Origin: Candidatus Doudnabacteria bacterium
GTDB taxonomy: Bacteria > Patescibacteriota > Doudnabacteria > UBA920
Direction of reading: 5' to 3'
Length of the DNA stretch: 64,000 nucleotides
Assembly (NCBI GenBank): GCA_963768175.1
Contig: CAVYGQ010000002.1
Location: 7,270-71,269 of the forward strand
Positions within the stretch are counted from its first letter, which is position 1. Every line of letters begins with the position of its first letter. This document shows, one piece after another, positions 1 through 64,000 of the stretch. The notes beneath the pieces are model-generated. The model did no database searches. It was not told where the DNA came from and saw nothing but the letters and a program-made list of their open reading frames with translations. The translations under genes were made by a program, and so were the position numbers.

Positions 1-206
1 AGCAAAAAGGCATTAAATACATCTTTTTTGAAAGTTTGGTAAGCCCCAAACTCGCCCAAACCGTCGCCAATGAAATCGGCGCCAAGACTTTGGAGTTAAA
101 CCCCATTGAAGGTTTTACCGACGAGGAAATAGCCGCCGGGAAAAATTACATCAGCCAAATGAAAACTAACTTGGCCAATTTAAGAATTGCCCTTTTATGC
201 CAATAG
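1..206 (+). CDS. znuA: C-terminal fragment of metal ABC transporter substrate-binding protein (ZnuA/TroA family); 5' end is outside the window
   Basis: In-frame translation ...IKYIFFESLVSPKLAQTVANEIGAKTLELNPIEGF... is typical of the ZnuA C-terminus. Stop TAG at 204-206 overlaps the ATG of the next gene. Confidence 0.55.
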   Translation, partial: QKGIKYIFFESLVSPKLAQTVANEIGAKTLELNPIEGFTDEEIAAGKNYISQMKTNLANLRIALLCQ

Positions 207-952
207 AAAACCCGCTTATTGAAGTTTCGGACATAAGTTTTGCTTACAACGGCAATACCGTATTAGAGCATGTCAGTTTTAATATTGAGCCGGGGGATTA
301 CGTGGGCATAGTGGGACCCAATGGCGGAGGCAAAACCACCTTGCTTAAACTTTTGGTCGGGCTATTGCCGCCCCAATCCGGGAGCATAAAAATTTCCGGT
401 ATCCCAATAGAAAAATTCCAAGATAAATTTCAAATCGGCTATGTGCCGCAAAGGTCGGGGCAGGAAAACATAACTTTTCCGGCCACAGTTTATGAAGTTG
501 TGGAAAGCGGTTTGACGGCTAAAACTAAATTATTCAACCGGCTTACATCCCAAGACAGGCAGGCTATTGATAAGGCCCTGGCGACAGCGGACATTAAGGG
601 ATTAAAAGATAAACTCATTGGCAAGCTTTCGGGCGGGCAGAGGCAAAGGGTCTTCGTGGCCAGGGCTTTGGCTGCGCAGCCGAAAATTTTGATTCTGGAC
701 GAGCCGTTTGTCGGTATTGATGTGACAGCGCAAAAAGACTTTTATGCATTTTTAAAGGAACTTAATCAAAAAGAAAATTTAACCATCATGTTTGTCTCCC
801 ATGATATAGATATGATTACCGAAGAGGTTAAGTCTATTTTGTGCCTTAACCGCGGCCTTTTTTGTCTGGATAAGCCGGAATTGCTCCACGAGGGTAATAC
901 GATAGAAAGACTTTACGGTAAAAAGATCACCCATATTCACCATTCCCATTAA
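197..952 (+). CDS. znuC: zinc/manganese ABC transporter ATP-binding protein
   Basis: Walker A GPNGGGKTT, ABC signature LSGGQRQRV, Walker B ILDEP. Start overlaps the znuA stop. Confidence 0.85.
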   Translation: MPIENPLIEVSDISFAYNGNTVLEHVSFNIEPGDYVGIVGPNGGGKTTLLKLLVGLLPPQSGSIKISGIPIEKFQDKFQIGYVPQRSGQENITFPATVYEVVESGLTAKTKLFNRLTSQDRQAIDKALATADIKGLKDKLIGKLSGGQRQRVFVARALAAQPKILILDEPFVGIDVTAQKDFYAFLKELNQKENLTIMFVSHDIDMITEEVKSILCLNRGLFCLDKPELLHEGNTIERLYGKKITHIHHSH

Positions 953-956
953 TTTT

Positions 957-1751
957 ATGCTGGAAATATTCCAATACGATTTTATGATTAGAGCTTTCGC
1001 CGCCGGTTTGATTATCGGCGTCCTTGCCCCGATTGTCGGGATTTTTTTGGTGGTGAAGCGCTATTCGCTTTTGGCCGATACCCTTTCCCATGTTTCTTTG
1101 GTTGGCGTGGCGGCGGGGGTTTTGTTAAACTTTAATCCGATTTTTGGGGCCTTAATTGTTTCCATAGTAGCCGCTTTTGGCATGGAAAGACTGCGGGAAA
1201 AAAGACAGTTATTCGGGGAATCGGTTTTGGCTTTATTTCTTTCCGGGAGCCTGGCCATCGCTTTGATACTATTGGGGCTGTCGCATGGTTTGAACGTAAA
1301 CATTTTTTCTTATTTGTTCGGCAGCATTACTACAGTTTCTGCGGGCGATTTGTTTATGATCGGCAGTTTTGGCGCTTTGGTCATATTTGCCGCTTTTATT
1401 TTGTTTAAAAAGTTCTTCCTGGTGTCTTTTGATGAAGAGTTGGCCAAGGCCAACGGCTTGCCGGTAAGCGCCTTAAATATCAGCCTGATGGTTTTAGCGG
1501 CAATTGCCGTGGCTCTAAGCATGCGCGTGGTCGGCGTACTATTAATTGGCGCCTTAATGGTCATTCCGGTTTTAACCGCAGTCCAGCTGGGTAAAAGTTT
1601 TACAAAAACACTGTCATTGGCCCTCGCGGCCTCTTTAATTTCTGTAATCGCGGGCCTGTTCCTGTCTTTTTACCTAAACCTGCCCAGCGGTGCGGCAGTT
1701 GTCGCTTGCGCCCTGATTTTATTCGGTTTGAGCTTATTTAAGAAAAGGTAA
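957..1751 (+). CDS. znuB: metal ABC transporter permease (ABC-3 family)
   Basis: Polytopic hydrophobic protein immediately after znuC; operon context. Confidence 0.8.
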   Translation: MLEIFQYDFMIRAFAAGLIIGVLAPIVGIFLVVKRYSLLADTLSHVSLVGVAAGVLLNFNPIFGALIVSIVAAFGMERLREKRQLFGESVLALFLSGSLAIALILLGLSHGLNVNIFSYLFGSITTVSAGDLFMIGSFGALVIFAAFILFKKFFLVSFDEELAKANGLPVSALNISLMVLAAIAVALSMRVVGVLLIGALMVIPVLTAVQLGKSFTKTLSLALAASLISVIAGLFLSFYLNLPSGAAVVACALILFGLSLFKKR

Positions 1752-1813
1752 AAAGATAAAAGTAACTACCGGTTGACTGTTATAGAAAAATTCTTTTAAA
1801 TAGATATATACGC

Positions 1814-2026
1814 ATTGTATATTTACAATCCGCGGTATGGAAAGAAGGCAGGTTTTTTGTTGCCCAGTGTTTAAACGTGGATGTTTCTAGCTTTGGTAAA
1901 ACAAAAAAAGAAGCCTTAAAAAATTTACAGGAAGCCTTAGAGCTTTATTTTGAAGATACGAAGCTTGGGAAAATAACCCAAGTAAAAAACCCCGAATTTA
2001 CAAAATTGTCCATAGCTTATGCCTAA
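1814..2026 (+). CDS. HicB-like antitoxin family protein (UPF0150/COG1598 fold); start codon unclear, possible frameshift at a T6 run
   Basis: The frame gives ...YLQSAVWKEGRFFVAQCLNVDVSSFGKTKKEALKNLQEALELYFED..., matching the Y..V.KEG..FVA..PEL.GC..G.T.EEAL.N.KEA.ELY.E pattern of HicB-like proteins. There is no canonical start in this frame. ATG 1837 is in another frame and would join via the T6 run at 1853-1858. Confidence 0.4.
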   Translation: MVYLQSAVWKEGRFFVAQCLNVDVSSFGKTKKEALKNLQEALELYFEDTKLGKITQVKNPEFTKLSIAYA

Positions 2027-2062
2027 GCTACATTCCTCGCGTGAAATCATCAAAGTCCTGGA

Positions 2063-2104
2063 AAGCCCTGCCCTGTCGGATGACGGGGCGGGGCTTTGTT
2101 TTTT
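2063..2104 (+). terminator. rho-independent terminator hairpin (stem CCCTGCCCTGTC / GACGGGGCGGGG, loop GGAT) followed by a T-run
   Basis: GC-rich inverted repeat followed by TTTGTTTTTT, seen directly. Confidence 0.6.
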
Positions 2105-2177
2105 ATACTGAATTAATCAGGATTTTTGAAGATGTGTCATAATGGGGGCAAAAGAATTAACCTAAAGAAACAAAAAA

Positions 2178-3197
2178 ATGGAAAATCCAAATAATGAAGT
2201 TTTGCCTCCGTCTCAACCTGAACAGCTGTCGCCACAGTCTGTTCAGTTGGCACCAACCAAAAAATGGTATGCCGATAAAGCCGTAATGGCCATGCTTATT
2301 TTGGTGATTTTAGCCGCTTCATCGCTCGCAGCGTATTTTATTCTCAACCAGCCTCAAAATTTAGGGCCAGTAGTAGTTAGCCACCACAAAGCAAGTGAAC
2401 AAACCTCAAATAATAAAGCAGAGTTAACAGGCACAACGCCACCTGCAAACTCAATAGCCACCGCAAGTCCTGTAGTAGTATCTACTAGTTCTCCGCCAAC
2501 GACAGACGTAAATAATTGCGCAACTTCCGCAAACCAGGCACCTTGTTACGCAAATCAGGCGAAAGCACAAAAAAATCCAGCGATTTGCAAATTAGCCTCA
2601 TCGCAAGCGTTTACGGATATTTGCTATTATTATGTAGCCACGGGTACAAAAAATATACAGTTGTGTTCTCAAATACAGACACAGAATAAGAAAGACGGTT
2701 GCTATCTTTCTTTTGCTGCTACAAATAATGATGCTAAATTATGTTCTATGATTGTGACCCAAGCAGTGCATCAACAGTGCTTAGCTCTATTTCAGCCTAC
2801 AGTCGATACCACTCCCGTTTCAACATGGCTTAGTATGGACTTAGATAGCACAATTCTTACTGGCACGCCTGGTGAATCGGTAGAAATCACGGGTCAGATG
2901 CAGAACACCGCTACCAACACTCTTTATTTAAATGGCATGACCGGCAGTGTCGTGAGTGTGCTTAATGACCCAAGTAATAAAGGCGCCGATTTAACCCTTG
3001 ACCCAACTGATTTTTTTAGTTTAGTGCCCCCAAGTTTTCAACCGGGACAAAGCTATCAAGGTCCAATATTTTCAGTCCAAATTAGCAATAACGCAAAACC
3101 GGGAACTTATATATTTGGCTATACTCTCCAGGGAGGCAAAACGGAAAAAGATAATGAACAATTGCGAAGTGAGGAAATTTCAATTCAGGTTAAATAG
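2178..3197 (+). CDS. membrane-anchored secreted Cys-rich hypothetical protein
   Basis: N-terminal TM helix, then a long Ser/Thr/Cys-rich ectodomain. No recognisable family. Confidence 0.45.
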   Translation: MENPNNEVLPPSQPEQLSPQSVQLAPTKKWYADKAVMAMLILVILAASSLAAYFILNQPQNLGPVVVSHHKASEQTSNNKAELTGTTPPANSIATASPVVVSTSSPPTTDVNNCATSANQAPCYANQAKAQKNPAICKLASSQAFTDICYYYVATGTKNIQLCSQIQTQNKKDGCYLSFAATNNDAKLCSMIVTQAVHQQCLALFQPTVDTTPVSTWLSMDLDSTILTGTPGESVEITGQMQNTATNTLYLNGMTGSVVSVLNDPSNKGADLTLDPTDFFSLVPPSFQPGQSYQGPIFSVQISNNAKPGTYIFGYTLQGGKTEKDNEQLRSEEISIQVK

Positions 3198-3314
3198 TTT
3201 TTTAGAAAACAAGCGATTTGCCCCTCGACAAGCTCGGGACAAATTTTCCAAAATGGGATTTTGGAAGATTTGCTATTTTTTCCGCTTTAGTGTATAATCC
3301 TTTTATCATCTTAA

Positions 3315-3384
3315 GTTCACCCAGTTAAATAATCCAGCCGCAGGCTGGATTCCCGCTTCGCGGGATTTAACAGGGTAAAAGTGT
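3315..3384. repeat. structured palindromic element family A, copy 1 (outer stem ACCCAGTTAAAT/ATTTAACAGGGT enclosing two small hairpins)
   Basis: Outer 12-bp inverted repeat plus inner hairpins CCAGCCGCAGGCTGG and CCCGCTTCGCGGG. Related copies at 3454 and 55196. Confidence 0.7.
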
Positions 3385-3453
3385 TAGGCTTCGTGAAGAG
3401 TTCATCTCAAAGCGGGTTTAATAAGTAGAGCTTTATTTAAATAGTTAGTAAGA

Positions 3454-3523
3454 GTTCACCCTGTTAAATCTTCCCGACAAAGTCGGGAAGGCCGCAAAGC
3501 GGCATTTAACAGGGTAAAGGTGA
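3454..3523. repeat. structured palindromic element family A, copy 2
   Basis: Same outer stem ACCCTGTTAAAT/ATTTAACAGGGT. Different inner hairpins CTTCCCGACAAAGTCGGGAAG and GCCGCAAAGCGGC. Confidence 0.7.
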
Positions 3524-3548
3524 GGCTCTTATAGAAAGCCTATTAAAA

Positions 3549-3899
3549 ATGGCTAAGAAACTTTTTGTCGGCGGTATCCCCTGGGCTACCACTTCCGACG
3601 ACCTTCAGCAATTATTCAGCCAGCACGGCACTGTGGCTTCGGCTACCGTGATTACCGATAAAATGACTGGCCGAAGCAGAGGTTTTGGATTCGTAGAATT
3701 CGAAAATGACGCTGAAGCAGACGCCGCGATAGCGGCTTTAAATAATTCCGACTACAACGGCCGGACCTTGGTGGTCAAGGAAGCAAGACCGTTGGAAGAT
3801 CGCCCCAAGAGAAGCTTTGGCGACCGCGGTGGACGCGGCGGTTATGGTGGCGGTAACAATGGTGGCGGTTACGGCGGCGGCAGAAACGACCGCTACTAA
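3549..3899 (+). CDS. RRM-domain RNA-binding protein with Gly-rich RGG/GGY tail
   Basis: RNP-2 LFVGGI and RNP-1 RGFGFVEF motifs. C-terminal GGRGGYGGGNNGGGYGGG. Confidence 0.85.
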   Translation: MAKKLFVGGIPWATTSDDLQQLFSQHGTVASATVITDKMTGRSRGFGFVEFENDAEADAAIAALNNSDYNGRTLVVKEARPLEDRPKRSFGDRGGRGGYGGGNNGGGYGGGRNDRY

Positions 3900-3929
3900 G
3901 CCCCGATAAAATCTTTTTGTGATTTTGAA

Positions 3930-3970
3930 CTTCCCCCTTTTCCGCCGACTGGCGGAGGGGGAGTTTTTTA
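3930..3970 (+). terminator. rho-independent terminator (CTCCCCC...GGGGGAG hairpin plus T-run)
   Basis: Inverted repeat CTTCCCCCTTTTCCGCC/GGCGGAGGGGGAG followed by TTTTTTATT. Confidence 0.6.
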
Positions 3971-3974
3971 TTAG

Positions 3975-4076
3975 CGAAGAGCGGCGTCATCCTGAACGGA
4001 GTGAAGGATCTTTTATTACTTGACTTGTTTGAGATTCTTCGGTCGGTTGCTACTGCCTCAGAATGACGCCGAGTGA
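3975..4076. repeat. palindromic element family B (GGCGTCATCCTGAACG-AGTGAAGGATC ... CAGAATGACGCC)
   Basis: Long imperfect inverted repeat. Related copies at 53749, 59479 and 59920. Confidence 0.6.
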
Positions 4077-4116
4077 AGTAATTTTCCGATTTCCGATTTT
4101 CTGATATACTGCTTTT

Positions 4117-4527
4117 ATGTACAGAAAACATAAACATGACATAATTGTTATTTTAGCCGTCTTGGGTTTTGGCATTAGTTTGTATTTGGCCTTCGCCCAC
4201 TATTTGGGCTACACGGTTCCCTGCGACGCTACCCATGGCTGTGAGACAGTCCTAAACAGCAAATATTCGATACTTTTTGGTTTGCCTTTGGCGGTATGGG
4301 GGGTGGGTTACTTTATTGCGGTAATTATATCCGCGCTTTTGGCTAATAGTTATTCGTTGTGGAAAAAAATTTTGACCGGCCTTTTGGGCTTGGGAGCTTT
4401 GGCCGCTTTGGTCTTTTTGTCCCTGCAGTTTTTTGTTATCAAGAAAATTTGCCAGTATTGTCTGACCGCAGATCTGCTAAGCGTATTGCTGTTTATTATG
4501 GATATAAATATTGAACATAGGCTTTAG
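4117..4527 (+). CDS. vitamin K epoxide reductase (VKOR) family membrane protein
   Basis: Loop Cys pair CDATHGC, C-terminal CQYC active-site motif, multiple TM helices. Confidence 0.65.
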   Translation: MYRKHKHDIIVILAVLGFGISLYLAFAHYLGYTVPCDATHGCETVLNSKYSILFGLPLAVWGVGYFIAVIISALLANSYSLWKKILTGLLGLGALAALVFLSLQFFVIKKICQYCLTADLLSVLLFIMDINIEHRL

Positions 4528-4823
4528 CGGTTGTTTCGGTCCCTCCCCTTATTTTAAGGGGGGGTTAGGAGGGGATATTACCATCAGGTTTTAATATCAC
4601 CCCCGCCTGCCTACGCCTATTAATGGAGTTTAAGTGGATATTGAAAATTTATATAGTTATCAATATCCATCAGCCTTTCAAAAATAGGCATGGCGGGCAG
4701 GCCTAGCCCCCTCTTATGAATAAGAGGGGGAATATAGTTTTGCGTTTTAGCCTAAACTATGCTATACTTTTATAAATAGGTTTAGTATTCAAAGGACATA
4801 AAAATCAAACTTAATAAAGATAT

Positions 4824-5147
4824 ATGAATTTTGGGGATTTGACGACTTATTTATGGCTGGTGTTAGCCATTTTAGGTATTGGCAGCATCTATTTAATAGT
4901 TGAAGGTTACAGAGTCCACAAACTTTTTGCCGAATCCATAGTCGGCAAACTGATTAAAGCTTTGGTGGTAGTTTTTTTGATAGAACTATATTCCTTAGGA
5001 GTCGTTAGCTACGCTTTCCTTTTCTTTTATCCAAAAGGAGCGGTTGTCCTTTTGCCGATTGTGCTGCTTTGTATAGTGAGTTTAATTTTTGGAGTTTTTG
5101 CCGTTCGTTCAGCTAAAAAAGAAGTAACCAGTTTGGTTAATAAATAA
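4824..5147 (+). CDS. hypothetical membrane protein
   Basis: Three predicted TM helices. No recognisable family. Confidence 0.35.
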   Translation: MNFGDLTTYLWLVLAILGIGSIYLIVEGYRVHKLFAESIVGKLIKALVVVFLIELYSLGVVSYAFLFFYPKGAVVLLPIVLLCIVSLIFGVFAVRSAKKEVTSLVNK

Positions 5148-5467
5148 CAATTTTCGCTAAAGGCAGAGTCGCCTGCGGCGGAAAAGTAATATAGAAAACA
5201 AAATATGCCTACTCCCAACAGCCAACCCCCGGTAAATAACTACGACTCCAGATGGTTTATTTGGACCATTGTTTTTTTGGTCGTAACCGGTATTTCTTTG
5301 GTTAGCTATATTACCTTAAGCGGTACTGGGGATAACGATTCAGTAACTCCAACAGTGGTTACTCACCACGCAGTTCATCTTAAGTAATTTTGGTTTAACC
5401 TAAATTTTTTAAAGCTCGGCCCACGGTTTGTTGGGGCGGAGTTTTAAAAATTTATTGAGATTTTTAC

Positions 5468-5496
5468 TTGCAAAAAAAGCCAAGATGTGCTATAAT
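5468..5496 (+). promoter_or_regulatory. near-consensus sigma70-type promoter TTGCAA-N17-TATAAT
   Basis: TTGCAA at 5468-5473, a 17-nt spacer, TATAAT at 5491-5496. About 170 nt upstream of the CAP-domain gene. Confidence 0.5.
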
Positions 5497-5661
5497 ATAT
5501 AGAGAAATCAAATTTTCCAGTCAAAATAATTGGAAAATTTTCATTTTTTAGAAATCAAAACCAAAAACAACTGTAGATACACAGACAGCAGCAGATAATA
5601 CAAATAAACGCTTAAGCGTAATCTGTTTTTCGTTTGTGTATTGCCGCAAACAAAAATAAAA

Positions 5662-6966
5662 ATGGAGTATGTTTTAAATGCTATCGGCTTGCAGTCGCCC
5701 AGCTTTAGGAGAGCTTTTTCCCCTTTGGCTGATTTTGGGCGGCATTTGTACGACCATTTTATACCGCACGCGCGGAATAACTATCATCCGCATGTTTTAG
5801 GCCACAGAAGTTTGGCTTTAATGTCGGGACTTTTAGTTACCGTTAAAATTTTTACCCTAGCGCTGCTTTCCTTTGGCCCTGTGCTGCCCGCGTTTTCCGA
5901 AGCAATTACCGCGGGCAATATTATAACGCTTACCAACGCATCGCGCCAGGAATTTTCCGTTGCGTCTTTAACCGAAAATCAAATTTTAGATAAAGCGGCC
6001 CAGGCCAAAGCCGACGATATGTTGGCTAAAGGTTATTTTGCCCACAATTCTCCGGACGGGCGCACGCCTTGGGATTTTATTACCTCCGCCGGCTACAGTT
6101 ATTTAGTGGCTGGGGAAAATTTGGCTGTGAATTTTACCGAAGCCGAAAGTGTGGAAACCGCCTGGATGAACAGCCCTGGGCACAAAGCCAATATTTTAAA
6201 TAAAGATTTTCAGGATATCGGTATTGGCGTTTCCCAGGGCACTTATCAAGGGCATGACGCAATTTTTGTAGTCCAGGAATTTGGCAGGCCCGCTGCCCAG
6301 CAGATAACCCTGTCTAACAAGCCGACTCAGGTTCAGACTGCTTCCGTTCCCGCGCCGGCTATGGCGCCTGCGTTAGCTCAAGTAAAAAGCGCAAGTGTAC
6401 CGACCACACAATTGCCGGCAACCAACCCGGCCCAAATACAAACATCGCCGGTTGCCCAGGTACAGCCGCCTGCGCCGGTTGCCATAGAAGACGGCAATAT
6501 CCAGCTGGTGGGGGATAACGTACAAATTAACGCCCAAGTCAGCGGGCCGGCGGTAAAAGTCTTGGCTTTTTTCGGCCAGCAGGCAATTATGCTTTCGCCT
6601 AAGGACCAGACAACCTGGACCGGACAGGCGGAAGCTGCTGACTTGGCTCAAACCGATACCACGGTTAAGCTTCAGGCCACTGGTATGCAGGGGCAGACCA
6701 GCCAGCTGCAACTTGCGGATTTTTCCCTGGACACCCAGGCTAACTATAATTTATCCGCCAGTACGCCCCAGACATATGTGACTTTTATGGGGCAGACTTT
6801 TAACCCAAATGTTTACGAAACCCATTTTTATCTTCTATTTATGGCAGGCTTGCTTACTAGCCTGATTTTGGCCATAGCCGTAAAGCGCCACATCCAGCAT
6901 TTATCTCTAATTGCCAACAGCAGTTTTGTGATAATCTTCGCCGCCCTGCTTTTGTGGGCGGGATGA
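5662..6966 (+). CDS. CAP/SCP (PR-1-like) domain secreted protein with C-terminal membrane anchor; start uncertain (ORF opens at 5641)
   Basis: CAP-domain signature ...GYFAHNSPDGRTPWDFI...ENLAVNF...AWMNSPGHKANIL... Pro/Gln-rich linker and C-terminal TM. Confidence 0.65.
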   Translation: MEYVLNAIGLQSPSFRRAFSPLADFGRHLYDHFIPHARNNYHPHVLGHRSLALMSGLLVTVKIFTLALLSFGPVLPAFSEAITAGNIITLTNASRQEFSVASLTENQILDKAAQAKADDMLAKGYFAHNSPDGRTPWDFITSAGYSYLVAGENLAVNFTEAESVETAWMNSPGHKANILNKDFQDIGIGVSQGTYQGHDAIFVVQEFGRPAAQQITLSNKPTQVQTASVPAPAMAPALAQVKSASVPTTQLPATNPAQIQTSPVAQVQPPAPVAIEDGNIQLVGDNVQINAQVSGPAVKVLAFFGQQAIMLSPKDQTTWTGQAEAADLAQTDTTVKLQATGMQGQTSQLQLADFSLDTQANYNLSASTPQTYVTFMGQTFNPNVYETHFYLLFMAGLLTSLILAIAVKRHIQHLSLIANSSFVIIFAALLLWAG

Positions 6967-7073
6967 GGGGGAAGCGATAACAATAATTTATAACGATAAA
7001 AAACTGCCAGAATTGCTTGGCGGTTTTTTGATGCTTATGGTATATTTAAAGGGTAAAATAATTTTTTTAACAA

Positions 7074-8555
7074 ATGGCAAAACAATCAGCAAAACCATCA
7101 AGAGCCGGTAAGGTACTTAAAAAAGTGTTTGCCCCTTACCGCAATTTGGTCGTGGTCGGCGGCAATTGGGGGGACGAAGGCAAAGGGAAAATTATAGATC
7201 TCGTAATGGCGCATTACGACATTACGGTAAGGTTTTCAGGCGGGGCCAATGCCGGGCATACGGTTTATGCTACTAACGGCAAAAAATTAGTCAGCCACCT
7301 TATTCCTTGCGGCTTGGCGCAAAATAAGGAATGCGTAATGGGCCGGGGAGAGCTGGTAGACATTAGGTTATTTTTGGAAGAATTAGCGGCGGCAAAAAAA
7401 GTTTTGGGGAATCGCTTACCTCCTATTCATTTAGATCAAATGTCGCCTTTGTGGACGCCGTGGCACGGTTTGCTTGAGGCTTGGCTGGAATACGTTCGCG
7501 GCAAAGGCAAAGTCGGTACCACTGGCAAGGGCATCGGCCCTTTGGAGGGCTTGTATAAATTGCGCATAGCGCCCTTGGTTGGGCAGATTTTTTTGGAAAG
7601 AAAAAAGTTTATCGGGATTTTAGAGCTTTTATACCAAACTTTGCGCCCGATATTTAAGGAGATAAAAGCCAAACATATTGTTGGTGGCTCTATCCCAACA
7701 CCGGCAGAGGTGGCTGATCAGCTTCGGGCGTATGCGCCAAAAATTAAGCCTTATGCAGCGGATACTTCTTTTGTGCTTCATCAGGCAGCCGTTAAAAATA
7801 GGCGGATATTATTTGAAGGCGCGCAGGCTTTAGGCTTGGACAGCCGCTTTGGCACGTATCCATTTGTTTCTTCGGGCAACTCGGCGGCCTTTGGCGCGGC
7901 CGAGGGGACGGGGCTGCCTATGCAAAGTTTTGATGCTACGCTCATGGTGGTAAAGACTCTGCCCACGCGCGTGGGCGCCGGGCCTTTTGTTTCGGAAATG
8001 TGGGCCAGGCAGTCGGCTATGGATTTTGTAAAAAAACACCTGAACCTTTTTACCGATGAAGATTCCCGCGCCGATTTTCTAAAAAAAAGGCTTCAAAAAA
8101 TTAGCGCTGGACAAGCCTCCAACGCCGAACTGTCGCAATATTTTCAAGTCTTGGGCGACGAACGGGGAGCCACCACCGGTCGCGGCAGAAGTGTTGGCTT
8201 TATAGATATTCCGTGGCTTTGTTATGCCGTCAGAGTTAACGGCCCCAAGTGGCTTGCTTTAACCCGTTTTGACATGCTGTCTAAAGTTAAAGATATTCCC
8301 GTGGTTGTTGGTTACCGGCTTAACGGAAAGTTGTTGGCCAAAGGCCAACTGCCGCCGCCTTGGGATATGGACAGAGTTGTCCCAATGTTTGAAAACTGGC
8401 CGGGCTGGAGCGAAAATATTTTCGGCACAAGTAGCGAGGCGACCTTGCCTAAAGGCGCTAAAGATTTTTTAAGGCGTCTGGAAAATCATCTAGACACAGC
8501 CATTTTATTGGTCGGTACCGGACCGGGCAGGCAGGATATTGTGGTTAGGACTTGA
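7074..8555 (+). CDS. purA: adenylosuccinate synthetase
   Basis: N-terminal GNWGDEGKGKIIDL P-loop, GTTGKGIGP and GTRVGAGPF-like motifs. About 45-60 aa longer than typical PurA (internal insertion). Confidence 0.8.
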   Translation: MAKQSAKPSRAGKVLKKVFAPYRNLVVVGGNWGDEGKGKIIDLVMAHYDITVRFSGGANAGHTVYATNGKKLVSHLIPCGLAQNKECVMGRGELVDIRLFLEELAAAKKVLGNRLPPIHLDQMSPLWTPWHGLLEAWLEYVRGKGKVGTTGKGIGPLEGLYKLRIAPLVGQIFLERKKFIGILELLYQTLRPIFKEIKAKHIVGGSIPTPAEVADQLRAYAPKIKPYAADTSFVLHQAAVKNRRILFEGAQALGLDSRFGTYPFVSSGNSAAFGAAEGTGLPMQSFDATLMVVKTLPTRVGAGPFVSEMWARQSAMDFVKKHLNLFTDEDSRADFLKKRLQKISAGQASNAELSQYFQVLGDERGATTGRGRSVGFIDIPWLCYAVRVNGPKWLALTRFDMLSKVKDIPVVVGYRLNGKLLAKGQLPPPWDMDRVVPMFENWPGWSENIFGTSSEATLPKGAKDFLRRLENHLDTAILLVGTGPGRQDIVVRT

Positions 8556-8718
8556 CGCGGAGTGCAATAAAGTGTTACACTCCTTTAAATAATAATGATA
8601 CTGATATACAGATTTATTCGGATGATACGGATAATGCTGATGCGTTTTGTTGTTAGTTATCTGTATTATCCGTATCATCAGTATTCTAATCCGTATATCG
8701 GTATCTTAAAATAAATTT

Positions 8719-10176
8719 ATGAAACCCATAATTGAAGCTCTAACTTTTGACGATGTCTTGCTCAAGCCTGGCTACAGCGAAGTCGTGCCAACGGAAACGC
8801 AAACTAGGACCAGGCTGACCAAAAATATTTCGCTCAACATTCCCATAATGAGTAGCGCTATGGATACGGTTACCGAAAGCGCCCTGGCCATTGCTTTGGC
8901 CCAACAGGGCGGTATCGGCGTGCTCCATAAAAATATGAGCATAGAAGAGCAGTCCGCAGAAGTGGCTGTAGTCAAGCGTTTTGAAAGCGGCATGGTGGTT
9001 GACCCAATAACGCTGTCGCCCGAAGACACTATTGCCGACGCCTTAGAGGTTATGGAAAAACGGAAAATTTCTGGTTTTCCGATTGTTGATAAAAAAAATA
9101 AGCTGGTGGGCATTTTAACCCACCGCGATTTGCAGTTTGAATCGCGCCTGAATTTGCGTGTCAAAGATGTAATGACAAAAAAAGTTATTACCGCTCCAGC
9201 AGGCACAACTTTGGAGCAGGCCAGAAAGATTTTTCAGCAGCACCGCGTAGAAAAACTGCCGGTTGTGGATTCAGGCCACATTTTAAGGGGTTTAATTACG
9301 GTAAAAGATATTAAACAAACCATCCAGCACCCAAATGCCTCAAAAGACCGTTTCGGCCGCCTGCTTAGTGGCGCAGCTATTGGCGCCACGGGGGATTTTT
9401 TCCAACGGGCCGAGGCTTTAGTAAAAGCCAAAGTGGACGTTTTGGTTATAGACACGGCTCATGGCCACACCAAGCGGGTAATTGAGGCCACTAAAAAGAT
9501 TAAGAAAGCTTTCCCAAAAACTGATTTGATGGTTGGCAATGTGGCCACGGCTGAAGGCGCTAAGGCGTTAATAGCCGCTGGAGCCGATGCCATAAAAGTT
9601 GGCATGGGGCCGGGCAGTATTTGCACCACGCGCATAGTTTCAGGCGCGGGTGTGCCGCAAATTAGCGCAATAATGGAGTGTGGCTCCGTTGCAGCTGTGG
9701 CCAAAGTTCCTTTGGTCGCGGACGGCGGCATTAAGTTTTCCGGAGACGTTACCAAGGCTTTGGCCGCTGGCGCGGACTCGGTAATGATCGGCAGCCTTTT
9801 TGCCGGAACCGCTGAAAGCCCCGGCGAGCTGATTTTGTATCAGGGCCGGAGCTTTAAAACTTATCGTGGCATGGGAAGTTTGGGCGCAATGAAAAAGGGA
9901 AGCAAAGACCGTTATGGTCAGGAAAGCGAGATGAACATGCAAAAATTAGTGCCCGAAGGCATAGAAGGTCGGGTGGCTTATAGGGGCCCGCTGGCTAATG
10001 TTGTCAGCCAGCTTGTCGGCGGCCTGCGAGCCGGTATGGGTTATTGCGGGGCAAAAAATATTGCCGAGCTGCACAAAAAAGCGCAGTTCATCCGCATTAC
10101 CAATGCCGAACTCAAAGAGTCCCATGTGCATGATGTGGCTATTACCAAAGAAGCACCGAATTATCATCAGGAATAA
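8719..10176 (+). CDS. guaB: IMP dehydrogenase with CBS pair
   Basis: [13 protein letters not shown] region, and catalytic loop [20 protein letters not shown]. Confidence 0.9.
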
Positions 10177-10313
10177 GGTTATTGAGAAGGCAAAGCTTAC
10201 CAGTTTTTTCTTTTTAACCCGCTCGTCCTGACAAGCCGGGACTCGCTCTCATCTTTTTTTGGAGAAGTCATCCCGAGCTGCGAAATAAATTCGGCAGTTC
10301 GGGGCGTAATTAT

Positions 10314-10342
10314 AAAAAATCCGCAACCTTGCGGATTTTTTT
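10314..10342. terminator. bidirectional terminator hairpin AAAAAATCCGCAAGGTTGCGGATTTTTTT-type
   Basis: A-run, then CCGCAACCTTGCGG palindrome, then T-run. Confidence 0.55.
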
Positions 10343-10363
10343 ATTTCTACTTAGATGGTCGTG

Positions 10364-11230
10364 GGGTATTCCTAGTCAAATGGAACAGATTTCAGCGTTT
10401 TAGATAAGTAAACATTAGGCGAACTAAAGATTTCCGGTGAGGAAAACCTGAGGCAAAATTCACTCACATATTCCGGCAGGTATTCTGGGGTAGTATGGTG
10501 GTACATCCGTCGGATAAAAGTCCTGAGGTTGCCAAACATGCCTTCAATTTCAGAGGTTAATCCAAACTCAAATTTTTTGTGTATATCAACTTTATGCTTC
10601 ACCTGCCACCACTGCTCAATCTTTTTGTAGATGCCTGAGCCGTCGGTTTGCAGCTTAGTGTTAGGCTCTATGCTTTGAAAAATGAATTGCGAGGCTTCAG
10701 TCTTGTTAACAGAATTTTTAAAAATAACTTGATGCGCCAGTTTTTTACTCCCGACTTGCTTAGCCAATAGTAATGAAAGTTGTTTAAAGTAAGCTTCATC
10801 CATTTGGACACAGCCTGTTAAAATGGGCTGTAAATCGGGCAAATGCAATCGAAATTGCCTAAACCAGTGGTAAACCGCTTCTTCCCCCACATGGCAGAGT
10901 TTCTGGGACTGAAGTACGGGAATCCTTTGAGTCCAGCACCAGAGTAGAGCGTAGAAAGTTCTGAGGTTTAATTTCATCCCTGAAAGCCAAGTGCCAGTCA
11001 GCAGGCCAAAGGGTTTGCGGCATCTCTGGCAGCGATAACGGTTTTCTGATGAATACACTTTTCTGCTGCGGCACCTGGGACAGGCCAAATTCTTTCCGAA
11101 AACGATTTTCCTTAATTGTTGCTTAATTTTGGCTTCCGACGGTATTTGGTTTAAGAGAGCTATCATAAAACAAGAGTGTTAATTATCATAAACTGTATAT
11201 TACTCTTGTTCCAACTGCCCTAGTATACCC
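10364..11230 (-). mobile_element. complete IS1595-family insertion sequence (about 867 bp) with imperfect terminal inverted repeats GGGTATTCCTAG / CTAGTATACCC and an 8-bp target-site duplication TGGTCGTG
   Basis: Direct repeat TGGTCGTG at 10356-10363 and 11231-11238. Terminal inverted repeats at 10364-10375 and 11220-11230. A single transposase ORF lies inside. An 8-bp target duplication is characteristic of IS1595. Confidence 0.7.
10372..11166 (-). CDS. IS1595-family (ISXO2-like) DDE transposase with N-terminal zinc ribbon
   Basis: CPRCRSRKV...YRCQRCRKPF zinc ribbon. LTGT...LNLRTFYALLWCW helix region. VQMDEAYF matches the IS1595 VEIDETY catalytic region. Confidence 0.75.
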   Translation of the reverse strand: MIALLNQIPSEAKIKQQLRKIVFGKNLACPRCRSRKVYSSENRYRCQRCRKPFGLLTGTWLSGMKLNLRTFYALLWCWTQRIPVLQSQKLCHVGEEAVYHWFRQFRLHLPDLQPILTGCVQMDEAYFKQLSLLLAKQVGSKKLAHQVIFKNSVNKTEASQFIFQSIEPNTKLQTDGSGIYKKIEQWWQVKHKVDIHKKFEFGLTSEIEGMFGNLRTFIRRMYHHTTPEYLPEYVSEFCLRFSSPEIFSSPNVYLSKTLKSVPFD

Positions 11231-11457
11231 TGGTCGTGCCTATTGACTTTTTTCTTTAAACCTGCTATACTAATATTACAAAAGTATCGGATAGCCAATT
11301 AGGGGTCGGCGAGCCAAAATTAGCTCGGTAAGACGACAAAAAAGCTATAGCGAAACAAAAATAAACACAATCTAATTGAAATATACGAATTTGTATCGGA
11401 ATTATCCGGATAACCCGTTTTTGGATATTTGGATATAATTTTCCGATTTGGTCCGGT

Positions 11458-11742
11458 TTGAAACAAAAAACAAAAATAAAATTACATATTGTGTCTCCAC
11501 AAGAGCGACAATTTATGCTTGGCTCGGGTAAGCTGATTCCCATAAATCAGGCGGCCAAAGGAACTCCGTACTCCGCGGAGTATTTGAGCTTGCTTGCAAG
11601 AAAAGGTAGGCTGGATGCCGTTAAAATTTCTCGCGATTGGTTGACTACCGAGAACGCGGTTAAAGAGTACGTGGCCGAACAAATAGAAAAGCACCAGAAG
11701 ATGATGCTTCTTTTGGGCAACTCTGGAAAGGAGGCGCCATGA
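11458..11742 (+). CDS. small HTH protein (excisionase/MerR-like HTH_17 fold), paralog of 18240..18521
   Basis: TPYSAEYLSLLARKGRLDAVKISRDWLTTENAVKEY resembles the excisionase-family HTH (AEYLGVS...G.LPAVKIGRRW). Stop overlaps the start of the giant gene (ATGA). Confidence 0.45.
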   Translation: MKQKTKIKLHIVSPQERQFMLGSGKLIPINQAAKGTPYSAEYLSLLARKGRLDAVKISRDWLTTENAVKEYVAEQIEKHQKMMLLLGNSGKEAP

Positions 11743-14700
11743 AAATTTCCAGGAAAATGGCGCGAGCCTTAGGCCGGAAAATTGTTGTACCACAAACCGC
11801 CCTTGCGGTTGTTGCGGTTGTGGTTTTAGGCAGTTTTGCGTTTTTGTGGCTGCATCCCAATAAAGCATTCAAGCCGGAAAGCTTAGTTGAAAAGCAGCGG
11901 GTATTGTTTGCATATAACCAAACCACAGCCAGCCCAGATTCCGCCATCCCTTCATTTATCCAAGTCTTAACTGGTGAAGATTTTTCATATGTCGCGGGCC
12001 CAAAAACAGAAGTTTTAGCCGCAACTCCGCCCCCCTTTAGGCAACAGGATTCTTTACCGAACGTGCAGTCTTGCAAAGAATTTCTAGCTAGCTTTGGGGT
12101 CCAAAGTAACAGGGCGGTTTCGCAGTTAGGGTTTAACATATTAAATGATTGGGAATCGGTAAGTGATTTGGCGGTAAGGTCAAATGACCAAGTTCATACG
12201 CTGGCAAATAATTTTGTATCCGACATTAAAGCACCTTACTTGGCTGCGGCCAGCGTCTTACGTCCCGCTTTGCGCGAGCAAAAAAATCAGGCCATAGCCT
12301 TAGGCGGTAAAATTAATCAAATTTACAACCAACAGCTTTTGGCGTTTGGAAATGAAGGCATTAAGTTTTTTGACGGGGTAACCTCGCTGGAAGCGTCATC
12401 TGTTTCGCGGGCTGTCGCAGCGGGGAGCCAAGTCAACAACTTCTTTGCCCAGCTGAATAAAAATTACAATGAAATTCTTTTAGCCTGCGGACAGGCAGGG
12501 ATAAAATCTTTGGACCAGCTTTCCATCTCGGAAGCAAGGCAAGCCAGCCACGCAGAGGTCATTACCATAGATGCCCAAGTTGCGTTTGCTGATTTTTACG
12601 CGCATGCCAGCGATGACGCTTTGGCTTTGGCCGAGCCGGTACAGTTGCTCTGCGATAAAGCCAATGATCAATTGTTGGCTTTAGGGCAATTTATAATCGG
12701 GCCCGGCGAGGAGAATATTTTGCCGGAGATGACGCACGAGAAGATGCTAGCGACGAAGCTTGCTAACTATGAGGCCGCCATTAAATTAAGTTCAAAGAAG
12801 GTTTTACGTACAAATGCATCAGCGCTTTTGGCAATGGCGCCAAACGGGAAGGGGCAAGTCCTTGCCGCACATACCGTTGCCCAACAGTCCGCTTCGGCTG
12901 CTTCCTTAAGCCGGCAAGTTAAAGATATCCTTTACGGTTTTATGCAGCAGGGTTTATTTGGGCTTAGTGCTTCCAATTACGCTCCCGATGGCATCTTGCA
13001 TGTGGGAGTTAATAACGGGCAGACTTACAGCGTTTCTAGTGGTCTTGGGCAAAACAGTGGCGGCCAAACTACCTCGGTAATTGGTGGATCGTTCGCGCCG
13101 GTATCTTATGTCTTTGGCGGATCGGCCAGCAACTACACCACCGGCAGCATGGGAAGCTTTACGGATTTGTCGGCCACTAATTTTAGTTCAGGCAATAATA
13201 CCAATTTAAACCTCTTAAATGTATCCGGAGCAGCTACGCTGTCTTCGGCTCTTACTGTCGCTGGCAATACTTCTTTAGCTTCCGCATCAATTACCAGTTT
13301 GGCTTTAAGTCAGCCGCTATCTTTAACTTCGGGCGGCTTGGGTATAGACGCGTCCGCCATTTTAAAGGGCGGCATTCTTGCCGGCACGGGCAGCGGCATG
13401 TTTGGCATCCAAACTGCCGGCTCCGATGGACTCTGCCTAAGCGCTTCTTCTACCGCGGTTTCAGGACTGGCCTGGACTGCTTGTACTTCGTCTTCCACGG
13501 CCGTTACTTTGCTTAACGGTCAAAGCCAGGGCAGCCAAACTTTTGCCACGGGCAGCGATGCCAATATTGTTTTGACCGTTATTTCCCAAAACGGCATACA
13601 TACTTTTACCCCAAGCTGGCAAGGGCAATTGGCTGTCAGCCGTGGCGGCACCGGCACCTCCACCGCCCCTACTGCCAACCAGATACTAATCGGTAATGGC
13701 GCTGGGGGCTACAACCTGGTGGCGACCTCCACCTTAGGTTTGCAGCCTGCGGGCAACTACTTAACTGCCGCCTTAACCTCCCTCTCCGGCATGACCGGCC
13801 CGGCCTTAACCATCGCCACCTCCACCTCGGGCAATACCTTTACCTATGCCACCTCCACCAACCAGCTGACCTTGACCATCCCCCAGAATCTCATTAACAG
13901 CGTTGCCACCTCCTCCAGCTCCGGCAGCTTCTACGTCTCGACCTCCAGCACCGGCTCCACCAACGCCTTAACCATCAACTTCCCCAATAACCTGGTGACC
14001 TCGGTTTCCGGCTCCGGCTCCCTCCTCTCTTCCGGCGGCACTACTCCCACCCTCCAGCTGCAGAACTTAACCAGCGGTGACCTGCTGTTTGGAGCCGGCA
14101 GCAACACCTTGGCCACCTCCACCAATTTGACCTTTACCGGCAATAACCTGCTCAGCGTCAACGGCTCCATTAACGCCAGTTCCTCCAACTTTACCAATGC
14201 TTCCACCAGCAACCTGACCGTCACCAGCTTTTCCAACTCCAACACCTACTGTGTCCACAGTGTTAATGGATTGCTCCAGACCACGGCCTCGGACTGTGGA
14301 GCCGGAGGCGGCGGCGGAGGCGGTTGGTCCACCTCTTCTCCAAACACCATCTATAACTCCTTTGGTACCTTAGTCGGCATTAACTCCACTACCCCCATTG
14401 CCAGCCTTACAGTGCAAGGGAAATCCGGCTCTACTACCCCCATCTTTGTGGTGGCTTCTTCTACCAACGCCCAATACTTAACCGTCCTGGCTAACGGGAA
14501 TGTGGGGATTGGGACGAGTGCTCCAGCCCAGACTTTAACACTGCAGGGCACTTCGGGAACGGATTTATTGAACATCGCTTCCTCAACCGGCACGAGTGTG
14601 CTGTATGTCGCCCAGAACGGCAATATCGGCATTGGCACCACCACGCCGGCCGCCACCTTAAACGTGCTGGGTACGGGAATTATCCAGAGCTCCACCAACA

Positions 14701-17700
14701 CCCCCACGGCTTTCCAGGTGCAAAACGCCAGCGGCACCCCAATCTTGCTGGTAGATACCACCCCGACCTTTGGCGCCACCACCACCAATTACATCGCCAA
14801 TCCGGGCTTTGAAGTCAACACCTCCGGTTGGGCGGCTTCCGGCACCGGCGCCACCATTGCCCGGGTGACTACCAATAAGTATATGGGTCTGGCTTCATTA
14901 AAGATTGACAGCTACGGCTCGGGAGCCGGCCAAGGAGCCAGCACCACTGCCTTTGTCATGAGCCCCGCCGCCGGCACCTATGTCTTAAGCTTCTACGCCC
15001 GCACCGACATCAGTTCCTCCAGCTTTAGCACTTTAATGGCCGGCTATAGCACCAGCACCCAGTTCTCCGCCTGTACCCTAAACTCCAACACGGTCTCCAA
15101 CCTGGGTTGGAGACGCTATAACTGCAGCTTTACCGTAAGCGGCCCCATTACCCAAATCTTCATCGGCCAATCCGATGCCAACCCCAACCGCACCTTCTAT
15201 ATTGATTCCATCCAGCTGCAGTTGGGCAGCGCGCCTACCCCTTATGCCATCGGCAACATCCAGCTCCGCGGCGTCATTACCAGCCCGGTGTCCCTGCAGT
15301 CCCTGTCCAACTCCGTCACCGCTTTCCAAATCCAGGATCAGACCGGAGTGTCCAACCTGTTCATCGCCGATACCTTAAACAACGCCATTGACATCGGCAC
15401 CTCCACCGGCACCTCCGTTTTGAACATCCAGGGAGCAGCCGGTACCTCTAATTCTTTATTAAACATCTCTTCCTCCACCGGCGCTTCCATGTTCTATATT
15501 GCGGCTACCGGCAGAATCGGCATTTCTTCCAGCACCCCTGCGGCAACTCTCTCTCTGCAAGGCACTTCGGGAACCAATGCCCTGTACATCGCCAGCTCCA
15601 CGGGAACCGGCTTAATGGTCATCCAGCAAAACGGTAACGTGGGCATCGGCTCCTCCACCCCCACCGGGTTATTATCCGTGCAGGGAACCAGCGGAGTGTT
15701 TACAGACTTAAGCGATCTGGTCTTTACCGGTACCGGTCCTTTAGCCGCTACCACAGTCAACGGCTTAAAGATCCAAAGCTACCTAACCTACGGGGCAGGC
15801 GGCCAGTTTAACGGCATTTACCTGCCGATAACCGGCTCCGGTACCGCCACCGGCACCATTGTTGGCATCAACATCGGCAGCATTACCGCCGGCAGCGCTA
15901 CGGCCACCGCCATCTCCATCGGCAGCGGCTGGAATTCCTACCTGAACCTTGCCACGACCGCCACCACGACCTTAATCAACATCCAGGGCACGGCCGGCCG
16001 CGACACCCTAAACATCTCTTCCTCCACCGGCGCTTCCATGTTCTATATTGCGGCTACCGGCAGAATCGGCATTTCTTCCAGCACCCCTGCGGCAACTCTC
16101 TCTCTGCAAGGCACTTCGGGAACCAATGCCCTGTACATCGCCAGCTCCACGGGAACCGGCTTAATGGTCATCCAGCAAAACGGTAACGTGGGCATCGGCT
16201 CCTCCACCCCCACCGGGTTATTATCCGTGCAGGGAACCAGCGGAGTGTTTACAGACTTAAGCGATCTGGTCTTTACCGGTACCGGTCCTTTAGCCGCTAC
16301 CACAGTCAACGGCTTAAAGATCCAAAGCTACCTAACCTACGGGGCAGGCGGCCAGTTTAACGGCATTTACCTGCCGATAACCGGCTCCGGTACCGCCACC
16401 GGCACCATTGTTGGCATCAACATCGGCAGCATTACCGCCGGCAGCGCTACGGCCACCGCCATCTCCATCGGCAGCGGCTGGAACTCCTACTTAAACCTTG
16501 CCACGACCGCCACCACGACCTTAATCAACATCCAGGGCACGGCCGGCCGCGATACTTTGAACATCTCTTCCTCCACCGGCGCTTCCATGTTCTATATTAC
16601 AAATGGCGGCAACGTCGGCATCGGCTCATCCAGCCCCATCGCTACTTTAGCCCTAACCGGCACTGTCGGGACCAACCCCTTAGTGGTTGCCTCTTCCACC
16701 GGTACCCAGCTTTTGACAATCCTGCAAAACGGCAACGTGGGCATCAATACCAGTACGCCCGGGGCGACTTTAGCCATCCAGACCCAGGCCGGAGTTAACG
16801 CTTTCACCGTGGCTTCCAGCACTGGCTCCACCACTACCTACTTTACCATTACCAGCATTGGCAACGTCGGCGTCGGCACGGCCACTCCGGCAAGCAGGTT
16901 TGTGGTGGCCGCTAACTGTTCCGGCTTCAACGCCAACCCCGGCGCCTGTTCCGATTATGCCGAATTATATCCTGCCAGCGAGGATATTACTGCTGGTGAT
17001 GTGGTGGTTATAGATACCTCGGCCTCTGCGGCCGCGGTCAGGTTAAGCACTTCTTCCTACGATTCCAACCTTTTGGGAGTGGTCTCCACTAATCCGGCTA
17101 TGGTTATAGAAGGCGACAGCGTGCAGTTTATGAACGGCAATTACCATAATGATCCGCGCCGTCCGGCCGTGGCGCTGGCCGGGCGCGTGCCAGTCAAAGT
17201 TACCAACGAGAACGGCAATATTTATCCTGGTGACTATTTAACTTCCTCGGCTTCGCGACCGGGCTTTGCCATGAAAGCCACAGGCGCAGGCATGGTTTTA
17301 GGCCAGGCGCTTGAAAGTTTTAATCCGTCTTTTGACAACGCCACAGGCACAGTTATGGTATTTATCAAACCCATGCACTATGTGCCAAAAGTGGCTGATT
17401 TGCTTCAAATTGGGGCAAATATTGACAATCAGGCATGGCTTTTGTCGCTGGCGAATTTGAATATGACCAACGCTTCGGTCTTTGGCGATATCGCCGTTAC
17501 TGGCTCTTTGGCTGTGCAAAATGATCTTCATGTGGGTGGCATAATTTACGTTGCGACTTTGAATGTGGACACCATTAACGCCAAGAAATTATGTTTGGGG
17601 CAAACTTGCGTGACCGAAGACCAGCTTAAAGCAATATTACAGTTCGTAAACAGCCAAAACCAAAATTCCTCGAACCAGCCCGTCACCTCCGGTTCGGGGC

Positions 17701-17780
17701 AAGCCGCCCCTTCTACCGGCGGTTCTTCCGATTTCTCAACAGGCTTGCGCCTGCGACGGGACAAGTTGCCCCTCAATTAG
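11739..17780 (+). CDS. giant (2013 aa) cell-surface protein: N-terminal signal anchor, Ser/Thr/Gly-rich beta-repeat region, CBM4/9-like carbohydrate-binding module, tandem duplicated repeat domain, globular C-terminal domain
   Basis: N-terminal TM. CBM4_9-like segment NPGFEVNTSGW...GTYVLSFYART...WRRYNCSFT...FYIDSIQL. Recurring T.T..L.V.QNGNVGIG..TP.A.L.V.G repeats. Exact 183-aa duplication. Confidence 0.7.
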   Translation: MKISRKMARALGRKIVVPQTALAVVAVVVLGSFAFLWLHPNKAFKPESLVEKQRVLFAYNQTTASPDSAIPSFIQVLTGEDFSYVAGPKTEVLAATPPPFRQQDSLPNVQSCKEFLASFGVQSNRAVSQLGFNILNDWESVSDLAVRSNDQVHTLANNFVSDIKAPYLAAASVLRPALREQKNQAIALGGKINQIYNQQLLAFGNEGIKFFDGVTSLEASSVSRAVAAGSQVNNFFAQLNKNYNEILLACGQAGIKSLDQLSISEARQASHAEVITIDAQVAFADFYAHASDDALALAEPVQLLCDKANDQLLALGQFIIGPGEENILPEMTHEKMLATKLANYEAAIKLSSKKVLRTNASALLAMAPNGKGQVLAAHTVAQQSASAASLSRQVKDILYGFMQQGLFGLSASNYAPDGILHVGVNNGQTYSVSSGLGQNSGGQTTSVIGGSFAPVSYVFGGSASNYTTGSMGSFTDLSATNFSSGNNTNLNLLNVSGAATLSSALTVAGNTSLASASITSLALSQPLSLTSGGLGIDASAILKGGILAGTGSGMFGIQTAGSDGLCLSASSTAVSGLAWTACTSSSTAVTLLNGQSQGSQTFATGSDANIVLTVISQNGIHTFTPSWQGQLAVSRGGTGTSTAPTANQILIGNGAGGYNLVATSTLGLQPAGNYLTAALTSLSGMTGPALTIATSTSGNTFTYATSTNQLTLTIPQNLINSVATSSSSGSFYVSTSSTGSTNALTINFPNNLVTSVSGSGSLLSSGGTTPTLQLQNLTSGDLLFGAGSNTLATSTNLTFTGNNLLSVNGSINASSSNFTNASTSNLTVTSFSNSNTYCVHSVNGLLQTTASDCGAGGGGGGGWSTSSPNTIYNSFGTLVGINSTTPIASLTVQGKSGSTTPIFVVASSTNAQYLTVLANGNVGIGTSAPAQTLTLQGTSGTDLLNIASSTGTSVLYVAQNGNIGIGTTTPAATLNVLGTGIIQSSTNTPTAFQVQNASGTPILLVDTTPTFGATTTNYIANPGFEVNTSGWAASGTGATIARVTTNKYMGLASLKIDSYGSGAGQGASTTAFVMSPAAGTYVLSFYARTDISSSSFSTLMAGYSTSTQFSACTLNSNTVSNLGWRRYNCSFTVSGPITQIFIGQSDANPNRTFYIDSIQLQLGSAPTPYAIGNIQLRGVITSPVSLQSLSNSVTAFQIQDQTGVSNLFIADTLNNAIDIGTSTGTSVLNIQGAAGTSNSLLNISSSTGASMFYIAATGRIGISSSTPAATLSLQGTSGTNALYIASSTGTGLMVIQQNGNVGIGSSTPTGLLSVQGTSGVFTDLSDLVFTGTGPLAATTVNGLKIQSYLTYGAGGQFNGIYLPITGSGTATGTIVGINIGSITAGSATATAISIGSGWNSYLNLATTATTTLINIQGTAGRDTLNISSSTGASMFYIAATGRIGISSSTPAATLSLQGTSGTNALYIASSTGTGLMVIQQNGNVGIGSSTPTGLLSVQGTSGVFTDLSDLVFTGTGPLAATTVNGLKIQSYLTYGAGGQFNGIYLPITGSGTATGTIVGINIGSITAGSATATAISIGSGWNSYLNLATTATTTLINIQGTAGRDTLNISSSTGASMFYITNGGNVGIGSSSPIATLALTGTVGTNPLVVASSTGTQLLTILQNGNVGINTSTPGATLAIQTQAGVNAFTVASSTGSTTTYFTITSIGNVGVGTATPASRFVVAANCSGFNANPGACSDYAELYPASEDITAGDVVVIDTSASAAAVRLSTSSYDSNLLGVVSTNPAMVIEGDSVQFMNGNYHNDPRRPAVALAGRVPVKVTNENGNIYPGDYLTSSASRPGFAMKATGAGMVLGQALESFNPSFDNATGTVMVFIKPMHYVPKVADLLQIGANIDNQAWLLSLANLNMTNASVFGDIAVTGSLAVQNDLHVGGIIYVATLNVDTINAKKLCLGQTCVTEDQLKAILQFVNSQNQNSSNQPVTSGSGQAAPSTGGSSDFSTGLRLRRDKLPLN
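15462..16559 (+). repeat. near-identical tandem duplication, 2 x 549 bp, inside the giant gene
   Basis: Minus-strand ORFs 15494..15760 and 16043..16309 are identical (offset 549). Sequence starting 15462 repeats at 16011. A third, diverged partial unit begins near 16558. Confidence 0.85.
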
Positions 17781-18114
17781 ATTCGGGGCAAGTTGCCGGC
17801 ACTTCCACACCGGCCGCTGTTGATACTAATTTGCCGCCAGAAACCTCACCGGATACGGGCAATACGGTAGATACGATAAATGTTGCCCCGTCTGACACCG
17901 CGTCGCCTTCTTCCACTACCGAGTCATCACCGTCACAGGATCCCGCGCCAGCCGCGGTGCCTGCTCCCCAAGCTGACCTGGCACCATTGGATGCGCAACC
18001 GGCATCCGATTCTTCCGCTCCAGCCACCCCTTAAAAAATTGTTTGTAAATAAAGAGGCCTTTTACGCTACGCAAAAAGTCTCTTTATTGTGGTCTAATTC
18101 TTGCTGATAAGCCA

Positions 18115-18232
18115 AAAAAAGTATCGGTTAAACTATTAAGTATCGTTTTAACAAATAAATATCGTTTAAATTAATTTATATCGGTTAGACAAACAAATAT
18201 TGTTTAAACTATAATATATCGGTTAAGCTATA
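18115..18232 (+). promoter_or_regulatory. iteron-like array: six (A)TATCG(G)TTWAAC direct repeats at about 20-21-nt spacing upstream of the second HTH gene
   Basis: GTATCGGTTAAAC, GTATCGTTTTAAC, ATATCGTTTAAAT, TATATCGGTTAGAC, AATATTGTTTAAAC, TATATCGGTTAAGC. Confidence 0.55.
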
Positions 18233-18239
18233 TAATGTC

Positions 18240-18521
18240 ATGCTTACCCCAGATCAGCAAAAAATTTCAAATTCCAGCAGGCTTGTGTCCTTAAGCCAAG
18301 CCGCGTCACAGACGCCGTATTCGGCGGAGTACTTAGGTTTGTTGGCGCGGAAGGGGAAACTGAAAGCGGTAAAAATCGGCCGCGACTGGTTGACAACCGA
18401 GCAAGCGGTTAAAGAATATACGACAAAGCAAATACAAAAGCACGAGAGAATGCTAAAAAAACTGAGTTCGTCAGGCGAGGGGGGAACGGCCACAAAAACG
18501 CTGAATTATCATCACGAATAA
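18240..18521 (+). CDS. small HTH protein (excisionase-like), paralog of 11458..11742
   Basis: TPYSAEYLGLLARKGKLKAVKIGRDWLTTEQAVKEY shares about 55 percent identity with the upstream paralog. Confidence 0.45.
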   Translation: MLTPDQQKISNSSRLVSLSQAASQTPYSAEYLGLLARKGKLKAVKIGRDWLTTEQAVKEYTTKQIQKHERMLKKLSSSGEGGTATKTLNYHHE

Positions 18522-18631
18522 GCCGCTGATTTGTCGCTGATTACTACGCTGAACGGACGCTGGAATAGAAATTAAAATGCTAACCGAAAGGTTAGCATTT
18601 TCGTATTTCCATCTTTCGTGATTAGTAGAAG

Positions 18632-20230
18632 TTATCCCCACTCAATCGTAACCGGCGGCTTGTCGGATATCCTGTAAACCACGGCGCCGACTTCGCGGAT
18701 TTCATTGGTCATGCGCTGGGAGACGTGTTTGAGAAAATCGTAGGGGAGTTCCGTGGCTCTGGCGGTAAACCCGTTAACAGACCAAACCGCCCAGAGGGCA
18801 ATTACGTGGCCTTGGGCCGCGTCGTCGCCTTTAGTGCAGGTTGTCGTGGAGTTTGTGACCACAGCGCCAGCTTGCCAGATGTTGTTATATAAATTCCATT
18901 TGCGCATTTCTTCTATGTAAATTCCGTCTACCAACCTGGCCGTGTGCAGTTTTTCCGCCGTGACTTCGCCTTCTATCCTGACCACTAAGCCGGGTCCGGG
19001 GAAAGGCTGGCGGACCAAAAGCTCTTCCGGCACTCCCATAAAGCGGCCAATGTTCCGCCCCGTGTCTTTAACGCAATCGCTAAGTGGCTGGATTTCCGGC
19101 AGGCCAAAATTTAAATTGACGTTATGATGGATTTTTATTTGCGCTTTTTTGGAGCCGCTGTCATATCCGCCCCCGCTTTCAGAAATGTCCGTGTATAGCG
19201 TGCCCTGCGCGATAAAGTCCGCGTCAAAGCTTTTGGCTTCTTCTTCCAAAACCTGTTTATAGATGTCGCGCATGGCAAGCCTTTTGTCGTGCATGGACAT
19301 TTTACCTTTCAACGCGGCCAAAAAATTTTTGGTGGCGTCGACAATTTTTATTTTTATCCACTTTTGGCCGCCAAAATACTTTAACACATTGGCTTCGTCG
19401 TCAGGCCGGTCTATGCCTTTAATGTAGACGCCTAAAATTTGGCCAGATTTTCCACTAACGGCATTTTTTAACAGGTAAGCCACGGTTGAGGAATCGCTAC
19501 CGCCGGACAGCGCCAGCAGAACTTTTTTGTTACCGATTTTTTTCTTAAGTTCGGCAATTTTTTTGTGTGCCACTTCGGAGGCCGGGAACCTGTCTTTGGC
19601 GCCGCAAATATTAAAGCAAAAATTTTCGTAGATTTTAGTTCCATATTTGGTCTCCGTAACCTCGGGATGGAATTGCACGCCCCAAAGGTGTTTGAAACTG
19701 CCGGCGGCTGCGGGAGCGTTATCGGTCGTGCCAAAAATATCCAGTTTGGGATCGGCGAATATTTTGTCGCCATGGCTTTCCAAAACTTCGGATTTTTTTG
19801 GCAGACCTTCCAGAAGCTTTGACGGTTTAACAATATTGAATATATGCGTGCCGAATTCGCGCTTATCGGAAGCCGTTACCGGTATCCCGACATGATGCGC
19901 CCACATTTGATAGCCCAAGCAAATGCCCAGAACCGGAAGGCCTAAATCAAAAATTGCTTCGTCAAACGGGGGGTTTTCATACGCGGAAGCCGGCCCGCCG
20001 GAAAGAATTATGCCAATTGGGTTTACTTTTTTGACATCAGCCGCTGTCACGGACGCGGGATCGGCCACTAGACAAAAAACGCCCAAGGCGTCCAATTTTT
20101 GTTTAATTAAATGGTCAAACTGGCTGCCCATGGAAAATAACAAAAAAAGTTCATCTGTCTTGCGAACCTTTTTTTCTTCGGCAATTTTCACCAAAGCTTC
20201 AGCGGTAGCTTTTTTGAAAGTTTGGAGCAT
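18632..20230 (-). CDS. guaA: GMP synthase (glutamine-hydrolysing)
   Basis: Class I GATase (GICLGYQ, HPE) plus ATP-PPase P-loop LLALSGGSDSS. Confidence 0.85.
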   Translation of the reverse strand: MLQTFKKATAEALVKIAEEKKVRKTDELFLLFSMGSQFDHLIKQKLDALGVFCLVADPASVTAADVKKVNPIGIILSGGPASAYENPPFDEAIFDLGLPVLGICLGYQMWAHHVGIPVTASDKREFGTHIFNIVKPSKLLEGLPKKSEVLESHGDKIFADPKLDIFGTTDNAPAAAGSFKHLWGVQFHPEVTETKYGTKIYENFCFNICGAKDRFPASEVAHKKIAELKKKIGNKKVLLALSGGSDSSTVAYLLKNAVSGKSGQILGVYIKGIDRPDDEANVLKYFGGQKWIKIKIVDATKNFLAALKGKMSMHDKRLAMRDIYKQVLEEEAKSFDADFIAQGTLYTDISESGGGYDSGSKKAQIKIHHNVNLNFGLPEIQPLSDCVKDTGRNIGRFMGVPEELLVRQPFPGPGLVVRIEGEVTAEKLHTARLVDGIYIEEMRKWNLYNNIWQAGAVVTNSTTTCTKGDDAAQGHVIALWAVWSVNGFTARATELPYDFLKHVSQRMTNEIREVGAVVYRISDKPPVTIEWG

Positions 20231-20414
20231 AGCTTATTCATTATTTTTCTCTCCCTCTGGGAGAGAGTGCCGCCCTGACCTCGCGTCGGGGCGGGAGAGA
20301 GGGTTTTTTACGACGATTTTTATCATTATATCTAAAATTAGAAAGATAATCAAAAAAGCCGTTCAAAGAGCTTGTGGTTCGTTCTGGCGTTTTTATGGAC
20401 GGCCTAGGAGGAGG

Positions 20415-21638
20415 TTATTTCGTCAATTGGCTTAGTTGCGCGCCGTACAAAAAAAATTGGAAAATTTGCAGCCCCAAAAATACTGCGGCCAGGTACCAGC
20501 CGACCAAGTGCCAGCCGTTTTTAAACAGGCTATAAAACGCCCAGCCGTAAAAGAAATATAATATGGGAGTAAGAATAAAGAAATAAAAAATTAATAATGA
20601 GGTAATCGGGCCGATAGGCAGCAATAAAATAATAGTCGGTACAATCAGCCAGTACAAAAGGGTGGTTTTAACCGATGGCGCTAGCCGGACTTCCGGCAAC
20701 CGGGCGGGATGCAGCCGTTTTTGGTTAAAATGGAAAATAATGTATCCCAGCAACAACAGGCCGGCCAGAATGTAGAGTAGGACGGGGCCTACAATATAAA
20801 TAACGTTAAAGTCCAGATGAACAATAATCCACGGCCCAAACCAGAAACCGAAATATTGTATCATTCTGGAGCCCAAGCCTTCAGCGGCAGTTCCTCCGGC
20901 AAGGTGCAGGAGGCCGGTGACATCGGCCAGTCGGTGGGTAAGTTCAAAATACAAATAGGGGGCGTAGATAACCAAATTGCCGGCTAAAAATATAAGCCAT
21001 TGGTTTAGGGAAAAACGGATATCCTTGCGCAGGAGGGCGATAACTAAAATCAGCGGCAGGCTTAACAGCGCTACCGCGTGCAGTTGCGTGGCCACGGCAA
21101 AGCTAGTGGTCAGCCAGAGCGTATTGCGGTAAATATTTTTTTTGATGGACAGTTGTTGGAAAGCAAAAAAGAAAACCAGAACGAAAAACGGTAAAAAATT
21201 TGGGTTGGAGGCGTATTGTGCAAAAGAAACATCAAATTCACATACCGCCATGATAATTATTACCATGTAGGCTAATTGTGTGCTGTGCCAGGATCTTACC
21301 ACAAAAAAACTTAATAGCAGGGTGGTTAGGGAGAAGAAAAGGCTAGCCACGGCGGGTGCGTACAAGGCAAAGTGAAAGGCTGCCACAAAGGGAAATAGGA
21401 GGTAGTAGTAAATCGGCCCAAAATTAAAGCCGCCTAAATGGGAAGGTGGCCCTAAAAAAATCCAGTGGCCTGTGGCGAGGCGTTTTTCCACGGCAAGGTC
21501 GCGTAGCAATTCCGAATACCAGTATAAAGATCGTCCGCGACGATCAGGCAGCCGAACTAAAAAAGCGACTGTCAGAGTCAGCCACAGCAGCCAATATTTG
21601 CGGGCTGCGTTGCCAAAGTAATTAATTAGCGCAGTCAT
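20415..21638 (-). CDS. polytopic membrane protein, GT-C-like glycosyltransferase/DUF family; paralog of 48497..50113
   Basis: Shared motifs YYYLL.PFV...YASNPNFLPFF with the 48497 ORF. 10+ TM helices. Confidence 0.45.
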   Translation of the reverse strand: MTALINYFGNAARKYWLLWLTLTVAFLVRLPDRRGRSLYWYSELLRDLAVEKRLATGHWIFLGPPSHLGGFNFGPIYYYLLFPFVAAFHFALYAPAVASLFFSLTTLLLSFFVVRSWHSTQLAYMVIIIMAVCEFDVSFAQYASNPNFLPFFVLVFFFAFQQLSIKKNIYRNTLWLTTSFAVATQLHAVALLSLPLILVIALLRKDIRFSLNQWLIFLAGNLVIYAPYLYFELTHRLADVTGLLHLAGGTAAEGLGSRMIQYFGFWFGPWIIVHLDFNVIYIVGPVLLYILAGLLLLGYIIFHFNQKRLHPARLPEVRLAPSVKTTLLYWLIVPTIILLLPIGPITSLLIFYFFILTPILYFFYGWAFYSLFKNGWHLVGWYLAAVFLGLQIFQFFLYGAQLSQLTK

Positions 21639-21669
21639 TATTGTTTGACCTACGGAGTTTAAGGACTTT

Positions 21670-22005
21670 AAGTCGCGGATTTATTCGAATAGGCTGGAGG
21701 GAAAATCGGCGGGGCATCAGCAAAGAAATGTGAGTGCAATGCTATTATAGAATAACCATTGGAGATAATCAAAAAACCGCCTAAGCAAGGCGGCCTAAGA
21801 GAGACTTTCCAGCGCCTTGGACCATTTATTACCCTTCGGGTGTCAGGGCATGAACCAGTGGTCCAAGTTATACCTACAGTGTAGGCTTATTAGTTCGTGG
21901 CCGCGCCATGAACCGGAGCAAACGCAGTGAGCGATCGGTTTTTGGTGGACCGTGCGAGAATCGGACTCGCGTCTCCCGGGCTTGCCCACCCACCTTTTTT
22001 GGATA
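21670..22005 (+). ncRNA. rnpB: candidate RNase P RNA (reduced bacterial type) in a 450-nt gene-free gap
   Basis: Ordered matches to M1 RNA conserved blocks: GGAGGGAAAATCGGCGGGGC near the 5' end (cf GGAGGAAAGUCCGGGCUCC), CCUAAGAGAGAC (cf GGUAAGAGCGCAC), GAACCGGAGCAAACG (cf CCACCCGGAGCAAGG), CAGTGAGCGAT (exact match to M1), and TCTCCCGGGCTTGCC (cf ACAGAACCCGGCUUA, the P4 3' strand). No ORF in the region. Confidence 0.4.
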
Positions 22006-22084
22006 GTTGGTGGGCACTGTTTGACAAAGTTGGAATGGAAATAGCCCAAAGTATTGAGCCTTGTTTTATAGCTTAGGGCTGGTT

Positions 22085-23509
22085 TTAGGGTATTGTTACA
22101 AGATACAAACCTGTTGTTAACCCTTGCGCTAATTTGGCAACGTGTTGATAATCCGGGGCGGTTTGGGAAAAGAGAATAAATGAACCCGGGCTAATTTTTG
22201 TATTTTTTGACCAACCATAGATTCTTTCGTTCAAATAAAAAATTATGGAGGGCTCATCTCTTTGATTCAAAAGCACGGGCAAATTAGGAAAATTTGCTAC
22301 GACAAATTGGGACATCATTTTATTTTCGTAATAGTAATGAGCATAATATCCGTTGTTATTAATTTTACTTTGGTTATAAATTATCCCAGTTGTAATACAA
22401 AAAATCGCTAAAAGTATCGGCGCTATAAACTTAAAATATTTATTTTCAAACCTTTGAAACAAATCACTTAAAGATTTAGCTGTTATAACAATTAAAAATG
22501 GGTAAACGACTAAAATGTAACTTGCCAATTTGGTAACCGATGTGCTAAAAAGCAAAAAAATAAAAAAAGCGCTTATCAGCAAAAAAATGTAGGGTTTCTT
22601 TTCGGAATTTTTCTTAAAAATTTTGTAAACAAAATATAATATTGATAAAATTGACAAGCCGAGAAAAAGCCAATTTTCTCGCATATTATTAAAATAATAG
22701 AAAAAAGAAGCATTGTTATTGTCAATTGGCTGGACAAATCTTTCAAGCACTTGAAGTCCAAGGTATACGCTCCAAAACGCTTTTCCATACCTTAAGCTCT
22801 CAACAATATGCCAAGGTAAAATAACGGCAAAAAAGATTAAAAGGCCATAATAAAAAAACCTTTCTTTCAAGTAAGAAAAATTTTTTATTACTAAACTTTG
22901 AATAAAAATAATCGGCAACGGCATTAGGCCGATGATACTTTTGGTTAAAACCCCCAATCCCAAACATGCCCAAAATAGTAAGTAGTATTTTTTATTTTCT
23001 GTAGCTTTATTAAAAGCCAAAAAAGAAGCTAAGATAAAAAAAGTTACCGGAATGTCAAACTTTAAATACCAAGCTTGGGTAATAAAATAATGGACTAAAT
23101 AATAAACTACTACCGAAAAAATTCCCACTATTTCCGATTTAAATAATTGTTTTGCCAATAGATAGGTTAAAATTACAACGCCTAAAGCAAAAAGCGTGCT
23201 CCAAAAACGAGCCGCAAATTCAGTTATTCCGAATACGGCAAATGATGATTCTGTGAGCCAAAACATTAACGGCGGTTTTTCAAACCATAAACCAGTGGGA
23301 TTTTGCGGGCTTATACTTCCGTCCCAATGTAAATCTATAAAACTATGCTGGTCTATGGCTTGTCTGGCAATTTGCGCATATATGCCCTCATCCCAATCAA
23401 TCATTGGGTGGTTGCCAATTTTATAAAATAAAAGAAACCCGTAGACGGCAATCAGCAGTATTGCTAAACTGGGAAGCAAAAATTTTTTCTGCAACAATTT
23501 TTCCGACAT
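22085..23509 (-). CDS. ArnT/PMT-like glycosyltransferase (GT83/GT39 family) membrane protein
   Basis: DEGIYAQIARQAI...WFEKPPLMFWL...EFAARF matches the ArnT N-terminal signature. Many TM helices. Confidence 0.7.
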   Translation of the reverse strand: MSEKLLQKKFLLPSLAILLIAVYGFLLFYKIGNHPMIDWDEGIYAQIARQAIDQHSFIDLHWDGSISPQNPTGLWFEKPPLMFWLTESSFAVFGITEFAARFWSTLFALGVVILTYLLAKQLFKSEIVGIFSVVVYYLVHYFITQAWYLKFDIPVTFFILASFLAFNKATENKKYYLLFWACLGLGVLTKSIIGLMPLPIIFIQSLVIKNFSYLKERFFYYGLLIFFAVILPWHIVESLRYGKAFWSVYLGLQVLERFVQPIDNNNASFFYYFNNMRENWLFLGLSILSILYFVYKIFKKNSEKKPYIFLLISAFFIFLLFSTSVTKLASYILVVYPFLIVITAKSLSDLFQRFENKYFKFIAPILLAIFCITTGIIYNQSKINNNGYYAHYYYENKMMSQFVVANFPNLPVLLNQRDEPSIIFYLNERIYGWSKNTKISPGSFILFSQTAPDYQHVAKLAQGLTTGLYLVTIP

Positions 23510-23784
23510 TTATTTGTTTCGTTTAGTTGTTAAAGAGCAAGCCGTATCAGCCTATCAAAAAAGGCCACCCGCTTGCCACATCTACCCTTTCGGATAGAGA
23601 CCTTAGGAAAGGCTAAGACAAGACGGATGACCATCTTCGCTTTCCTAAGGATTTTGCCATGCCGATGATTTCTTATCGGTTTAGGCAACAATTAAATTGT
23701 ATTTAAACTATAGCAAATTTTGCCTTTTAAATAAAGTGTGTTTTTTGTCTTGGCTTTTCCTCGTATTTGGAGCATAATTTAAGA

Positions 23785-24702
23785 ATGCAGCCGGATATTG
23801 AACGGATAAAAAACGAATTAAACGAGCTTTATCAAGCCGCTTTGGGCAAGCCGGCCGGTTTTGAGTTTCTAGCTCGGACTTCAGAGTATATTGAGTTTAT
23901 TGAAACTACCCCGATACTGTTTGAGATTATGCAAAATGAAAAAAAGAAAAACGATGAATTCCTTGCCCCGTTTATGGATAAAAAAGGCAACGTCCCCAAA
24001 GCAACAAGGGATAAAATTTGGAGTGTGGTAATGCAGCAAAGCATTTGGCAACAATATTTTGTTTTTCATCTTGAAATTTACCGTGCACTTTCCCAAAAAG
24101 TGAACAAAGACCCAAAAAAAGTTTTGGAACGCATTAAAAAACGCTTTTCGTCTTTTTTAACTTTTAAAAGAGCATTTTGGCCGTTTACAAAAGATTCTCG
24201 GGTAGCCTTGGGGACAACTTTTGTTTACAAGCTTATAATGAAAGATTTTCACAAAAGGTTGTTACGTCTTTTGGAAGAATGGGCTATCCGACAAGCTTCC
24301 GGCGGTTTAGAAACAGAAATGAACATATCGGGATTGACTTTATCCTCTAGCTTTGAAGAATTAAACAGCATTTTGCATATTGGCCATTGGAAAATTAAAA
24401 TTGCAAGGCAAAAGAAACTGTCTAAAGCCCATGATATTTTAAAATATATTTTTATTGATAATGCCGACAATTTAACAGGCGATTTTTATTATTCCGAAAT
24501 AGCGCAGGATGTTTTTGGCGACAGCGAATATGCCAAACGAGAAAATGCTTGGACGCCCTACACTACGGCCTTTAATGATATTCAAAATAAAGTTATAAAA
24601 GAAACCAAAGGTAAAATTATAAACTATTTAGACATCAGTGGCGGCATAACTGGCAGAGTAAAAATAAACCCAAAATATCTAATGAAACCAAAGGAAAAAT
24701 GA
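23785..24702 (+). CDS. hypothetical protein (cargo of putative integrative element)
   Basis: ORF only. ATG at 23785 preferred over the TTG at 23767. No recognisable domain. Confidence 0.4.
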   Translation: MQPDIERIKNELNELYQAALGKPAGFEFLARTSEYIEFIETTPILFEIMQNEKKKNDEFLAPFMDKKGNVPKATRDKIWSVVMQQSIWQQYFVFHLEIYRALSQKVNKDPKKVLERIKKRFSSFLTFKRAFWPFTKDSRVALGTTFVYKLIMKDFHKRLLRLLEEWAIRQASGGLETEMNISGLTLSSSFEELNSILHIGHWKIKIARQKKLSKAHDILKYIFIDNADNLTGDFYYSEIAQDVFGDSEYAKRENAWTPYTTAFNDIQNKVIKETKGKIINYLDISGGITGRVKINPKYLMKPKEK

Positions 24703-24781
24703 TTAAGAGTAAAATTTTTATCTAAACTTTCATAAACGGCTGAATTATAAAATAGCTTCAAGAAAACTTGAGGCTTTTTTT

Positions 24782-24976
24782 ATGACCAAATTCAGCCCAC
24801 AACTGGTTCAGCGAATGCAAAAGCACTTTGCTGACAAATACGGAGCCTTGCTTACTGACGAGCAGGCCGAGGAGTATTTAGACTCTTGGGCGGATTTGTA
24901 TTTGCTGGTCGTGGGTGGCGGACGAGCTGCTCCGGCTTTGCCCGGCACGGGCAAACCGGACAGCCGTCCGCCCTGA
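24782..24976 (+). CDS. small hypothetical protein
   Basis: ORF only. Confidence 0.25.
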   Translation: MTKFSPQLVQRMQKHFADKYGALLTDEQAEEYLDSWADLYLLVVGGGRAAPALPGTGKPDSRPP

Positions 24977-25029
24977 CTTGATACTTAGCACATAGTAATC
25001 AGAATCATTAAACATTCTTAAAAATCTTT

Positions 25030-25413
25030 ATGACCGATAAACCATTAAAACTTACAATGGAAGATATTGAAAAAATGCTTTCTGAAAAATTGGACTTCGT
25101 TTTGCTTAAAGACCCTCATAACCACAACAAGACCGGCGAACCCTGTGTGAGTTGGATACTTTCCAAGGAAAAGCCGCTTAAACTGCTTAAGAATTACTGC
25201 GACCAAAAACTAAGGGAGCTTTATGAGATTAAAACCGAACTCAAAAGACAAACCAAACAGGGAGTAGGAGAATTATTTTATGACCACCAACGCAATAGAA
25301 TTTACAAACGGACGATTGAAAATTACGGGGGATATCCTGACTTACGAAGTTTTCGCAAAGCCTTTTCGGATAGGGCCGAGACCTCGTCGGGAAAAGAAAA
25401 CATCCCTTTCTAA
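25030..25413 (+). CDS. hypothetical protein; 3' end overlaps the Rep gene
   Basis: ORF only. Confidence 0.3.
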   Translation: MTDKPLKLTMEDIEKMLSEKLDFVLLKDPHNHNKTGEPCVSWILSKEKPLKLLKNYCDQKLRELYEIKTELKRQTKQGVGELFYDHQRNRIYKRTIENYGGYPDLRSFRKAFSDRAETSSGKENIPF

Positions 25414-26161
25414 GTCTGACAAACCAATGACCAGAACCCGGAACCTTTACGCCGCCAAAAAACGGCTAATGGATTGGATTAACTGTAATGTAAATGTTTA
25501 CACCGGAAAGCTTGGCCAAATCCTGCCCCCAATATTTATGACCCTGACTTTTTCCGATGATGTTACAGACCTTAATGACGCTCACCTTGAATTTAAAAAG
25601 TTTGTGGGTAAGGTTAACTATCAGGTTTTCCATACCAAAAAAGCTTGCCTGAAATACGCCGCCACCTTTGAAATCCAGCCGGGGCGGTTTAAAAAATACG
25701 GCGTGGCCGTCTGGCACTACCACGTTATCCTGTTTAACTGGGAAATGATTGATACCAAGACCGGCGTTACTGCCACAAGGAGATTTTGGGATAACATTGA
25801 TAAAAAATTGTTACAAGATATTTGGGGTAACGGTTGGGTAGACATTCGGGATATTACCCAAGTCAAAAATGTGGGCTGGTATATGACCAAGTATATGGTT
25901 AAGGACGCTAACGACCCCAAGCTTAACGGCCGGATTAGTTACTTGTTAGCCAAAGGTTTGAAACAACCCATAAATATTTATAACAGCACTTTTGTTGATA
26001 TGCTGATACACGATTTCCCCGGAGATACCTTAAGGCATTTTAAAACCGGCATTAAGCTTAATCACCTTGAATCCAAAGACCGCCTAATTTTTAACCTCTC
26101 GGAATATCCCGAACTGCGGCAAAGAAACGATGAATTGATTAAAAAATATTTTGGAGAATAG
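25280..26161 (+). CDS. rolling-circle replication initiator, HUH superfamily I (phiX174 gpA / Gokushovirus VP4-like)
   Basis: Motif 1 FMTLTF, motif 2 WHYHVILFN (HUH), motif 3 YMTKYMVK (Y-x3-Y with Lys). Confidence 0.65.
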   Translation: MTTNAIEFTNGRLKITGDILTYEVFAKPFRIGPRPRREKKTSLSKSDKPMTRTRNLYAAKKRLMDWINCNVNVYTGKLGQILPPIFMTLTFSDDVTDLNDAHLEFKKFVGKVNYQVFHTKKACLKYAATFEIQPGRFKKYGVAVWHYHVILFNWEMIDTKTGVTATRRFWDNIDKKLLQDIWGNGWVDIRDITQVKNVGWYMTKYMVKDANDPKLNGRISYLLAKGLKQPINIYNSTFVDMLIHDFPGDTLRHFKTGIKLNHLESKDRLIFNLSEYPELRQRNDELIKKYFGE

Positions 26162-26223
26162 GATTAAACATTTTGCCAATTTTGTTTTTAGAGCTATAAT
26201 GGGAAAAATTAACTTTTGTGTTT

Positions 26224-27762
26224 ATGAAAAATATCATCTACTGCCGCCGCTCGTCCGAGGATTCCTATCATCAGGTGCTTTCCATTGAGAGCCAAGAAAA
26301 GGAATTATCGGCTTTTGCGGAAAAACAAAATATTGCCGTTGATAAGATTTTTACTGAAAGTATGTCGGCAAGGCGGCCGGGCAGACCTGAATTTGAAAAG
26401 TTGGTAAAGCTAATTGAGCATAACCCCGGCTCTGTGGTTTTGGTTTGGAAGCTTGACCGGCTCGCCCGTAACCCTATTGACGAGGGCAAAATTAAATGGC
26501 TATTGCAAACCGGAGTAATTGCCAAAATTGTTACTCCCGAAAAAACTTACTTTCCCGAAGACAATGTTTTAGTGTCCGGCGTAGAGTTCAGTATGGCCGC
26601 CCAATACAGCATTGACCTGTCCAAAAATGTTAAGCGCGGCAACAGAACCAAACTGGAAAGGGGCGAATGGCCAAACCGCTCACCGCTCGGCTACATTGAT
26701 AATAAAATCACCAAGCTAAAAGAAATTGACCCGATTAGAGCGCCGATGATACGGCAAGCTTTTGAACTTTACGCTACCGGCGGTTATTCGCTCAAGTATG
26801 TCAATCAGATTTTGGAAGATAAAGGCCTACGAACCAGAGAGGGGCTTAAGTTGAGCAAGGCACTTTTACATAAAACATTAATAAATCCATTTTACTACGG
26901 CACAATGAGAAGCAACGGCAAGCTTTATTCGGGTAATCATCCGCCCTTAATCAGCAAAACCCTGTTTGATAATGTCCAAGATGTCTTAAACGGCAAACAT
27001 CATTCTAAAATTCAAAAGCATTTTTTCCCATTAAGGGGATATATGAATTGTTATTCTTGCGGCTGTGCTTTAACTGCAACGACCAAAAAAGGCCACGTGT
27101 ATTATTACTGCACCAATGGCAAGGGAAACTGCGAACAGCACAAAAAATATTTAAGGGATAAGACTACCGATGAGTTAGTTGCTAAAGTTTTTGGTAATAT
27201 CCAGTTTGACAGCAACGAAATAGAAATTGCTTATGAGGCTGCCAAGCATAAAATCCTAAAACAGGGCGGCTCAACCGATGATAAAAAATCAGAACTGGCC
27301 AAACAGCTTAAAATGGCTCAAGGCAAACTCGCAAACCTGATTGAGCTGATTTCCTCTGACCCGGAGATGAAAGAAACCCTCAAGCCTAAAATTTTATCTC
27401 TGGAGCAGGATATAAAAACAATCACAAAGCAGATTTTTGATTTAGGCAAGGTAACGCCGGAGCAACAGTTGTCAACTTTGGAACAAACAAAAAAGGCCTT
27501 CTTACAGGCCAATTCTGCTAGTTTTGATTATCTTTCCGGCGATGACGCTAAAAAGTTTGAATTGCTTAAAAAGTTACTTTGGAACCTTAAGCTCCAAGAT
27601 AACAACGTTCAATGTTTTCAGCTCAAACAACCTTATCAGCTAATGGCGGAATCGCCAAAAAAGCTGGAAATTTTTCAGTGGTGGACCGTACCGGATTCGA
27701 ACCGGTTGCCTCCACATTGCAAATGTGGCGCTCTACCAAGTGAGCTAACGGCCCGTGATTAA
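26224..27762 (+). CDS. large serine recombinase (resolvase catalytic domain plus recombinase domain plus zinc ribbon); the last 25 codons are read across tRNA-Ala on the opposite strand
   Basis: N-terminal IIYCRRSSEDS...SIESQ...VLVWKLDRLARN catalytic domain. C-X2-C...C zinc ribbon CYSCGCAL...YYYCTNGKGNC. Coiled-coil tail. Confidence 0.75.
   Translation: MKNIIYCRRSSEDSYHQVLSIESQEKELSAFAEKQNIAVDKIFTESMSARRPGRPEFEKLVKLIEHNPGSVVLVWKLDRLARNPIDEGKIKWLLQTGVIAKIVTPEKTYFPEDNVLVSGVEFSMAAQYSIDLSKNVKRGNRTKLERGEWPNRSPLGYIDNKITKLKEIDPIRAPMIRQAFELYATGGYSLKYVNQILEDKGLRTREGLKLSKALLHKTLINPFYYGTMRSNGKLYSGNHPPLISKTLFDNVQDVLNGKHHSKIQKHFFPLRGYMNCYSCGCALTATTKKGHVYYYCTNGKGNCEQHKKYLRDKTTDELVAKVFGNIQFDSNEIEIAYEAAKHKILKQGGSTDDKKSELAKQLKMAQGKLANLIELISSDPEMKETLKPKILSLEQDIKTITKQIFDLGKVTPEQQLSTLEQTKKAFLQANSASFDYLSGDDAKKFELLKKLLWNLKLQDNNVQCFQLKQPYQLMAESPKKLEIFQWWTVPDSNRLPPHCKCGALPSELTARD
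27685..27760 (-). tRNA. tRNA-Ala(UGC), CCA encoded
   Basis: Reverse complement is GGGCCGTTAGCTCACTTGGTAGAGCGCCACATTTGCAATGTGGAGGCAACCGGTTCGAATCCGGTACGGTCCACCA. G3:U70 Ala identity pair, anticodon loop TTTGCAA, T-arm GGTTCGAATCC. Confidence 0.85.
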
Positions 27763-27777
27763 TCTGGAAAGGTGGGC

Positions 27778-27826
27778 GGGTGAACAAACCGGGTGCTCTG
27801 CCACTAAGCTAACGGCCCCTGCTTCG
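27778..27826 (-). pseudogene. tRNA 5'-half remnant (GGGCCGTTAGCTTAGTGGCAGAGCACCCGG...)
   Basis: Acceptor and D-arm resemble the adjacent tRNA-Ala, but no intact anticodon or T arms. Confidence 0.4.
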
Positions 27827-27897
27827 CTAAAGCTACGCAGGGCAAGCCTGCGAGATTAGTGTTTTTTTAAAATTCCCGAGGGTTGACCTCGGGATTA

Positions 27898-28167
27898 TCA
27901 TACCAGCATTTGGATTAACATCGAGGTCGGAGCAATGCTCGGGGCGTTATTGCCGCCGGGCAGTTTGTTAAACAGCCACAGTACGGACAAAATGCACAAA
28001 ATCAGGCCGAACAGTTTCCACCAGGTATAAGTGCCGGCGCCAACGCCCGTGCCCAAATATTTTTCCGCCAAATCAATTTTGCCGGAAAATTGGTCGGTAA
28101 TGGCTACCGAATATTTCATAATTAGGACACCGGCAACAAAAACTAGGGGAGAGAAAATGAAACGCAT
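27898..28167 (-). CDS. small hypothetical membrane protein
   Basis: ORF with two TM helices, between the tRNAs. Confidence 0.3.
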   Translation of the reverse strand: MRFIFSPLVFVAGVLIMKYSVAITDQFSGKIDLAEKYLGTGVGAGTYTWWKLFGLILCILSVLWLFNKLPGGNNAPSIAPTSMLIQMLV

Positions 28168-28248
28168 AAATTTAGTTATCAGGTTAAAAGTTTCAAGTTA
28201 TCAAGTAGGGACACTTTTAACTTTCAACTTGATAACTTTTAACTTAAC

Positions 28249-28323
28249 TGGTGCGTGTGGCAGGGATCGAACCTGCGACCCCGTCATTATCAGTGACGTG
28301 CTCTACCACTGAGCTACACACGC
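28249..28323 (-). tRNA. tRNA-Ile(GAU), CCA encoded
   Basis: Reverse complement is GCGTGTGTAGCTCAGTGGTAGAGCACGTCACTGATAATGACGGGGTCGCAGGTTCGATCCCTGCCACACGCACCA. Anticodon loop CTGATAA. Confidence 0.85.
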
Positions 28324-28334
28324 AAATTTTAGTA

Positions 28335-28480
28335 CGGGGCGCAGCGCGCTCTAACTTCACCCAGCACCAATTCCCGTAAGCGGTCTATTCCTATCAATTA
28401 TTCTTTGGAGCAAAGGCAGCGTAGCTTGGTAGCAATGTGTTAGGGGAATTGGTGCTGGGCAAGGCTGAGCTATACGCCCA
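28335..28480. repeat. tRNA debris plus long hairpin (16-bp inverted repeat CCCAGCACCAATTCCC / GGGAATTGGTGCTGGG)
   Basis: Minus strand begins GGGCGTATAGCTCAGCC (tRNA-like acceptor and D-stem) and ends GTTAGAGCGCGCTGCGCCC. Plus strand holds a deleted tRNA-Ala-like GTAGCTTGGTAG...CAATGTG. Confidence 0.45.
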
Positions 28481-28621
28481 TGTTGATAAATTACAGGAAA
28501 CTTTGATAATTTTACCAAATTTTTTGAATTTTGACAACAGCGGTAAAATGTATTATTATAATTAAGCTTAAAGTCGCCATATAGGCTAAGTTTGAGACGA
28601 GAAACCAAAATTTTAAACTAA

Positions 28622-29638
28622 ATGTTTTTTTCCAAAAAAAAATCCATTTTGGGGGTAGATATAGGCACGGCGAATATAAAAATCGCTCAGGTTTCGCATG
28701 GGGAAAAAACAATATTAGATACTTACGGTATAGTCAATATTGCCTATCAGCTGGGGGGGAAAAATGACGCGGTGGCCATTGAACAAATGGCAAAGACTTT
28801 AAAGATTTTAATCCAAAAAGCCGGAGTCACCGCCAAACGCTGCGTAATTAGTTTTCCTAACAGTGCCGTATTTACCTCGGTTATCCAGTTGCCTAAGATG
28901 GATAAAGGCGAACTGGCTTCGGCGGTGGAGTTTGAGGCTAAAAAGTATGTGCCCTTGGCGCTTTCAGAAGTAGATTTGTCATGGACGGTTACGAAAGATA
29001 GCGATGCATCCAAAGATTTGTTGCAAATTTTGCTTACCGCCGTGCCAAAACAGATTACCCAGAATTATATGCGGATGTTCGATTTGGCCGGACTAGAGCC
29101 GGAAGTCGGTGAAATTGAAGCCTTGGCCCTAATTCGTTCTTTAATTGGTAACGTGCCTATGAATTGTGTTATAATAGATATAGGGGCAAGAAGCACCGGT
29201 TTAAACATAATAGAGGGTGGGTTTTTGCGGCTTAGCCGGAATCTCAATATAGGAGGCGACACCATTACCGATAAAATCGCCCAAGCTTTAAATGTCAGTG
29301 TGTTCCGTGCCGAGCAATTTAAGAAAGATTTCGGTATTAGCAATTCTACTTTTATTCCCGATACGGTAAAGCCGGTTTTAAACCTTATAAAAACTGAAGT
29401 TAAACAGTTATTAACCATATATCAGTCTCAAAACGTCCAGGTTGAAAGAATTTTATTGGTTGGAGGAGGCAGCAATCTGCCCGGCATCGTAGGTTTTTTT
29501 GAAGATTTAAAAATAAAAGTTGAACTTGGAAACCCGCTGGGGGCGGTAGGCTATGCCCGGGATTTAGAGCCAGTACTTAAGCGTTATTCTTTAAGTTTGC
29601 CCATAGCCATTGGTCTTGCTTTGAGAAACGAAACATAA
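28622..29638 (+). CDS. pilM: type IV pilus assembly protein PilM (actin-like ATPase fold)
   Basis: N-terminal ILGVDIGTANIKIAQV. Positioned first in the pilMNO block. Confidence 0.8.
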   Translation: MFFSKKKSILGVDIGTANIKIAQVSHGEKTILDTYGIVNIAYQLGGKNDAVAIEQMAKTLKILIQKAGVTAKRCVISFPNSAVFTSVIQLPKMDKGELASAVEFEAKKYVPLALSEVDLSWTVTKDSDASKDLLQILLTAVPKQITQNYMRMFDLAGLEPEVGEIEALALIRSLIGNVPMNCVIIDIGARSTGLNIIEGGFLRLSRNLNIGGDTITDKIAQALNVSVFRAEQFKKDFGISNSTFIPDTVKPVLNLIKTEVKQLLTIYQSQNVQVERILLVGGGSNLPGIVGFFEDLKIKVELGNPLGAVGYARDLEPVLKRYSLSLPIAIGLALRNET

Positions 29639-29708
29639 ATTAATATACAATTATCCTGCATCTTTAACTCCTGGAGATGCCCAAAGATTAAAGATTAGAG
29701 ATAAAACC

Positions 29709-30293
29709 TTGGCCCAAATAAATTTATTAAAACAAAACACAACTGGCGGCGATATAGGCAAAAATGTCCCCAAAATTTTAGTTTGGGTTCTTTTAATTGT
29801 CTTGGTATTGCTGTTGGGTTTTTATGGCTGGTTGTTTTTTAGCTCCAAGAGCATTGATAGCAAAATAGCGGCCGCGCAAATCCAGATTAACAACGATAAC
29901 CAGGCCGCTTTGGCTCCCAAAGGCAGGGATGAACTTTTAACCAGACAACAACAGCTGCAAAGCCTAAGCGCTTTAATTGCTTCCCATGTTTACTGGTCCC
30001 AGTTATTTAAGCCTCTAGCGGCCGCAACTTTAAAAAATGCTAGCTATAGCTCTTTAACCGTGGGTACAGGTAAAGATTTAACTTTAAACGTTACAGTCCC
30101 GACTTTAGAAGATATGGACAAGTATATGCAAATTTTTAACCTGCCTGAATTTAATCAAAATTTCAGTAATGTGCGCATAGGCGGGTTTTCCAAAGTTCAA
30201 GGGAAAAACTCTACTAGTATCGGGTTTCAGGTTAAAATGCAATACGACCCCAAAATAATTCAGTATCAGCCTCCAAGCAACAATGCCAATTAA
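29709..30293 (+). CDS. pilN: PilN-like bitopic pilus assembly protein
   Basis: Single N-terminal TM and coiled coil. Position after pilM. Confidence 0.5.
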   Translation: MAQINLLKQNTTGGDIGKNVPKILVWVLLIVLVLLLGFYGWLFFSSKSIDSKIAAAQIQINNDNQAALAPKGRDELLTRQQQLQSLSALIASHVYWSQLFKPLAAATLKNASYSSLTVGTGKDLTLNVTVPTLEDMDKYMQIFNLPEFNQNFSNVRIGGFSKVQGKNSTSIGFQVKMQYDPKIIQYQPPSNNAN

Positions 30294-30903
30294 TTTCCCC
30301 AAAAACATCAGCATGAGCACACAGCCGCATGGCAGATTTTCCCGCAACTCTTTATTTGAGGTCGGCCTTTTGGTTATTATTTGTATCTTATTTGTTTGGT
30401 TTATTCTTTTGCCCAAGAAAGCGGAAGTTGATCAGAAAAATGCTGATTTGGCTAAAGTTCAAGATCAGGAAAACAAGATTGCCAGCCAGCTGACAACGTT
30501 ACAAAGCTTAATTAACAGTTTGCCGTCAAATAGCCAGAATATCGTCACTTTGGACCAAGTTATGCCGCTGGATGGTAATGCCATAAGGCTCCAGCTTTTA
30601 ATTCAAAGTCTTGCGGGGTCCGTGGGTGTGACCGTTGGTAGCCTCAATGTTTCGCCTGCTCCGGGGGGAATGATCACTGGCAATGCCGCCCTTTTGGCCA
30701 ACCCTTACGGGGTTACAAGAAGTCTTCAAACAATGAACGGCTCGCTTTATGTTATCGGAAGTTTTGGCCAGCTTCAGGCATTATTAAAAAAGTTGGAAAA
30801 TAGCGGCAGGCTGATAGACGTAGACACCATGGAAATTGGACAGGGAATAATAGGCAACCTGACTATGACTCTTACTTTTAAGGCTTATTATTTGGCCCCT
30901 TAA
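30283..30903 (+). CDS. pilO: PilO-like pilus assembly protein
   Basis: N-terminal TM and coiled coil. Position after pilN. Confidence 0.45.
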   Translation: MPINFPKNISMSTQPHGRFSRNSLFEVGLLVIICILFVWFILLPKKAEVDQKNADLAKVQDQENKIASQLTTLQSLINSLPSNSQNIVTLDQVMPLDGNAIRLQLLIQSLAGSVGVTVGSLNVSPAPGGMITGNAALLANPYGVTRSLQTMNGSLYVIGSFGQLQALLKKLENSGRLIDVDTMEIGQGIIGNLTMTLTFKAYYLAP

Positions 30904-30905
30904 AG

Positions 30906-31016
30906 TTTATCCAGCACCATTTTCCCTAACCTTTTGTACTTTTATGATTAATATTTAAATAGGCTTTAAATTTGACTGCGAGTGATTATTATTAAAAAGT
31001 GGCGCTGGATTTATGA
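30906..31016. repeat. inverted-repeat element family D (arms TTTATCCAGCACC ... GGTGCTGGATTTAT)
   Basis: Related copies at 46283-46380 (upstream of ligA), 49466-49565 (inside the GT-C CDS), and a variant at 28363-28458. Confidence 0.6.
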
Positions 31017-31111
31017 ATCTCGGAAGGATTGAGGGGCGAGGGAGAATTTGGGCTCATAAAGTAATTTTATTCGCTAATTTTTAATGGAATCATTATTTAA
31101 TTTTTAACGAG

Positions 31112-31420
31112 ATGAACAAGAAAACAATAATCCAGCTGGTAATTATTGTCGTGGCTTTTGGGGCCGCGGGCTTGGTTTTATATAATGGGTTTTTTAACAA
31201 TAATAATGCCGCGTTGGTATCCAGCACACCCTCCCAGCCAGAAGCCGTCCAAGACATTTTGCCTTATGGCGACACGCCTTTGGATATACAGTTTAAGGAG
31301 GTTTTGATTCCGAACCGTTTCCAATATAACCAGATTAGCTATCCGCAGCTAGACCCTCAAAACGAAGTCGGCATCCCTCCAGATAGCTTAATTATTCCTG
31401 CTCCGGCCACTCCTCAATAG
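31112..31420 (+). CDS. hypothetical membrane-anchored Pro-rich protein (possible PilP-like)
   Basis: TM plus Pro-rich tail. Synteny only. Confidence 0.3.
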   Translation: MNKKTIIQLVIIVVAFGAAGLVLYNGFFNNNNAALVSSTPSQPEAVQDILPYGDTPLDIQFKEVLIPNRFQYNQISYPQLDPQNEVGIPPDSLIIPAPATPQ

Positions 31421-31491
31421 GCGTAGTAGCTGGTTTAAGCAATTGAGAAGGCCTATAAAGTGCAATAAAACAATAGGTCTATAAAAATGAT

Positions 31492-33252
31492 ATGGATACG
31501 CCAATAAAAACCAGCCCTGCTCCAGTCTCTTCTTTGGGTTTTGAGAAATTTTTGGTTGATAACGGATTTATCAAAGCCCAAATTGCCGCCCAGATTCAGG
31601 CGCTGCGGCAGAAAACCGGCCGAGATTTTGGGCAACTGTTAATAAGCCAAAAAGCTTTGGACGAAGAAGATTTAACCAAAGCCAAAGCGGCTTTTTTTAA
31701 TTTACCATACATTGATTTGCGGCAAGTACCGGTGCTGCCTCAGGTTTTGGCTTTAATCCCCATTGAATCCGTAAATTTTTATAACTTTGTGCCGTTTGAG
31801 CTTACCGGCAGGAGTTTGAAAGTAGCGATTACCGACCCGTCTAATTTATCCGCTTTGGAAGCCTTGGAATTTTTAGGCCAAAAGCAAAATTTGCAGGTTC
31901 AGTTGTATTTGGCTTCGGAAACCTCTGTAGGAGTAGTCATGGGGAAAAAGCAGAACTTAAAAAAAGTCGTGGGTGAAGCCTTAAAGGATATTCAAACCAA
32001 AGAGACCGCCTCACAAAAACCTGCCGAAGCCAGAAAGGAACAAAAGCCCAAGGTTATTGAAGAGGCGCCTATAATTAAGATCGTGGAGGTAATTTTAACC
32101 AATGCCATCGAGGCAAACGCCTCCGATATTCATATTGAGCCCTCGGAAAAAGATGTACGGGTACGCTATCGGATTGACGGTATCCTTCATACTTCGTTGA
32201 TGCTGCCCAAGAGCGTGCAGCCATCCATTGCCTCCAGAATCAAAATTTTGTCCAATTTAAAAATTGACGAATCCCGTCTGCCCCAAGACGGGCGGTTTCA
32301 TATGGAAGCCGGGAAAAAATCCGTGGATTTGCGCGTTTCCATTTTGCCTCTTATTTACGGCGAAAAAATTGTCATGCGTATTTTGGATAAAACCACCAAG
32401 GCCCCGACCTTAGACCAGCTTGGTGTGCGCGGCAGGGCTTTGTCCTGGATCAATGAAAATCTTAAAAAGAACCACGGCATTTTTTTAATCACCGGACCCA
32501 CCGGCTCAGGTAAGTCCACCACGCTGTATTCAGTTTTATCCATTCTTAATACCACCTCGGTTAATATTGTTACTCTGGAAGACCCGGTGGAATATTTTAT
32601 CGAAGGAGTCAACCAAAGCCAAATTAATCCGGACATTGGCCTGACTTTTGCTTCCGGCCTTAGGAGTGTTTTGCGCCAAGATCCTAATATAATTATGGTT
32701 GGTGAAATTCGTGACAAAGAAACGGCGGAATTGGCCGTGCAGGCGGCTTTAACAGGCCATCTGGTCTTTTCCACTCTGCATACTAACAACGCCATCGGTG
32801 CCATTCCCCGTTTAATAGATATGGGCATGGAACCTTTCCTGCTGGTGGCTTCAATAAATGTGGTTGCCGCCCAGCGCCTGATCAGGAAAATTTGCCCGGA
32901 TTGCCGCAAGGAGGTGGTTTTAACTAAAGCCGTGGAAGAAGAAATCAGGAAAGAAATTACCGGAGTCCCAGACGATTATTTTGAAGGTTTGGATAAAAGA
33001 AACTTGAAAATTTATAAGGGGGACGGTTGTGAGAAGTGCGGGCATACTGGCTACGTCGGTCGTATGGGGATATTTGAAGTTCTGCCTACCACCACGGAAA
33101 TTCAAGATTTAATTTTGGGGAGAAATACCGCCCACAGAATTTATGAAGAGGCGCAAAAAATCGGCATGGTTAGTTTAAAACAGGATGGCATTATTAAAGC
33201 TTTACGCGGCGATACCACCATGGAAGAGGTTATTAGGGTAACAACGGAGTAA
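31492..33252 (+). CDS. pilB: type IV pilus assembly ATPase PilB (GspE family)
   Basis: N-terminal GSPII_E_N, Walker A GPTGSGKSTTLYS, Asp and His boxes, C-terminal tetracysteine CPDC...CEKC. Confidence 0.9.
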   Translation: MDTPIKTSPAPVSSLGFEKFLVDNGFIKAQIAAQIQALRQKTGRDFGQLLISQKALDEEDLTKAKAAFFNLPYIDLRQVPVLPQVLALIPIESVNFYNFVPFELTGRSLKVAITDPSNLSALEALEFLGQKQNLQVQLYLASETSVGVVMGKKQNLKKVVGEALKDIQTKETASQKPAEARKEQKPKVIEEAPIIKIVEVILTNAIEANASDIHIEPSEKDVRVRYRIDGILHTSLMLPKSVQPSIASRIKILSNLKIDESRLPQDGRFHMEAGKKSVDLRVSILPLIYGEKIVMRILDKTTKAPTLDQLGVRGRALSWINENLKKNHGIFLITGPTGSGKSTTLYSVLSILNTTSVNIVTLEDPVEYFIEGVNQSQINPDIGLTFASGLRSVLRQDPNIIMVGEIRDKETAELAVQAALTGHLVFSTLHTNNAIGAIPRLIDMGMEPFLLVASINVVAAQRLIRKICPDCRKEVVLTKAVEEEIRKEITGVPDDYFEGLDKRNLKIYKGDGCEKCGHTGYVGRMGIFEVLPTTTEIQDLILGRNTAHRIYEEAQKIGMVSLKQDGIIKALRGDTTMEEVIRVTTE

Positions 33253-33345
33253 TGACAAAAATGACAAAAACGACGGAAATTAAAAAAATTACTGCATCAA
33301 TATTTTTGTCATTTTTATTATTTTTTTAATTTTTGTCATTTGCTT
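33251..33345. repeat. pil-cluster inverted-repeat element family C (arms ATGACAAAAATGACAAAAA / TTTTTGTCATTTTTATTAT), copy 1 of at least 5
   Basis: Related copies at 33790-33885, 36263-36360, 37485-37580 and 40525-40595 (partial). Each ends a few nt upstream of, or overlapping, the next start codon. Confidence 0.7.
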
Positions 33346-33347
33346 TT

Positions 33348-33773
33348 ATGGCTTATATTTTTAAACAAAAACTTAATTTAACCGATTTGGCTGGTTTAAC
33401 TATCCTTCCAAAAAGAATTTTAATTTATGAACCGGAAATCTACCTGGCCGCACTCTATGCCCATTATTTGCGCCAGCATAATTTTGACATAAGGAATTGT
33501 TTTAACTTGGATAAAGTCAATGGAATGATAATAAGTTTTCAGCCCCATCTTTTAATTTTTTGTACCGATGGGTTAAAGGCTCCTTTTAAAGCTCCTGGCT
33601 TAATTTTAGCCTTAAGCCGTAAATTTCCGAACCTGAGTTTTTTGACCATTGCGCGCGAATTGAGCCACCAAGGCACAAAGGACTTAATGGATGCCGGGGT
33701 TTTAGGCCATTTAAACCGCAGTTTAAGCCGGCCCCAGGATGTTGTGGAGGTAGTGAAGACGTTGTTGCAATAA
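33348..33773 (+). CDS. receiver (REC)-like single-domain protein, probably a degenerate response regulator
   Basis: KRILIYEPE...LLIFCTDG...FLTIARE pattern resembles the CheY-like fold without clear acid-pocket residues. ORF opens at 33333, inside a repeat element. Confidence 0.35.
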   Translation: MAYIFKQKLNLTDLAGLTILPKRILIYEPEIYLAALYAHYLRQHNFDIRNCFNLDKVNGMIISFQPHLLIFCTDGLKAPFKAPGLILALSRKFPNLSFLTIARELSHQGTKDLMDAGVLGHLNRSLSRPQDVVEVVKTLLQ

Positions 33774-33893
33774 TAAAATTTTTCGTTTTAGCATTAATTT
33801 TTTAATGACAAAAATTAAAAAAATAATAAAAATGACAGAAATATTACTGCAGTCAATTTTTGCTCAATTTTGTCATTTTTGTCAATAACCCTT

Positions 33894-34964
33894 ATGTATA
33901 AAGCAAGCGAACTTGAATTAAATAAATTACTATCCATAGTTTTGGAGCGAGACTCCTCCGATTTACATTTAATGGTCGGAGAGCCACCGATTATTCGTGT
34001 GGATACCCAACTTATAAGGTTAGATAATTATCAGGTTTTAAGCAACGACAATATTAGCGACCTGCTTAGTGTGCTGCTTACCCCGCAGCAGAAGGAAATG
34101 TTTGAGAAGGAGTTACAGATAGATTTTTCCTATTCTTTTAAAGACAACATCCGCTTTCGTGTTAACGCCTATAAACAAAAAGGGGTTTTAGGTATTGCCT
34201 TAAGAGTTATTCCTAACCACATAAAAACTATTGAAGAACTAAATCTGCCTTCGACTTTAAGAAAATTTATAGAAAGAAAACAGGGCTTGGTGTTAATGGT
34301 TGGCCCCACGGGGCATGGTAAATCCACCGCATTAGCGGCACTGATTAATGAAATAAATACTACCAGAGCCGAACATATTTTAACTATTGAAGATCCGATA
34401 GAATTTGTGTTTACGCCGAATAAGTCCATTATATCCCAAAGAGAATTATATTTGGATACCATAACCTTTGCCGGAGCCCTGCGCTCCGCGCTTCGGGAGG
34501 ACATCAATGTTGTGCTTCTTGGCGAGATGCGCGATTTGGATTCCATTTCAGCCACTTTGACGGTTGCCGAAACCGGGCACCTTGTGTTTGGGACTTTGCA
34601 CACTAACGACGCAGGCCAGAGCATTGACCGTATTGTTGACGTTTTTCCGGCCGCCCAGCAGCCACAAATCCGCAGCCAGCTTGCCTCGGTGCTCGTAGGG
34701 GTAGTGAGTTTGCGCCTGCTTCCCAAAGTCGGCGGCGGCCGAGTGCCGGCTTATGAAATTTTGATGGCCAACCACGCTGTCAGAAACGTCATTAGGGACA
34801 ACAAAATTTATGAGATTTCAAATATTATTCACACCAGCTTGGAAGAGGGAATGGTGCCACTCGATAAAACCTTGGCACTTTTAGTTAAGCAAGGGCAGGT
34901 GGAATTTGAAGTAGCACAGAATTTTGTTACAGATAATGAGTATTTCCTCTCGTTAATATCATAA
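33894..34964 (+). CDS. pilT: twitching-motility ATPase PilT
   Basis: SDLHL, Walker A GPTGHGKST, HTNDA motif. ORF opens at 33870 inside the repeat, so ATG 33894 (MYKASEL) is preferred. Confidence 0.85.
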   Translation: MYKASELELNKLLSIVLERDSSDLHLMVGEPPIIRVDTQLIRLDNYQVLSNDNISDLLSVLLTPQQKEMFEKELQIDFSYSFKDNIRFRVNAYKQKGVLGIALRVIPNHIKTIEELNLPSTLRKFIERKQGLVLMVGPTGHGKSTALAALINEINTTRAEHILTIEDPIEFVFTPNKSIISQRELYLDTITFAGALRSALREDINVVLLGEMRDLDSISATLTVAETGHLVFGTLHTNDAGQSIDRIVDVFPAAQQPQIRSQLASVLVGVVSLRLLPKVGGGRVPAYEILMANHAVRNVIRDNKIYEISNIIHTSLEEGMVPLDKTLALLVKQGQVEFEVAQNFVTDNEYFLSLIS

Positions 34965-35052
34965 CTGACCTGAATCTACGGATGGTACCCGAATGACCCG
35001 AAAGGGGCGCAATTCGGAACATTCGGATGCATTCGGGTATTAGGGTCGCGAC

Positions 35053-36258
35053 ATGAAATTCAATTACAAAGCCAAAAACAAAGAGGGCAGTATTCAAAGC
35101 GGGGTAGTGGTCGCGGTAGACCAAAACAAGGCGGAGACCTTGCTTGGTGAAAACGGTTTGGTAATTATTTCTTTGCAAAAAGAACAAAGCGACATTTTTG
35201 CCAGAGTCAATCCGTTTGGCAAATCAGTTAAGAACAAAGAGCTGGTCTTGTTTTCCCGTCAGTTGGCTACCCTTATCTCCGCGCGCGTCCCGATTATCCA
35301 GGCTTTAAGAATACTGCAGGAGCAAATTAACGGGAAATATTTGCTTAGCATTATTGCTGATTTAATTTCCTCGGTAGAAAACGGCGATAGTTTGAGCAAT
35401 GCTATGGCCAAATATCAAAACGTCTTTGGAAACGTTTATATAAGTTTGGTAATGTCCGGAGAGGTTTCCGGTTCCCTGGATAAATCTTTAGTCTATTTGG
35501 CCGATCAGTTGGAAAAAGACTACGAGCTTAAAGGTAAGGTCAAAAGTGCAATGACTTATCCGCTATTTGTCCTTTCGGCCTTGGTTCTTATTGGAATGCT
35601 AATGTTCAAGTTAGTCTTGCCTAATTTAACTACCGTGCTGGTGGAACAAGGCGGCAGTTTGCCGACGGTTTCCGTTTGGCTAATTGCCGCTACCAACTTT
35701 TTTAACAGATTTTGGTGGTTGGTTTTAATGGTTTTGGCCGGATTAATTTTAGGCTTCAGATATTATATTTCCACTTTAGGCGGCAGGAGAAACTGGGATA
35801 TCGTAAAAATTAAGTTTCCCATAATCGGCGGCATTTTTCAGAAAATTTATCTGGCGCGATTTGCCCGGAACCTGTCGACATTAGTAATCGGCGGTATCCC
35901 GATTATGAAAGCCCTGCAGATTGTGGCCGAAGTTATTAATAATACAATTTATCGCGAGATTATTTTGGAGACAGTAACTAAAATCCAGGGCGGTAAAAGC
36001 ATCAGCGAGGGGCTGGCCGGCCATCCCGAGTTTCCGACTATTGTGACCCAAATGGTCAGTGTGGGAGAGCAGACCGCCCAGCTAGACGACATTATGGCCA
36101 AATTGGCGAATTTTTACGAAAAAGAAGTTGACAGTAACGTTTCCACCTTGACCACTCTACTGGAGCCTATAGTTATGATAATCTTAGGTATTGGTGTGGG
36201 CATACTGGTTGCGGGTATCTTATTGCCTATTTATAATATGGCCAGCACCGCAGGGTAA
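35053..36258 (+). CDS. pilC: type IV pilus platform protein PilC (two T2SS-F domains)
   Basis: Duplicated GspF-like domains, three TM segments. Confidence 0.85.
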   Translation: MKFNYKAKNKEGSIQSGVVVAVDQNKAETLLGENGLVIISLQKEQSDIFARVNPFGKSVKNKELVLFSRQLATLISARVPIIQALRILQEQINGKYLLSIIADLISSVENGDSLSNAMAKYQNVFGNVYISLVMSGEVSGSLDKSLVYLADQLEKDYELKGKVKSAMTYPLFVLSALVLIGMLMFKLVLPNLTTVLVEQGGSLPTVSVWLIAATNFFNRFWWLVLMVLAGLILGFRYYISTLGGRRNWDIVKIKFPIIGGIFQKIYLARFARNLSTLVIGGIPIMKALQIVAEVINNTIYREIILETVTKIQGGKSISEGLAGHPEFPTIVTQMVSVGEQTAQLDDIMAKLANFYEKEVDSNVSTLTTLLEPIVMIILGIGVGILVAGILLPIYNMASTAG

Positions 36259-36539
36259 GTAGCAATGACAAAATTGACAAAAATTAAATAAATGACAAAA
36301 ATAATGTACCCAATAATTTTTTAATTTTTGTTCATTCTTGTCATTCTTGTCATTATCCCTTATGTGTATAACTCTCCTTGCCTATTAATAAAAAAATGGT
36401 ATAATATAATTAACTTAAATATTATCCTTTAGTTTCTAAAAAACGCCGTGACTTAAGTTGGAGGGGACAAAGAGCTTAAGCTGGTTTTTTCCTAGCTTAA
36501 AGTTCGGCGGGGAATTAAAGGGTTATTTTTAGAATAAGA

Positions 36540-37013
36540 TTGGGGGTGAAAACATTGAGAAACAAAAACAAAGCAGGGTTTACTTTAATTGAATTATTGG
36601 TCGTTATTGCCATTATCGGTCTTTTAGCTTCTGTGGTCTTATTGGCCTTAAATGGGGCTCGAGCCAAGGCCAGGGACGCCAAGAGGTTGGCCGATATGAG
36701 GCAAATGGCGTCAGCTATGGAGCTGTACTTTAATGATATTAGCGGTTACCCGACACAAGCAGCAGGAACTTTGGGAGTTACCCAGCTTGGATGGCCACCT
36801 ATTAATCCTAATTACATAGGGCAAATTCCTACTGCCCCCAGTCCGGCAGATGGTAATTGCGTTGTCGCAGGGCAGGGTTCCAACGCGTATTTCTGGGTTT
36901 CTACTCAGAGTGTTTCCTTGACGAATACCTACCTTATTACTTTCTGTTTGGGCGCGGCAACCGGTGGTTACTCTGGCGGCCCTCATACACTTAGTCCGTC
37001 CGGTATTCAATAG
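36540..37013 (+). CDS. pilA: major type IV pilin (prepilin with class III signal); likely start TTG 36555 (MRNKNKAG|FTLIELLVV)
   Basis: Leader ending in G, followed by FTLIELLVVIAIIGLLA with the conserved Glu at mature position +5. Confidence 0.8.
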   Translation: MGVKTLRNKNKAGFTLIELLVVIAIIGLLASVVLLALNGARAKARDAKRLADMRQMASAMELYFNDISGYPTQAAGTLGVTQLGWPPINPNYIGQIPTAPSPADGNCVVAGQGSNAYFWVSTQSVSLTNTYLITFCLGAATGGYSGGPHTLSPSGIQ

Positions 37014-37086
37014 TTTAGGTTTTTTACCTTGTCCCATCCCGCCACCCTTTGGGTGGCGGGATGGGATGGTATAGATTTAAGAAAAA

Positions 37087-37485
37087 GTGAATTTTCATTT
37101 TTCAAACAAAATTAAAATTTTATTAAGCAGCCTCATAGCGGCTGTTGTTTTATTATTGGCGGTTGTTGGAGGAGTAAATAACGGCAAAAAAATCGCTCAA
37201 GCAAAAATTCTTATCCAAACTTCCAAGAGCGCGGCCTCGGCCCTACAATATTTTTATCAGGATCAAAACCGCTACCCCACGGCCACGGAGTTTGAAAATC
37301 AAAACCTTATGTTAAGCTATTTCAGTAATTTCCCTTTACCCAATTATCCATCCTCGGCCTGCAGCCAGAGCTTTGTTTATAAAAGAGCGGATCCGGCGGC
37401 TTTTAGCTTAAGTTTTTGTTTGCCGGTTGCTTCCAGTGGTTATCAGGCGGGATGGAACAATATTAATGGCTCGATGGGGAAATGA
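37087..37485 (+). CDS. hypothetical membrane-anchored protein with C-terminal Cys pair (pilin-like fold possible)
   Basis: N-terminal TM without a GFTLIE motif. Cys pair ACSQ...FCLP. Confidence 0.3.
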   Translation: MNFHFSNKIKILLSSLIAAVVLLLAVVGGVNNGKKIAQAKILIQTSKSAASALQYFYQDQNRYPTATEFENQNLMLSYFSNFPLPNYPSSACSQSFVYKRADPAAFSLSFCLPVASSGYQAGWNNINGSMGK

Positions 37486-37563
37486 CAAAAAGGACAAAAA
37501 CGACGTAAATGACTAAAATGTGACTGCGGTTTATTTTTGTCATTTTTATTATTTATTTAATTT

Positions 37564-39561
37564 TTGTCATTACTTTTTATGTTCAACCTAGAAAAATTCC
37601 GCCTCCCTTACCGCGAAGACTTAACATTCAGTTGCTTGAGTTTTTTAGTTTTTATTGTTCCTTTGGCTTTTTTTTTGCTGACTAACGAGAATTACGAAAC
37701 CGCAAAGTTTGTCCTGTTTTTAATTTTAGCCGGCTCTAGCTTAGTGGCATTTTTAAAACGGCGGGAATTGAATGAAATTTCGGTAAAATTCCAGCAGCCG
37801 TTTTTTTATTTGCTCGCCGCGATGCTTTTTTGGGCTGTTTTGTCGGCCGTTTTCTCCAGTGATGTTTTATACAGCATCTTTGGTTTTTACTACCGTTTTA
37901 CCGACGGTTTGGTTTTTTATTTTTGCCTGGCGACATTTTTAATTTTATTGGTCAATGTTTTGGACAAAGGCCGGTTGGTGTTTTTGCTGCAAATTTTAGT
38001 TTTTGATGCTTTAATTGTGGCTATTTTAGGATGCCTGCAAAGCGTCGGCATCACCTATTATGGGGGGATAACTTCCAGCGGCTTAATGCTCGGGCCCAGT
38101 TTGTTGGGCAACCCGGATTTTAGCGCCATGTTTTTGGCGGCAGTATTGCCTTTTGCCCTGGTTTTTTTTAGCAGCGCCGGGAAATTTTCCGCCAAAGTTT
38201 ATTATGGTTTGTGCGTTTTTATTATTATTTTGGCAAGCCTGGCATTCGCCAGCAGGGGGGCGCTTTTGGCCATAGCCGTAAGTCTAACTTTGGCCTTGGC
38301 CGGATTTTTGATTTTTCATCTGCAAAAAAAATTTTTTTTCGGTTTGTTGGCGATTTTGCTAGTCGGGTTGGTATTGGGCGGGGGTTTTTTAAAAGCTGTC
38401 AGGCCCGGAGCAGTAAGCACCATTTACCAATCCGTAGACGCCAACACCGTTGCCAGATTAGCGGCGTGGCAGATTTCCCTGCAGGGAATTGGCCAGCATC
38501 CGTTGTTGGGAAGCGGACTGGGAACTTATGTTTTATTTTTTGAGCACAATCGTCCGCAAAGCATGGCTACGCTAGTGGGGGTTTTTGACGATCCCCACAA
38601 TTTATTTCTACGCATGGCGGTAACCGAAGGCATCCCTTTTGTTTTAATTTTTTTCGGATTGCTCGTAGCGGCCGGCACCAGCGCGGCTAAACAACTAAAG
38701 CAGGAAAAGGACCTGTTAACTTTAGGATTTTTGGTAAGCCTGGTTGCTTGGTGCGTCGGAGTAAGCTTTAACCCGGTTCCTATCCCTATGTTTATGCTTT
38801 TGGCGGTAATACTTTCCGGACTGCTTGTGGGGCATACCGAAAGCAAAAATTTAAAGTTAAACGCAAAAATAAAATGGGCGGTTTATATTTTTGCCGGAAT
38901 TTTTATAGTTTTCGGCATTAGTTTGGCGACTTCGGAATATGTTTTTGGCTTTGCCAAAAGAGATTATCTTAATCAGGATTACGGCCAGGCTTACAACTTA
39001 AGCGTTTTGGCGGAAAAAATTAATCCAACCAACCGTTTGTATGAAATTTATCGGATAGGCGCTGAAATCGGCTTGAATAAAGACCCCCAGGGAATTGTCA
39101 AAGACATCAACCGTTTTACTCTTACCCATTCAAGCTATACGGGCACCTTTGTTGAGGCCAGTAATATGTATAATTTGCTTTATTCTTCTACTGGCGAGAA
39201 AATTTATTTATGGTCCGCCATAACCGAAATGGATATGGCTTTAAAAATAGATAAATTTTACGCCGAAAGATACGGCCAGGAAGCCTTATATTATTATGAG
39301 CTTAATGATTTAAACGCATCCAAATCCGCGGTGGTAAAAAATTTAAGTTTGGAGGACGATAATTTTGCCCCTTGGATTTTGCTGGCAAAAATTTATCAGT
39401 TGGAAGGCAATAAAGCCGCGACTGTGCAGGCGCTGTCCCGAGCCTTTAAGCTTAGGCCGGACATCCCCCAGATTGGCTATTACCTCTATTTGGCCAAAAC
39501 CCAAGCCGATATAAAAACTGTGCCGCTTCGGATTGCGCCCATGCCTCCGCATTTGGAATAG
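37564..39561 (+). CDS. O-antigen ligase (Wzy_C)-like polytopic membrane protein with C-terminal TPR repeats; candidate pilin O-glycosylation enzyme (PglL/PilO-type)
   Basis: About 12 TM helices, a large periplasmic loop, and TPR-like C-terminus (...LAKIYQLEGNKAATVQALSRAFKL...). Located directly after the pilin gene. Confidence 0.55.
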   Translation: MSLLFMFNLEKFRLPYREDLTFSCLSFLVFIVPLAFFLLTNENYETAKFVLFLILAGSSLVAFLKRRELNEISVKFQQPFFYLLAAMLFWAVLSAVFSSDVLYSIFGFYYRFTDGLVFYFCLATFLILLVNVLDKGRLVFLLQILVFDALIVAILGCLQSVGITYYGGITSSGLMLGPSLLGNPDFSAMFLAAVLPFALVFFSSAGKFSAKVYYGLCVFIIILASLAFASRGALLAIAVSLTLALAGFLIFHLQKKFFFGLLAILLVGLVLGGGFLKAVRPGAVSTIYQSVDANTVARLAAWQISLQGIGQHPLLGSGLGTYVLFFEHNRPQSMATLVGVFDDPHNLFLRMAVTEGIPFVLIFFGLLVAAGTSAAKQLKQEKDLLTLGFLVSLVAWCVGVSFNPVPIPMFMLLAVILSGLLVGHTESKNLKLNAKIKWAVYIFAGIFIVFGISLATSEYVFGFAKRDYLNQDYGQAYNLSVLAEKINPTNRLYEIYRIGAEIGLNKDPQGIVKDINRFTLTHSSYTGTFVEASNMYNLLYSSTGEKIYLWSAITEMDMALKIDKFYAERYGQEALYYYELNDLNASKSAVVKNLSLEDDNFAPWILLAKIYQLEGNKAATVQALSRAFKLRPDIPQIGYYLYLAKTQADIKTVPLRIAPMPPHLE

Positions 39562-39716
39562 GTTAAGATCTGCGTCCTTGAGGACAGTCCTCTGGCGGAA
39601 GTTAGTAATTTTGAAAACAATTGATAAATATCGGATTATTATTTATTAAACAACATCAAATTAGGCCAGAGGACTGTCCTCAACGATTAACCGCTCAAGT
39701 CCTATAAATAAAATTT

Positions 39717-40520
39717 ATGGAATTATTTTTTATCATCTTGACATTTTGTTTCGGCGCCGTAATCGGCAGCTTTCTTAATGTGGTAATTTTACGTTTGCCC
39801 GAGAACCAGACTATAACCGGCCGTTCCCATTGCCCCAAATGTCGGCACACGCTGGGAGCCTTGGATTTAGTTCCTCTTTTTAGCTTTATTTTTTTAAAAG
39901 GCCGCTGCCGGTTCTGTAAAACAAAGATTTCTCCCCGTTATTTTATTTTGGAATCAGTTACCGGTTTGCTGTTCGCCGCGGCTTTTTACTATTTAAACCC
40001 CGTGACTATTGCCTCCGCCGTCCTGCTGTTAAAATATTGGCTGATTTTGGCGGCCTTGGTGGCGGTATTTGTGATTGATTTGGAGCACTTCTTAATTTTG
40101 GACGCGGTTTTGGTTCCGGCCTCCGGCGCAATAGTTTTTTTAAGCATTATTTTGGATGTTTGCTTAAAAGTAAACATATTTTCCCCGCATAGTAATTTTA
40201 TTTCCGGTCTGTTGGCAGCCGCCGTTTTATGGTTATTGTTTTTTTTGGTCTGGTTCTTTTCCAAAGGCCTGTGGCTGGGTTTTGGCGATGTCAAACTGGC
40301 CATTTTGCTGGGCTTAGCTTTGGGTTGGCCATTGATTTTAGTCGGTTTTATGCTGGCGGTAATTTTGGGCGGGGCAGTTTCGGCTTTTTTGCTGGGCTTT
40401 AAACGCAAGACTTTAAAAACTCAAATTCCTTTTGGAACTTTTTTGGCTTTGGGTACGGTTTTTGCTTTGTTTTATGGGGATAAATTGCTTAGTTGGTATT
40501 TGGCAATTTTAGGCTTTTAA
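39717..40520 (+). CDS. pilD: prepilin peptidase (A24 family)
   Basis: N-terminal zinc-binding CPKC...CRFC, the two catalytic Asp regions, and a polytopic membrane domain. Confidence 0.85.
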   Translation: MELFFIILTFCFGAVIGSFLNVVILRLPENQTITGRSHCPKCRHTLGALDLVPLFSFIFLKGRCRFCKTKISPRYFILESVTGLLFAAAFYYLNPVTIASAVLLLKYWLILAALVAVFVIDLEHFLILDAVLVPASGAIVFLSIILDVCLKVNIFSPHSNFISGLLAAAVLWLLFFLVWFFSKGLWLGFGDVKLAILLGLALGWPLILVGFMLAVILGGAVSAFLLGFKRKTLKTQIPFGTFLALGTVFALFYGDKLLSWYLAILGF

Positions 40521-40648
40521 AGGTATAATAAATAGGTAATGAACAAAAATGACAAAAATTAAAAAAATGAGCAAAAATTAAAAAATCCGGTATTTTCGCC
40601 GTTTTTGTGATTAAAACATCCCTTTTGAAATAAAATTTATCTCCAATA

Positions 40649-41389
40649 ATGCTAAAAGTTAAAAACAGAAAATTATCCTATAATAATCTTGGCTTTACCC
40701 TTATCGAGCTGATGACCGTTATCACAATCATGGTCATTTTGGCTGCGGTTATGATTATTAATTTGGCCGGCCAGCGGACCAGCCGTGACCTGAACATTGC
40801 GGAAAACCAGCTGGTCAGCTATATTAGGCAGGCGCAGAGTTATACTTTATCTGCCAGAATTTTGCCTAACGGCCAGGCGGTCCAGTTTTATGTACTTAAG
40901 TTTGATTTGTCAAACCCCACCCAGTATACCCTTGAGGCCATATACAACGTCAGCTCAAGCCCGCAGTTAACAGACATCCAGACCATAAATTTGCCAGCGA
41001 ATATTCAAATTGCGGCCATCACTCCCGGCGCTTACCCCATAGTTATTGACCGTACTGCTGCCGGCGACACTTTTTACACTTCCGCCGGAATCTCAACACC
41101 ATTGCAAACGATTGCCGCTGGTGGCTGCGCGCTTCTAGCTTTTGCTGCGCCTTTTGCAAAGGTAATTTTTAACGGCGAATGCAACCAGCAGAACTGGGAT
41201 CCAAACAACGATGACTATGAAAAAATCGTCAACTTCCAGACTAACGTTATTTGTAACAGTTTTAACGTTCCGCAAACCTGCAGCGCCAGCACCGATTCGC
41301 TTATGAGTATTACCCTTAGCGATTCGGGGGGAACCATTTCTAAAACCGTGACCGTTAACGCCATTACCGGAGCGGTATCATTTAATTAA
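40649..41389 (+). CDS. pseudopilin / minor pilin
   Basis: N-terminal GFTLIELMTVITIMVILA prepilin-type methylation motif. Confidence 0.6.
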   Translation: MLKVKNRKLSYNNLGFTLIELMTVITIMVILAAVMIINLAGQRTSRDLNIAENQLVSYIRQAQSYTLSARILPNGQAVQFYVLKFDLSNPTQYTLEAIYNVSSSPQLTDIQTINLPANIQIAAITPGAYPIVIDRTAAGDTFYTSAGISTPLQTIAAGGCALLAFAAPFAKVIFNGECNQQNWDPNNDDYEKIVNFQTNVICNSFNVPQTCSASTDSLMSITLSDSGGTISKTVTVNAITGAVSFN

Positions 41390-41391
41390 AA

Positions 41392-42141
41392 ATGAAGCTA
41401 AAAGGACAGAAAAAAATATATTCAGCAGGACAGACCTTAATTGAAACTCTGGCCGCGGTTTTTATTTTGGCAATGGGCATAACCGCCGCTGTTGGCCTGG
41501 CTATTTACGCTTATAATACTTCCGGCGGCGTTGTTAAACAAATTATTGCTACCGGCCTGGCCCGGGAAGGCCTGGAGGCGGTCAGGAACATGAGAGACTT
41601 AAATTGGCTGCAGGATACTTTAGTGACAAACGGCTGTTATGATTTTGTCAGCGGCCTGGAAGAAGCAAGTTGTTATAAGAATTGGCTCGGCACAAGTTCC
41701 AGCGGCGGCAGCAGTTTGCCTTACTGTATTAATCCGAGTTCCGGAACCAGCGGTTGTGACGGAGCTGTAGCCACGGCAAACTATTCCTTGGGCTACAATG
41801 CCTTTTCAAGTGCTAGTACGCTATGGTCTTTACAAAGGCAAACCACGCCGAATTATGGGATGACTTTTGACCCAAGCAACAGCACCAATGGCTTTTATAC
41901 TTCAAACGGCGCCACTAGCTGTGCCAACGGCGCCGGTATGTCCGATTATTGCCGAAAAATTGTAATTACCAAAATTAGCAATCAGGCGCCTTATAACCAA
42001 GACGACGGCCCGCTTTTGGAAGTCCAGTCACAAGTCTGGTGGGTGGACAGAAATTGCCCCAGAGCTTCCGATTTTTCCGGCGCTCCGGTGACCTGCAGGG
42101 TGGAGCTTGATACCTACCTTACGAACTGGAAAAATTTCTAA
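41392..42141 (+). CDS. minor pilin (PilV-like)
   Basis: N-terminal AGQTLIETLAAVFILAMGI hydrophobic helix. Confidence 0.5.
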   Translation: MKLKGQKKIYSAGQTLIETLAAVFILAMGITAAVGLAIYAYNTSGGVVKQIIATGLAREGLEAVRNMRDLNWLQDTLVTNGCYDFVSGLEEASCYKNWLGTSSSGGSSLPYCINPSSGTSGCDGAVATANYSLGYNAFSSASTLWSLQRQTTPNYGMTFDPSNSTNGFYTSNGATSCANGAGMSDYCRKIVITKISNQAPYNQDDGPLLEVQSQVWWVDRNCPRASDFSGAPVTCRVELDTYLTNWKNF

Positions 42142-42224
42142 GCGCTGCAAGAATTGTTAAATTGATTCATTGTTATATTGTTGTTTTCTTACAATGTAAC
42201 AATAAAGCTGTCATCAGGTAGTTT

Positions 42225-42602
42225 ATGGAAAAGAAGTATCTGCAACTTAACGATATTGACTGTTATAAAATCGCATTTAATTTATCTAATTATGTTTGGA
42301 ATCTAGTTATTACTTGGGATTATTTTCCAAAAGATACTGTTGGCAAGCAATTTGTTAAAGCTGTTGATTCCATATCCGCAAATATTGCCGAAGGATTCGG
42401 GAGATTTGGGAAAAAAGATAAAATACATTTTTATTATTATAGTTTTGGATCATTAAAAGAATCATTGGATTGGAATGAGAAAGCGAAAATTAGGAAGTTA
42501 CTTATTCAAGAACAGTACCTTTATATTTTTACTGAGCTTAATAAACTTCCTAAATCTATACACCAGTTAATCCAGTATACCAATCTTAAACTGAAACAAT
42601 GA
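42225..42602 (+). CDS. four-helix-bundle protein (TIGR02436, formerly named 23S rRNA intervening-sequence protein)
   Basis: Sequence pattern ...AFNLSNYVWNL...KAVDSISANIAEGFGRF.... Confidence 0.65.
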   Translation: MEKKYLQLNDIDCYKIAFNLSNYVWNLVITWDYFPKDTVGKQFVKAVDSISANIAEGFGRFGKKDKIHFYYYSFGSLKESLDWNEKAKIRKLLIQEQYLYIFTELNKLPKSIHQLIQYTNLKLKQ

Positions 42603-43339
42603 AGCAATATAACAATAAAACAATTTTATCAGAGCAAAATGGCTTTACCCTGATGGAAATAATGGTTGCCACCGTAATTTTTGCCATGGTAACGGTGTCT
42701 TTGCTGTCTTTGTTCAATTATGTTTTAAAAATTAACCGCCGCGGCGAAGCCCTAAGGCAGGCTTCCCAGGATTCCCGCGATTTTGTGGAATTTTTGGTCA
42801 AGGAAATCCGCAACGGGCAGATTGACTATTATGTATACAATGGTTTTTATGGGTCCTTTATTAATGGCGACAACAGTAAGCCTTGCGGTCCGCCCACTAC
42901 CCCCGGAAATCCTGTCGTCTCCACAGACAACCCCACCTATTGGCCAAAAAGCAATTGGCTCGGAATTATTAATACGGACAATGTTCAAGAGTGTTTTTAT
43001 TATGCTAAGGCCGACGGGATTACCTACGTAGATACTGTCGGAAGTAATCCCAGTACTTTTAACTCCGCAGGCGGGGGCAACGCTTTAGTTTTGGAAAAGC
43101 AGGGCATTACATCGGTACAAAAGCTAAATCCGCCCAACTCGCGCATAGATAATCTAATGTTTTTAATTCGTCCGCTAACAGACCCTTATACCACCACTAC
43201 GCCCGGAGGCTTGGCTAAAATCCAGCCCAGTGTCGTGATTATAATTAAGTTTGTTGTCCAATTGCCAACCGGCGAGCAGGTGCCGATATATTATCAAACA
43301 GCGGTGTCCGAAAACAAGTATGATATCCCGAATCACTAA
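42599..43339 (+). CDS. pseudopilin
   Basis: N-terminal NGFTLMEIMVATVIFAMV. Confidence 0.55.
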   Translation: MKQYNNKTILSEQNGFTLMEIMVATVIFAMVTVSLLSLFNYVLKINRRGEALRQASQDSRDFVEFLVKEIRNGQIDYYVYNGFYGSFINGDNSKPCGPPTTPGNPVVSTDNPTYWPKSNWLGIINTDNVQECFYYAKADGITYVDTVGSNPSTFNSAGGGNALVLEKQGITSVQKLNPPNSRIDNLMFLIRPLTDPYTTTTPGGLAKIQPSVVIIIKFVVQLPTGEQVPIYYQTAVSENKYDIPNH

Positions 43340-43359
43340 ACCCCGCGCCACTTTTTAAT

Positions 43360-44658
43360 ATGTATGCTAAAATTATGTTTTTATTAAACAATAAAAGTAA
43401 AAAGCTATTTTTACCTAAACTACAAAAAGTGGCGCGGGGTAAAATCACAAATCACACCCCAGCCATCCGGCGGGGTGGCACGTCGAATGACCGTGCCAAA
43501 TCACTAATCACAAACCCCCAAGCCGGGGTTACCTTGCTTTTGGCGATATTGATTTTAGCTTCTGTCTTGGCTATTAGTTTTAGCCTGGCGACGATTATGT
43601 TTATAGAAGTAAGGGATTCCGGAGATTTGCTAAAAACCGAACCGGCGCTTTATGCCGCTACCGGGGTAGGCGAGCAGGCTTTTTTTAACTTGGAAAGGCA
43701 TATTTGCACAAACGGCTGTTCTTACACTACAAGTTTTCCCAATAACGTAGCTATAAACGGCCCCCCTACCGTACTTTCTACTTCAACGCCTATATTTGTC
43801 GCCAAGGTTAAGGCCGGGGCAACTTTTGGCAATACGTTAAATAAGTATGATTTTTGTAATGCCGCTGCCGGAGCGTCGGGGTGTTATTATGGAAAAGTAA
43901 TCGTCAATTATATTACGACCAATAGTAATCCGACTGGTACCCTCCATGTTTATTTATGTCAATTTAATCCGTATTTAACAGGCTCATCAGGTTATACAAC
44001 CACTCCGTGCACAGTAGCAAGCAGTACCCAGCCTTATTGGGACGACCCAGACGGCGGTATTACAGATTCCGACGGTGGCGTTTCCATGTATTCGGGGGGT
44101 AACAATAGCTCCGATTCCTGGACTTTAACTCCCAGTTGGCAGCAGCAATTAATTTTAACCAATCCCGGCACTCAAGGCGATATTTATGTACAAATACAGA
44201 CTTACGCCGATCAGCTTGGCACTATTGGCAAGGGCTTGCCTTATGTGGGGCAAACTGTCGTGGATATTAATACCTTAAACGCGGCGGTAGGCAGGAAGAT
44301 TCAAGTAATAGTTCCTAACTCATCCTCCTCTTTTGTGGCCACGAGCTCCGTTGCTACCCAATTTTTAGTTGCGGCTCCGGGTATAGCAACCGCCGGAAGC
44401 CCATTTAGTAATCTTTTGGTTGAGGCCACGGATAGCAACAATAACGTTATTACCAATTATTCTGGAACGGTGCATTTTACCAGCACGGATGGTACGGCAA
44501 CTTTGCCGGCTAACTCAACTTTAACCAACGGAACCGGCACCTTTTCGGCAACCCTTAATACTGCCGGCACCCAAACCATTACAGTAACCGATACCGCAAC
44601 TTCTTCAATTAGAGGAACCTCAAATTCAATTACAGTTAACCTAGCTAGTAAGCATTAA
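43360..44658 (+). CDS. PilX-like minor pilin N-terminus plus Ig-like (Big_2-type) domain; probably the 5' part of a longer gene continued in 44645..45679; true start likely downstream of 43360
   Basis: PilX_N-like QAGVTLLLAILILASVLAISFSLA. C-terminal ...TQTITVTDTATSSIRGTSNSITV is an Ig-like strand pattern. Confidence 0.45.
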   Translation: MYAKIMFLLNNKSKKLFLPKLQKVARGKITNHTPAIRRGGTSNDRAKSLITNPQAGVTLLLAILILASVLAISFSLATIMFIEVRDSGDLLKTEPALYAATGVGEQAFFNLERHICTNGCSYTTSFPNNVAINGPPTVLSTSTPIFVAKVKAGATFGNTLNKYDFCNAAAGASGCYYGKVIVNYITTNSNPTGTLHVYLCQFNPYLTGSSGYTTTPCTVASSTQPYWDDPDGGITDSDGGVSMYSGGNNSSDSWTLTPSWQQQLILTNPGTQGDIYVQIQTYADQLGTIGKGLPYVGQTVVDINTLNAAVGRKIQVIVPNSSSSFVATSSVATQFLVAAPGIATAGSPFSNLLVEATDSNNNVITNYSGTVHFTSTDGTATLPANSTLTNGTGTFSATLNTAGTQTITVTDTATSSIRGTSNSITVNLASKH

Positions 44659-45679
44659 CGGTTTTGCCCATCGCCGGTCAATTGCCATAAATGGCGCTAA
44701 GGTCAGCCAGATTAGCGGTACTACGCTAGGCAATTTTCCGGTGCTGGTCAGCACAACCAGCGACGCCAGTTTAGAAACTGTGGCCAATGGCGGGCATGTG
44801 CAAAACAGCAACGGCTACGACATTGTTTTTACCAGCGATTCCGGATGCTCTAACAACCTGGCTTGGGAAGTGGAGAATTATAATCCATCTACCGGCGAGT
44901 TGGAAGCTTGGGTAAAAGTAACCTCGTTGTCTACTAGCGGTTTAACTTTTTATATGTGTTACGGCAAGTCAAGCATATCCACCTTCCAGTCCACGGCTTC
45001 AGCGGTTTGGGACAGCAATTATGTGGGCATTTACCATTTGGGACAAAATAAGGCCCTGTCTTTAAGCGATTCAACTTCCAACGGTTATACCCTTACTAAC
45101 CACAATAGCGCAGTGGCGACAACTAGCCCGTTTGGGACAGGGGCGTATTTCAACCATACAGGTTCGCAATATCTTGAAAGCACGAGTTTTGCTATGTCAG
45201 GAACTCCTGACTATACATTTTCTTATTGGGAGGACACCCCCACCTCTACCGTTCAGCAGAGCGCTTTTGGGTTTGTAAATTGCGCCGGTTATTCGGGGTG
45301 CCGTTTCCAGGCTCATTCGCCTTATTCTGACAACTATATCTATTTTGATGCCGGTTTTTATGATACTCCAGGCAGAATTAGCATAAGTTATCCTGCCCAA
45401 AATGTCTGGGATTATATTACCCTTGTTAAAAAGGGGGACAACACCTATAAGGCAATTTATAAAAATGGCACTGTTGCCACTTCACAAACCACAGGCGCGA
45501 CCTCAACATCCGTATCCGACCTGACTATAGGTGAATGGGGCAACAATTATTATATGTTAGCGAGCCTCGCGGAGTTCAGAGTGTCCAAAACTGTCCGCAG
45601 TGCCGACTGGATTAATACCGAATATAATAACCAAAGCTCGCCTTCTACTTTTGATCCGGTTGGGGCTGAAAATCCGTAG
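44645..45679 (+). CDS. DUF2341 / LamG-like domain protein; no canonical start for its conserved N-terminal part (possible frameshifted continuation of the upstream ORF)
   Basis: FAHRRSIAINGAKVSQISGTTLGNFPVLVS...GYDIVFT...LAWEVENY...EAWVKV...FYMCYGK matches the start of a DUF2341 domain. The only in-frame start is GTG 44741, which would truncate the domain. Confidence 0.45.
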   Translation, partial: LVSINGFAHRRSIAINGAKVSQISGTTLGNFPVLVSTTSDASLETVANGGHVQNSNGYDIVFTSDSGCSNNLAWEVENYNPSTGELEAWVKVTSLSTSGLTFYMCYGKSSISTFQSTASAVWDSNYVGIYHLGQNKALSLSDSTSNGYTLTNHNSAVATTSPFGTGAYFNHTGSQYLESTSFAMSGTPDYTFSYWEDTPTSTVQQSAFGFVNCAGYSGCRFQAHSPYSDNYIYFDAGFYDTPGRISISYPAQNVWDYITLVKKGDNTYKAIYKNGTVATSQTTGATSTSVSDLTIGEWGNNYYMLASLAEFRVSKTVRSADWINTEYNNQSSPSTFDPVGAENP

Positions 45680-45705
45680 CCTTGTTATAGCAAAAGCCAA
45701 ACGTT

Positions 45706-45745
45706 AAAAAACCCCGCCCCGTCGGATGACGGGGCGGGGTAAAAT
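45706..45745. terminator. bidirectional terminator hairpin CCCCGCCCCGTC-GGAT-GACGGGGCGGGG between convergent genes
   Basis: Perfect 12-bp stem with A-run and T-run flanks. Same stem and loop as the terminator at 2063. Confidence 0.65.
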
Positions 45746-45750
45746 TTATT

Positions 45751-46143
45751 TTATTTGGGGATATTTATTGTCTGGCCGGGTTTAAGGATAAACGGGCTTT
45801 TTATATTGTTTAAGGTTGCCAGCGTAGTCCAGTCAATATTAAATTTTTGGCTGATGTTAAACAGGGTATCGCCTTTTTGCACCGTGTAGGCCGTAAACTG
45901 CACGCCGCTTTGGCTGCCGGGCTGTTTAATGTCGCTAGCCCCCAAAACCTGGGGGTTTTGTGAATTCCCGCCCGCCTGATTTTTGTCTTTAAGCACCAAT
46001 CTAAAAGCGTTAACCGTCAGCGCCAGGGCTAAAATTAGACAAATTATAGCGGAATATTTAAGAATTTGGTTTTGGGAATAGCCCCTGCCAACGCCGAGTT
46101 TAAGCCGTGGAGAAAGTTCAAATTTTTTGTTTCTTAAGGCCAT
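45751..46143 (-). CDS. LysM-domain membrane-anchored protein
   Basis: C-terminal YTVQKGDTLFNISQKFNIDWTTLATLNNI...PGQTINIP LysM motif. N-terminal TM. Confidence 0.7.
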   Translation of the reverse strand: MALRNKKFELSPRLKLGVGRGYSQNQILKYSAIICLILALALTVNAFRLVLKDKNQAGGNSQNPQVLGASDIKQPGSQSGVQFTAYTVQKGDTLFNISQKFNIDWTTLATLNNIKSPFILKPGQTINIPK

Positions 46144-46437
46144 TGAACTGGGAGATTTTGAAAGAATTTTAGTTTATTTCTAAACGTTCAAGTTTATCAA
46201 GCACCAGTTTTTGATGTAAAGTAAAAAATCTGTTTGTCATGGTGGAAACTACTTTTTTAGAAAAGTCATAAAACTTTTCAAAAGGTGGTGCTGGATTTAT
46301 TTTACCATAATTTGCGCGATTTGGCGCTGTGGATAAACCCAGCACCACTTTTCGGCTTTGAAAAGTGGTGCTGGGTAAACCTCTTGTTATCAAAAGCATT
46401 CAAAAATGCTATAATAATAAGGTATTTAAGCAAATTT

Positions 46438-48486
46438 ATGGTCAAAAATGAAGCAAAAAACCGAATAGAAAAATTGCGGGAACAAATAGAAGATTTGCGT
46501 TATCGTTACCATGTTTTAGACGACCCTAAGGTTACCGACGACATTTACGAATCCCTCCAAAGGGAGCTAAAAGCATTGGAAGAACAATACCCGGAATTTA
46601 AAGATGAATTTTCCCCGACCAACCGTGTAGCCGGCAAGCCGCTGGATAAATTTGTAAAAGTTAAGCATGACGTGCGCATGCTGTCTTTGAACGACGTATT
46701 TTCCAAAGAGGAATTTAGGGATTGGTCAAAAAGGATGGAAAAGATTTTAGATGGCATTAAGACCAGAGAAAAAACTTCTTATTTTGCCGAAATAAAATTT
46801 GATGGTTTGGCTGTATCATTAATTTATGAAAATGGTAACTTTATAAGTGGAGCTACAAGGGGTGACGGATTCATTGGAGAGGATATTACTCAAAATTTAA
46901 GAACTATCCAATCAGTTCCTTTAAAATTGCGGCAGCCATTTCCTGAATTTATAGAAATTCGTGGCGAGGCTATTATGAGTAAAAAAGTTTTAAAGTATTT
47001 GAATACAAAATACGAAAAAGAAGGGAAGCCGCTTTTAGCTAACACCCGGAATGCGGCAGCGGGCAGCCTGCGGCAACTTGATTCAAGCTTAACGGCAGAG
47101 AGAAGATTAGAATTTTACGCTTATGATATACCCAACAATCCAAAAGTCCCGGGATTGATTAACGACCACAGGTTTAATCCTTCGAATACGCATTCGGGAT
47201 TACATAAGAAACTTATAGATTTAGGTTTTAAAACACTGCCAACCTATGAGTATAAGTCTGAAAGCTTGGAAGAGATTGAAAAATTTATAGATAAAATTGA
47301 AAAGTTGAGACCAGGATTTCCTTTTGGTACTGATGGGGTGGTTGTCTCTATCGACCAATTAGCTTTTCAAATTATTTTAGGCGTAGTAGGCAAGGCGCCG
47401 CGATACATGGTGGCGTATAAATATCCTGCTGAAAAGGCCACAACCGTTATTAAAGAAATAAAATTTAACGTCGGCCGGACCGGCGTACTTACTCCGTTGG
47501 CAATTTTTGAGCCGACTTTGGTAGCCGGCTCCACTATTGGCAAAGCAACTTTGCACAACATCGACCAGATCAACAGGCTTGATGTCAGAGTGGGAGATAC
47601 CGTGGTTATCCAAAAGGCGGGCGATGTTATTCCGGAGGTGGTGGAGGTTTTACCGAAAATGCGTACGGGAAAAGAGAAAAAAGTGTCGGTGCCCAAGAGT
47701 TGTCCAGTCTGCGGCAGCGAGGTGCAGCAGAGGTCAACCGGAGCCAAAGAATCGCCCTCTGTTGCCTATTACTGTGCCAACCCCAAATGCCCGGCCAAAA
47801 ACCGCCGGTTTATGCAGCATTTTGTCAGCGTGCTGGAAATTTACGAAATCGGCCCAAAAATTTTGGACCGTTTCCAGCAGGAAGGTTTAATTTCCGATGC
47901 GGCGGACATTTTTAGTTTGAAAGCTGAAGATATAAAGGATCTGGAACGGTTTGGCGAAAAATCCGCCGAGAATATTATAGCATCCATCAGCCAGCATAAA
48001 CATGTCAGCCTGTCGCGCTTTATTTATTCTTTGGGCATTTTGCACGTGGGGGAGCAGACCGCGGAAGATCTGGCTGAGCATTTTGGCAGTTTAAAAAAGT
48101 TGATGGACGCGCCGCTGGATGAAATCAACTTCATCGAAAATATTGGCGATGTTGTGGCTCAAAGCGTATATGGCTATTTTCGCCGTAAGGAAAATTTAAA
48201 ATTTATCGGTAAACTGATAAAGAACGGGGTCAAGATCCGCCACGAGCGCAAAAAATCGGGTAAGCTTACCGGAAAGACCTTTGCGATTACCGGTACACTG
48301 GAAAATCTTTCGCGGGATGAGGCCAAGAAGAAAATTAAAGAGCTGGGGGGCAAAACATCGGAGAGTGTTTCTAAACAGACGTCTTGCGTAGTGGTTGGCC
48401 GGGATCCTGGATCCAAATATGACAAAGCCATAAAGTTGGGCGTGGAAATTTTAGACGAGAAAAAGTTTTTAGAGTTGGTCGGATAA
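46438..48486 (+). CDS. ligA: NAD-dependent DNA ligase
   Basis: Adenylation motif EIKFDGLA, OB fold, Zn finger CPVCGS...C..C, HhH and BRCT domains. ORF opens at 46285; ATG 46438 preferred. Confidence 0.9.
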   Translation: MVKNEAKNRIEKLREQIEDLRYRYHVLDDPKVTDDIYESLQRELKALEEQYPEFKDEFSPTNRVAGKPLDKFVKVKHDVRMLSLNDVFSKEEFRDWSKRMEKILDGIKTREKTSYFAEIKFDGLAVSLIYENGNFISGATRGDGFIGEDITQNLRTIQSVPLKLRQPFPEFIEIRGEAIMSKKVLKYLNTKYEKEGKPLLANTRNAAAGSLRQLDSSLTAERRLEFYAYDIPNNPKVPGLINDHRFNPSNTHSGLHKKLIDLGFKTLPTYEYKSESLEEIEKFIDKIEKLRPGFPFGTDGVVVSIDQLAFQIILGVVGKAPRYMVAYKYPAEKATTVIKEIKFNVGRTGVLTPLAIFEPTLVAGSTIGKATLHNIDQINRLDVRVGDTVVIQKAGDVIPEVVEVLPKMRTGKEKKVSVPKSCPVCGSEVQQRSTGAKESPSVAYYCANPKCPAKNRRFMQHFVSVLEIYEIGPKILDRFQQEGLISDAADIFSLKAEDIKDLERFGEKSAENIIASISQHKHVSLSRFIYSLGILHVGEQTAEDLAEHFGSLKKLMDAPLDEINFIENIGDVVAQSVYGYFRRKENLKFIGKLIKNGVKIRHERKKSGKLTGKTFAITGTLENLSRDEAKKKIKELGGKTSESVSKQTSCVVVGRDPGSKYDKAIKLGVEILDEKKFLELVG

Positions 48487-48496
48487 TACTTGTATA

Positions 48497-50113
48497 ATGA
48501 GATCGGAATCGGAAAATTTTTACCGTAATTTTAAAAGCGGGTTAAAGCGGTTTCTGTCCCGATTTGACATTGCTCTTATAGCCCTTTTGGCTTTTGGGCT
48601 GCGGATGGTGCATTTTTTAACCGCCAGTTACGGCGTGACCGGCGAGGTTTTCCGGGATATGACGATAATCTATAATTTTGTGTTTTTGCACCAATGGCCG
48701 CTGCTTGGACCCTCCTCTTCCCTGGGAGGTTTTTATTTTGGGGCGGCGTATTACTATCTTCTCACTCCTTTCGTGGTTATGTTTAACTTTGCCCCTTACG
48801 GGGCGACTTTTGCCAGCGTATTTTTTTCGACTTTGCAGGTAGTGGTTTTGTACTATTTGATAAGGTTATGGTTTAATAACCGCGCTTGGGCCGCTTTAGC
48901 CGCTTTGGCTTCGGCCATTTGCCTGTTTGACATCCAATTTGCCTATTATGCCTCCAACCCGAATTTTCTGCCTTTTTTTATTGTTTGCTTTTTTTATTTG
49001 CTCACCTTGGCCAAGCAGAAAAAATTCGCCTGGCCGTACGCTTTGCTTTTGGGTTTAGATATTGGCATTGTTACCCAACTGCACGCTACCGCCCTGCTTG
49101 CCGTACCGGCGATTTTAATTTTATTTTTATTAATCAGAAAAGCAAGAATCCCCCTAAAAAGCTTTTTTACTGGCTTTATGGCGATTGTTTTTACCTATTT
49201 GCCTTACTTGATTTACGAATTCCACCACCGCCTGCAAAATGCCAAGGGGATTGCGCATTTGGGCGAGGCAAGTTTTGGCTTAAGCATAAATTTTTTTTCG
49301 CTTCAGCGTCTTATAGAATTTTGGAGCAATCTGTTTTTAGTCCGCGTTGATTTTTTTAATGTCTACGATATTTATGGCTCGGCAGCCATAGTCTTGTTAG
49401 GTTTAACCATCCTATTGCTATTTGCTTCGTACTTTGGCTATAAACCGGCTTTTAAAATTTATCCAGCACCTTCCAAAATACCCCGCAACTCTACAACTGG
49501 GATGAGTAATTTAAAAGAGTCTTCTTGTGGAGCTGAATACTCCGTAGGAAGGTGCTGGATTTATTGGCAAGAGGTTGCAAACAGCGACGGCGCTTTGCTG
49601 ATAGTTCTTTGGTTAAGCGTGGCCTCGTTTATGTTTTTTTTCTTCCAAAAGCGGGCCCAGTTTTTTTATTTTTTAGTGCTATGGCCGCTGCCGGCTATTG
49701 TGTTTTCCTGGTTTTTGGTCCGGCTTTTGGCCGTTTCCAAAAAAGCGTTTATCCTGGTTTTGGTTTGGTTTATACTGCTTCAGGCCATGCAGTTAAGTTA
49801 TTTTTACGGGCATATAAGCAACAAAACTTTAAGCCATCGCAACGTTCAAAATTTACTGCAAAGCATTGCCACTCGGGCACAGGGCGAAGAGTTTTCTATT
49901 ATTAATAATTTTTTTGACCCGACGACCTTTCATTATTATTTGTTGTTAAACCATTTGGAGCAAACCCAGCAGCGGTATAACCCGGGTTATATTTTTTTGA
50001 TTTCCCCGAGCGACGGCTCCGGCAATGTTACGGTCAATATTCAAGAATATAATAAAATAAACCAAGAGCAGCTAAACGATTTAATGCTTACGGAATACCA
50101 AAAGAATAAATAA
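48497..50113 (+). CDS. polytopic membrane GT-C-like protein (paralog of 20415..21638) carrying an in-frame palindromic insertion
   Basis: Shares YYYLLTPFV...YYASNPNFLPFF with the paralog. About 14 TM helices. Confidence 0.45.
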   Translation: MRSESENFYRNFKSGLKRFLSRFDIALIALLAFGLRMVHFLTASYGVTGEVFRDMTIIYNFVFLHQWPLLGPSSSLGGFYFGAAYYYLLTPFVVMFNFAPYGATFASVFFSTLQVVVLYYLIRLWFNNRAWAALAALASAICLFDIQFAYYASNPNFLPFFIVCFFYLLTLAKQKKFAWPYALLLGLDIGIVTQLHATALLAVPAILILFLLIRKARIPLKSFFTGFMAIVFTYLPYLIYEFHHRLQNAKGIAHLGEASFGLSINFFSLQRLIEFWSNLFLVRVDFFNVYDIYGSAAIVLLGLTILLLFASYFGYKPAFKIYPAPSKIPRNSTTGMSNLKESSCGAEYSVGRCWIYWQEVANSDGALLIVLWLSVASFMFFFFQKRAQFFYFLVLWPLPAIVFSWFLVRLLAVSKKAFILVLVWFILLQAMQLSYFYGHISNKTLSHRNVQNLLQSIATRAQGEEFSIINNFFDPTTFHYYLLLNHLEQTQQRYNPGYIFLISPSDGSGNVTVNIQEYNKINQEQLNDLMLTEYQKNK

Positions 50114-51694
50114 AGAAAAAATTAAAGCGGGCCGGCGGCGACATCGTAAGGCGATGCGCGCGCGGGTCCGCTAACTTTTAATATTTAACCTTCAACTTCC
50201 AATACCTGTGGTTATCTTTGGGGAATACATTTTTTGAAAAACTAAAAGGCCGCTTATTTAAGGTTGAAATTTTTTATTAACCCTAAACCAGCCACTTCTT
50301 GACAAAGATATTAAAATCATCTAAAATAGTTAAGCAATAAGTTAATAAGAAACGACTATTATGAAAAAAGCTTTATTATTAAGGAAAACGCGGTTTATGT
50401 AAAACGGCCAATTTAAATTGTGCCTGACATAGCCGCGAAAGCGGTTTTTTTGTTGAAAAGCGACACCAACACACGAATACACGCGAATGACACGAATCAA
50501 AGACCTTTAAAATTATCGCCGTATACTTACTGCTCTGCGGATCTCAGCGTTCCAATTTTTTTGGGAACACAGGCTCGTAGAACCGATTTAGAGCAGTAGC
50601 TATATGATGGTAATTGTATTCCTCTGAACAGGCCAAGGGCCTGTGCCACAGCGACGATTATCGTCAGGTTCTTTAACAACTAAATAAAATAAGCCACCAC
50701 GTATAGAATCAGGCGTGGATGGCTTATGGGTAGAAACATTGTAAGAACTAACACACCAATTAACACAGATTGAAAACAAATGAACACGGATTCGTGTTAA
50801 TCCGTAATTATCGGTGTCAATTAGTGTGCAGAAAAGAACATTGTATCCTTACGCAGTTTGCATCAAACAGTTGTAAGATTTAGGATTAAAGATTTAAGTG
50901 GCTGCAGATTGCAGTTACTTACAATTTTAATCTTTCAACTCTCAACTAATTTGGTGGTCACAAATTGCTAGTTAATACTTGTCCCCGCGAAAGCGGGGAT
51001 CAATAGAATATAAAATATATAAGGGTATACGGTGGATGCCTAGGTAATATGAGCCGATGAAGGACGTGATAGCCTGCGAAAAGCCTCGGGGAGCTGGCAA
51101 TAAGCTTTGATCCGGGGATGTCCGAATGGGGAAACCCATGCACTGGAAGAGTGCATGCCTATATGCCGTGGGGTATGTAGTGCGGGAACCGTGCGAAGTG
51201 AAACATCTCAGTAGCACGTGGAAAATAAATCAATTTACGTCGCAAGACGTAAGAGAGATTCCGTCAGTAGTGGCGAGCGAAAGCGGAAGCATATATCAGA
51301 TAAATCGGAGAATCGGATGAATCGGAAAATCAGATCAAACATTATTGAAAAATGGTGTTTTGATCCGACTTCCGACTTCCGACATTCCGATTATTCTGGT
51401 ATTAGCCCAAACCTAATTAGTGTTTTCTAGATCCCCGCTTTCGCGGGGACAGGATTAAAGATTACAGTCGTTGCTAGTTAGGCGTAATAAGTTAGAGTTA
51501 TTGTCCCGCTGTAACGGGACAGGGAATTATGTTTGTTGTTTAGCAGAACACGCCTGGAACGGCGGACCAAAGAGGGTGATAGTCCCGTATCGCGAAAAAC
51601 CATGCAATTTCCTAACTTTTTCTTGAGTACAACCAGACACGAGAAATCTGGTTGGAAATCAGGTCGACTAAGATCTAAGGCTAAATACTCATAT

Positions 51695-51735
<41 letters not shown>

Positions 51736-52376
51736 CACCCCGGAAGGGGGATGAAATAGTATCTGAAACCGTATACTTACAAGGAGTGGAAGACCTTATT
51801 CTTTTTTCCGCAAGGTTAAGGGAATGGTTAACCGCGTGCCTATTGAAGAATGATCCAACGAGTTAATCTTTAGCAGCTTGATTAAGTCTTACCAAAGACG
51901 AAATCGCAGTGAAAGCGAGGATGAATAGTCCGTATTAGGATTTTGATCGGTCGATGACTTAGGTTATCGACCGCGACAATTTCCTAAATGTTGCTAGAGT
52001 TAGACCCGAAACCCGGTGAGCTACGCATGGCCAGGATGAACGTTATGTAAAAGTAACGGGAGGTCCGGACGCACTATTGCTGCAAAAATAGGCGATGAGC
52101 TGTGCGTAGGGGAGAAATTCCAATCGAACCGGGTGATAGCTGGTTCTCCTCGAAATAGCTTTAGGGCTAGCGTCGAGAGTTCCCTTGAGAGGTAGAGCAC
52201 TGAATGGAAACCTGCTGCGCAAGCGGTAGGCTCCAACCAAACTCCGAATTCTCAAGGTCAAGATCTCGGCAGTCAGTCCGTGAGGTCTAAGCTTCACGCG
52301 ACAAATGGAGAAGAATCCACACCACCGTCTAAGGCCCCCAAATCCTAGCTATAGTGCAAAGGATGTGGGGTTGCTC

Positions 52377-52413
<37 letters not shown>

Positions 52414-52511
52414 TAAAGAAAGCGTAACAGCTCACTGGTCAAGCGATCCCGCGCCGACAATATATAGGGGCTAAGCTAGGTGCCGAAGACGTGGATCAGC
52501 GCGTAGCGCTG

Positions 52512-52649
52512 GAAATCCGAAGCACGAAATCCGAAATACGAAACAATATTTAAATTCAAAAAAATAAATCCGAAATGTCGGGTTTAGATATTTGAATTTA
52601 TGATTTAGAATTTGTTTCGAATTTCGATATTCGAATTTCGAATTTGCAG
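52512..52649 (+). other. intervening sequence (IVS) in 23S helix 45: AT-rich hairpin built from TCCGAAAT/ATTTCGAA repeats
   Basis: Inserted between ...GATCAGCGCGTAGCGCTG and TGCTATGCGCTGG (E. coli position about 1170). Long imperfect inverted repeat GGAAATCCGAAGCACGAAATCCGAAATACGAAAC ... GTTTCGAATTTCGATATTCGAATTTCGAATTTGC. Confidence 0.5.
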
Positions 52650-53729
52650 TGCTATGCGCTGGTGGTAGAGGAGTGTTGTTTGCAGGTTGAAGCGGTATGC
52701 GTAAGCGGCCGTGGACAGCAAACAAGCAAGAATGTTGGAATAAGTAATATATATAGAGGTGAGAATCCTCTTCGCCGAATATCCAAGGGTTCCAGGGCAA
52801 CGATCGTCGTCCCTGGGTTAGTCGATCCTAAGAGCGGGCCCCAAGGGGTCCGTCCGATGGAAAATATGGTTGATATTCCATAACCGCCGTAACATTATCC
52901 AAGACGGGACACATCATGGTAGCGTTAGCGTTATCTGACTATTAGCGTTGTTGTACTTGTAGGATGGTTTTTGAGGCAAATCCCAAAGACCTATGCAATT
53001 ATTTCTTACCTCGCAAGAGATGGAAGTAAACGTTGTAATTTCGAGAGTACAAAGAAACCTGGCAACGGGAATTAGCGCAAACCAAGGTGTCAAGAAAAGC
53101 GTCGTGGTTAGGTGCTAGGGTGATCGTACCGTAAACCGACACAGGTGGATGGGGAGAGAATCCCAAGGCGTCCGGAACAATGTTCGTTAAGGAACTCGGC
53201 AAAAAAGCAGGTGTACCTTAGGTATATACCTTGACCTTTTATATGCTGGGTAATGAGAAATTGGAGAAGATAATTCTCCATCAGGAAAGTGGATACCAAA
53301 CAGCCGCACTTATCATGCAGCTGGGAAGGGCTTGACCGATAATCAAGTTTCGGCCTCTGGCCGAGTCCACCTAACAAAGGAGGGAATTCCAGTGTGTGCA
53401 TCCATGGCACAGCTCCGTGCCGCTACTTCATCCTAAAGAGGGTGAAAGCAACTCCGGTCATCGGGGCTGCCTCTTTCCATAGTAGCTGTACACACTGCCC
53501 TCCTTTGGATAATCATCTAATTTTGATTATCCTCATTACCCAGCATATTAAAAGGCCCGCAGCAAAAGACCTCTCCCGACTGTTTACCAAAAACTTAGGT
53601 CCGTGCTAAAGCGCAAGCTGATGTATACGGGCTGATGCCTGGCCAGTGTCAGAAGGTTAAATCCCTTGGCGCAAGCCGAGGGGCCAAGCCCTGATGAACG
53701 CCGGCAGTAACTATAACTGTCCTATGGTA

Positions 53730-54137
53730 ACTGGAATTTATTCTTTTTGGGCGTCATTCTGAGGAGCGAAGCGACGAAGAATCTCAAAATGAGATCCTTC
53801 ACTTCGTTCAGGATGACGCCGATAAGAAGTTTGGCTGCCATAGTAAAATGTAACTATATCGGAAAAAACCTCTCTGAGAAAATTCCGAGGGAAGACTTTT
53901 GTGTCATCGCGAGTGCAGCCGAAGCGATCTTTAAAAGATTGCTTCGTCGGATGCACTCCTCGCAATGACACAGAGGAACCCGTAGAGACTACACGTTGCA
54001 CATCATTTTGGTGATGAAGATATAGTCCGGACTGCATAGCGATATGCAGAATGTGACAGAAATGATCACATTTGTCATTCTGAATTTATTTCAGAATCTA
54101 GATTCCCGCTTTCGCGGGAATGACAATAACAAATCAA
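53730..54137 (+). other. ORF-less group I intron in 23S at the E. coli 1923-equivalent site (between GGTCCTATGGTA and GCGAAATTCC)
   Basis: Exon junction matches CGGTCCTAAGGTA^GCGAAATTCCTTGTCGGG. Conserved R-like GTAGAGACTACACG and S-like GAAGATATAGTCCGG core elements. Peripheral stems carry family B palindromic repeats. Confidence 0.6.
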
Positions 54138-54692
54138 GCGAAATTCCTTGTCGCGTAAGTTGCGACCCGCACGAATGGCATAACGAGTAGAGGACTGTCT
54201 TAACGAACATTCCGATGAACTTACAGTGGCGGTAAAGATGCCGTCTACCCGCAGCAAGACGGAAAGACCCTATGAAGCTTTACTATAGCGTGTCATTGAA
54301 TTAATGCTTTTATTGTTTAGCCTAGGTGGGAGCCTTTGAAGCTTGGGCGCCAGCTCAAGTGGAGGCGACAGGTGAAATACCACTCTGTAAAAATATTAAT
54401 TCTAACCAATGTTTAACCTGCATTGGGACAGTGGCTCGTGGGTAGTTTAACTGGGGCGGTTGCCTCCTAAATGGTAACGGAGGCGTTTATTAAGGTAGGC
54501 TAGGTATGGATGGAAATCATACCGGTAGTGCAAACGCATAAGCCTGCTTGACTGCAAGGGCGGCGACCCGCGCAGGCACGAAAGTGGAAGTTAGTGATCC
54601 GATGCGTTCGAGTGGAAGACGCAAAGCCCAACGGATAAAAGTTACTCTAGGGATAACAGGCTGATCCTCTCCAAGAGTCCACATCGACGAGA

Positions 54693-54731
<39 letters not shown>

Positions 54732-54735
54732 GTGA

Positions 54736-54772
<37 letters not shown>

Positions 54773-55195
54773 TGGTACGCGAGCTGGGTTCAAAACGTCG
54801 TGAGACAGTTTGGTCCTTATCTGCTGTGGGTGTACGAAACTTGAGTAGTCGCTTCGCTAGTACGAGAGGACCGCGAAGCATAGACCTCTGGTGTACCCGT
54901 TGTCCTGTCAAGGGCATGGCGGGGTAGCTAGGTCTAGTTAAGATAAACGCTGAATGCATATAAGCGTGAAGCTGTCTACAAAACTAGGTTTCGTTTTTAG
55001 TCGCAAGACTAAAGAAAGGTTCGGGGAAGACTACCCCGTACAACTATTAGGTTTTAGATTAAAGTTGAAAGACTTAAGTAGCAATACTTAGATCCGTAAT
55101 CTTAAATCTTTAATCTGATATATAGGTTGCAGGTGTAAGCACAGTAATGTGTTCAGCCGAGCAATACTAATCAACCGAAAATTTTAAATTCTATT

Positions 55196-55257
55196 TTAAC
55201 CCTGTTAAATGCCGCTTTGCGGCAATTTGCTTTCGGCAAATTATTTAACAGGGTGAA
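55196..55257. repeat. structured palindromic element family A, copy 3 (in 23S-5S spacer)
   Basis: Outer stem ACCCTGTTAAAT/ATTTAACAGGGT. Inner hairpins GCCGCTTTGCGGC (the inverse of copy 2's GCCGCAAAGCGGC) and ATTTGCTTTCGGCAAAT. Confidence 0.7.
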
Positions 55258-55647
55258 TTAACTAGCAATTTGTGCATAGAGCGAAGCACCTTATTTTTCT
55301 CCCCCTTTGGGGGAGATGTCTCGAGCTAAGCGAGAGACAGAGAGGGTGTAATTAATTTATAATGTTCAAACAATATCTCAAGATTCTAGGTTTAGCGCTA
55401 ATTATTTTAGCAATCACCGCGGTTTTTTACTGTCTTAGCCTGGCAAGCGTAAATGCGTTAAAGCCTTAAATCTTTGAAAGCCTTCCACGTCGAATTTTAT
55501 TCCTGTCCCTTGGAAGGGGGACCCCAAAAATTAGGAGCGCAGTCACCCCCGAAGGAAGGGTGACGAGCACGGATTTTTGGGGAAGAGGAGTACTTTATGG
55601 AGTGTGTGAAATTTTGATTCTATCAAAATTGAACGTACGGAATAAAG

Positions 55648-55766
55648 TGCGACGTGGGTGGCATTTCCAGCCGGGCTCGACCTGATCCCATCCCGAACTC
55701 AGAAGTCAAAACGGCTTGGGCCAATGATAGTCATACGCATGTATGTGCAAAAGTAGGTGGCTGCCC
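55648..55766 (+). rRNA. rrf: probable 5S rRNA
   Basis: CCTGATCCCATCCCGAACTCAGAAGTCAAAAC (cf CCUGACCCCAUGCCGAACUCAGAAGUGAAAC) and 3' AAAGTAGGTGGCTGCC (cf GAGAGUAGGGAACUGCC). Helix I pairing not resolved by eye. Confidence 0.5.
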
Positions 55767-55850
55767 TTTATATGATTAGCCCCGATGTAAAAATCGGGGC
55801 TTTTCTTTTTGCCGGTAAATGTTATAATTTAACGGATAAAAGGTATTTAA

Positions 55851-56453
55851 ATGATTGCTACGATAGTTCTGATAATTTTTTTGGTTTTTGCCCTCGCTAT
55901 ATTGTTTGTTATAACTAGTGCTTTTTTGGGTTTTTTAATGACCCGTGTGCCGTTTGTCACTACTTACGCATCGGATGTGGAATTTTTTGTAAAAAAGCTC
56001 GGTCTTTCATCAAGCGACGTTTTTTATGACCTCGGCAGCGGGGACGGTAAAGTATGTTTTTTGGTCAATCAGTTAACAGGAGCAAAGTGTATTGGGTTTG
56101 AGTTGACTTGGTGGACATATCTTCTCGCAAAAATCAGATCAAAATTTAAAAATCAAAAATCAAAATTACAATTTAAAAACCACCCCGTCATTCGACGGGG
56201 TGCCCGGTCGAATGACGGGGCAGAGGTAAAGTTCGTTAACGGTAATTTTTTTAAATATTCCTGGAGCGAAGCCAACATTATTTATGGTTATCTTTTTCCG
56301 CCGCTTATGGGCAGAGTGGAAGAAAAATTTTTGACCGACTGCAAGCCCGGCAGCATTGCCGTTATTCGCGATTTCCCTTTTCCGCGCATGGCTTATACGG
56401 ATAAATTTTATTTGCCCAAAAAGCACGAGATTTATATTTACAAAAAAGTGTAG
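55851..56453 (+). CDS. class I SAM-dependent methyltransferase-like protein with N-terminal TM and an in-frame palindromic insertion
   Basis: Motif I DLGSGDGKV. Insertion KNHPVIRRGARSNDGAEV is encoded by the hairpin pair at 56180-56225. Confidence 0.55.
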   Translation: MIATIVLIIFLVFALAILFVITSAFLGFLMTRVPFVTTYASDVEFFVKKLGLSSSDVFYDLGSGDGKVCFLVNQLTGAKCIGFELTWWTYLLAKIRSKFKNQKSKLQFKNHPVIRRGARSNDGAEVKFVNGNFFKYSWSEANIIYGYLFPPLMGRVEEKFLTDCKPGSIAVIRDFPFPRMAYTDKFYLPKKHEIYIYKKV

Positions 56454-56670
56454 ATAATATAGTATTATTTTATTTATTAAATAGCCTTTATTTAAAGGAT
56501 ATTTTTTATTTATCCACAATTTTGCAGAAAAATAGTTGACAAACAATTGTCAAAGATATATCATTTGTAAGTCATCTAATTTGAGCTTTCTGGATAAAAA
56601 ATTTGTTGCCTGAGCGAAGTCGAAGGCACAAATTTTGACCCTTCGACAAGCTCAGGGATCATAATTTGTT

Positions 56671-57423
56671 ATGGAAATTCAGGTAATACTTAAAAATTTT
56701 GGTCTTTCGGAAAAGGAAATTGCGGTATATTTAGCTTTAATTGAGCTTGGCCCTTCTTCGGTCAGGGAAATATCGAGCAAATCCAAGGTCAACCGCGGAA
56801 CCACGTATGATATTTTAAAGTCCCTAATTGCTTTAGGCGTGGTTTCCTATTACAATAAAGAATCCAAGCAGTATTTTATGGCTGAAGAGCCGGAAAAGCT
56901 GCTTTCGGCAATCGATCAGAAACAGGAAAACTTGCTCGAAGTCAGGAAGAACATCCAAGAAAGCTTGCCGTTGATAAAAACTTTGTTTGAAAAGCAGGGT
57001 GGCAAACCCGTAGTAAAATTTTATGAGGGCAGCAAAGGAGTTAGGCAGATTTTTGAAGACGTGCTTGCTGAAGTTTTGACTACAGCTGATAAAACTTATT
57101 ACCTTTATTCCTCCGCAACCGCTGAGCACCGCAAAAATGTTTACGGGGCCATGCCCGATTTTAGCCAAAAAAGGGTGGCCAAAAAAATCCGCGTTAAAAT
57201 TATTTCCCTGGGGGAAGATGGGCAATTAGCGGGTCTTGATGAACGCAGGCAGATGCCCGTAGGCGATACAAATCTGAAAGCGACCCATGAAATCATTTAT
57301 GCTGGCAAAGTTGCCCACATTAGCATTGATAGCAATGGGGAACCAGTCGGCGTAGTTATCCAAAACGAAGAAATTTACCAGACGCAGAAGTTAATATTTG
57401 AATTTAATTGGAGTAAACTTTAA
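56671..57423 (+). CDS. TrmB-family transcriptional regulator
   Basis: N-terminal wHTH LSEKEIAVYLALIELGPSSVREISSKSKVNRGTTYDILKSL. TrmB-like C-terminal domain. Confidence 0.65.
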   Translation: MEIQVILKNFGLSEKEIAVYLALIELGPSSVREISSKSKVNRGTTYDILKSLIALGVVSYYNKESKQYFMAEEPEKLLSAIDQKQENLLEVRKNIQESLPLIKTLFEKQGGKPVVKFYEGSKGVRQIFEDVLAEVLTTADKTYYLYSSATAEHRKNVYGAMPDFSQKRVAKKIRVKIISLGEDGQLAGLDERRQMPVGDTNLKATHEIIYAGKVAHISIDSNGEPVGVVIQNEEIYQTQKLIFEFNWSKL

Positions 57424-57514
57424 CCGACCCGAATGACCCGAATTAGAATCCGAATAACCCGAAATGGGCCAATTCGGATAATTCGGGTGGAATTCGGGTA
57501 TTAGGGTCGCTACT

Positions 57515-59356
57515 ATGTGTGGCATCGTTGGTTACATCGGTAAAAAACAAGCATTACCGATCCTGTTACAGGGATTGCGCGATTTAGAGTATCGCGGCTA
57601 TGACAGTGCGGGCATAGCCGTTTTGGACCCCTCGACTACGCTCGGGGCAGGCGGGAAAATTGACCGCATCCGTGAAGTCGGCAAAGTAGACATGCTGGCA
57701 AAAAAAATCGGGCAGGAAAAATTCGTCGGTACGCTCGGCATCGCCCATACCCGCTGGGCCACGCATGGCGGAGTAACCGAGCAAAACGCACATCCCCATG
57801 TGGTCGGCAAGGGCAAACTGGCTTTGGTGCATAATGGGATTATTGAAAATTACCGTGAAATTAAAAAACAGTTAAAAAACCAAAACCAGGAATCAGAAAC
57901 CGATTCGGAAATATTAGCCGAACTTATTTTTGAAAGCTATCAAGGCGATTTGGCTAAAGCCGTAAAGCAGGCACTGTTAAAGGTCCGTGGCACCTATGGC
58001 ATTGTAGTTATGCACGCGGACCATCCCAACCAACTTGTGGCCGCCCGTCTGGGCAGCCCTTTGGCTATTGGGATATCGGATGGTGAGTATTATATTGCTT
58101 CCGATGTTACCCCAATGCTGCCTTTTACCAAGCAGGTAACGTTTTTAGATGATGGTGAAATTGCTTCTATCAACGGAGAAGGCTTGAAGATTGTAAATCT
58201 ACGCGATGAAATTATCTACAAAACTATTACCCAAATAGATTGGGACCAGGCTAAGGCGCAAAAGGGCGGATTTGAAAATTTTATGCTTAAGGAAATTTTT
58301 GACCAGCCTACGGTGTTTGAAGACGCCATCCGCGGCCGGTTTAATGTTGATGAAGGTACAGCGGTTTTAGGCGGGCTTAATATGACACAGGAGCAGATGC
58401 GTGAAGTAAAGAGAGTTATGATCATTGCAGAGGGCACGGCACGACACGCCGGCCTTATTGCCAAGTATGCTTTTGAACGTTTAGCCAATTTGCCGACAGA
58501 GGTTGATTTTTCTTCGGAGTTTCGCTATCGCGACCCGATTGTCAACAAAAATACTTTGGTTTTTGTAATTTCTCAATCCGGCGAAACCGCGGATACGCTT
58601 ATGGCCGCGCGCGAAGCCAAACGAAAGGGCGCTTTTATCCGCGGGATAGTCAACGTGGTCGGCTCCACCATTGCGCGCGAGACTAAGGCCGGCACTTACA
58701 TCCACGCGGGTCCGGAGCTGGCCGTGGCATCCACCAAAGCCTTTACCAATATGGTGGCGGTTTTACTTTTATACGCGTTGCAGTTCGGGCGGATTAAGCA
58801 TACGTCTTTGGCTACCGGCCAAAGGCTTCTAGCTGCGCTTTTGGAAATTCCGGAAAAAATGAATGCGGTTTTAAAGCAGGCGGACCAAATTAAAAAAATT
58901 GCCGGCAAATATCAATCCTACGAAAACATTTTGTTTATGGGCCGCGGGATAAACTACCCGGTGGCGTTGGAAGGCGCGTTAAAATTAAAAGAGATCTCCT
59001 ATATCCATGCCGAAGGCTTTGCCGGCGGCGAGATGAAGCACGGGCCGCTGGCTTTGGTAAGCAAAGATGTGCCGATAGTTGCAGTTTTAAGCCGCGACCA
59101 GTTGTACGAAAAAATGAAGAGCAGCATCCAGGAAGTCCGCGCCCGGGGCGCCCGCACATTGATTATTGCCACGCAAGGAGACGAGGAAGCCAAAGAAGTA
59201 GCCGACGAGATTATTTTCGTGCCGGACACTATGGAATTATTGGAGCCGTTATTAAACACTATCCCGCTTCAATTATTTGCTTATTACATTGCCGTAGCTC
59301 TAGGCCGCGACGTTGACCGTCCCCGCAATTTGGCTAAGAGTGTGACGGTGGAATAG
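57515..59356 (+). CDS. glmS: glutamine--fructose-6-phosphate aminotransferase
   Basis: N-terminal MCGIVGY nucleophile, two SIS domains, C-terminal ...KSVTVE. Confidence 0.9.
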   Translation: MCGIVGYIGKKQALPILLQGLRDLEYRGYDSAGIAVLDPSTTLGAGGKIDRIREVGKVDMLAKKIGQEKFVGTLGIAHTRWATHGGVTEQNAHPHVVGKGKLALVHNGIIENYREIKKQLKNQNQESETDSEILAELIFESYQGDLAKAVKQALLKVRGTYGIVVMHADHPNQLVAARLGSPLAIGISDGEYYIASDVTPMLPFTKQVTFLDDGEIASINGEGLKIVNLRDEIIYKTITQIDWDQAKAQKGGFENFMLKEIFDQPTVFEDAIRGRFNVDEGTAVLGGLNMTQEQMREVKRVMIIAEGTARHAGLIAKYAFERLANLPTEVDFSSEFRYRDPIVNKNTLVFVISQSGETADTLMAAREAKRKGAFIRGIVNVVGSTIARETKAGTYIHAGPELAVASTKAFTNMVAVLLLYALQFGRIKHTSLATGQRLLAALLEIPEKMNAVLKQADQIKKIAGKYQSYENILFMGRGINYPVALEGALKLKEISYIHAEGFAGGEMKHGPLALVSKDVPIVAVLSRDQLYEKMKSSIQEVRARGARTLIIATQGDEEAKEVADEIIFVPDTMELLEPLLNTIPLQLFAYYIAVALGRDVDRPRNLAKSVTVE

Positions 59357-60013
59357 GATTGTCATTGCGAGCCCCGAAGGGGCGTGGCAATCTGTCAAGA
59401 AGAAAGATTGCTTCGTCGCTACGCTCCTCGCAATGACAATTTGTAGCGAGTCGATTTATCGGTTTTTGCCAGAAAAAAAGAACGGCGTCATCCTGAACGA
59501 AGTGAAGGATCTAGGTATGAGATTCCTCGCTCCGCTCGGAATGACGCCGGGCAGCCGTCAGACTTGAACCGACAAACTGCCCTAAATCAGGGTGAACCGT
59601 GTTATCTTGGTGGAGCGGATTCCGGGATGTTGGTTTCGTACTTGCACGTGACTTCACGTGTCTCGAAATTGCATTTGATTCTGAATGCCATCCCGGGGCG
59701 TAATTCAACGCCGCGAAATAGGGCATTAGTCGGGATTAAGGTAGACCCGTCAGAAAACGCAATGATGAGCTCCTCGTCTACCTTTTTTTCCTTTCTTCGG
59801 CTTTGACCGCCAGAGAAGACGTTTGCTTCCACCTTCTTCCCTCCTTTCGTGCGCCGGTTGCGCTTTGGGAATAGAACAGCTTATTTTAGCAGAGAGAGAG
59901 AGTTTTGTAAAGGCCATTTTATGTCGGCGTCATCCCAAGGAGTGCAGCCGACGAAGGATCTCAGCCAAGAGATTCTTCGTCCCTCAGATGCATTCGGGAC
60001 TCAGAATGACGCC
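59346..60013. repeat. cluster of palindromic elements (family B and the GTCATTGCGAG...CTCGCAATGAC subfamily) filling the glmS-acs spacer
   Basis: Inverted repeats at 59346-59435 (GTCATTGCGAGCCCCGAAGGGGCG...CTCGCAATGACAAT), 59479-59553 (GGCGTCATCCTGAACGAAGTGAAGGATC...GGAATGACGCCGG) and 59920-60013. Confidence 0.6.
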
Positions 60014-60026
60014 ATAAGAGAACAAT

Positions 60027-61931
60027 ATGCAACTATCAGAATTTAAAAAGATATATCAAGAATCCATCAAAGATCCCGAAAAGTTCTGGGAGAAAGTTGC
60101 ACGTGAGGAAATCGTCTGGTTTAAAAAGTGGGACAAGGTTTTTGAGTGGGATTATCCTAACTATAAATGGTTTGCGGGAGGGAAGCTGAACATTACCCAT
60201 AACTGTTTGGACAGGCATATTGCTTCCGGATTGGGCGATAAAATTGCGCTGATTTATTTAAACGAAAAATATGAGAGGATTGCGATAACTTATCAGGAAC
60301 TGCTTAATCAGGTCAGTAAGTTTGCCAATGGGTTAAAAAGTTTGGGTGTAAAAAAAGGTGACAAGGTGGTTTTGTATATGCCGCTGGTAATAGAGCAGGC
60401 GGTTGCGATGCTGGCTTGCGCCCGCATCGGCGCGGTGCATAGCGTGGTATTTGCGGGCTTTAGCGCCAACGCCTTGCGCGAAAGGGTGGAAGATTTACGG
60501 GCAAAAATTATTGTCACGGCAACCTGGACCCAGCGCCGCGGGGAAAAGAAATTATTGAAGCCCGCGGCTGAAGAGGCTATTAAAGGTTTGGATTTTGTAG
60601 AGCATCTGGTAGTTTTACAGAGATGGGCACCATCTCGCGGCGAGATGGTGCCCATCTCCGGCATTGAGAGGGATTTTTACCAACTGACAGAAAAGCAAAA
60701 CGATATTTGCGAGCCGGAAATAATGGATGCGGAAGACCCTTTGTTCGTGCTGTATACTTCCGGTTCCACCGGCAAACCTAAAGGCATCGTCCACAGTTGC
60801 GGCGGTTTTTTGGTTTACGCGCACCATACTTTAAAAACAGTTTTTGATATTCGGGAAAACGATATCTACCCCGTTAGAAGTCAGACGCCGAAGGCGTCTG
60901 CTGGCCTGCCAAAGGCAGGCCAGACTTCTAACGGGGTGTATTGGTGCACCGCGGACTTTGGCTGGATAACCGGCCACAGTTACGTGTTGTATGGGCCGCT
61001 GTCTAACGGTCTGACATCGCTTATGGTGGAAGGCGCGCCGGATTTTCCCGCTCCCGACCATTGGTATAAAATTATTGAACAGGAAAAAGTAAATATTTTT
61101 TATACCTCGCCAACGGCTTTAAGGATGCTTAGGAAATACGGCGAAGAATATTGCAAACTTCACGACTTATCCTCGTTAAAAATTTTGGGCACGGTCGGCG
61201 AGCCCATTAATCCCGAAGTCTGGCGATGGTATTTTAAATTTATCGGTAACGAACGCTGCCCGATTGTAGATACCTGGTGGCAAACGGAGACCGGCGGGCA
61301 TATGGTGGTGACTTTGCCGGGATTGCCGCAAAAACCCGGCAAAGCGGGGTTCCCCTTTTACGGCATAGATGCCGGCGTTGTCAACCAAAGCGGGCAAGAG
61401 TTGCCGATTAACGAAAAAGGCTTTTTAGTCGTCAAAAAACCCTGGCCCGGGGCTTTGCGCGGCTGCTGGAATAATCCCGAGAGGTTTAATCAATATTGGA
61501 GTGAGTTTCCAGGCGTTTTTTTTACCGGAGACTTTGCCATAAAAGATGAAGACGGTTATATCCAAATTTTGGGGCGCAGCGACGACGTCATTAACGTATC
61601 AGGGCATCGCATTGGCACCGCGGAAGTGGAAAATGTTTTGGTGGCACACGTTGCGGTTGCCGAGGCCGCGGTTATTGCCAAACCCGATGAAATTAAAGGC
61701 GAGCGGCTTAAAGCTTTTGTGGTGTTAAAGACAGAGATTGTCGGCGATGAAGTTTTGAAGTCAAATATCCAAAAGTTTATTAAAGCGGAAATTGCCTCGT
61801 TCGCCGTTCCGGAGGAAATAGAATTTGTTTCTAGCCTTCCTAAAACCCGCAGCGGCAAAATTATGCGCCGCGTGCTTAAAGCCAAAGAACTGGGGCAGAG
61901 CGAAGGCGACCTGACAACTTTGGAAGACTAA
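60027..61931 (+). CDS. acs: acetyl-CoA synthetase (AMP-forming) carrying a 69-nt in-frame palindromic insertion
   Basis: YTSGSTGKPKG, ...YWCTAD(F/V)GWITGHSY..., C-terminal SGKIMRR. The insertion PVRSQTPKASAGLPKAGQTSNGV interrupts the conserved DIY-WCTADVGW block. Confidence 0.9.
   Translation: MQLSEFKKIYQESIKDPEKFWEKVAREEIVWFKKWDKVFEWDYPNYKWFAGGKLNITHNCLDRHIASGLGDKIALIYLNEKYERIAITYQELLNQVSKFANGLKSLGVKKGDKVVLYMPLVIEQAVAMLACARIGAVHSVVFAGFSANALRERVEDLRAKIIVTATWTQRRGEKKLLKPAAEEAIKGLDFVEHLVVLQRWAPSRGEMVPISGIERDFYQLTEKQNDICEPEIMDAEDPLFVLYTSGSTGKPKGIVHSCGGFLVYAHHTLKTVFDIRENDIYPVRSQTPKASAGLPKAGQTSNGVYWCTADFGWITGHSYVLYGPLSNGLTSLMVEGAPDFPAPDHWYKIIEQEKVNIFYTSPTALRMLRKYGEEYCKLHDLSSLKILGTVGEPINPEVWRWYFKFIGNERCPIVDTWWQTETGGHMVVTLPGLPQKPGKAGFPFYGIDAGVVNQSGQELPINEKGFLVVKKPWPGALRGCWNNPERFNQYWSEFPGVFFTGDFAIKDEDGYIQILGRSDDVINVSGHRIGTAEVENVLVAHVAVAEAAVIAKPDEIKGERLKAFVVLKTEIVGDEVLKSNIQKFIKAEIASFAVPEEIEFVSSLPKTRSGKIMRRVLKAKELGQSEGDLTTLED
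60869..60936 (+). repeat. perfect nested palindrome (14-bp outer stem CCCCGTTAGAAGTC/GACTTCTAACGGGG enclosing two hairpins) inserted in-frame in acs
   Basis: Inner hairpins AGACGCC-GAA-GGCGTCT and CTGGCCTGCC-AAA-GGCAGGCCAG. Total 69 nt, which is 23 codons. Confidence 0.8.
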
Positions 61932-61941
61932 AATATATTTT

Positions 61942-63201
61942 ATGAAGGCATTAATTTTTGACAAAAGCAAAACTGATTGGGAAACATCACGGGGGTTTGA
62001 GTTGGCGGATATTCCCGAGCCGGTTTTGGACGAAAAGAAAAATCCCGCCGATGCCGATTATGTGGTTATGAAAGTACATTACGCCGGAGTGTGCGGCACT
62101 GACAAGGGCATTTGGAACCGGCAGGCTTTTAAGGATGCGATTTTGGATAGCATCGATGCGGAATCATTTCAACCTCTCTCGTCCCGACTTTCGTCGGGAC
62201 ACTCTCCCCATGTCTTGGGGAGAGAAATAAGGAAAGACTATCGAATTATCGGCCATGAATTTTTCGGTGAAGTAACCCAAGTCGGATCGGCCGTGAAGAA
62301 TATTAAGTCGGGGGATTTTGTGGCTTGCGAATCCCATGTAGTTTGCAATAAGTGTTATCAATGCTTGCATGGACAAAAAAATGTCTGTACCAACGAAAAG
62401 ATTTTGGGGATTTCCGTTGACGGCGGTTTTGCCGAGTATGCCAAGGTACCGGCGCAGGTAGTCTGGAAAACTGACACCGGGAAAATTCGTCCGGAAGTTG
62501 CCGCCATGCAGGAGCCATTTGGCAACGCGGTACATGCCGCCTCTAAAGTTGATTTAAAAGGTAAAACCGTGGCGATATTCGGGCTTGGCCCAATTGGCAT
62601 GTTTTTAACCATTATCGCGCGCGGTTTGAACGCCGCCTCCATTATCGGCGTTGAGCCAAATCCTATAGCTGGGGATATGGCAAAAAAGCTGGGGATTGAT
62701 TATGTTATTCCACTGAAAAATATCATCCCCCAGCCCCCTCTTAAAATAAGAGGGGGTGCCGAAGGCGGGGGTGATATAAAATCATACGCCCATAATACGG
62801 TAGTTGTTGATGAAATAAGAAAGATAACCAGCGGTCTGGGCGTTGACGTGGCGTTTGAGATGGCCGGGTTCAATAATTCAGTCAACAACGCCATTGCCTC
62901 GGTCAGGCGCGGCGGAGAAGTGATTTTGTTCGGCCTCAAAAACGGCGATTTTGTATTGGAAGATTACAATCGTCTGGTTATGAAGGGTGTAACCATGCAC
63001 TGCGTGGCTGGCCGGCAAATTTGGGAGACCTGGGAAACCACCCGCCGTTTGATGGAAGATGTCGCCAACGGTGTGCAGGAAAAACTATTCAACGTAATTT
63101 TAGACCGCGGCCACGGGACAATTTTGCCTATTTTAGAGTATAATAAAGAAAAGTTTGAAGAAATGATGGTTAAACATCCGAAATTTTTAATACAGTTTTA
63201 A
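61942..63201 (+). CDS. tdh: L-threonine 3-dehydrogenase (Zn-dependent MDR family) with two in-frame palindromic insertions
   Basis: CGTDxxIW...GHEFFGEV, catalytic and structural Zn Cys ligands (C..C..C...C), GLGPIG Rossmann motif. Insertions at about 62160-62232 and 62722-62790. Confidence 0.8.
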   Translation: MKALIFDKSKTDWETSRGFELADIPEPVLDEKKNPADADYVVMKVHYAGVCGTDKGIWNRQAFKDAILDSIDAESFQPLSSRLSSGHSPHVLGREIRKDYRIIGHEFFGEVTQVGSAVKNIKSGDFVACESHVVCNKCYQCLHGQKNVCTNEKILGISVDGGFAEYAKVPAQVVWKTDTGKIRPEVAAMQEPFGNAVHAASKVDLKGKTVAIFGLGPIGMFLTIIARGLNAASIIGVEPNPIAGDMAKKLGIDYVIPLKNIIPQPPLKIRGGAEGGGDIKSYAHNTVVVDEIRKITSGLGVDVAFEMAGFNNSVNNAIASVRRGGEVILFGLKNGDFVLEDYNRLVMKGVTMHCVAGRQIWETWETTRRLMEDVANGVQEKLFNVILDRGHGTILPILEYNKEKFEEMMVKHPKFLIQF

Positions 63202-63321
63202 ATTATTAACACGGATCTACTGATAGAGCACGGATCAACGGATATCTACGGATGCCATTGGCCAAGTCTATCGGTAGACATCAGTAGATCCGAATTTAAT
63301 CCGTATATCCGTGTTAATTAT

Positions 63322-64000
63322 ATGTATCAAAACTATCAGCAACAATTCGCAGACGAACTTAAGGAAATCAAAGATGCCGGGATGTGGAAAGATGTCGGGG
63401 TCTTGGAAGGCAAGCAGGGGACAGAAGTAATGATCAAAAATGACAAAGACGACGGAAATGGCAAAAATAAGGGAACAAAACTTCTCAATTTCTGCGCGAA
63501 TAACTATCTGGGTTTGGCATCATCGGAAGAACTTGCGCAAGCAGCCATTGACGGTGTAAAAAAATACGGCTTTGGAGAGGCATCGGTTAGGTTTATTGTC
63601 GGTACATCCACTATCCATAAAGACTTGGAAAAAGAAATCAGCAAATTTTTTGGCACCGAGGACGCCATTACTTATACTTCCTGTTTTGACGCCAACACCG
63701 GTTTGTTTGAAACGATTTTAAAAGAGGGGGATGCGGTATTTTCGGACGAGTTGAATCACGCGTCAATCATTGACGGCATCAGGCTATGCAAGGCGGAACG
63801 GTTTAGGTATAAAAATTCCGATATTGCGGATTTGGAAAATCAACTCAAGGCCGCCGGAGACCGCAGACGTAAGTTGATAGCGACTGATGGGGTGTTTTCT
63901 ATGGATGGTATTACCGCCAAAGTTAAAAAGATTTGCGATTTGGCGGAGAAGTATGGGGCGTTGGTTATGGTGGACGACAGCCATGCCAGCGGGGTATTGG
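63322..64000 (+). CDS. kbl: 2-amino-3-ketobutyrate CoA ligase (glycine C-acetyltransferase), 3'-truncated by window end
   Basis: LNFCANNYLGLA, ...SCFDANTGLFE..., DELNHASIIDG, ATDGVFSMDG, MVDDSHA. An extra NDKDDGNGKN segment corresponds to a partial copy of the pil-cluster repeat. Confidence 0.8.
   Translation, partial: MYQNYQQQFADELKEIKDAGMWKDVGVLEGKQGTEVMIKNDKDDGNGKNKGTKLLNFCANNYLGLASSEELAQAAIDGVKKYGFGEASVRFIVGTSTIHKDLEKEISKFFGTEDAITYTSCFDANTGLFETILKEGDAVFSDELNHASIIDGIRLCKAERFRYKNSDIADLENQLKAAGDRRRKLIATDGVFSMDGITAKVKKICDLAEKYGALVMVDDSHASGVL

What the first reader, a model, noticed from the sequence alone, without database searches (positions are those of the whole stretch)
33251..40595. Five copies of a 95-nt inverted-repeat element placed between type IV pilus genes, each ending at or overlapping the next start codon
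Seen in sequence: the element has arms TGACAAAAATGACAAAAA/TTTTTGTCATTTTTATTAT. It precedes the REC-like gene, pilT and the Wzy-like gene, follows pilC, and a partial copy precedes the pseudopilin block. The ORF track even extends pilT and the REC-like ORF into the repeat. Intercistronic hairpins in pilus operons commonly set differential mRNA stability, for instance excess pilin relative to machinery. Here a repeat family appears to have been recruited for that role, or to act as a shared regulator-binding site.
Basis: partly seen in the sequence, partly recalled or inferred. Interest (0 to 1): 0.6.

Follow-up and report, generated by a model that had tools for sequence, protein, structure and literature searches.

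The report
Dispersed palindromic repeat filling operon gaps
The five repeats between the pilus genes are real, but they belong to a widespread family of hairpin-forming spacer repeats found in front of unrelated housekeeping genes in related candidate-phyla bacteria, so they are not a pilus-specific control element.

Summary
There are four full copies and one decayed copy of a ~90-nt imperfect palindrome at 33251-40612. Each arm is four tandem 9-nt units (TGACAAAAA-like), and all five share a 19-mer (0.04 expected by chance). The pil-specific reading does not hold. The same element occurs in about 17 Patescibacteria MAGs, mostly labelled Doudnabacteria. There it sits directly upstream of gyrA, rplS, ftsW, ftsX, mutM and other unrelated genes. 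Only 1 of 80 related pilT loci carries it. In the closest relatives the same gaps hold other hairpin arrays or are empty (TAA-2/3 nt-ATG). Copies occur in both internal orientations. They show no compensatory covariation and no sense/antisense folding difference, and they keep a conserved mismatch. They fill the whole stop-to-start gap, with the ATG 8-9 nt after the last unit in 19 of 23 copies. The window also holds other hairpin repeat families, one upstream of both pilC and glmS. The best reading is a REP/ERIC/Correia-like dispersed, co-transcribed palindromic repeat. Its hairpin puts the stop and start codons at the stem base, so its likely effect is generic (translational coupling, mRNA structure). 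It is a new variant of a known kind, of moderate interest.

The parts
33251..33347 (+). E1, full copy between pilB (stop TAA 33250-33252) and the REC-like gene (ATG 33348). Left arm is TGACAAAAA TGACAAAAA CGACGGAAA TTAAAAAAA, apex is TTACTGCATCAAT, right arm is TTTTTGTCA TTTTTATTA TTTTTTTAA TTTTTGTCA, and a 9-nt tail TTTGCTTTT follows. The core 19-mer is on the minus strand.
33804..33893 (+). E2, full copy (4 + 3 units) between the REC-like gene and pilT (ATG 33894). It has a CTGCAG apex. The core 19-mer is on the plus strand, so its interior is inverted relative to E1. Its left arm is 91% complementary to the right arm of E1.
   Evidence: (I2)
36264..36355 (+). E3, full copy 6 nt after the pilC stop. 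It is followed by the conserved TTGTGTATAAC motif and the pilin promoter, not by a gene start.
37481..37578 (+). E4, full copy between the pilin-like gene and the Wzy_C/TPR gene (ATG 37579). The stop TGA of the pilin-like gene (37483-37485) is the TGA of the element's first unit. Orientation is as in E1.
40539..40612 (+). E5, decayed copy. It has a five-unit left arm (40539-40586) and a remnant right arm TTTTCGCCG TTTTTGTGA TT (40593-40612). It starts 10 nt after the TATAAT of the pseudopilin promoter, so it lies at the 5' end of that leader.
   Evidence: (z=0.04)
34966..35048 (+). A different hairpin repeat (units nCCGAATnn / ATTCGGnn) that fills the pilT|pilC gap. MFE is -32.6 kcal/mol. One nt is free after the stop and 4 nt are free before the ATG.
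57425..57510 (+). Second copy of the CCGAAT hairpin repeat, upstream of a glmS-like gene (SIS + GATase domains). It shares an identical 19-mer with 35031-35049.
36378..36405 (+). Pilin promoter-like site, TTGCCT-16-TGgTATAAT. It is conserved in relatives, downstream of E3.
40500..40529 (+). Pseudopilin promoter-like site, TTGGCA-18-TATAAT. The GGTATAAT opens the pilD|pseudopilin gap in all relatives examined.
37032..37066 (+). G+C-rich perfect 16-bp hairpin after the major pilin gene. A G+C-rich hairpin occupies this gap in every relative. It is not part of the repeat family.

Best explanation
The five sequences are copies of a dispersed, imperfectly palindromic intergenic repeat of about 90-100 bp. 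It is carried by a clade of Patescibacteria whose MAGs are mostly labelled Candidatus Doudnabacteria.

Anatomy:
- Each arm is a tandem array of about four 9-nt units: TGACAAAAA, TTAAAAAAA, CGACGGAAA, TAATAAAAA and TGAGCAAAA, with their complements.
- The apex is usually ACTGCAGT-like.
- The outermost units form perfect terminal inverted repeats (AATGACAAAAA ... TTTTTGTCATT).
- An 8-9-nt A/T tail leads into the ATG of the next gene.

Shown here:
- The family is not pil-specific.
- It is gained and lost between close relatives.
- It occurs in two internal orientations.
- It sits in transcribed stop-to-start gaps of co-directional genes, or directly after a -10 box.
- This genome also carries several other repeat families with the same design.

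Inferred:
- Copies spread by an unknown copy-and-paste or ectopic recombination process into junctions that were originally only 2-20 nt long.
- They are co-transcribed with the operon.
- The long A-U-rich hairpin puts the upstream stop codon and the downstream start codon at the base of one stem.
- A ribosome terminating at the stop must melt the outer ~11-13 bp. That frees the ~20 nt in front of the next ATG.
- So the insertion preserves, or even enforces, translational coupling in a genome that mostly lacks Shine-Dalgarno sites.
- It may also act as a generic barrier or processing structure in the mRNA.

Any effect on pilus gene expression is therefore generic. It is not a dedicated pil regulatory code.

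On the confidence value: that this is a dispersed repeat not specific to pil I hold at about 0.9. The coupling mechanism I hold at about 0.3-0.35. The single figure given is a blend of the two.
For: Family and spread:
- An exact 19-mer scan of GTDB genomes gave 117 loci. About 35 of them carry the full element, in about 17 Patescibacteria MAGs, with at least 7 copies each in AMAZON01 and bin-7426.
- Four AMAZON01 copies at unrelated loci are 97-100% identical over ~91 nt.
- The downstream genes are unrelated housekeeping genes.

Placement:
- The upstream stop lies within 14 nt of, or inside, the first unit in 27 of 29 copies.
- The ATG lies 8-9 nt after the last unit in 19 of 23 copies.
- Several copies start 6-10 nt after a -10 box.

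Gain and loss:
- Only L124 of 80 pilT loci carries the element.
- Empty sites exist. L129 reads GAGTAAACTATGGCTTAT where the window reads GAGTAA[95 nt]ATGGCTTAT.
- Gaps are 2-21 nt in L122 and L129, and 4-48 nt in more distant relatives.

No sign of a sequence-independent selected helix:
- RNAalifold finds 0 consensus pairs.
- 78.8% of cells are paired, against 82.4% in shuffles.
- There is a conserved TTAA/TGTC mismatch.
- Sense and antisense MFE are equal (P=0.82).

Same design elsewhere:
- The window and its relatives hold other hairpin-array families that span the whole gap, leaving 0-7 nt free after the stop and 0-9 nt free before the ATG.
- The CCGAAT family precedes both pilC and glmS.
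- The B family is dispersed over several MAGs.

Other:
- Only about 5 of 51 ORFs in the window have an SD-like motif.
Against: - No target-site duplication is visible at the filled versus empty sites.
- No transposase or parent element was identified, and no copies were found in viral contigs. The mode of spread is therefore unknown.
- The repeat appears to extend to the ATG itself: copies at unrelated genes share a TTAAC(A/T)TATG tail. That is odd for a classical MITE.
- The window copies are only 87-88% identical to each other and are no closer to each other than to foreign copies. Yet five sit within 7.3 kb and none in the other 56 kb. This local clustering is not explained.
- The A-U stems are weak (-15 to -23 kcal/mol).
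- Relatives without any hairpin show that the structure is dispensable.
- The coupling mechanism is inference only. No transcript or ribosome data were available.
Confidence: 0.55

Rival explanations
1. The hairpins are intercistronic mRNA stability or processing elements recruited specifically to set the stoichiometry of pilus components, for example as RNase III sites or 3'-exonuclease barriers.
For: - All five copies in the 64-kb window lie in the pil cluster.
- Every full copy folds better than shuffles (z -2.3 to -3.5; mean -4.3 over 34 copies).
- L124 and L090 keep a copy in the pilB|REC gap.
Against: - 79 of 80 related pilT loci lack the element.
- The closest relatives have different sequences or no gap at all.
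- The same element precedes unrelated housekeeping genes.
- There is no covariation and no strand bias in folding.
- The one gap where differential stability is classically expected, after the major pilin gene, holds an unrelated G+C-rich hairpin instead.
Confidence: 0.12
2. The copies are an adaptive ribosome relay. The A-rich left arm, with an AUG in every unit (AAAAAUGACA), loads ribosomes or lets them re-initiate at a TAAUG junction. A mini-ORF (MTKIKKMTK...) is translated through the hairpin, and its termination near the gene's ATG hands the ribosome on.
For: - The frame that carries the unit ATGs is the only open frame of the left arm.
- TAA|TGACA junctions create TAATG overlaps.
- 7 of 27 mini-ORFs end within 5 nt of the gene ATG, including E2.
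- The genome is largely SD-less.
Against: - Mini-ORF length ranges from 5 to 36 aa.
- Most mini-ORFs stop in the left arm or at the apex, 45-70 nt before the ATG.
- The peptide is not conserved.
- Both internal orientations occur.
Confidence: 0.08
3. The copies act at the DNA level as arrays of 9-bp sites (TGACA-N4) for a regulator, a nucleoid protein or sigma region 4. They would work as operators, or as promoters built on the -35-like TTGACA hexamers.
For: - The units are conserved in sequence across MAGs.
- There is a conserved asymmetry rather than perfect pairing.
- Promoter-like matches TTGACA-17-AAAAAT are found in E3, and on the minus strand of E2.
- E5 overlaps the +1 region of a promoter.
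Against: - The genes downstream of the copies form no coherent regulon.
- A 9-bp phasing does not put sites on one helical face.
- The -10-like parts are poor (AAAAAT), and other copies have no such match.
- Syntenic gaps in relatives hold arrays of quite different units.
- No DNA-binding domain was found in the adjacent REC-like protein.
Confidence: 0.07
4. The hairpin arrays are not mobile. They arise and turn over in place through slippage of short units and arm-to-arm gene conversion. The copies look alike because of convergence or ectopic conversion.
For: - Arms are periodic at 7-9 nt in many unrelated gap hairpins.
- Unit number varies between copies, from 2 to 5 per arm.
- The cores in the pilT|pilC gap are related: CCGAAT, GCGAA and TACGAA.
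Against: - Copies at four unrelated loci of one genome are 97-100% identical.
- The same ~90-nt sequence occurs in about 17 MAGs. Both facts require copying between loci.
Confidence: 0.1
5. The copies are intrinsic terminators or attenuators that divide the pil cluster into separate transcription units.
For: Each copy is a hairpin followed by a T-rich tail (TTTGCTTTT, TTACTTTTT).
Against: - The terminator scan reports none at the five copies.
- The genome's clear terminators, at convergent gene ends, are short G+C-rich stems (45711-45740, about 10340, about 18570).
- Copies sit directly in front of essential genes inside operons in other MAGs.
Confidence: 0.04

Closest known systems
ERIC / IRU elements of enterobacteria and vibrios (features recalled from established literature)
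   Same: - Both are imperfect palindromes of about 100-130 bp.
- Both lie in transcribed intergenic regions, often inside operons.
- Both are found in either orientation.
- Both differ in presence or absence between related species.
- Both are co-transcribed hairpins with generic effects on mRNA.
   Different: - There is no sequence relationship.
- The arms here are tandem arrays of 9-nt units.
- The copies here fill the whole stop-to-start gap, with a fixed 8-9-nt distance to the ATG.
- The host is a Patescibacteria clade.
Correia (NEMIS/CREE) elements of Neisseria (features recalled from established literature)
   Same: - Both are dispersed, MITE-like and of similar size.
- Both have terminal inverted repeats.
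- Both are inserted next to genes, including pilus-related loci.
- Both are co-transcribed and hairpin-forming.
- Some copies of each create promoter-like hexamers.
   Different: - No TA target-site duplication is seen here.
- No IHF site was identified here.
- The stem here is A-U-rich and built from repeated units.
- RNase III cleavage was not tested.
REP / BIME elements with RAYT transposases (features recalled from established literature)
   Same: - Both are extragenic palindromic repeats.
- Both have mosaic combinations of sub-motifs.
- Both are found within operons, where REPs stabilise upstream mRNA segments.
- Both occur as several families per genome.
   Different: - REPs are 20-40 nt with a conserved GTAG/CTAC tetranucleotide, which is absent here.
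- No RAYT gene was found or could be looked for.
- This element is about 90 nt with a single apex.
Rickettsia palindromic elements (RPE) (features recalled from established literature)
   Same: - Both are dispersed palindromic repeats in a reduced genome.
- There may be an in-frame coding insertion here too. An arm-like 33-45 nt inside the kbl-like gene gives an 11-aa extra loop.
   Different: RPEs are mainly known for their in-frame insertions. This family is almost entirely intergenic and abuts start codons.
Translational coupling by structure unmasking, as in the phage MS2 coat-replicase pair and some E. coli operons (recalled from established literature)
   Same: The proposed working principle is the same: a terminating upstream ribosome opens a stem that hides the region in front of the next start codon.
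   Different: - Here the stem is a dispersed repeat.
- No SD is sequestered, because the genome is largely SD-less.
- The mechanism is inferred from geometry only.

Membership tests
MITE (miniature inverted-repeat transposable element) | Terminal inverted repeats | tested here: met
   The ends AATGACAAAAA ... TTTTTGTCATT are conserved in the 34-copy alignment.
MITE (miniature inverted-repeat transposable element) | Target-site duplication flanking each copy | tested here: not met
   Comparing filled with empty sites (window GAGTAA[95 nt]ATGGCT against L129 GAGTAAACTATGGCT and L122 GAATAAATATGTCC) shows no duplicated flank. The ATG in the first unit confounds any 3-nt reading.
MITE (miniature inverted-repeat transposable element) | Many near-identical dispersed copies in one genome, with presence/absence differences between relatives | tested here: met
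   Four loci in AMAZON01 are 97-100% identical. At least 7 copies occur in each of two MAGs. The element is absent from 79 of 80 related pilT loci.
MITE (miniature inverted-repeat transposable element) | Autonomous parent element or transposase with matching ends | not testable with these tools
   Only 8-kb blocks around the matches were available, and the source contig is not on record. There are no full copies in IMG/VR contigs.
REP/BIME | A 20-40-nt palindrome with a conserved GTAG/CTAC tetranucleotide at its 5' end | tested here: not met
   The element is about 90 nt, and its consensus has no GTAG/CTAC at either end.
REP/BIME | An associated RAYT (IS200/IS605-like Y1) gene flanked by REPs | not tested
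   The ORFs in the window were not all scanned, and whole genomes were not available.
Intrinsic (Rho-independent) terminator | A short G+C-rich stem followed by a U tract | tested here: not met
   The scan reports no terminator-like site inside any of the five copies. The stems are about 20% G+C.
Any curated Rfam RNA family | A score at or above the family's gathering threshold | tested here: not met
   No hit reaches gathering score in the region. At E<=10 there is only a meaningless plant miRNA model over E3 (22 bits against a threshold of 107).
Structured cis-regulatory RNA (conserved helix) | Base pairs kept through compensatory changes | tested here: not met
   RNAalifold finds 0 pairs. 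Pairing (78.8%) and the covariation score (0.057) are both below every one of 500 shuffles. Two positions are unpaired in 29-31 of 34 copies. There is no sense/antisense difference.
TIGR (tandem interspaced guide RNA) array | Tandem array of units with box C / box D motifs and spacer pairs, next to a tas (Nop-domain) gene | tested here: not met
   The defining features are taken from bioRxiv 10.64898/2026.09.09.750476. Here there are single dispersed hairpins between pil genes, no box C/D pattern, and A-rich repeated units rather than variable spacers. A tas gene was not looked for.
Integron attC site | R''/R' core sites (RYYYAAC ... GTTRRRY) at the ends of an imperfect palindrome between mobile cassettes | tested here: not met
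   The ends are AATGACA ... TGTCATT. The flanking genes are a syntenic pil operon, not cassettes.

The most novel reading that the evidence does not exclude
A clade of Patescibacteria that mostly lacks Shine-Dalgarno sites uses a whole class of fast-evolving 'stop-to-start bridging' hairpin cassettes. Their arms are built from tandem 7-9-nt units, they come in many sequence families, and they are copied between operon junctions. The ribosome terminating on one gene melts the stem base and exposes the next start codon, so the cassettes would be a general device for translational coupling. The TGACAAAAA family in the pil cluster would be one example of this undescribed device.
Probability: 0.15. 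Interest if true: 0.7.

Novelty: new variant of a known kind. Interest (0 to 1): 0.45.

Why it matters
Dispersed palindromic repeats (REP, ERIC, Correia, RUP, RPE) are well studied in cultured bacteria. I found no description of them for the Candidate Phyla Radiation in three full-text searches.

This family and its sister families are unusual in four ways:
- Their arms are tandem arrays of short units.
- They keep a conserved mismatch.
- They occur in two internal orientations.
- They occupy the stop-to-start junction precisely, with the ATG one unit length away.

For annotation, they explain ORF starts that are wrongly extended from the TTG in TTGTCA. They are also a ready marker for this clade.

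For biology, they offer a testable handle on how internal cistrons are translated in SD-poor, ultra-compact genomes, and on how selfish DNA is tolerated inside essential operons.

For the pilus locus itself the message is negative. The repeats should not be read as a pil regulatory code.

Tried and rejected
- Rfam, at gathering score and at E<=10: nothing relevant.
- Source contig look-up with PilC and a window-end protein: not on record, so no genome-wide census of the source genome was possible.
- Viral contigs: 31 chance 19-mer matches and no full element.
- Ungapped palindrome scan of the window: too strict for these mismatched arrays. Replaced by folding each gap.
- CTGCAG apex as a signature of a superfamily. 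It is the palindromic hexamer most often found at the centre of inverted repeats (8 of 117). However, 7 of those 8 are A-family copies and the eighth is an A-like variant (L119), so it marks the family, not the superfamily.
- TIGR arrays, integron attC sites, DNA uptake sequences and DnaA or PhoB boxes were considered and rejected. The units are almost never found singly (12 of 13 lie in the copies), the defining motifs are absent, and the period is 9 bp.
- Mini-ORF in the left arm: not conserved.
- Leaderless or canonical promoter in the right arm: no consistent -10 at the right distance (reading).
- Rapid turnover 'faster than neutral': cannot be claimed. Coding DNA of the relatives is only 75-87% identical, so neutral sites may be saturated.


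Full report
**1. Observation**

The region 33251-40612 contains five members of one repeat family.
- A 19-mer, TGACAAAAATTAAAWAAAT, is present exactly once in each copy. It is on the minus strand in E1 and E4 and on the plus strand in E2, E3 and E5. It occurs nowhere else in the window: 5 matches against 0.04 expected.
- 12 of the 13 exact TGACAAAAA 9-mers in the window lie in the copies.
- E1-E4 are full palindromes with arms of about 39 nt at 74-77% complementarity. As RNA they fold better than shuffles (z -2.3 to -3.5, MFE -18 to -23 kcal/mol).
- E5 keeps a five-unit left arm and a decayed right arm. It does not fold significantly (z 0.04).

- pilB: T2SSE + MshEN
- pilT: T2SSE
- pilC: T2SSF
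- pilin and pseudopilins: N_methyl
- Wzy_C/TPR protein
- prepilin peptidase

The 141-aa 'REC-like' protein has no Pfam hit. Its L124 orthologue gives only a sub-threshold receiver-domain match.

The title claim that each copy ends at or overlaps the next start codon needs correcting.
- The TTG-started ORFs at 33333, 33870 and 37564 arise from the TTG of TTGTCA.
- Homologues align from residue 1 of the ATG-started proteins.
- The ATGs at 33348, 33894 and 37579 lie exactly 9 nt after the last TGTCA.
- E3 is followed by the pilin promoter, and E5 follows the pseudopilin promoter.

**2. Anatomy**

Each arm is a tandem array of about four 9-nt units.
- Left-arm units are TGACAAAAA, TTAAAAAAA, CGACGGAAA, TAATAAAAA, TGAGCAAAA and TGAACAAAA. 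The right arm carries their complements.
- The apex is usually ACTGCAGT-like.
- The outermost units form perfect terminal inverted repeats, AATGACAAAAA...TTTTTGTCATT.
- An 8-9-nt A/T tail precedes the ATG.
- The 9-nt periodicity of the arms is significant.

The two arms are not simple complements. The second unit is TTAA on one arm and faces TGTC on the other. The CGACGGAAA unit occurs in only one arm. E2's left arm is the reverse complement of E1's right arm (91%, I2). The element is therefore asymmetric, and its interior occurs in two orientations relative to the downstream gene.

**3. The family elsewhere**

- A profile built from the window copies recognises the full element in about 35 of these loci.
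- The host MAGs are labelled Candidatus Doudnabacteria, 'Patescibacteria group', or 'uncultured Candidatus Saccharibacteria' in third-party assemblies. That last label is doubtful, because one such MAG (L090) has a pil operon with 82% PilT identity to the window.
- AMAZON01 and bin-7426 each have at least 7 copies.
- The remaining loci are chance 19-mer matches in A+T-rich genomes.
- There are no full copies among IMG/VR viral contigs.

The context is stereotyped.
- In 27 of 29 copies with an upstream co-directional ORF, the stop codon lies within 14 nt of, or inside, the first unit. It is often TAA|TGACA.
- The downstream ATG lies 8-9 nt after the last unit in 19 of 23 copies (with L079 corrected by eye).
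- A few copies begin 6-10 nt after a -10 box, as E5 does.

The genes directly downstream are unrelated to pili. They are an S41 peptidase, ribosomal protein L19, GyrA, a GDPD phosphodiesterase, EamA, FtsX, a methyltransferase, YqeY, an ABC-2 permease and FtsW/RodA. MutM and a HIT protein were identified by their N-termini.

Four AMAZON01 copies, at ftsX, gyrA, EamA and rplS, are 97-100% identical over about 91 nt. Their identity runs through the tail to the ATG. The window copies are 87-88% identical to each other and are equally similar to foreign copies.

**4. pil loci of relatives**

A metagenome scan with PilT returned 80 loci, with PilT identity from 94% down to 46%. The pil gene order is conserved in the 14 loci aligned (L090 and L118-L130, PilT identity 63-94%).
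- Only L124 carries the element, in the pilB|REC gap. This was shown with the profile and by looking for clusters of the 8-mer (899 kb searched).
- L090 also has a short copy in the pilB|REC gap.
- L124's copy is the inverted form of E1.
- In L118 (94% PilT identity) the pilB|REC gap holds an inverted array of TTGACCTAA-like units. Its REC|pilT gap holds GTAAGT/ACTTAC units.
- L119-L121 carry other arrays again, with cores CAAAT, TACAAAT, TACGAA, GCAGAT and ACTTACCA.
- L122 and L129 have essentially no gap. L122 reads GAATAAATATGTCC and L129 reads GAGTAAACTATGGCTTAT, where the window has GAGTAA[95 nt]ATGGCTTAT.
- The more distant relatives L125-L130 have gaps of 4-48 nt.

The hairpins are therefore dispensable and lineage-specific. 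Tight junctions are probably the ancestral state. No target-site duplication is visible.

By contrast, the pilin promoter and leader are 88-92% identical among L119-L121, while the hairpin gaps cannot be aligned. Coding DNA is only 75-87% identical, so I do not claim turnover faster than neutral.

**5. Is a specific RNA helix under selection?**

Four tests on an alignment of 34 copies (A1) say no.
- RNAalifold predicts no consensus pairs.
- Counting the expected unit-to-unit pairing gives 78.8% paired cells, against 82.4% when partners are shuffled among copies. The covariation score is also below all 500 shuffles.
- Columns 20-102 and 22-99 are unpaired in 31 and 29 of 34 copies. This is a conserved mismatch, as expected for one asymmetric sequence present in two orientations.
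- Sense and antisense RNA fold equally well (mean difference 0.12 kcal/mol, 19 against 15, P=0.82).

Hairpin potential is real (mean z -4.3). It is a property of the repeat sequence. It is not evidence for a sequence-independent selected structure.

**6. The wider setting in this genome**

Folding every intergenic gap of the window shows many other strongly structured gaps.
- The pilT|pilC gap is filled by a CCGAAT-unit hairpin (-32.6 kcal/mol). A second copy sits upstream of a glmS-like gene at 57425-57510, with an identical 19-mer.
- A G+C-rich family, GGCGTCATCC...GAATGACGCC, has four copies.
- ACGGAT-unit hairpins lie at about 8596-8700 and at 63202-63321.
- The TTAGGTTAATTAG family seen in L118 also occurs in AMAZON01 and bin-7426.

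Across 19 hairpin gaps of the window and its relatives, one hairpin spans the whole gap. Usually 0-7 nt are free after the stop and 0-9 nt are free before the ATG. The arms are often periodic at 7-9 nt.

The window's convergent gene ends carry ordinary short G+C-rich terminators. The A-U-rich arrays are therefore not this genome's terminator type. Only about 5 of 51 ORFs have an SD-like motif. The major pilin gene is a clear exception (GGGGGTGA).

**7. Most likely mechanism**

Shown: this is a dispersed palindromic repeat family, one of several of the same design. It is copied between transcribed operon junctions, gained and lost among close relatives, and not tied to pilus genes.

Inferred:
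- The copies are co-transcribed.
- The stem places the upstream stop codon at its 5' base and the ATG 8-9 nt from its 3' base. In the MFE of E1 and E4 the stop codon and the tail are themselves paired.
- From general knowledge, a ribosome shields roughly 12-15 nt downstream of the A site. A terminating ribosome would therefore open the outer perfect unit and free about 20 nt in front of the ATG.
- The insertion would thus keep, or enforce, translational coupling in junctions that were originally 2-20 nt long.
- This would explain why only whole-gap hairpins with this geometry are seen. It works either as a function or simply as the filter that lets such insertions survive.
- Generic effects on mRNA decay or processing, as known for REP, ERIC and Correia elements, are possible but untested.

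What I cannot explain is why five copies sit within 7.3 kb of this pil cluster and none in the other 56 kb.

**8. Rivals**

- A pil-specific stability code is contradicted by sections 3-5.
- A relay through a mini-ORF (MTKIKKMTK...) is not supported. Its length varies from 5 to 36 aa, and only 7 of 27 end within 5 nt of the ATG.
- A DNA operator or promoter array is unlikely. The downstream genes are incoherent, the phasing is 9 bp, the -10 matches are poor, and relatives carry different units.
- In-place generation by slippage may explain the unit architecture. It cannot explain 97-100% identical copies at unrelated loci.
- A terminator role is contradicted.

**9. Comparison with known systems**

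The element works most like ERIC/IRU and Correia elements, and like REP/BIME in its mosaic build and operon-internal position.

As a MITE it meets the tests for terminal inverted repeats, copy number and presence/absence polymorphism. It fails the test for a target-site duplication, and no parent element could be sought.

It fails the defining features of REP (GTAG), intrinsic terminators, Rfam families, TIGR arrays and attC sites.

I therefore file it as a new variant of the known kind 'dispersed intergenic palindromic repeat', not as a member of any named family. Three literature searches found no description of such repeats in the Candidate Phyla Radiation.

**10. Limits**

- There are no transcript data.
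- The source genome could not be retrieved.
- Taxon labels are those of the deposited MAGs.

Noticed in passing
window 63435-63494 (inside the kbl-like gene that starts at 63322): A 45-nt stretch, AATGATCAAAAATGACAAAGACGACGGAAATGGCAAAAATAAG, resembles the element's left arm (nhmmer E=0.007) and includes an exact CGACGGAAA. It encodes an 11-aa insertion (NDKDDGNGKNK) relative to solved 2-amino-3-ketobutyrate CoA ligases. It may be an in-frame insertion of a half element, as seen with Rickettsia RPEs.
   Followed up: partly
window 34966-35048 and 57425-57510: A second hairpin repeat family (CCGAAT units, identical 19-mer ATTCGGGTATTAGGGTCGC) fills the pilT|pilC gap and the gap upstream of a glmS-like gene. 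The ATG follows 4-5 nt after the stem. L124 has the same family in its pilT|pilC gap.
   Followed up: partly
window 3983-4070, 59484-59548, 59926-60013, and 53750-53820 (minus strand): A G+C-rich palindromic repeat family, GGCGTCATCC...GAATGACGCC, has four copies (0.11 expected for the 10-mer). One copy lies inside the extra sequence of the 23S rRNA gene.
   Followed up: no
window 8596-8700 and 63202-63321: Two hairpins are built from ACGGAT/ATCCGT units. The second has 52-nt arms, starts right after a stop codon and ends immediately before the ATG of the kbl-like gene.
   Followed up: no
L118 9330-9497 and 9925-10000; L119-L121 pilB|REC, REC|pilT and pilT|pilC gaps: The syntenic gaps in close relatives hold inverted arrays of quite different 7-9-nt units (TTGACCTAA, GTAAGT, TACGAA, GCAGAT, CAAAT, ACTTACCA x4). 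The architecture is the same but the sequences are unrelated. The cores in the pilT|pilC gap (CCGAAT, GCGAA, TACGAA) look as if they might be related by concerted change.
   Followed up: partly
window 36361-36554 and the same gap in L119-L123 and L090: The major pilin gene has its own conserved promoter (TGnTATAAT) and an upstream motif TTGTGTATAAC. It also has a long leader and a strong SD (GATTGGGGGTGAAAA), in a genome where about 90% of ORFs have no SD-like motif.
   Followed up: partly
window 37032-37066: A perfect 16-bp G+C-rich hairpin (-45 kcal/mol for the gap, z -12) follows the major pilin gene. Every relative has a G+C-rich hairpin in this gap. It is a likely attenuator or terminator, or a stabiliser of the pilin mRNA.
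   Followed up: no
window 39575-39686: Inverted repeat with 22-29-nt arms separated by 54-68 nt, lying between the Wzy_C/TPR gene and the prepilin peptidase gene. L120 has a different strong hairpin at the same place.
   Followed up: no
window 51009-55190: The 23S rRNA match spans 4182 nt for a 2925-nt model, so there is about 1.26 kb of inserted sequence, as is common in Candidate Phyla Radiation genomes. The tRNA-Ile and tRNA-Ala genes lie 23 kb away on the other strand.
   Followed up: no
window 42225-42602: A gene for a '23S rRNA-intervening sequence protein' family member (PF05635, E=2e-19) is inserted among the pseudopilin genes.
   Followed up: no
window 23561-23687 (minus strand): Match to the LOOT RNA family (RF03000, 56.6 bits against a gathering score of 46.4).
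   Followed up: no

Follow-up and report, generated by a model that had tools for sequence, protein, structure and literature searches.

The tip of helix 45 (H45) in the 23S rRNA gene of the window (the whole 64,000-nt stretch of DNA that was analysed) is occupied by the ORF-less form, ~133 nt long, of a small cassette that at other loci encloses the gene for the 23S_rRNA_IVP protein between inverted arms of tandem heptads. Judged from the distribution of its homologs, the insert most likely derives from a mobile palindromic element, a copy of which was inserted into the loop of this helix, and we put at roughly 0.6 the probability that it is an intervening sequence (IVS) that would be excised by RNase III, with the ends not rejoined. 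Fragmented 23S rRNA and intervening sequences have been known since the 1990s. The placement by sequence of one IVS-type insert in a family with intergenic, 23S-tip and IVP-bearing copies bears on the origin and spread of IVSs and on the role of the four-helix-bundle protein that is encoded in IVSs. It also moves the view of IVSs as selfish mobile elements from inference to something testable by comparative genomics, offers the arms, the clamp and the IVP protein as concrete substrates for biochemistry, and suggests for the CPR a second source of rRNA-gene insertions beside homing-endonuclease introns.

The 23S gene of the window exceeds the 2925-position bacterial model by ~1250 nt, and an alignment to the 23S of E. 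coli (Ec) spreads the additional sequence over a dozen sites, with insertions of 219 nt after Ec283, 138 nt after Ec1163 (H45), 210 nt after Ec1679, 61 nt after Ec1743, 408 nt after Ec1931 and 83 nt after Ec2834 (Table 1). The gene is unlinked to a 16S gene, none having been detected in the window by the Rfam scan. Several insertions, belonging to at least two kinds, are present in the gene, the H45 insert being one of them. Relatives for comparison were collected in a scan with the neighbouring LigA (46285-48486), which yielded 48 loci; the nearest of these all come from MAGs of the Patescibacteria/CPR (Colwellbacteria, Doudnabacteria, Nomurabacteria and Paceibacterota), with identities of up to 77%, and several of them include the 23S gene because the synteny between LigA and 23S is conserved.

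Table 1. Coordinates of the rRNA genes, of the insertions in the 23S rRNA gene and of the IVP gene in the window
Feature	Coordinates	Strand	Remarks
23S rRNA gene	51009..55190	+	4182 nt; Rfam LSU_rRNA_bacteria 2243 bits, model positions 1-2925
5S rRNA gene	55654..55769	+	Rfam 5S_rRNA 68.7 bits; 463 nt downstream of the 23S gene
Hairpin-type insertion near Ec283 (the second of this type)	51293..51405	+	fold of 51285-51540: z = -6.4
Whole helix-45 insertion	52500..52658	+	159 nt; flanked by the halves of the native stem, GGAUCAG (to 52499) and CUGGUGG (from 52659)
Clamp, 5' half	52495..52511	+	AUCAGCGCGUAGCGCUG; outer 5 bp are native H45
Heptad-periodic hairpin element, ORF-less	52513..52645	+	nhmmer family profile 95.1 bits, E 1.8e-27 forward
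Clamp, 3' half	52647..52663	+	CAGUGCUAUGCGCUGGU; pairs with 52495-52511
Structured insertion, H63 region	53235..53555	+	~320 nt; perfect closing stem of ~24 bp
Group I intron	53730..54136	+	407 nt, Ec1931/1932; Rfam Intron_gpI 46.8 bits (slightly under the Rfam gathering score of 50), E 8e-11
23S_rRNA_IVP/four-helix-bundle gene	42225..42602	+	PF05635 E 2.2e-19; TIGR02436 75 bits

The insertion after Ec1931 is a group I intron, whose limits were set by clean empty sites in the relatives L012 and L039. Nested within this intron are small palindromes that recur in intergenic DNA: the one at 53775-53821 matches 59483-59529 and 3982-4011, and the one at 54097-54118 matches 51426-51447 and 50980-51001. 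The hairpin near Ec283 has arms of 7-9-nt tandem units (AAUCGGAG... / ...CUUCCGA; TRF periods 7-9), and no homolog of it was found in the relatives; the adjacent segment 51406-51535 is common to L002, L009, L039 and L007. The structured insertion in the H63 region covers the insertions after Ec1679 and Ec1743 and folds with great stability (-155.7 kcal/mol, z = -11.4, for 53200-53560), and it has no match to an Rfam family; L002 has an even longer insert in the H63 region. Just upstream of the 5' end of the 23S gene, a TAAGATT heptad array (50874-50898) is complementary at 15 of 15 positions to an AATCTTA array (55087-55116) inside the insertion after Ec2834; the two arrays could be copies of one repeat family or could take part in long-range pairing in the precursor.

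The original prediction described a 138-nt imperfect hairpin at 52512-52649, in H45, the classical site of IVSs. Helix, site and hairpin are all borne out by the alignment with E. coli, by the comparison with relatives and by folding, and the interval itself corresponds essentially to the A+T-rich core (profile match 52513-52645); the full insert is larger, with limits that we drew from the native stem GGAUCAG...CUGGUGG common to the window and L002, the closest relative. Between the conserved GGAUC and GGUGG at the tip of H45 (E. coli ~1164-1185) the window has 162 nt, as compared with 17-22 nt in the syntenic relatives L012, L018 and L039 and a different hairpin, of 78 nt, in L002. The presence of the insert is thus sporadic, as it is absent from three of these relatives and replaced in L002, and the same element is found in helix 25 (H25) of L009. 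The H45 hairpin of L002 (L002:14538-14616) is heptad-periodic too (TTGGAGA/ATTAGAG... vs ...TTCCAAT), and a partial copy of it lies within the H63 insertion of the same gene (L002:15594-15620).

Folding of the insert of the window gives a single long, imperfect hairpin (-74.4 kcal/mol, z = -10.9; none of 200 shuffled sequences was as stable), in which a G+C-rich clamp of 17 bp is joined to an A+T-rich hairpin of 133 nt. In the MFE fold the halves of the clamp pair at 17 of 17 positions with no mismatch, and three of the pairs are G.U pairs, which exist in the rRNA sense only. The arms of the A+T-rich part are built of 7-nt units (lag-7 autocorrelation 0.62-0.66; TRF period 7), with a 5' heptad array at 52513-52547 (AAATCCG, AAGCACG, AAATCCG, AAATACG, AAACAAT), an apical stem-loop at 52566-52585 and a 3' heptad array at 52611-52645. 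There is no ORF inside the insert, no intron model matches 52470-52690, where the covariance model for the group I core was also without a match, and Rfam returned for the insert generic long-hairpin miRNA models alone, far under their thresholds. The insert therefore has the attributes by which short non-intron insertions of the CPR have been recognized, namely a CPR host, a length of at least 100 bp relative to E. coli and the lack of an intron model or ORF. Removal of an intron-like sequence with religation might be considered, given the genuine group I intron in the same gene, as might a chimeric misassembly, of the kind that repeats can cause in metagenomes; but the lack of a matching intron model, the symmetric position of the insert within the helix between perfectly complementary flanks and the occurrence of the same element in 23S genes of two independent assemblies (L009 and L090) make either explanation highly improbable.

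It had been proposed that the insert was assembled from a TCCGAA repeat family of the intergenic DNA of the window. The insert does belong to a repeat family, though not to one that is dispersed within the window: TCCGAA occurs there 35 times, against an expectation of 31.9 +/- 5.9, BLAST found no significant match that could be a second copy of the insert, and the intergenic hairpins of the window have units of period 8-9 and are different families. The relevant family was found elsewhere. A 20-mer common to the copies in the window and in L009 matched at least 120 contigs in a scan of metagenomes, and a family profile, built from aligned full-length copies, marked 151 places there, of which 76 are full-length copies, and 23 of the matched contigs have 2-4 copies each. 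When run over the 64-kb window, the profile found exactly one copy, the H45 insert, for which both arms and the centre were matched (95.1 bits forward and 69 bits reverse). The family copies are nearly all intergenic, 0-50 nt from the neighbouring ORFs, and have unrelated flanks. Among the aligned dispersed copies the 5' arm (AAATCCGAAGCACGAAATCCGAAATCCGAAACAA) is conserved, though it lay outside the search pattern, the centre varies, and the order of the heptad variants is shuffled between family members. The metagenome matches are unlikely to be assembly artefacts, since the flanks of the copies are independent. No match to the 20-mer was found in viral contigs.

In its terminal inverted arms, small size, non-coding nature and many dispersed intergenic copies, the family fits the traits of miniature inverted-repeat elements (MITEs) and REP-like repeats, for which the Rickettsia palindromic elements offer a comparison, and among which the Correia elements of Neisseria are known to give transcripts that are cut by RNase III. 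As in MITEs, moreover, the short form is a deletion derivative of a longer, ORF-bearing one (see below). Unlike MITEs, the family has arms made of tandem heptads and a long form that encodes the IVP protein and not a transposase; no target-site duplication was seen in 33 aligned copies, and the clustering of the ORFs near dispersed copies revealed no recurrent transposase family. No pairs of empty and filled sites were found for the dispersed copies either, so that the mobility of the element is inferred from distribution only. Relative to co-directional genes, ~20 dispersed copies have the same and 12 the opposite orientation, a bias that is not convincing. An RNAalifold consensus of 35 copies gave no informative covariation signal, because the interchangeable heptads shift the register of the alignment.

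Two further 23S genes harbour the element, each at a different helix tip, so that among different genomes it is found at H25, H45 and H63. In L009, a Patescibacteria MAG, the copy (L009:16057-16185) lies at the tip of H25, after ~Ec540, the other classical IVS site; it is 88% identical to the H45 element, including an identical run of 42 nt, as compared with 84.7% for the 23S cores. The copy in L090, the sole contig with the element inside a 23S gene among the matches listed, is inverted and is placed in H63, between Ec1704 and Ec1770. The 23S core of L090 is 74.6% identical to that of the window, which makes it about as distant as that of E. coli, and the element with its clamp is 79% identical; this difference points to horizontal spread. 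An origin of all dispersed copies from CPR bacteria was considered and rejected, given this distance of the L090 23S and the cross-phylum labels of the IVP subfamily described below.

The rRNA-borne copies also share features that set them apart from the dispersed ones. For all three, the fold in the rRNA sense is more stable than that of the antisense strand (-72.3/-62.2, -65.7/-61.0 and -82.9/-67.7 kcal/mol), and this holds for the inverted copy of L090 as well. The different H45 hairpin of L002 is more stable in the antisense direction (-46.6 vs -40.3 kcal/mol), so the strand signal is not general. The core of the clamp, GCGCGTAGCGC, flanks the copies of the window and of L090 and no dispersed copy; the flanks of the dispersed copies pair for at most 6 bp and have no comparable clamp. 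The clamp core looks like an rRNA-specific adaptation or like a portion of something that moves as a unit from one rRNA site to another.

The distribution of homologous copies also bears on whether the hairpin could have grown in place, with 7-nt units of both H45 strands multiplied by replication slippage and no mobile element involved, as in the cryptic simplicity of eukaryotic expansion segments. The strong 7-nt periodicity of both arms, the shuffled order of heptad variants among family members, the differences in heptamer copy number between Coxiella strains (PMC4990558) and the different heptad hairpin at the same site in L002 would all suit such a process, but copies at H25, at H63 and at more than 100 unrelated intergenic sites agree in the non-repetitive centre and in the asymmetric heptad variants. 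Since independent slippage cannot yield such homologous copies, growth in place is largely refuted, and we give it very little credence. Slippage may nevertheless reshape the arms after insertion of the mobile element.

The link of the element to IVSs is provided by its longer relatives. When all ORFs near the dispersed copies were clustered, one small recurrent protein emerged, which is 23S_rRNA_IVP, and at ~10 loci the heptad arms enclose a gene for this protein (PF05635). Six of these (L121, L120, L069, L093, L128 and L160) have the arms around a gene of ~121 aa that scores 45-50 bits against a PF05635 cutoff of 33.8 bits, two (L126 and L083) have a degraded IVP gene between the arms, and L173 and L174 also carry arm-enclosed IVP genes. 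The full-length cassette measures ~460-490 nt, with inverted arms, AAATCCG-type on the 5' side and CGAATTT-type on the 3' side, around the gene; in L121 a long stem around the ORF results from the pairing of the arms. In L173, positions 2-64 of the family profile match upstream of the gene, overlapping its first few codons, and positions 68-133 match right after the stop codon, and on the contig L174 an IVP cassette and an ORF-less copy lie apart from each other. What remains of the cassette when the body of its ORF is taken away is thus the ORF-less element, and the H45 insert is accordingly a miniature of the IVP cassette.

A homology search with one of the element-borne IVPs returned at least 7,903 relatives, the best 120 of which are 66-73% identical to the query and are labelled as Patescibacteria, Planctomycetes, Phycisphaerae, Thermodesulfobacteriota, Zixibacteria and Nitrospiraceae. 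In all three of the genomic contexts that were looked up, the IVP gene is wedged among co-oriented genes of an operon: with def-fmt in a Patescibacterium, between the subunits of an aconitase-family enzyme in a 7.5-Mb genome, and in an ABC-transporter operon of a planctomycete.

This relationship to IVP cassettes is a stronger link to the IVS protein than the one that had been drawn from the gene at 42225 in the window. That gene was correctly recognized as encoding the four-helix-bundle protein, which is 23S_rRNA_IVP, but its tie to the H45 insert has to be given up, and the gene was rejected as a parent of the insert: its protein belongs to a different IVP subfamily, with no match to the heptad-family IVPs in BLASTP (E 0.08), and it resides in a hairpin cassette of its own, with different inverted arms (42152-42199 and 42586-42626) of period 8. 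The architecture of this cassette is like that of the heptad cassettes, but its family is different.

The surrounding segment 42141-42599, in the spacer between two pilin-like genes, is a hotspot for cassettes. The site is empty in five relatives, and L003 has the same period-8 arms there without an ORF (L003:6194-6431). Three others (L002:5384-5858, L007:6039-6501 and L039:2857-3344) carry, between inverted arms of tandem ACGCGGAT-type units, a gene for a GxxExxY protein (TIGR04256, 100-103 bits).

Insertions at H45 have been described as IVSs in Coxiella burnetii, Leptospira, Salmonella and Campylobacter, and the insert of the window resembles them in the choice of helix, in the replacement of the native tip by a stem-loop, in having a terminal complementary stem, in its sporadic distribution and in its association with an S23p/IVP gene. 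In Coxiella, the H45 IVS has an ORF for IVP and, like the insert of the window, tandem heptamer repeats, and it is cut by RNase III (PMC4990558); excision by this enzyme is demonstrated there, and the present insert is known from sequence alone. Other differences are that the copy in the window has no ORF, that its family resides mostly outside of rRNA genes, and that its stem is composed of a 17-bp clamp and imperfect A+T-rich arms, as compared with the 28-bp terminal stem of the classical H45 IVS. Selfish palindromic repeats of the mitochondrial DNA of Volvox carteri have likewise entered an rRNA coding region, the L8 module of the LSU rRNA, from a dispersed intergenic population (PMC2670323). 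The Volvox case differs in concerning an organelle genome and a 725-nt block of many repeats, with no defined helix tip and no ORF described.

The closest precedent comes from the CPR bacteria themselves. Tsurumaki et al. (2024) surveyed 348 CPR 23S genes and found insertions in 82% of them; short non-intron insertions at IVS sites are called probable IVSs there, and CPR rRNA insertions are said, with citation of Brown et al., to be removed from transcripts (PMC11270868). The short insertions designated 23IS2/23IS4 share with the H45 insert a CPR host, a length of at least 100 bp, the lack of an intron or ORF and a classical IVS site. The site 23IS4, to which the position of the H45 insert may correspond, is described in the survey as consistent with known IVS sites, and the insertions are not connected there with a dispersed family of repeats or with IVP cassettes. 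Both a short insertion of the H45 type in CPR bacteria and its reading as an IVS are thus already in the literature. In the literature searched we found no account of such an insert as a member of a dispersed cross-phylum hairpin family, of one element at H25, H45 and H63 in different genomes, or of a 23S insert as an ORF-less IVP cassette.

A broader proposal, which we put forward as tentative, is that a class of small mobile cassettes spans several phyla and that the classical 23S IVSs might be no more than those of its members that reside in rRNA. Each cassette would consist of hairpin arms of short tandem repeats around an IVP gene or, in sister families, a gene for a GxxExxY nuclease-like protein. 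The targets of such cassettes would be the spacers of operons and the tips of rRNA helices; the cassettes would depend on the transcription of the host and leave behind MITE-like ORF-less hairpins, and IVP might be the factor of the cassette for its own mobility or for the processing of the hairpin RNA.

As for the fate of the H45 insert in the RNA, its site, stem, patchy distribution and link to the IVP family are all compatible with an IVS excised by RNase III. The element would be transcribed as part of the 23S precursor, its arms and the 17-bp clamp would together make an unbroken duplex that protrudes from the solvent-exposed tip of H45, and RNase III would cut this duplex and leave the ends unligated. 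The mature 23S rRNA would in that case consist of no fewer than two associated pieces, of ~1.5 kb and, after removal of the intron, ~2.1 kb, and the insertions at 51293-51405 and 53235-53555, which are closed by long stems, could add further breaks. Fragments of about 1.2 and 1.6 kb had been anticipated originally; these sizes are not supported, because the other insertions of the gene were left out of the prediction. A cut at H45 only is calculated to give pieces of 1491 and 2532 nt, the latter being reduced to 2125 nt without the intron; with additional cuts at 51293-51405 and 53235-53555, the pieces would measure ~0.28, 1.1, 0.58 and 1.2 kb.

A role at the level of RNA, and excision with it, is favoured by the G.U pairs of the clamp, which exist in the rRNA sense only, by the preference for the rRNA-sense fold and by the confinement of the GCGCGTAGCGC clamp core to rRNA-borne copies. 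Excision is further favoured by the RNase III processing demonstrated in Coxiella and by the reported removal of CPR insertions from transcripts. Counting against it are the C.A mismatches that the heptad arms have in the rRNA sense. No gene or signature for RNase III was found in the 64 kb or in the fetched loci, which represent a small sample of each genome, and a search of the literature on RNase III in CPR bacteria yielded nothing useful.

The H45 site of L090 is of interest in this respect. The 23S gene of this contig is 6052 nt long, and the site (Ec1163-1233) holds a 1.5-kb block (L090:4785-6320) with a closing stem of 20 bp. The block contains a gene for tRNA-Cys(GCA) at 5888-5962, identified by ARAGORN and by Rfam (50 bits); at 5234-5330 Rfam, unlike ARAGORN, calls a further tRNA. 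Such tRNA genes within a 23S gene imply that the rRNA is physically split, and the 23S of L090 is presumably discontinuous at H45. The block with its tRNA-Cys gene suggests that a discontinuity at this helix is tolerated elsewhere, which favours excision in the window too.

Helix tips of the H45 kind can also bear expansion segments that are retained. The same mobile hairpin might therefore persist in the mature 23S as an extension of H45, with the rRNA unfragmented, an outcome that we regard as somewhat unlikely. Several observations would accord with it: the tip of H45 is known to be variable, the hairpin is self-contained and stable, the G.U pairs of the clamp would suit any helix at the RNA level, cut or uncut, the window revealed no gene for RNase III, and the same 23S has other small extensions that are typical of the lineage and common to relatives, such as 51406-51535. 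The absence of the insert from three relatives and its replacement by a different hairpin in the closest one indicate, on the other hand, that it is not a conserved structural feature. Furthermore, all experimentally studied bacterial H45 insertions in the literature that we found are excised (PMC4990558), CPR insertions are reported to be removed from transcripts (PMC11270868), and the full-length members of the family carry the gene for the IVS protein. These considerations lead us to prefer excision by RNase III as the probable fate of the insert.

The window contains several other repetitive or structured elements. A type IV pilus-like operon with PilB, PilT, PilC and pilin-like genes has in almost all of its spacers an A+T-rich hairpin of one family, with 9-nt periodic arms (AATGACAAA / TTTGTCATT); members of this family were located at 33251-33341, 33804-33886, 36264-36354, 37480-37571, 40538-40586 and 63427-63467. 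An A+T-rich spacer contains, at 18113-18247, a 19-nt unit (TATCGGTTAAACTATTAAA) repeated in tandem about six times, and these repeats look iteron-like. A perfect direct repeat of 300 nt, with copies at 15460-15759 and 16009-16308 that are 549 nt apart, lies within a G+C-rich (55-57%) region that is rich in shorter internal repeats and is probably a gene for a repetitive surface protein. On the minus strand, 23561-23687 matches the Rfam LOOT RNA with 56.6 bits, as compared with a gathering score of 46.4.

Follow-up and report, generated by a model that had tools for sequence, protein, structure and literature searches.

A REP-like double-hairpin repeat dispersed through Patescibacteria genomes and inserted in frame in a methyltransferase gene

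The Patescibacteria (CPR) have tiny genomes, and their proteins and rRNAs are noted for odd insertions. Palindromic repeats that occur in frame in protein-coding genes are represented by the Rickettsia palindromic elements (RPEs), which are tolerated in surface regions of the proteins; the classical RPE-1 measures roughly 100-150 bp and is restricted to Rickettsia. Hairpins also stand at both ends of the palindrome-associated elements derived from IS200/IS605, which insert (TnpA) 3' of a fixed short target without target duplication.

The elements known as REPs form HH and TT dimers with spacers of 1-2 bp, which may fold separately or together; most lie downstream of ORFs and are terminator-like, while an intragenic minority includes dimers that encode 20-30 aa (Di Nocera et al. 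2013, PMC3733652). The same study recognizes GTAG- and CGTC-tagged REPs, describes the CGTC superfamily as being without a dedicated transposase, and equates RPE-4 and RPE-6 with CGTC REPs. In mitochondria, double-hairpin elements and GC clusters (the DHE of Allomyces, the GC clusters of yeast and the repetitive hairpin-forming elements of sponges) are pairs of neighbouring GC-rich hairpins in a genome otherwise richer in A/T, and are found in intergenic sequence, rRNA genes and protein-coding genes; their mobility has been inferred without a known enzyme (PMC2800124).

The present analysis concerns a 42-nt segment, here called the doublet, in the window, that is, the whole 64-kb stretch of DNA that was analysed. 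The window derives from a genome of Patescibacteria type and also holds a 23S rRNA of 4182 nt, compared with 2925 nt in the model, as well as a 5S rRNA and a LOOT RNA. The doublet lies inside a methyltransferase gene (Table 1) and reads CA-CCCCGTC-ATTC-GACGGGG-TG-CCCGGTC-GAAT-GACGGGG-CA; it consists of two abutting hairpins which have the central TG in common, the first being a 20-nt unit in minus orientation and the second the same unit in plus orientation. A preliminary sequence-only reading had described two adjacent hairpins with identical stems and 5-nt loops, ATTCG and CGAAT. The pair is present and its members are homologous inverted units, but the two stems differ, the 5' arm of the second being CCCGGTC instead of CCCCGTC, which produces a single G·G mismatch, and the loops are of 4 nt, ATTC and GAAT. 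Folded as RNA, the segment has a predicted stability of -33.2 kcal/mol (z = -4.9); folded as DNA, it has one of -20.7 (z = -4.8), and in both cases none of 200 shuffles was equally stable. The minimum-energy fold of the window copy is one long hairpin rather than two, because its two hairpins are almost reverse complements of each other. The copy does not have the form of an intrinsic terminator, since no T run follows 56222, where the sequence is CAGAGGTAAAG, and the position is inside an ORF. In Rfam 15 nothing reached the gathering score, and the E-value mode gave only sub-threshold chance matches; assignment to a described RNA family was rejected on that ground.

The closest known kind is the REP element with its inverted dimers (BIME or REPIN). 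REPs are imperfect GC-rich palindromes of 20-40 nt; the units of the doublet are 20-22 nt long and repeated, and those at 56182(-) and 56202(+) abut as an inverted dimer. Unlike REPs, the doublet has no unpaired GTAG or CGTC tag, its CA, TG or CG flanks being paired within the stems; the window copies have no CCA tail, and CGTC in them is part of the stem apex. The hairpins moreover abut and share a dinucleotide, the hosts are Patescibacteria, and an association with the loops of tRNA fragments, such as is set out below, is not described for REPs. The doublet may accordingly be said to behave like a REP dimer or a double-hairpin element, and membership of the tagged REP families is not claimed. 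With the RPEs it has in common the in-frame insertion at tolerated protein positions, but it is only 42 nt long, its host belongs to the Patescibacteria and its sequence is unrelated; the likeness is a functional analogy. With the mitochondrial DHEs it shares an adjacent pair of GC-rich hairpins in genes and spacers and a mobility inferred without an enzyme, but those elements are organellar, eukaryotic and unrelated in sequence, so the likeness is one of analogy and not of homology. Compared with the IS200/IS605 derivatives, the doublet has no consistent duplication, a loose YTYR|A context, and, at 42 nt, no room for guide sequences.

Within the window, a search with the 20-mer GCCCCGTCGGATGACGGGGC, the terminator core, at up to three mismatches gave four matches, at 2070(+), 45716(+), 56182(-) and 56202(+), against 0.00 expected from 100 shuffles, and the methyltransferase gene therefore holds two abutting 20-nt units in opposite orientation. 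When hairpins with TC-(ATYC or GRAT)-GA apices were counted, the 64 kb yielded exactly these four homologous units and 50 shuffles yielded none. For the bare 7-mer CCCCGTC the enrichment is weak, 11 against 5.2, and the whole of the excess lies within the unit hairpins; because isolated 7-mers are at chance level, half-sites resembling DNA uptake sequences were rejected. The preliminary reading had also found the stem reused in two terminators, and 2062-2097 and 45711-45740 do match the unit, with the correction that the 5' arm of the hairpin at 2070 is CCCTGTC, which gives two G·U pairs in RNA. Both display the features of intrinsic terminators, a GC-rich hairpin and a T/U run downstream of a gene, and to judge from their sequences the former looks like a terminator and the latter like a bidirectional one. 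The decayed doublet at 43456-43497 scores 38.8 bits (E = 1e-6) with R1, a covariance model built from doublet copies; it lies at the 5' end of the ORF 43360..44658 between the flanks AAATCACAAATCAC and AAATCACTAATCAC. The copy number is low, with two doublets and two single units in 64 kb.

Table 1. Features of the window and of doublet-bearing or hairpin-bearing loci in other genomes (positions refer to the window).
Feature	Position	Strand	Description
Host gene	55851..56453	+	DOT1-like SAM-dependent methyltransferase, 200 aa
In-frame insertion	56181..56240	+	60 nt, 20 codons, HPVIRRGARSNDGAEVKFVN; doublet (42 nt) plus 18 nt
Hairpin 1	56181..56202	+	CACCCCGTC-ATTC-GACGGGGTG (CA-CCCCGTC-ATTC-GACGGGG-TG); perfect 9-bp stem, loop ATTC
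Hairpin 2	56201..56222	+	TGCCCGGTC-GAAT-GACGGGGCA (TG-CCCGGTC-GAAT-GACGGGG-CA); 8/9 pairs, loop GAAT
Second, decayed doublet	43456..43497		ACCCCAGCC-ATCC-GGCGGGGTG / GCACGTC-GAAT-GACCGTGCC
Single unit	45711..45740		ACCCCGCCCCGTC-GGAT-GACGGGGCGGGGT; extended 13-bp stem, between convergent genes
Single unit	2062..2097	+	16-pair stem including two G·U pairs, then T run
L119 methyltransferase loop			Three-way-junction "Family A" element
L139, L153 methyltransferase loops			CTCCCCC-TTT-GGGGGAG plus second-hairpin family
L133, L131 methyltransferase loops			Nested insertions
L006			SecA; in-frame doublet CACCCGGTCATTCGACCGGGTGCCCCGTCGGATGACGGGGCA; frame as in window, nearly identical peptide (HPVIRPGAPSDDGAE)
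L023			LeuRS; doublet in frame
L057			694-aa protein; doublet in frame
L106			Prepilin-peptidase-like protein; doublet in frame
L110			Surface protein, 1755 aa; doublet in frame
L095			tRNA-Arg, 5' type; 36/36 identical up to G36 of anticodon
L103			tRNA-Ser, 5' type; doublet after G35; additional single unit in D loop
L102			tRNA-Gln, 5' type; positions 1-57, doublet, GIY-YIG ORF

In the methyltransferase gene the doublet is part of an in-frame insertion. Most homologues of the protein (n = 233), which carry Patescibacteria annotation, have 176-180 aa, and an alignment of 31 sequences places the 20-aa extra segment between a helix ending in AKIRSKFKNQKSKLQFKN and the conserved strand xFxNxNFFK; the segment is absent from most homologues. 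No homologue with an empty site is closely related, the nearest in this alignment being ~74% identical, and the evidence for an insertion thus comes from distant homologues. The empty sites in relatives (P0032 and P0052) are A/T-rich lysine codons without structure, at 0 to -9 kcal/mol, and the 18 nt which follow the doublet weakly repeat the preceding codons (LQFKN / VKFVN). In an AlphaFold2 model of the protein the mean pLDDT is 86, but it drops to ~52 over residues 101-120 and to below 50 at 117-121; because this drop falls between helix 87-108 and strand 126-130, the insert is predicted to be a disordered surface loop. The doublet has thus entered, in frame, an A/T-rich, disordered, insertion-tolerant loop, where it is presumably translated. 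In other lineages the same loop contains unrelated GC-rich hairpin elements instead (Table 1), and it is an insertion hot spot. One of the families concerned, CTCCCCC-TTT-GGGGGAG plus a second hairpin, also has an intergenic copy in the window at 55293-55345.

The preliminary reading had attached importance to the flipping of loops, and had adduced mutually inverted inner hairpins in two copies of Family A. These hairpins are indeed present, GCCGC-AAA-GCGGC at 3491 and GCCGC-TTT-GCGGC at 55211. Only the reverse complement of copy 3 (55200-55253) can be aligned to copies 1 and 2 (scores of 19 and 23 against 2 and 6), and the loops are flipped because this copy lies in reverse orientation. Reading a stem-loop on the opposite strand leaves the stem as it is and gives the complement of the loop, and flipping therefore shows only that a copy is in the opposite orientation; flipped loops provide no mechanistic information beyond this.

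The occurrence of doublets elsewhere was surveyed in one genome per species with a search seeded on the exact 18-mer CCCCGTCGRATGACGGGG, so that variation in hairpin 2 is outside the sample. The survey gave at least 118 loci. Among the matches listed (118), about one third are ordinary terminators in unrelated phyla, for which convergence is a plausible explanation, and another block consists of REP-like pairs in freshwater alphaproteobacterial MAGs (TGTC-ACCCCGTC-GAAT-GACGGGGT-CCA), which fit the grammar of the CGTC REPs and carry the exact 20-mer of window hairpin 1. At 22 loci among the matches listed, comprising 23 copies, the matching 18-mer is the second hairpin of a window-type doublet. 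Nearly all of these loci are from Patescibacteria (Nealson-, Morani-, Giovannoni-, Niyogi- and Uhrbacteria, Saccharibacteria, Paceibacterales and others), the remainder being in three MAGs, of which one bears the label Omnitrophota and two the label Gammaproteobacteria. The common layout is X-[7-bp stem, ATYC]-X'-[CCCCGTC-GRAT-GACGGGG]-X, in which the hairpin apices are TC-ATYC-GA and TC-GRAT-GA and the dinucleotide that joins and flanks the hairpins is CG, CA or TG (X) or its complement (X'). Given at least 23 copies elsewhere with the same layout, the pair with flipped loops did not arise as an accident of this locus. The preliminary reading had held that a survey in which only one loop orientation appeared would speak against it; every doublet has both orientations.

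In an alignment of 24 doublet sequences the apical motifs TCATYCGA and TCGRATGA are invariant, the stems covary, and the Y and R positions of the loops vary independently. A model with two hairpins is 98.7% paired in this alignment; compensatory cells number 34, and one-sided (G·U) changes are absent; the six covarying pairs are all among the nine of hairpin 1, and none of 500 shuffles equalled the covariation. A model with a single long hairpin has no compensatory changes in the same alignment and pairs no better than shuffles, and the covariation thus rejects one long hairpin as the conserved structure. Each doublet scores almost equally on both strands with model R1 (62.0 and 60.0 bits for the window copy), which means that the doublet is rotationally symmetric: on either strand, an ATYC hairpin is followed by a GRAT hairpin. 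The doublet is, in sum, a conserved, rotationally symmetric double-hairpin repeat composed of two abutting GC-rich hairpins of ~9 bp. Since the changes in the stems are all Watson-Crick double changes and none is to G·U, they argue for a constraint on the DNA, or on both strands, and not for a constraint on the RNA from one strand; the single-unit terminator at 2062-2097 differs in this respect, for two G·U pairs are tolerated there in the orientation that is transcribed. Pairing is kept at the DNA level, which fits a hairpin or cruciform as the form which is recognised or copied. To this extent the suggestion that the elements propagate through a hairpin intermediate is borne out, but its other part, loop inversion or recombination within the hairpin, is not.

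Several observations bear on how the doublets came to be dispersed. A Saccharibacteria MAG and an Uhrbacteria MAG (L061 and L110) carry identical 44-nt doublets in Pro/Glu-rich proteins that are unrelated to each other. One Moraniibacteriota MAG has three doublets on three contigs, two of them with the stem variant CCATGTC (L008 and L102), and the stem variant CCCTATC occurs in two Niyogibacteria MAGs beside different tRNAs, tRNA-Ile and tRNA-Pro; stem variants are thus lineage-specific, yet at differing loci. Doublets inside unrelated coding genes (Table 1) use different frames. When the SecA and LeuRS inserts were compared with solved structures they were found in variable linkers, where the alignments neither delimit nor contradict an insertion. 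Other hairpin inserts in the window are also in frame: its acetyl-CoA synthetase (ACS) has a three-way-junction insert of 21-22 aa between DIY and WCTAD, and its threonine-dehydrogenase-like gene has two inserts of the in-frame hairpin type, of ~25-30 aa each.

The preliminary reading had recommended a search for target-site signatures beside the copies, but no consistent duplication is found among the coding doublets. At the tRNA-linked loci described below, the insertion point reads YTYR|A (TTCG|A, TTCA|A, CTTG|A, TCCG|A). A general target-site duplication was rejected, since duplications are seen only at window 43456 and L110, that of the methyltransferase gene being weak (8/15); the putative duplication at 43456 is of 14 nt, 13/14 identical, but consists of a low-complexity heptamer. 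Carriage by phages was likewise rejected, because the 117 matches of the pattern TCATYCGA-N12-16-TCGRATGA in viral contigs include none with stems of 6 bp or more and are due to chance. No transposase, RAYT (the Y1 transposase associated with REPs) or other candidate for a mobilising enzyme was seen in 64 kb of the source genome or in the 8-kb loci elsewhere.

At 13 of the 22 loci (among the matches listed) the doublet lies inside the sequence of a tRNA loop (T, anticodon or D), and the tRNA sequence concerned is a partial duplicate of a tRNA gene beside the intact tRNA. In the 3' type, with 10 loci, the intact tRNA is followed by a spacer of 16-90 nt ending in GGTTCR, then by the doublet, and then by a copy of the tRNA from A58 to the 3' end. 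In the 5' type, with three loci (L095, L103 and L102), the doublet comes after a tRNA copy that begins exactly at +1 and ends at the loop, with the intact tRNA ~330-380 nt downstream, measured from start to start. When the insert was deleted in silico, ARAGORN found no tRNA across the junction, and the tRNA-linked doublets therefore do not interrupt functional tRNA genes; an interpretation as tRNA introns was rejected for this reason and because the pieces are partial duplicates beside intact tRNAs. A GIY-YIG homing nuclease was also rejected as the mobiliser, since it is present only at L102. Many doublets are flanked by GGTTCR...AATCC, which resembles a split T loop.

The tRNA context can be read in three ways. 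Hairpin-forming DNA loops may be preferred targets, with survival only of insertions into dispensable duplicates; small elements may integrate in an att-like manner, carrying part of a tRNA beside the doublet; or a repair or cDNA intermediate may give rise to target duplications of variable length.

On sequence grounds, the doublet is a dimer in which two copies of a REP-like palindromic unit of 20 nt, dispersed through Patescibacteria genomes, stand head to head. The explanation which is preferred as a whole, with moderate confidence, is that this dimer is a non-autonomous palindromic element whose spread takes place at the DNA level. The doublet would be recognised or copied, as hairpins in single-stranded DNA, by an enzyme provided in trans; the preferred targets would be loop-like or A/T-rich sites of the form YTYR|A; and copies in genes would survive only where the reading frame is kept and the loop is tolerant. 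Local template switching or gene conversion may afterwards keep the arms perfectly complementary. A more far-reaching proposal, to which only low confidence is given, is that the doublet is the cis-acting site of a hitherto undescribed, structure-specific process of DNA insertion or recombination in Patescibacteria, which would target single-stranded hairpin loops (the T, anticodon and D loops of tRNAs, and those of other elements), leave partial tRNA duplicates bounded by a loop and the mature tRNA end, and seed the in-frame hairpin inserts of CPR proteins and rRNA.

No mobile element would be needed if template switching at replication had instead created or remodelled the palindrome where it stands. 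Template switching is a documented maker of hairpins and loop inversions (PMC8794818), and it would produce just such perfect Watson-Crick double changes, without G·U, as are seen in the stems, and the near reverse complementarity of the window hairpins that gives the single long minimum-energy fold. The window also contains a case to which its perfectly complementary arms are suited, namely a perfect 39-nt palindrome in the ACS gene at 60620-60658, which adds only 3 aa compared with a solved homologue and whose right arm aligns to native sequence (GEMVP against GFEVP); this palindrome looks like an inverted copy of native DNA. The process acts only on local sequence, however, and does not account for a sequence shared across genomes: it cannot independently yield one 40-nt sequence in unrelated genes and phyla, and the methyltransferase insert has no local template. 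In the family as a whole, moreover, the two hairpins are not reverse complements of each other, and the loops vary independently. Template switching is consequently considered an improbable origin for the doublet; it probably contributes locally, and is at most a secondary homogenising process.

Selection for function could also explain an identical 18-mer across deep lineages, if the doublet were a site that works in either orientation, such as a protein-binding DNA site, a signal for RNA processing or stability, or an att-like recombination site of small integrative elements that target tRNA genes. Invariant apices between covarying stems, and the rotational symmetry, would be expected of such a site, and single units do act as terminators. 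An att-like role in particular would be consistent with the 13 loci at which the doublet stands exactly at the edge of a partial tRNA duplicate bounded by +1 or the 3' end, in the manner of att repeats, and with the one tRNA-linked unit that carries a GIY-YIG nuclease gene. That gene is nevertheless found at only one of the 22 loci (among the matches listed), and the segments between the tRNA repeats are mostly of ~57-130 nt, which is too small for autonomous elements. A function is harder to reconcile with doublets in unrelated coding genes and in differing frames, with the lack of a T run after the window copy, and with the lack of any matching Rfam family, and this alternative too is judged unlikely. 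That the palindrome arose by chance or as a by-product of coding sequence can be dismissed for practical purposes, for although GC-rich 7-bp stems recur as terminators in many phyla (about one third of the 118 matches listed), this possibility is refuted by the alignment of homologues, most of which do not have the insert, by the four unit matches against 0.00 expected together with the z of -4.9, and by the recurrence of the doublet in at least 23 further copies with the same architecture.

The preferred explanation, a REP-like dimer which spreads as a non-autonomous palindromic element, belongs to a general phenomenon, that of palindromic repeats and intragenic dimers, which has precedents. 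The features that appear to be new are that the doublet is conserved across the CPR, that it is rotationally symmetric, and that it is associated with tRNA loops and partial tRNA duplicates; a search of the literature found no paper describing these elements in CPR. For the biology of the CPR the finding ties at least some of their odd insertions to small GC-rich hairpin repeats which are inserted in frame in essential genes, those of SecA, LeuRS, acetyl-CoA synthetase and the methyltransferase. For annotation it is a warning that such inserts are neither sequencing errors, nor introns, nor terminators. The 42-nt element is common to deep CPR lineages and could serve as a marker, and its covariation by Watson-Crick changes alone, together with its position in the loops of tRNA genes, provides handles for finding the responsible enzyme.

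The repeats of the form TGTC-ACCCCGTC-GAAT-GACGGGGT-CCAT constitute a CGTC-type family of short palindromic repeats (REPs), with many copies in alphaproteobacterial MAGs (loci L024, L027, L040, L055, L063, L076, L088, L091 and others), some of which carry the labels "Rickettsia typhi" or "Rhizobium sp. Q54". These copies often form inverted pairs separated by about 75 nt, and the 20-nt core of the family is identical to the minus strand of the first hairpin of the methyltransferase doublet. At L102, a locus of the doublet survey, the doublet lies in what looks like a small nuclease cassette within a tRNA gene, whose GIY-YIG nuclease ORF has a Pfam match with E = 6e-15.

Besides the methyltransferase doublet, other hairpin elements lie in frame in genes. 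The threonine-dehydrogenase-like gene has two inserts with hairpins, of approximately 25-30 amino acids each, and the stem CCCCCTCTTA/TAAGAGGGGG is found again intergenically with a different loop (window 4707-4730). In other lineages, homologues of the methyltransferase (L139, L133, L153) carry in-frame inserts, FSPFGGDARV..PRAERV, that are of one family with the double-hairpin element between the 23S and 5S genes; in L133 the second hairpin contains a nested perfect palindrome of 34 nt. Family A elements, which form three-way junctions, have an outer stem CCCYGTTAAAT...ATTTAACRGGG enclosing two inner hairpins, both variable, and the two related coding elements, in the acetyl-CoA synthetase (ACS) gene and the L119 methyltransferase, are both translated as YPV...NGV. 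The nested palindrome of the ACS gene is probably an inverted duplication produced by template switching, because the protein gains just 3 amino acids there compared with a solved homologue, and the right arm of the palindrome is native-looking.

Coordinates of the features (window positions unless a locus is named)
Feature	Position	Context
Inserts in threonine-dehydrogenase-like gene	62181-62224, 62734-62756	
Further site listed with these inserts	4545-4561	
Double hairpin TTTTTCTCCCCCTTTGGGGGAGATG-(variable hairpin)-CAGAGAGGGTG	55293-55345	intergenic, between 23S and 5S genes
Family A, two tandem copies	3322-3376, 3461-3515	upstream of RRM-protein gene
Family A, third copy	55200-55253	opposite orientation to tandem pair; after 23S
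Family A-related, outer stem CCCCGTTAGAAGT	60869-60936	in frame, ACS gene
Family A-related, outer stem CCCCGTTAGAAGT	L119 703-756	in frame, methyltransferase loop, another lineage
Perfect nested palindrome, 39 nt, GAGATGG-GCA-CCATCTC GCGGC GAGATGG-TGC-CCATCTC	60620-60658	ACS gene
Pseudo-tRNA-Gln (positions 1-57), doublet, GIY-YIG nuclease ORF, intact tRNA-Gln, in this order	L102 about 620-1130	minus strand
Hairpin TCCCCGC-GAAA-GCGGGGA	50982-50999	
Hairpin TCCCCGC-TTTC-GCGGGGA	51432-51449	
Hairpin ATTCCCGC-TTTC-GCGGGAAT-GACA	54102-54121	
LOOT RNA	23561-23687	Rfam, 56.6 bits
tRNA-Ala and tRNA-Ile	27679-28323	minus strand
Perfect direct repeat, 300 nt, 549-nt spacing	15460-15759, 16009-16308	within 2013-aa ORF 11739..17780
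Tandem repeats of 19 nt, six or seven copies, with consensus ..ATATCGGTTTAAAC..	18115-18247	intergenic gap
Two ATTCGG-rich 64-nt repeats	34989-35052, 57450-57513	directly upstream of genes
AATGACAAAAA heptamer-rich blocks	33231-33350, 36235-36364, 37461-37581, 40536-40583, 63427-63467	family in several intergenic regions

A 30-aa ORF, MPKLHSSREIIKVLES|PALSDDGAGLCFLY (window 2019-2111), is overlapped at its end by the terminator hairpin at 2062-2097, and it may be a toxin gene cut off by the hairpin. Its start resembles HicA toxins, it has no Pfam match, and the small ORF that precedes it matches DUF7387 below the threshold.

The 23S rRNA gene (window 51009-55190) is 4182 nt long, compared with 2925 nt for the model, and thus carries about 1.25 kb of insertions. 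The hairpins at 50982 and 51432 share a stem and have flipped loops, and the minus strand of the hairpin at 54102 fits the grammar of CGTC/TGTC-tagged (dRS3-like) REPs. Since 23 kb separates the tRNA-Ala/tRNA-Ile genes from the 23S-5S pair and no 16S rRNA gene is present within the 64-kb window, the rRNA genes are unlinked.

The ORF that contains the direct repeat is packed with Gly/Thr/Ser-rich repeats. The tandem 19-nt repeats lie near the minimum of the cumulative GC skew (about 18-20 kb) and are candidate origin or iteron-like repeats. One of the two 64-nt repeats has glmS directly downstream, and these repeats and the heptamer-rich blocks may be promoter or regulatory modules.
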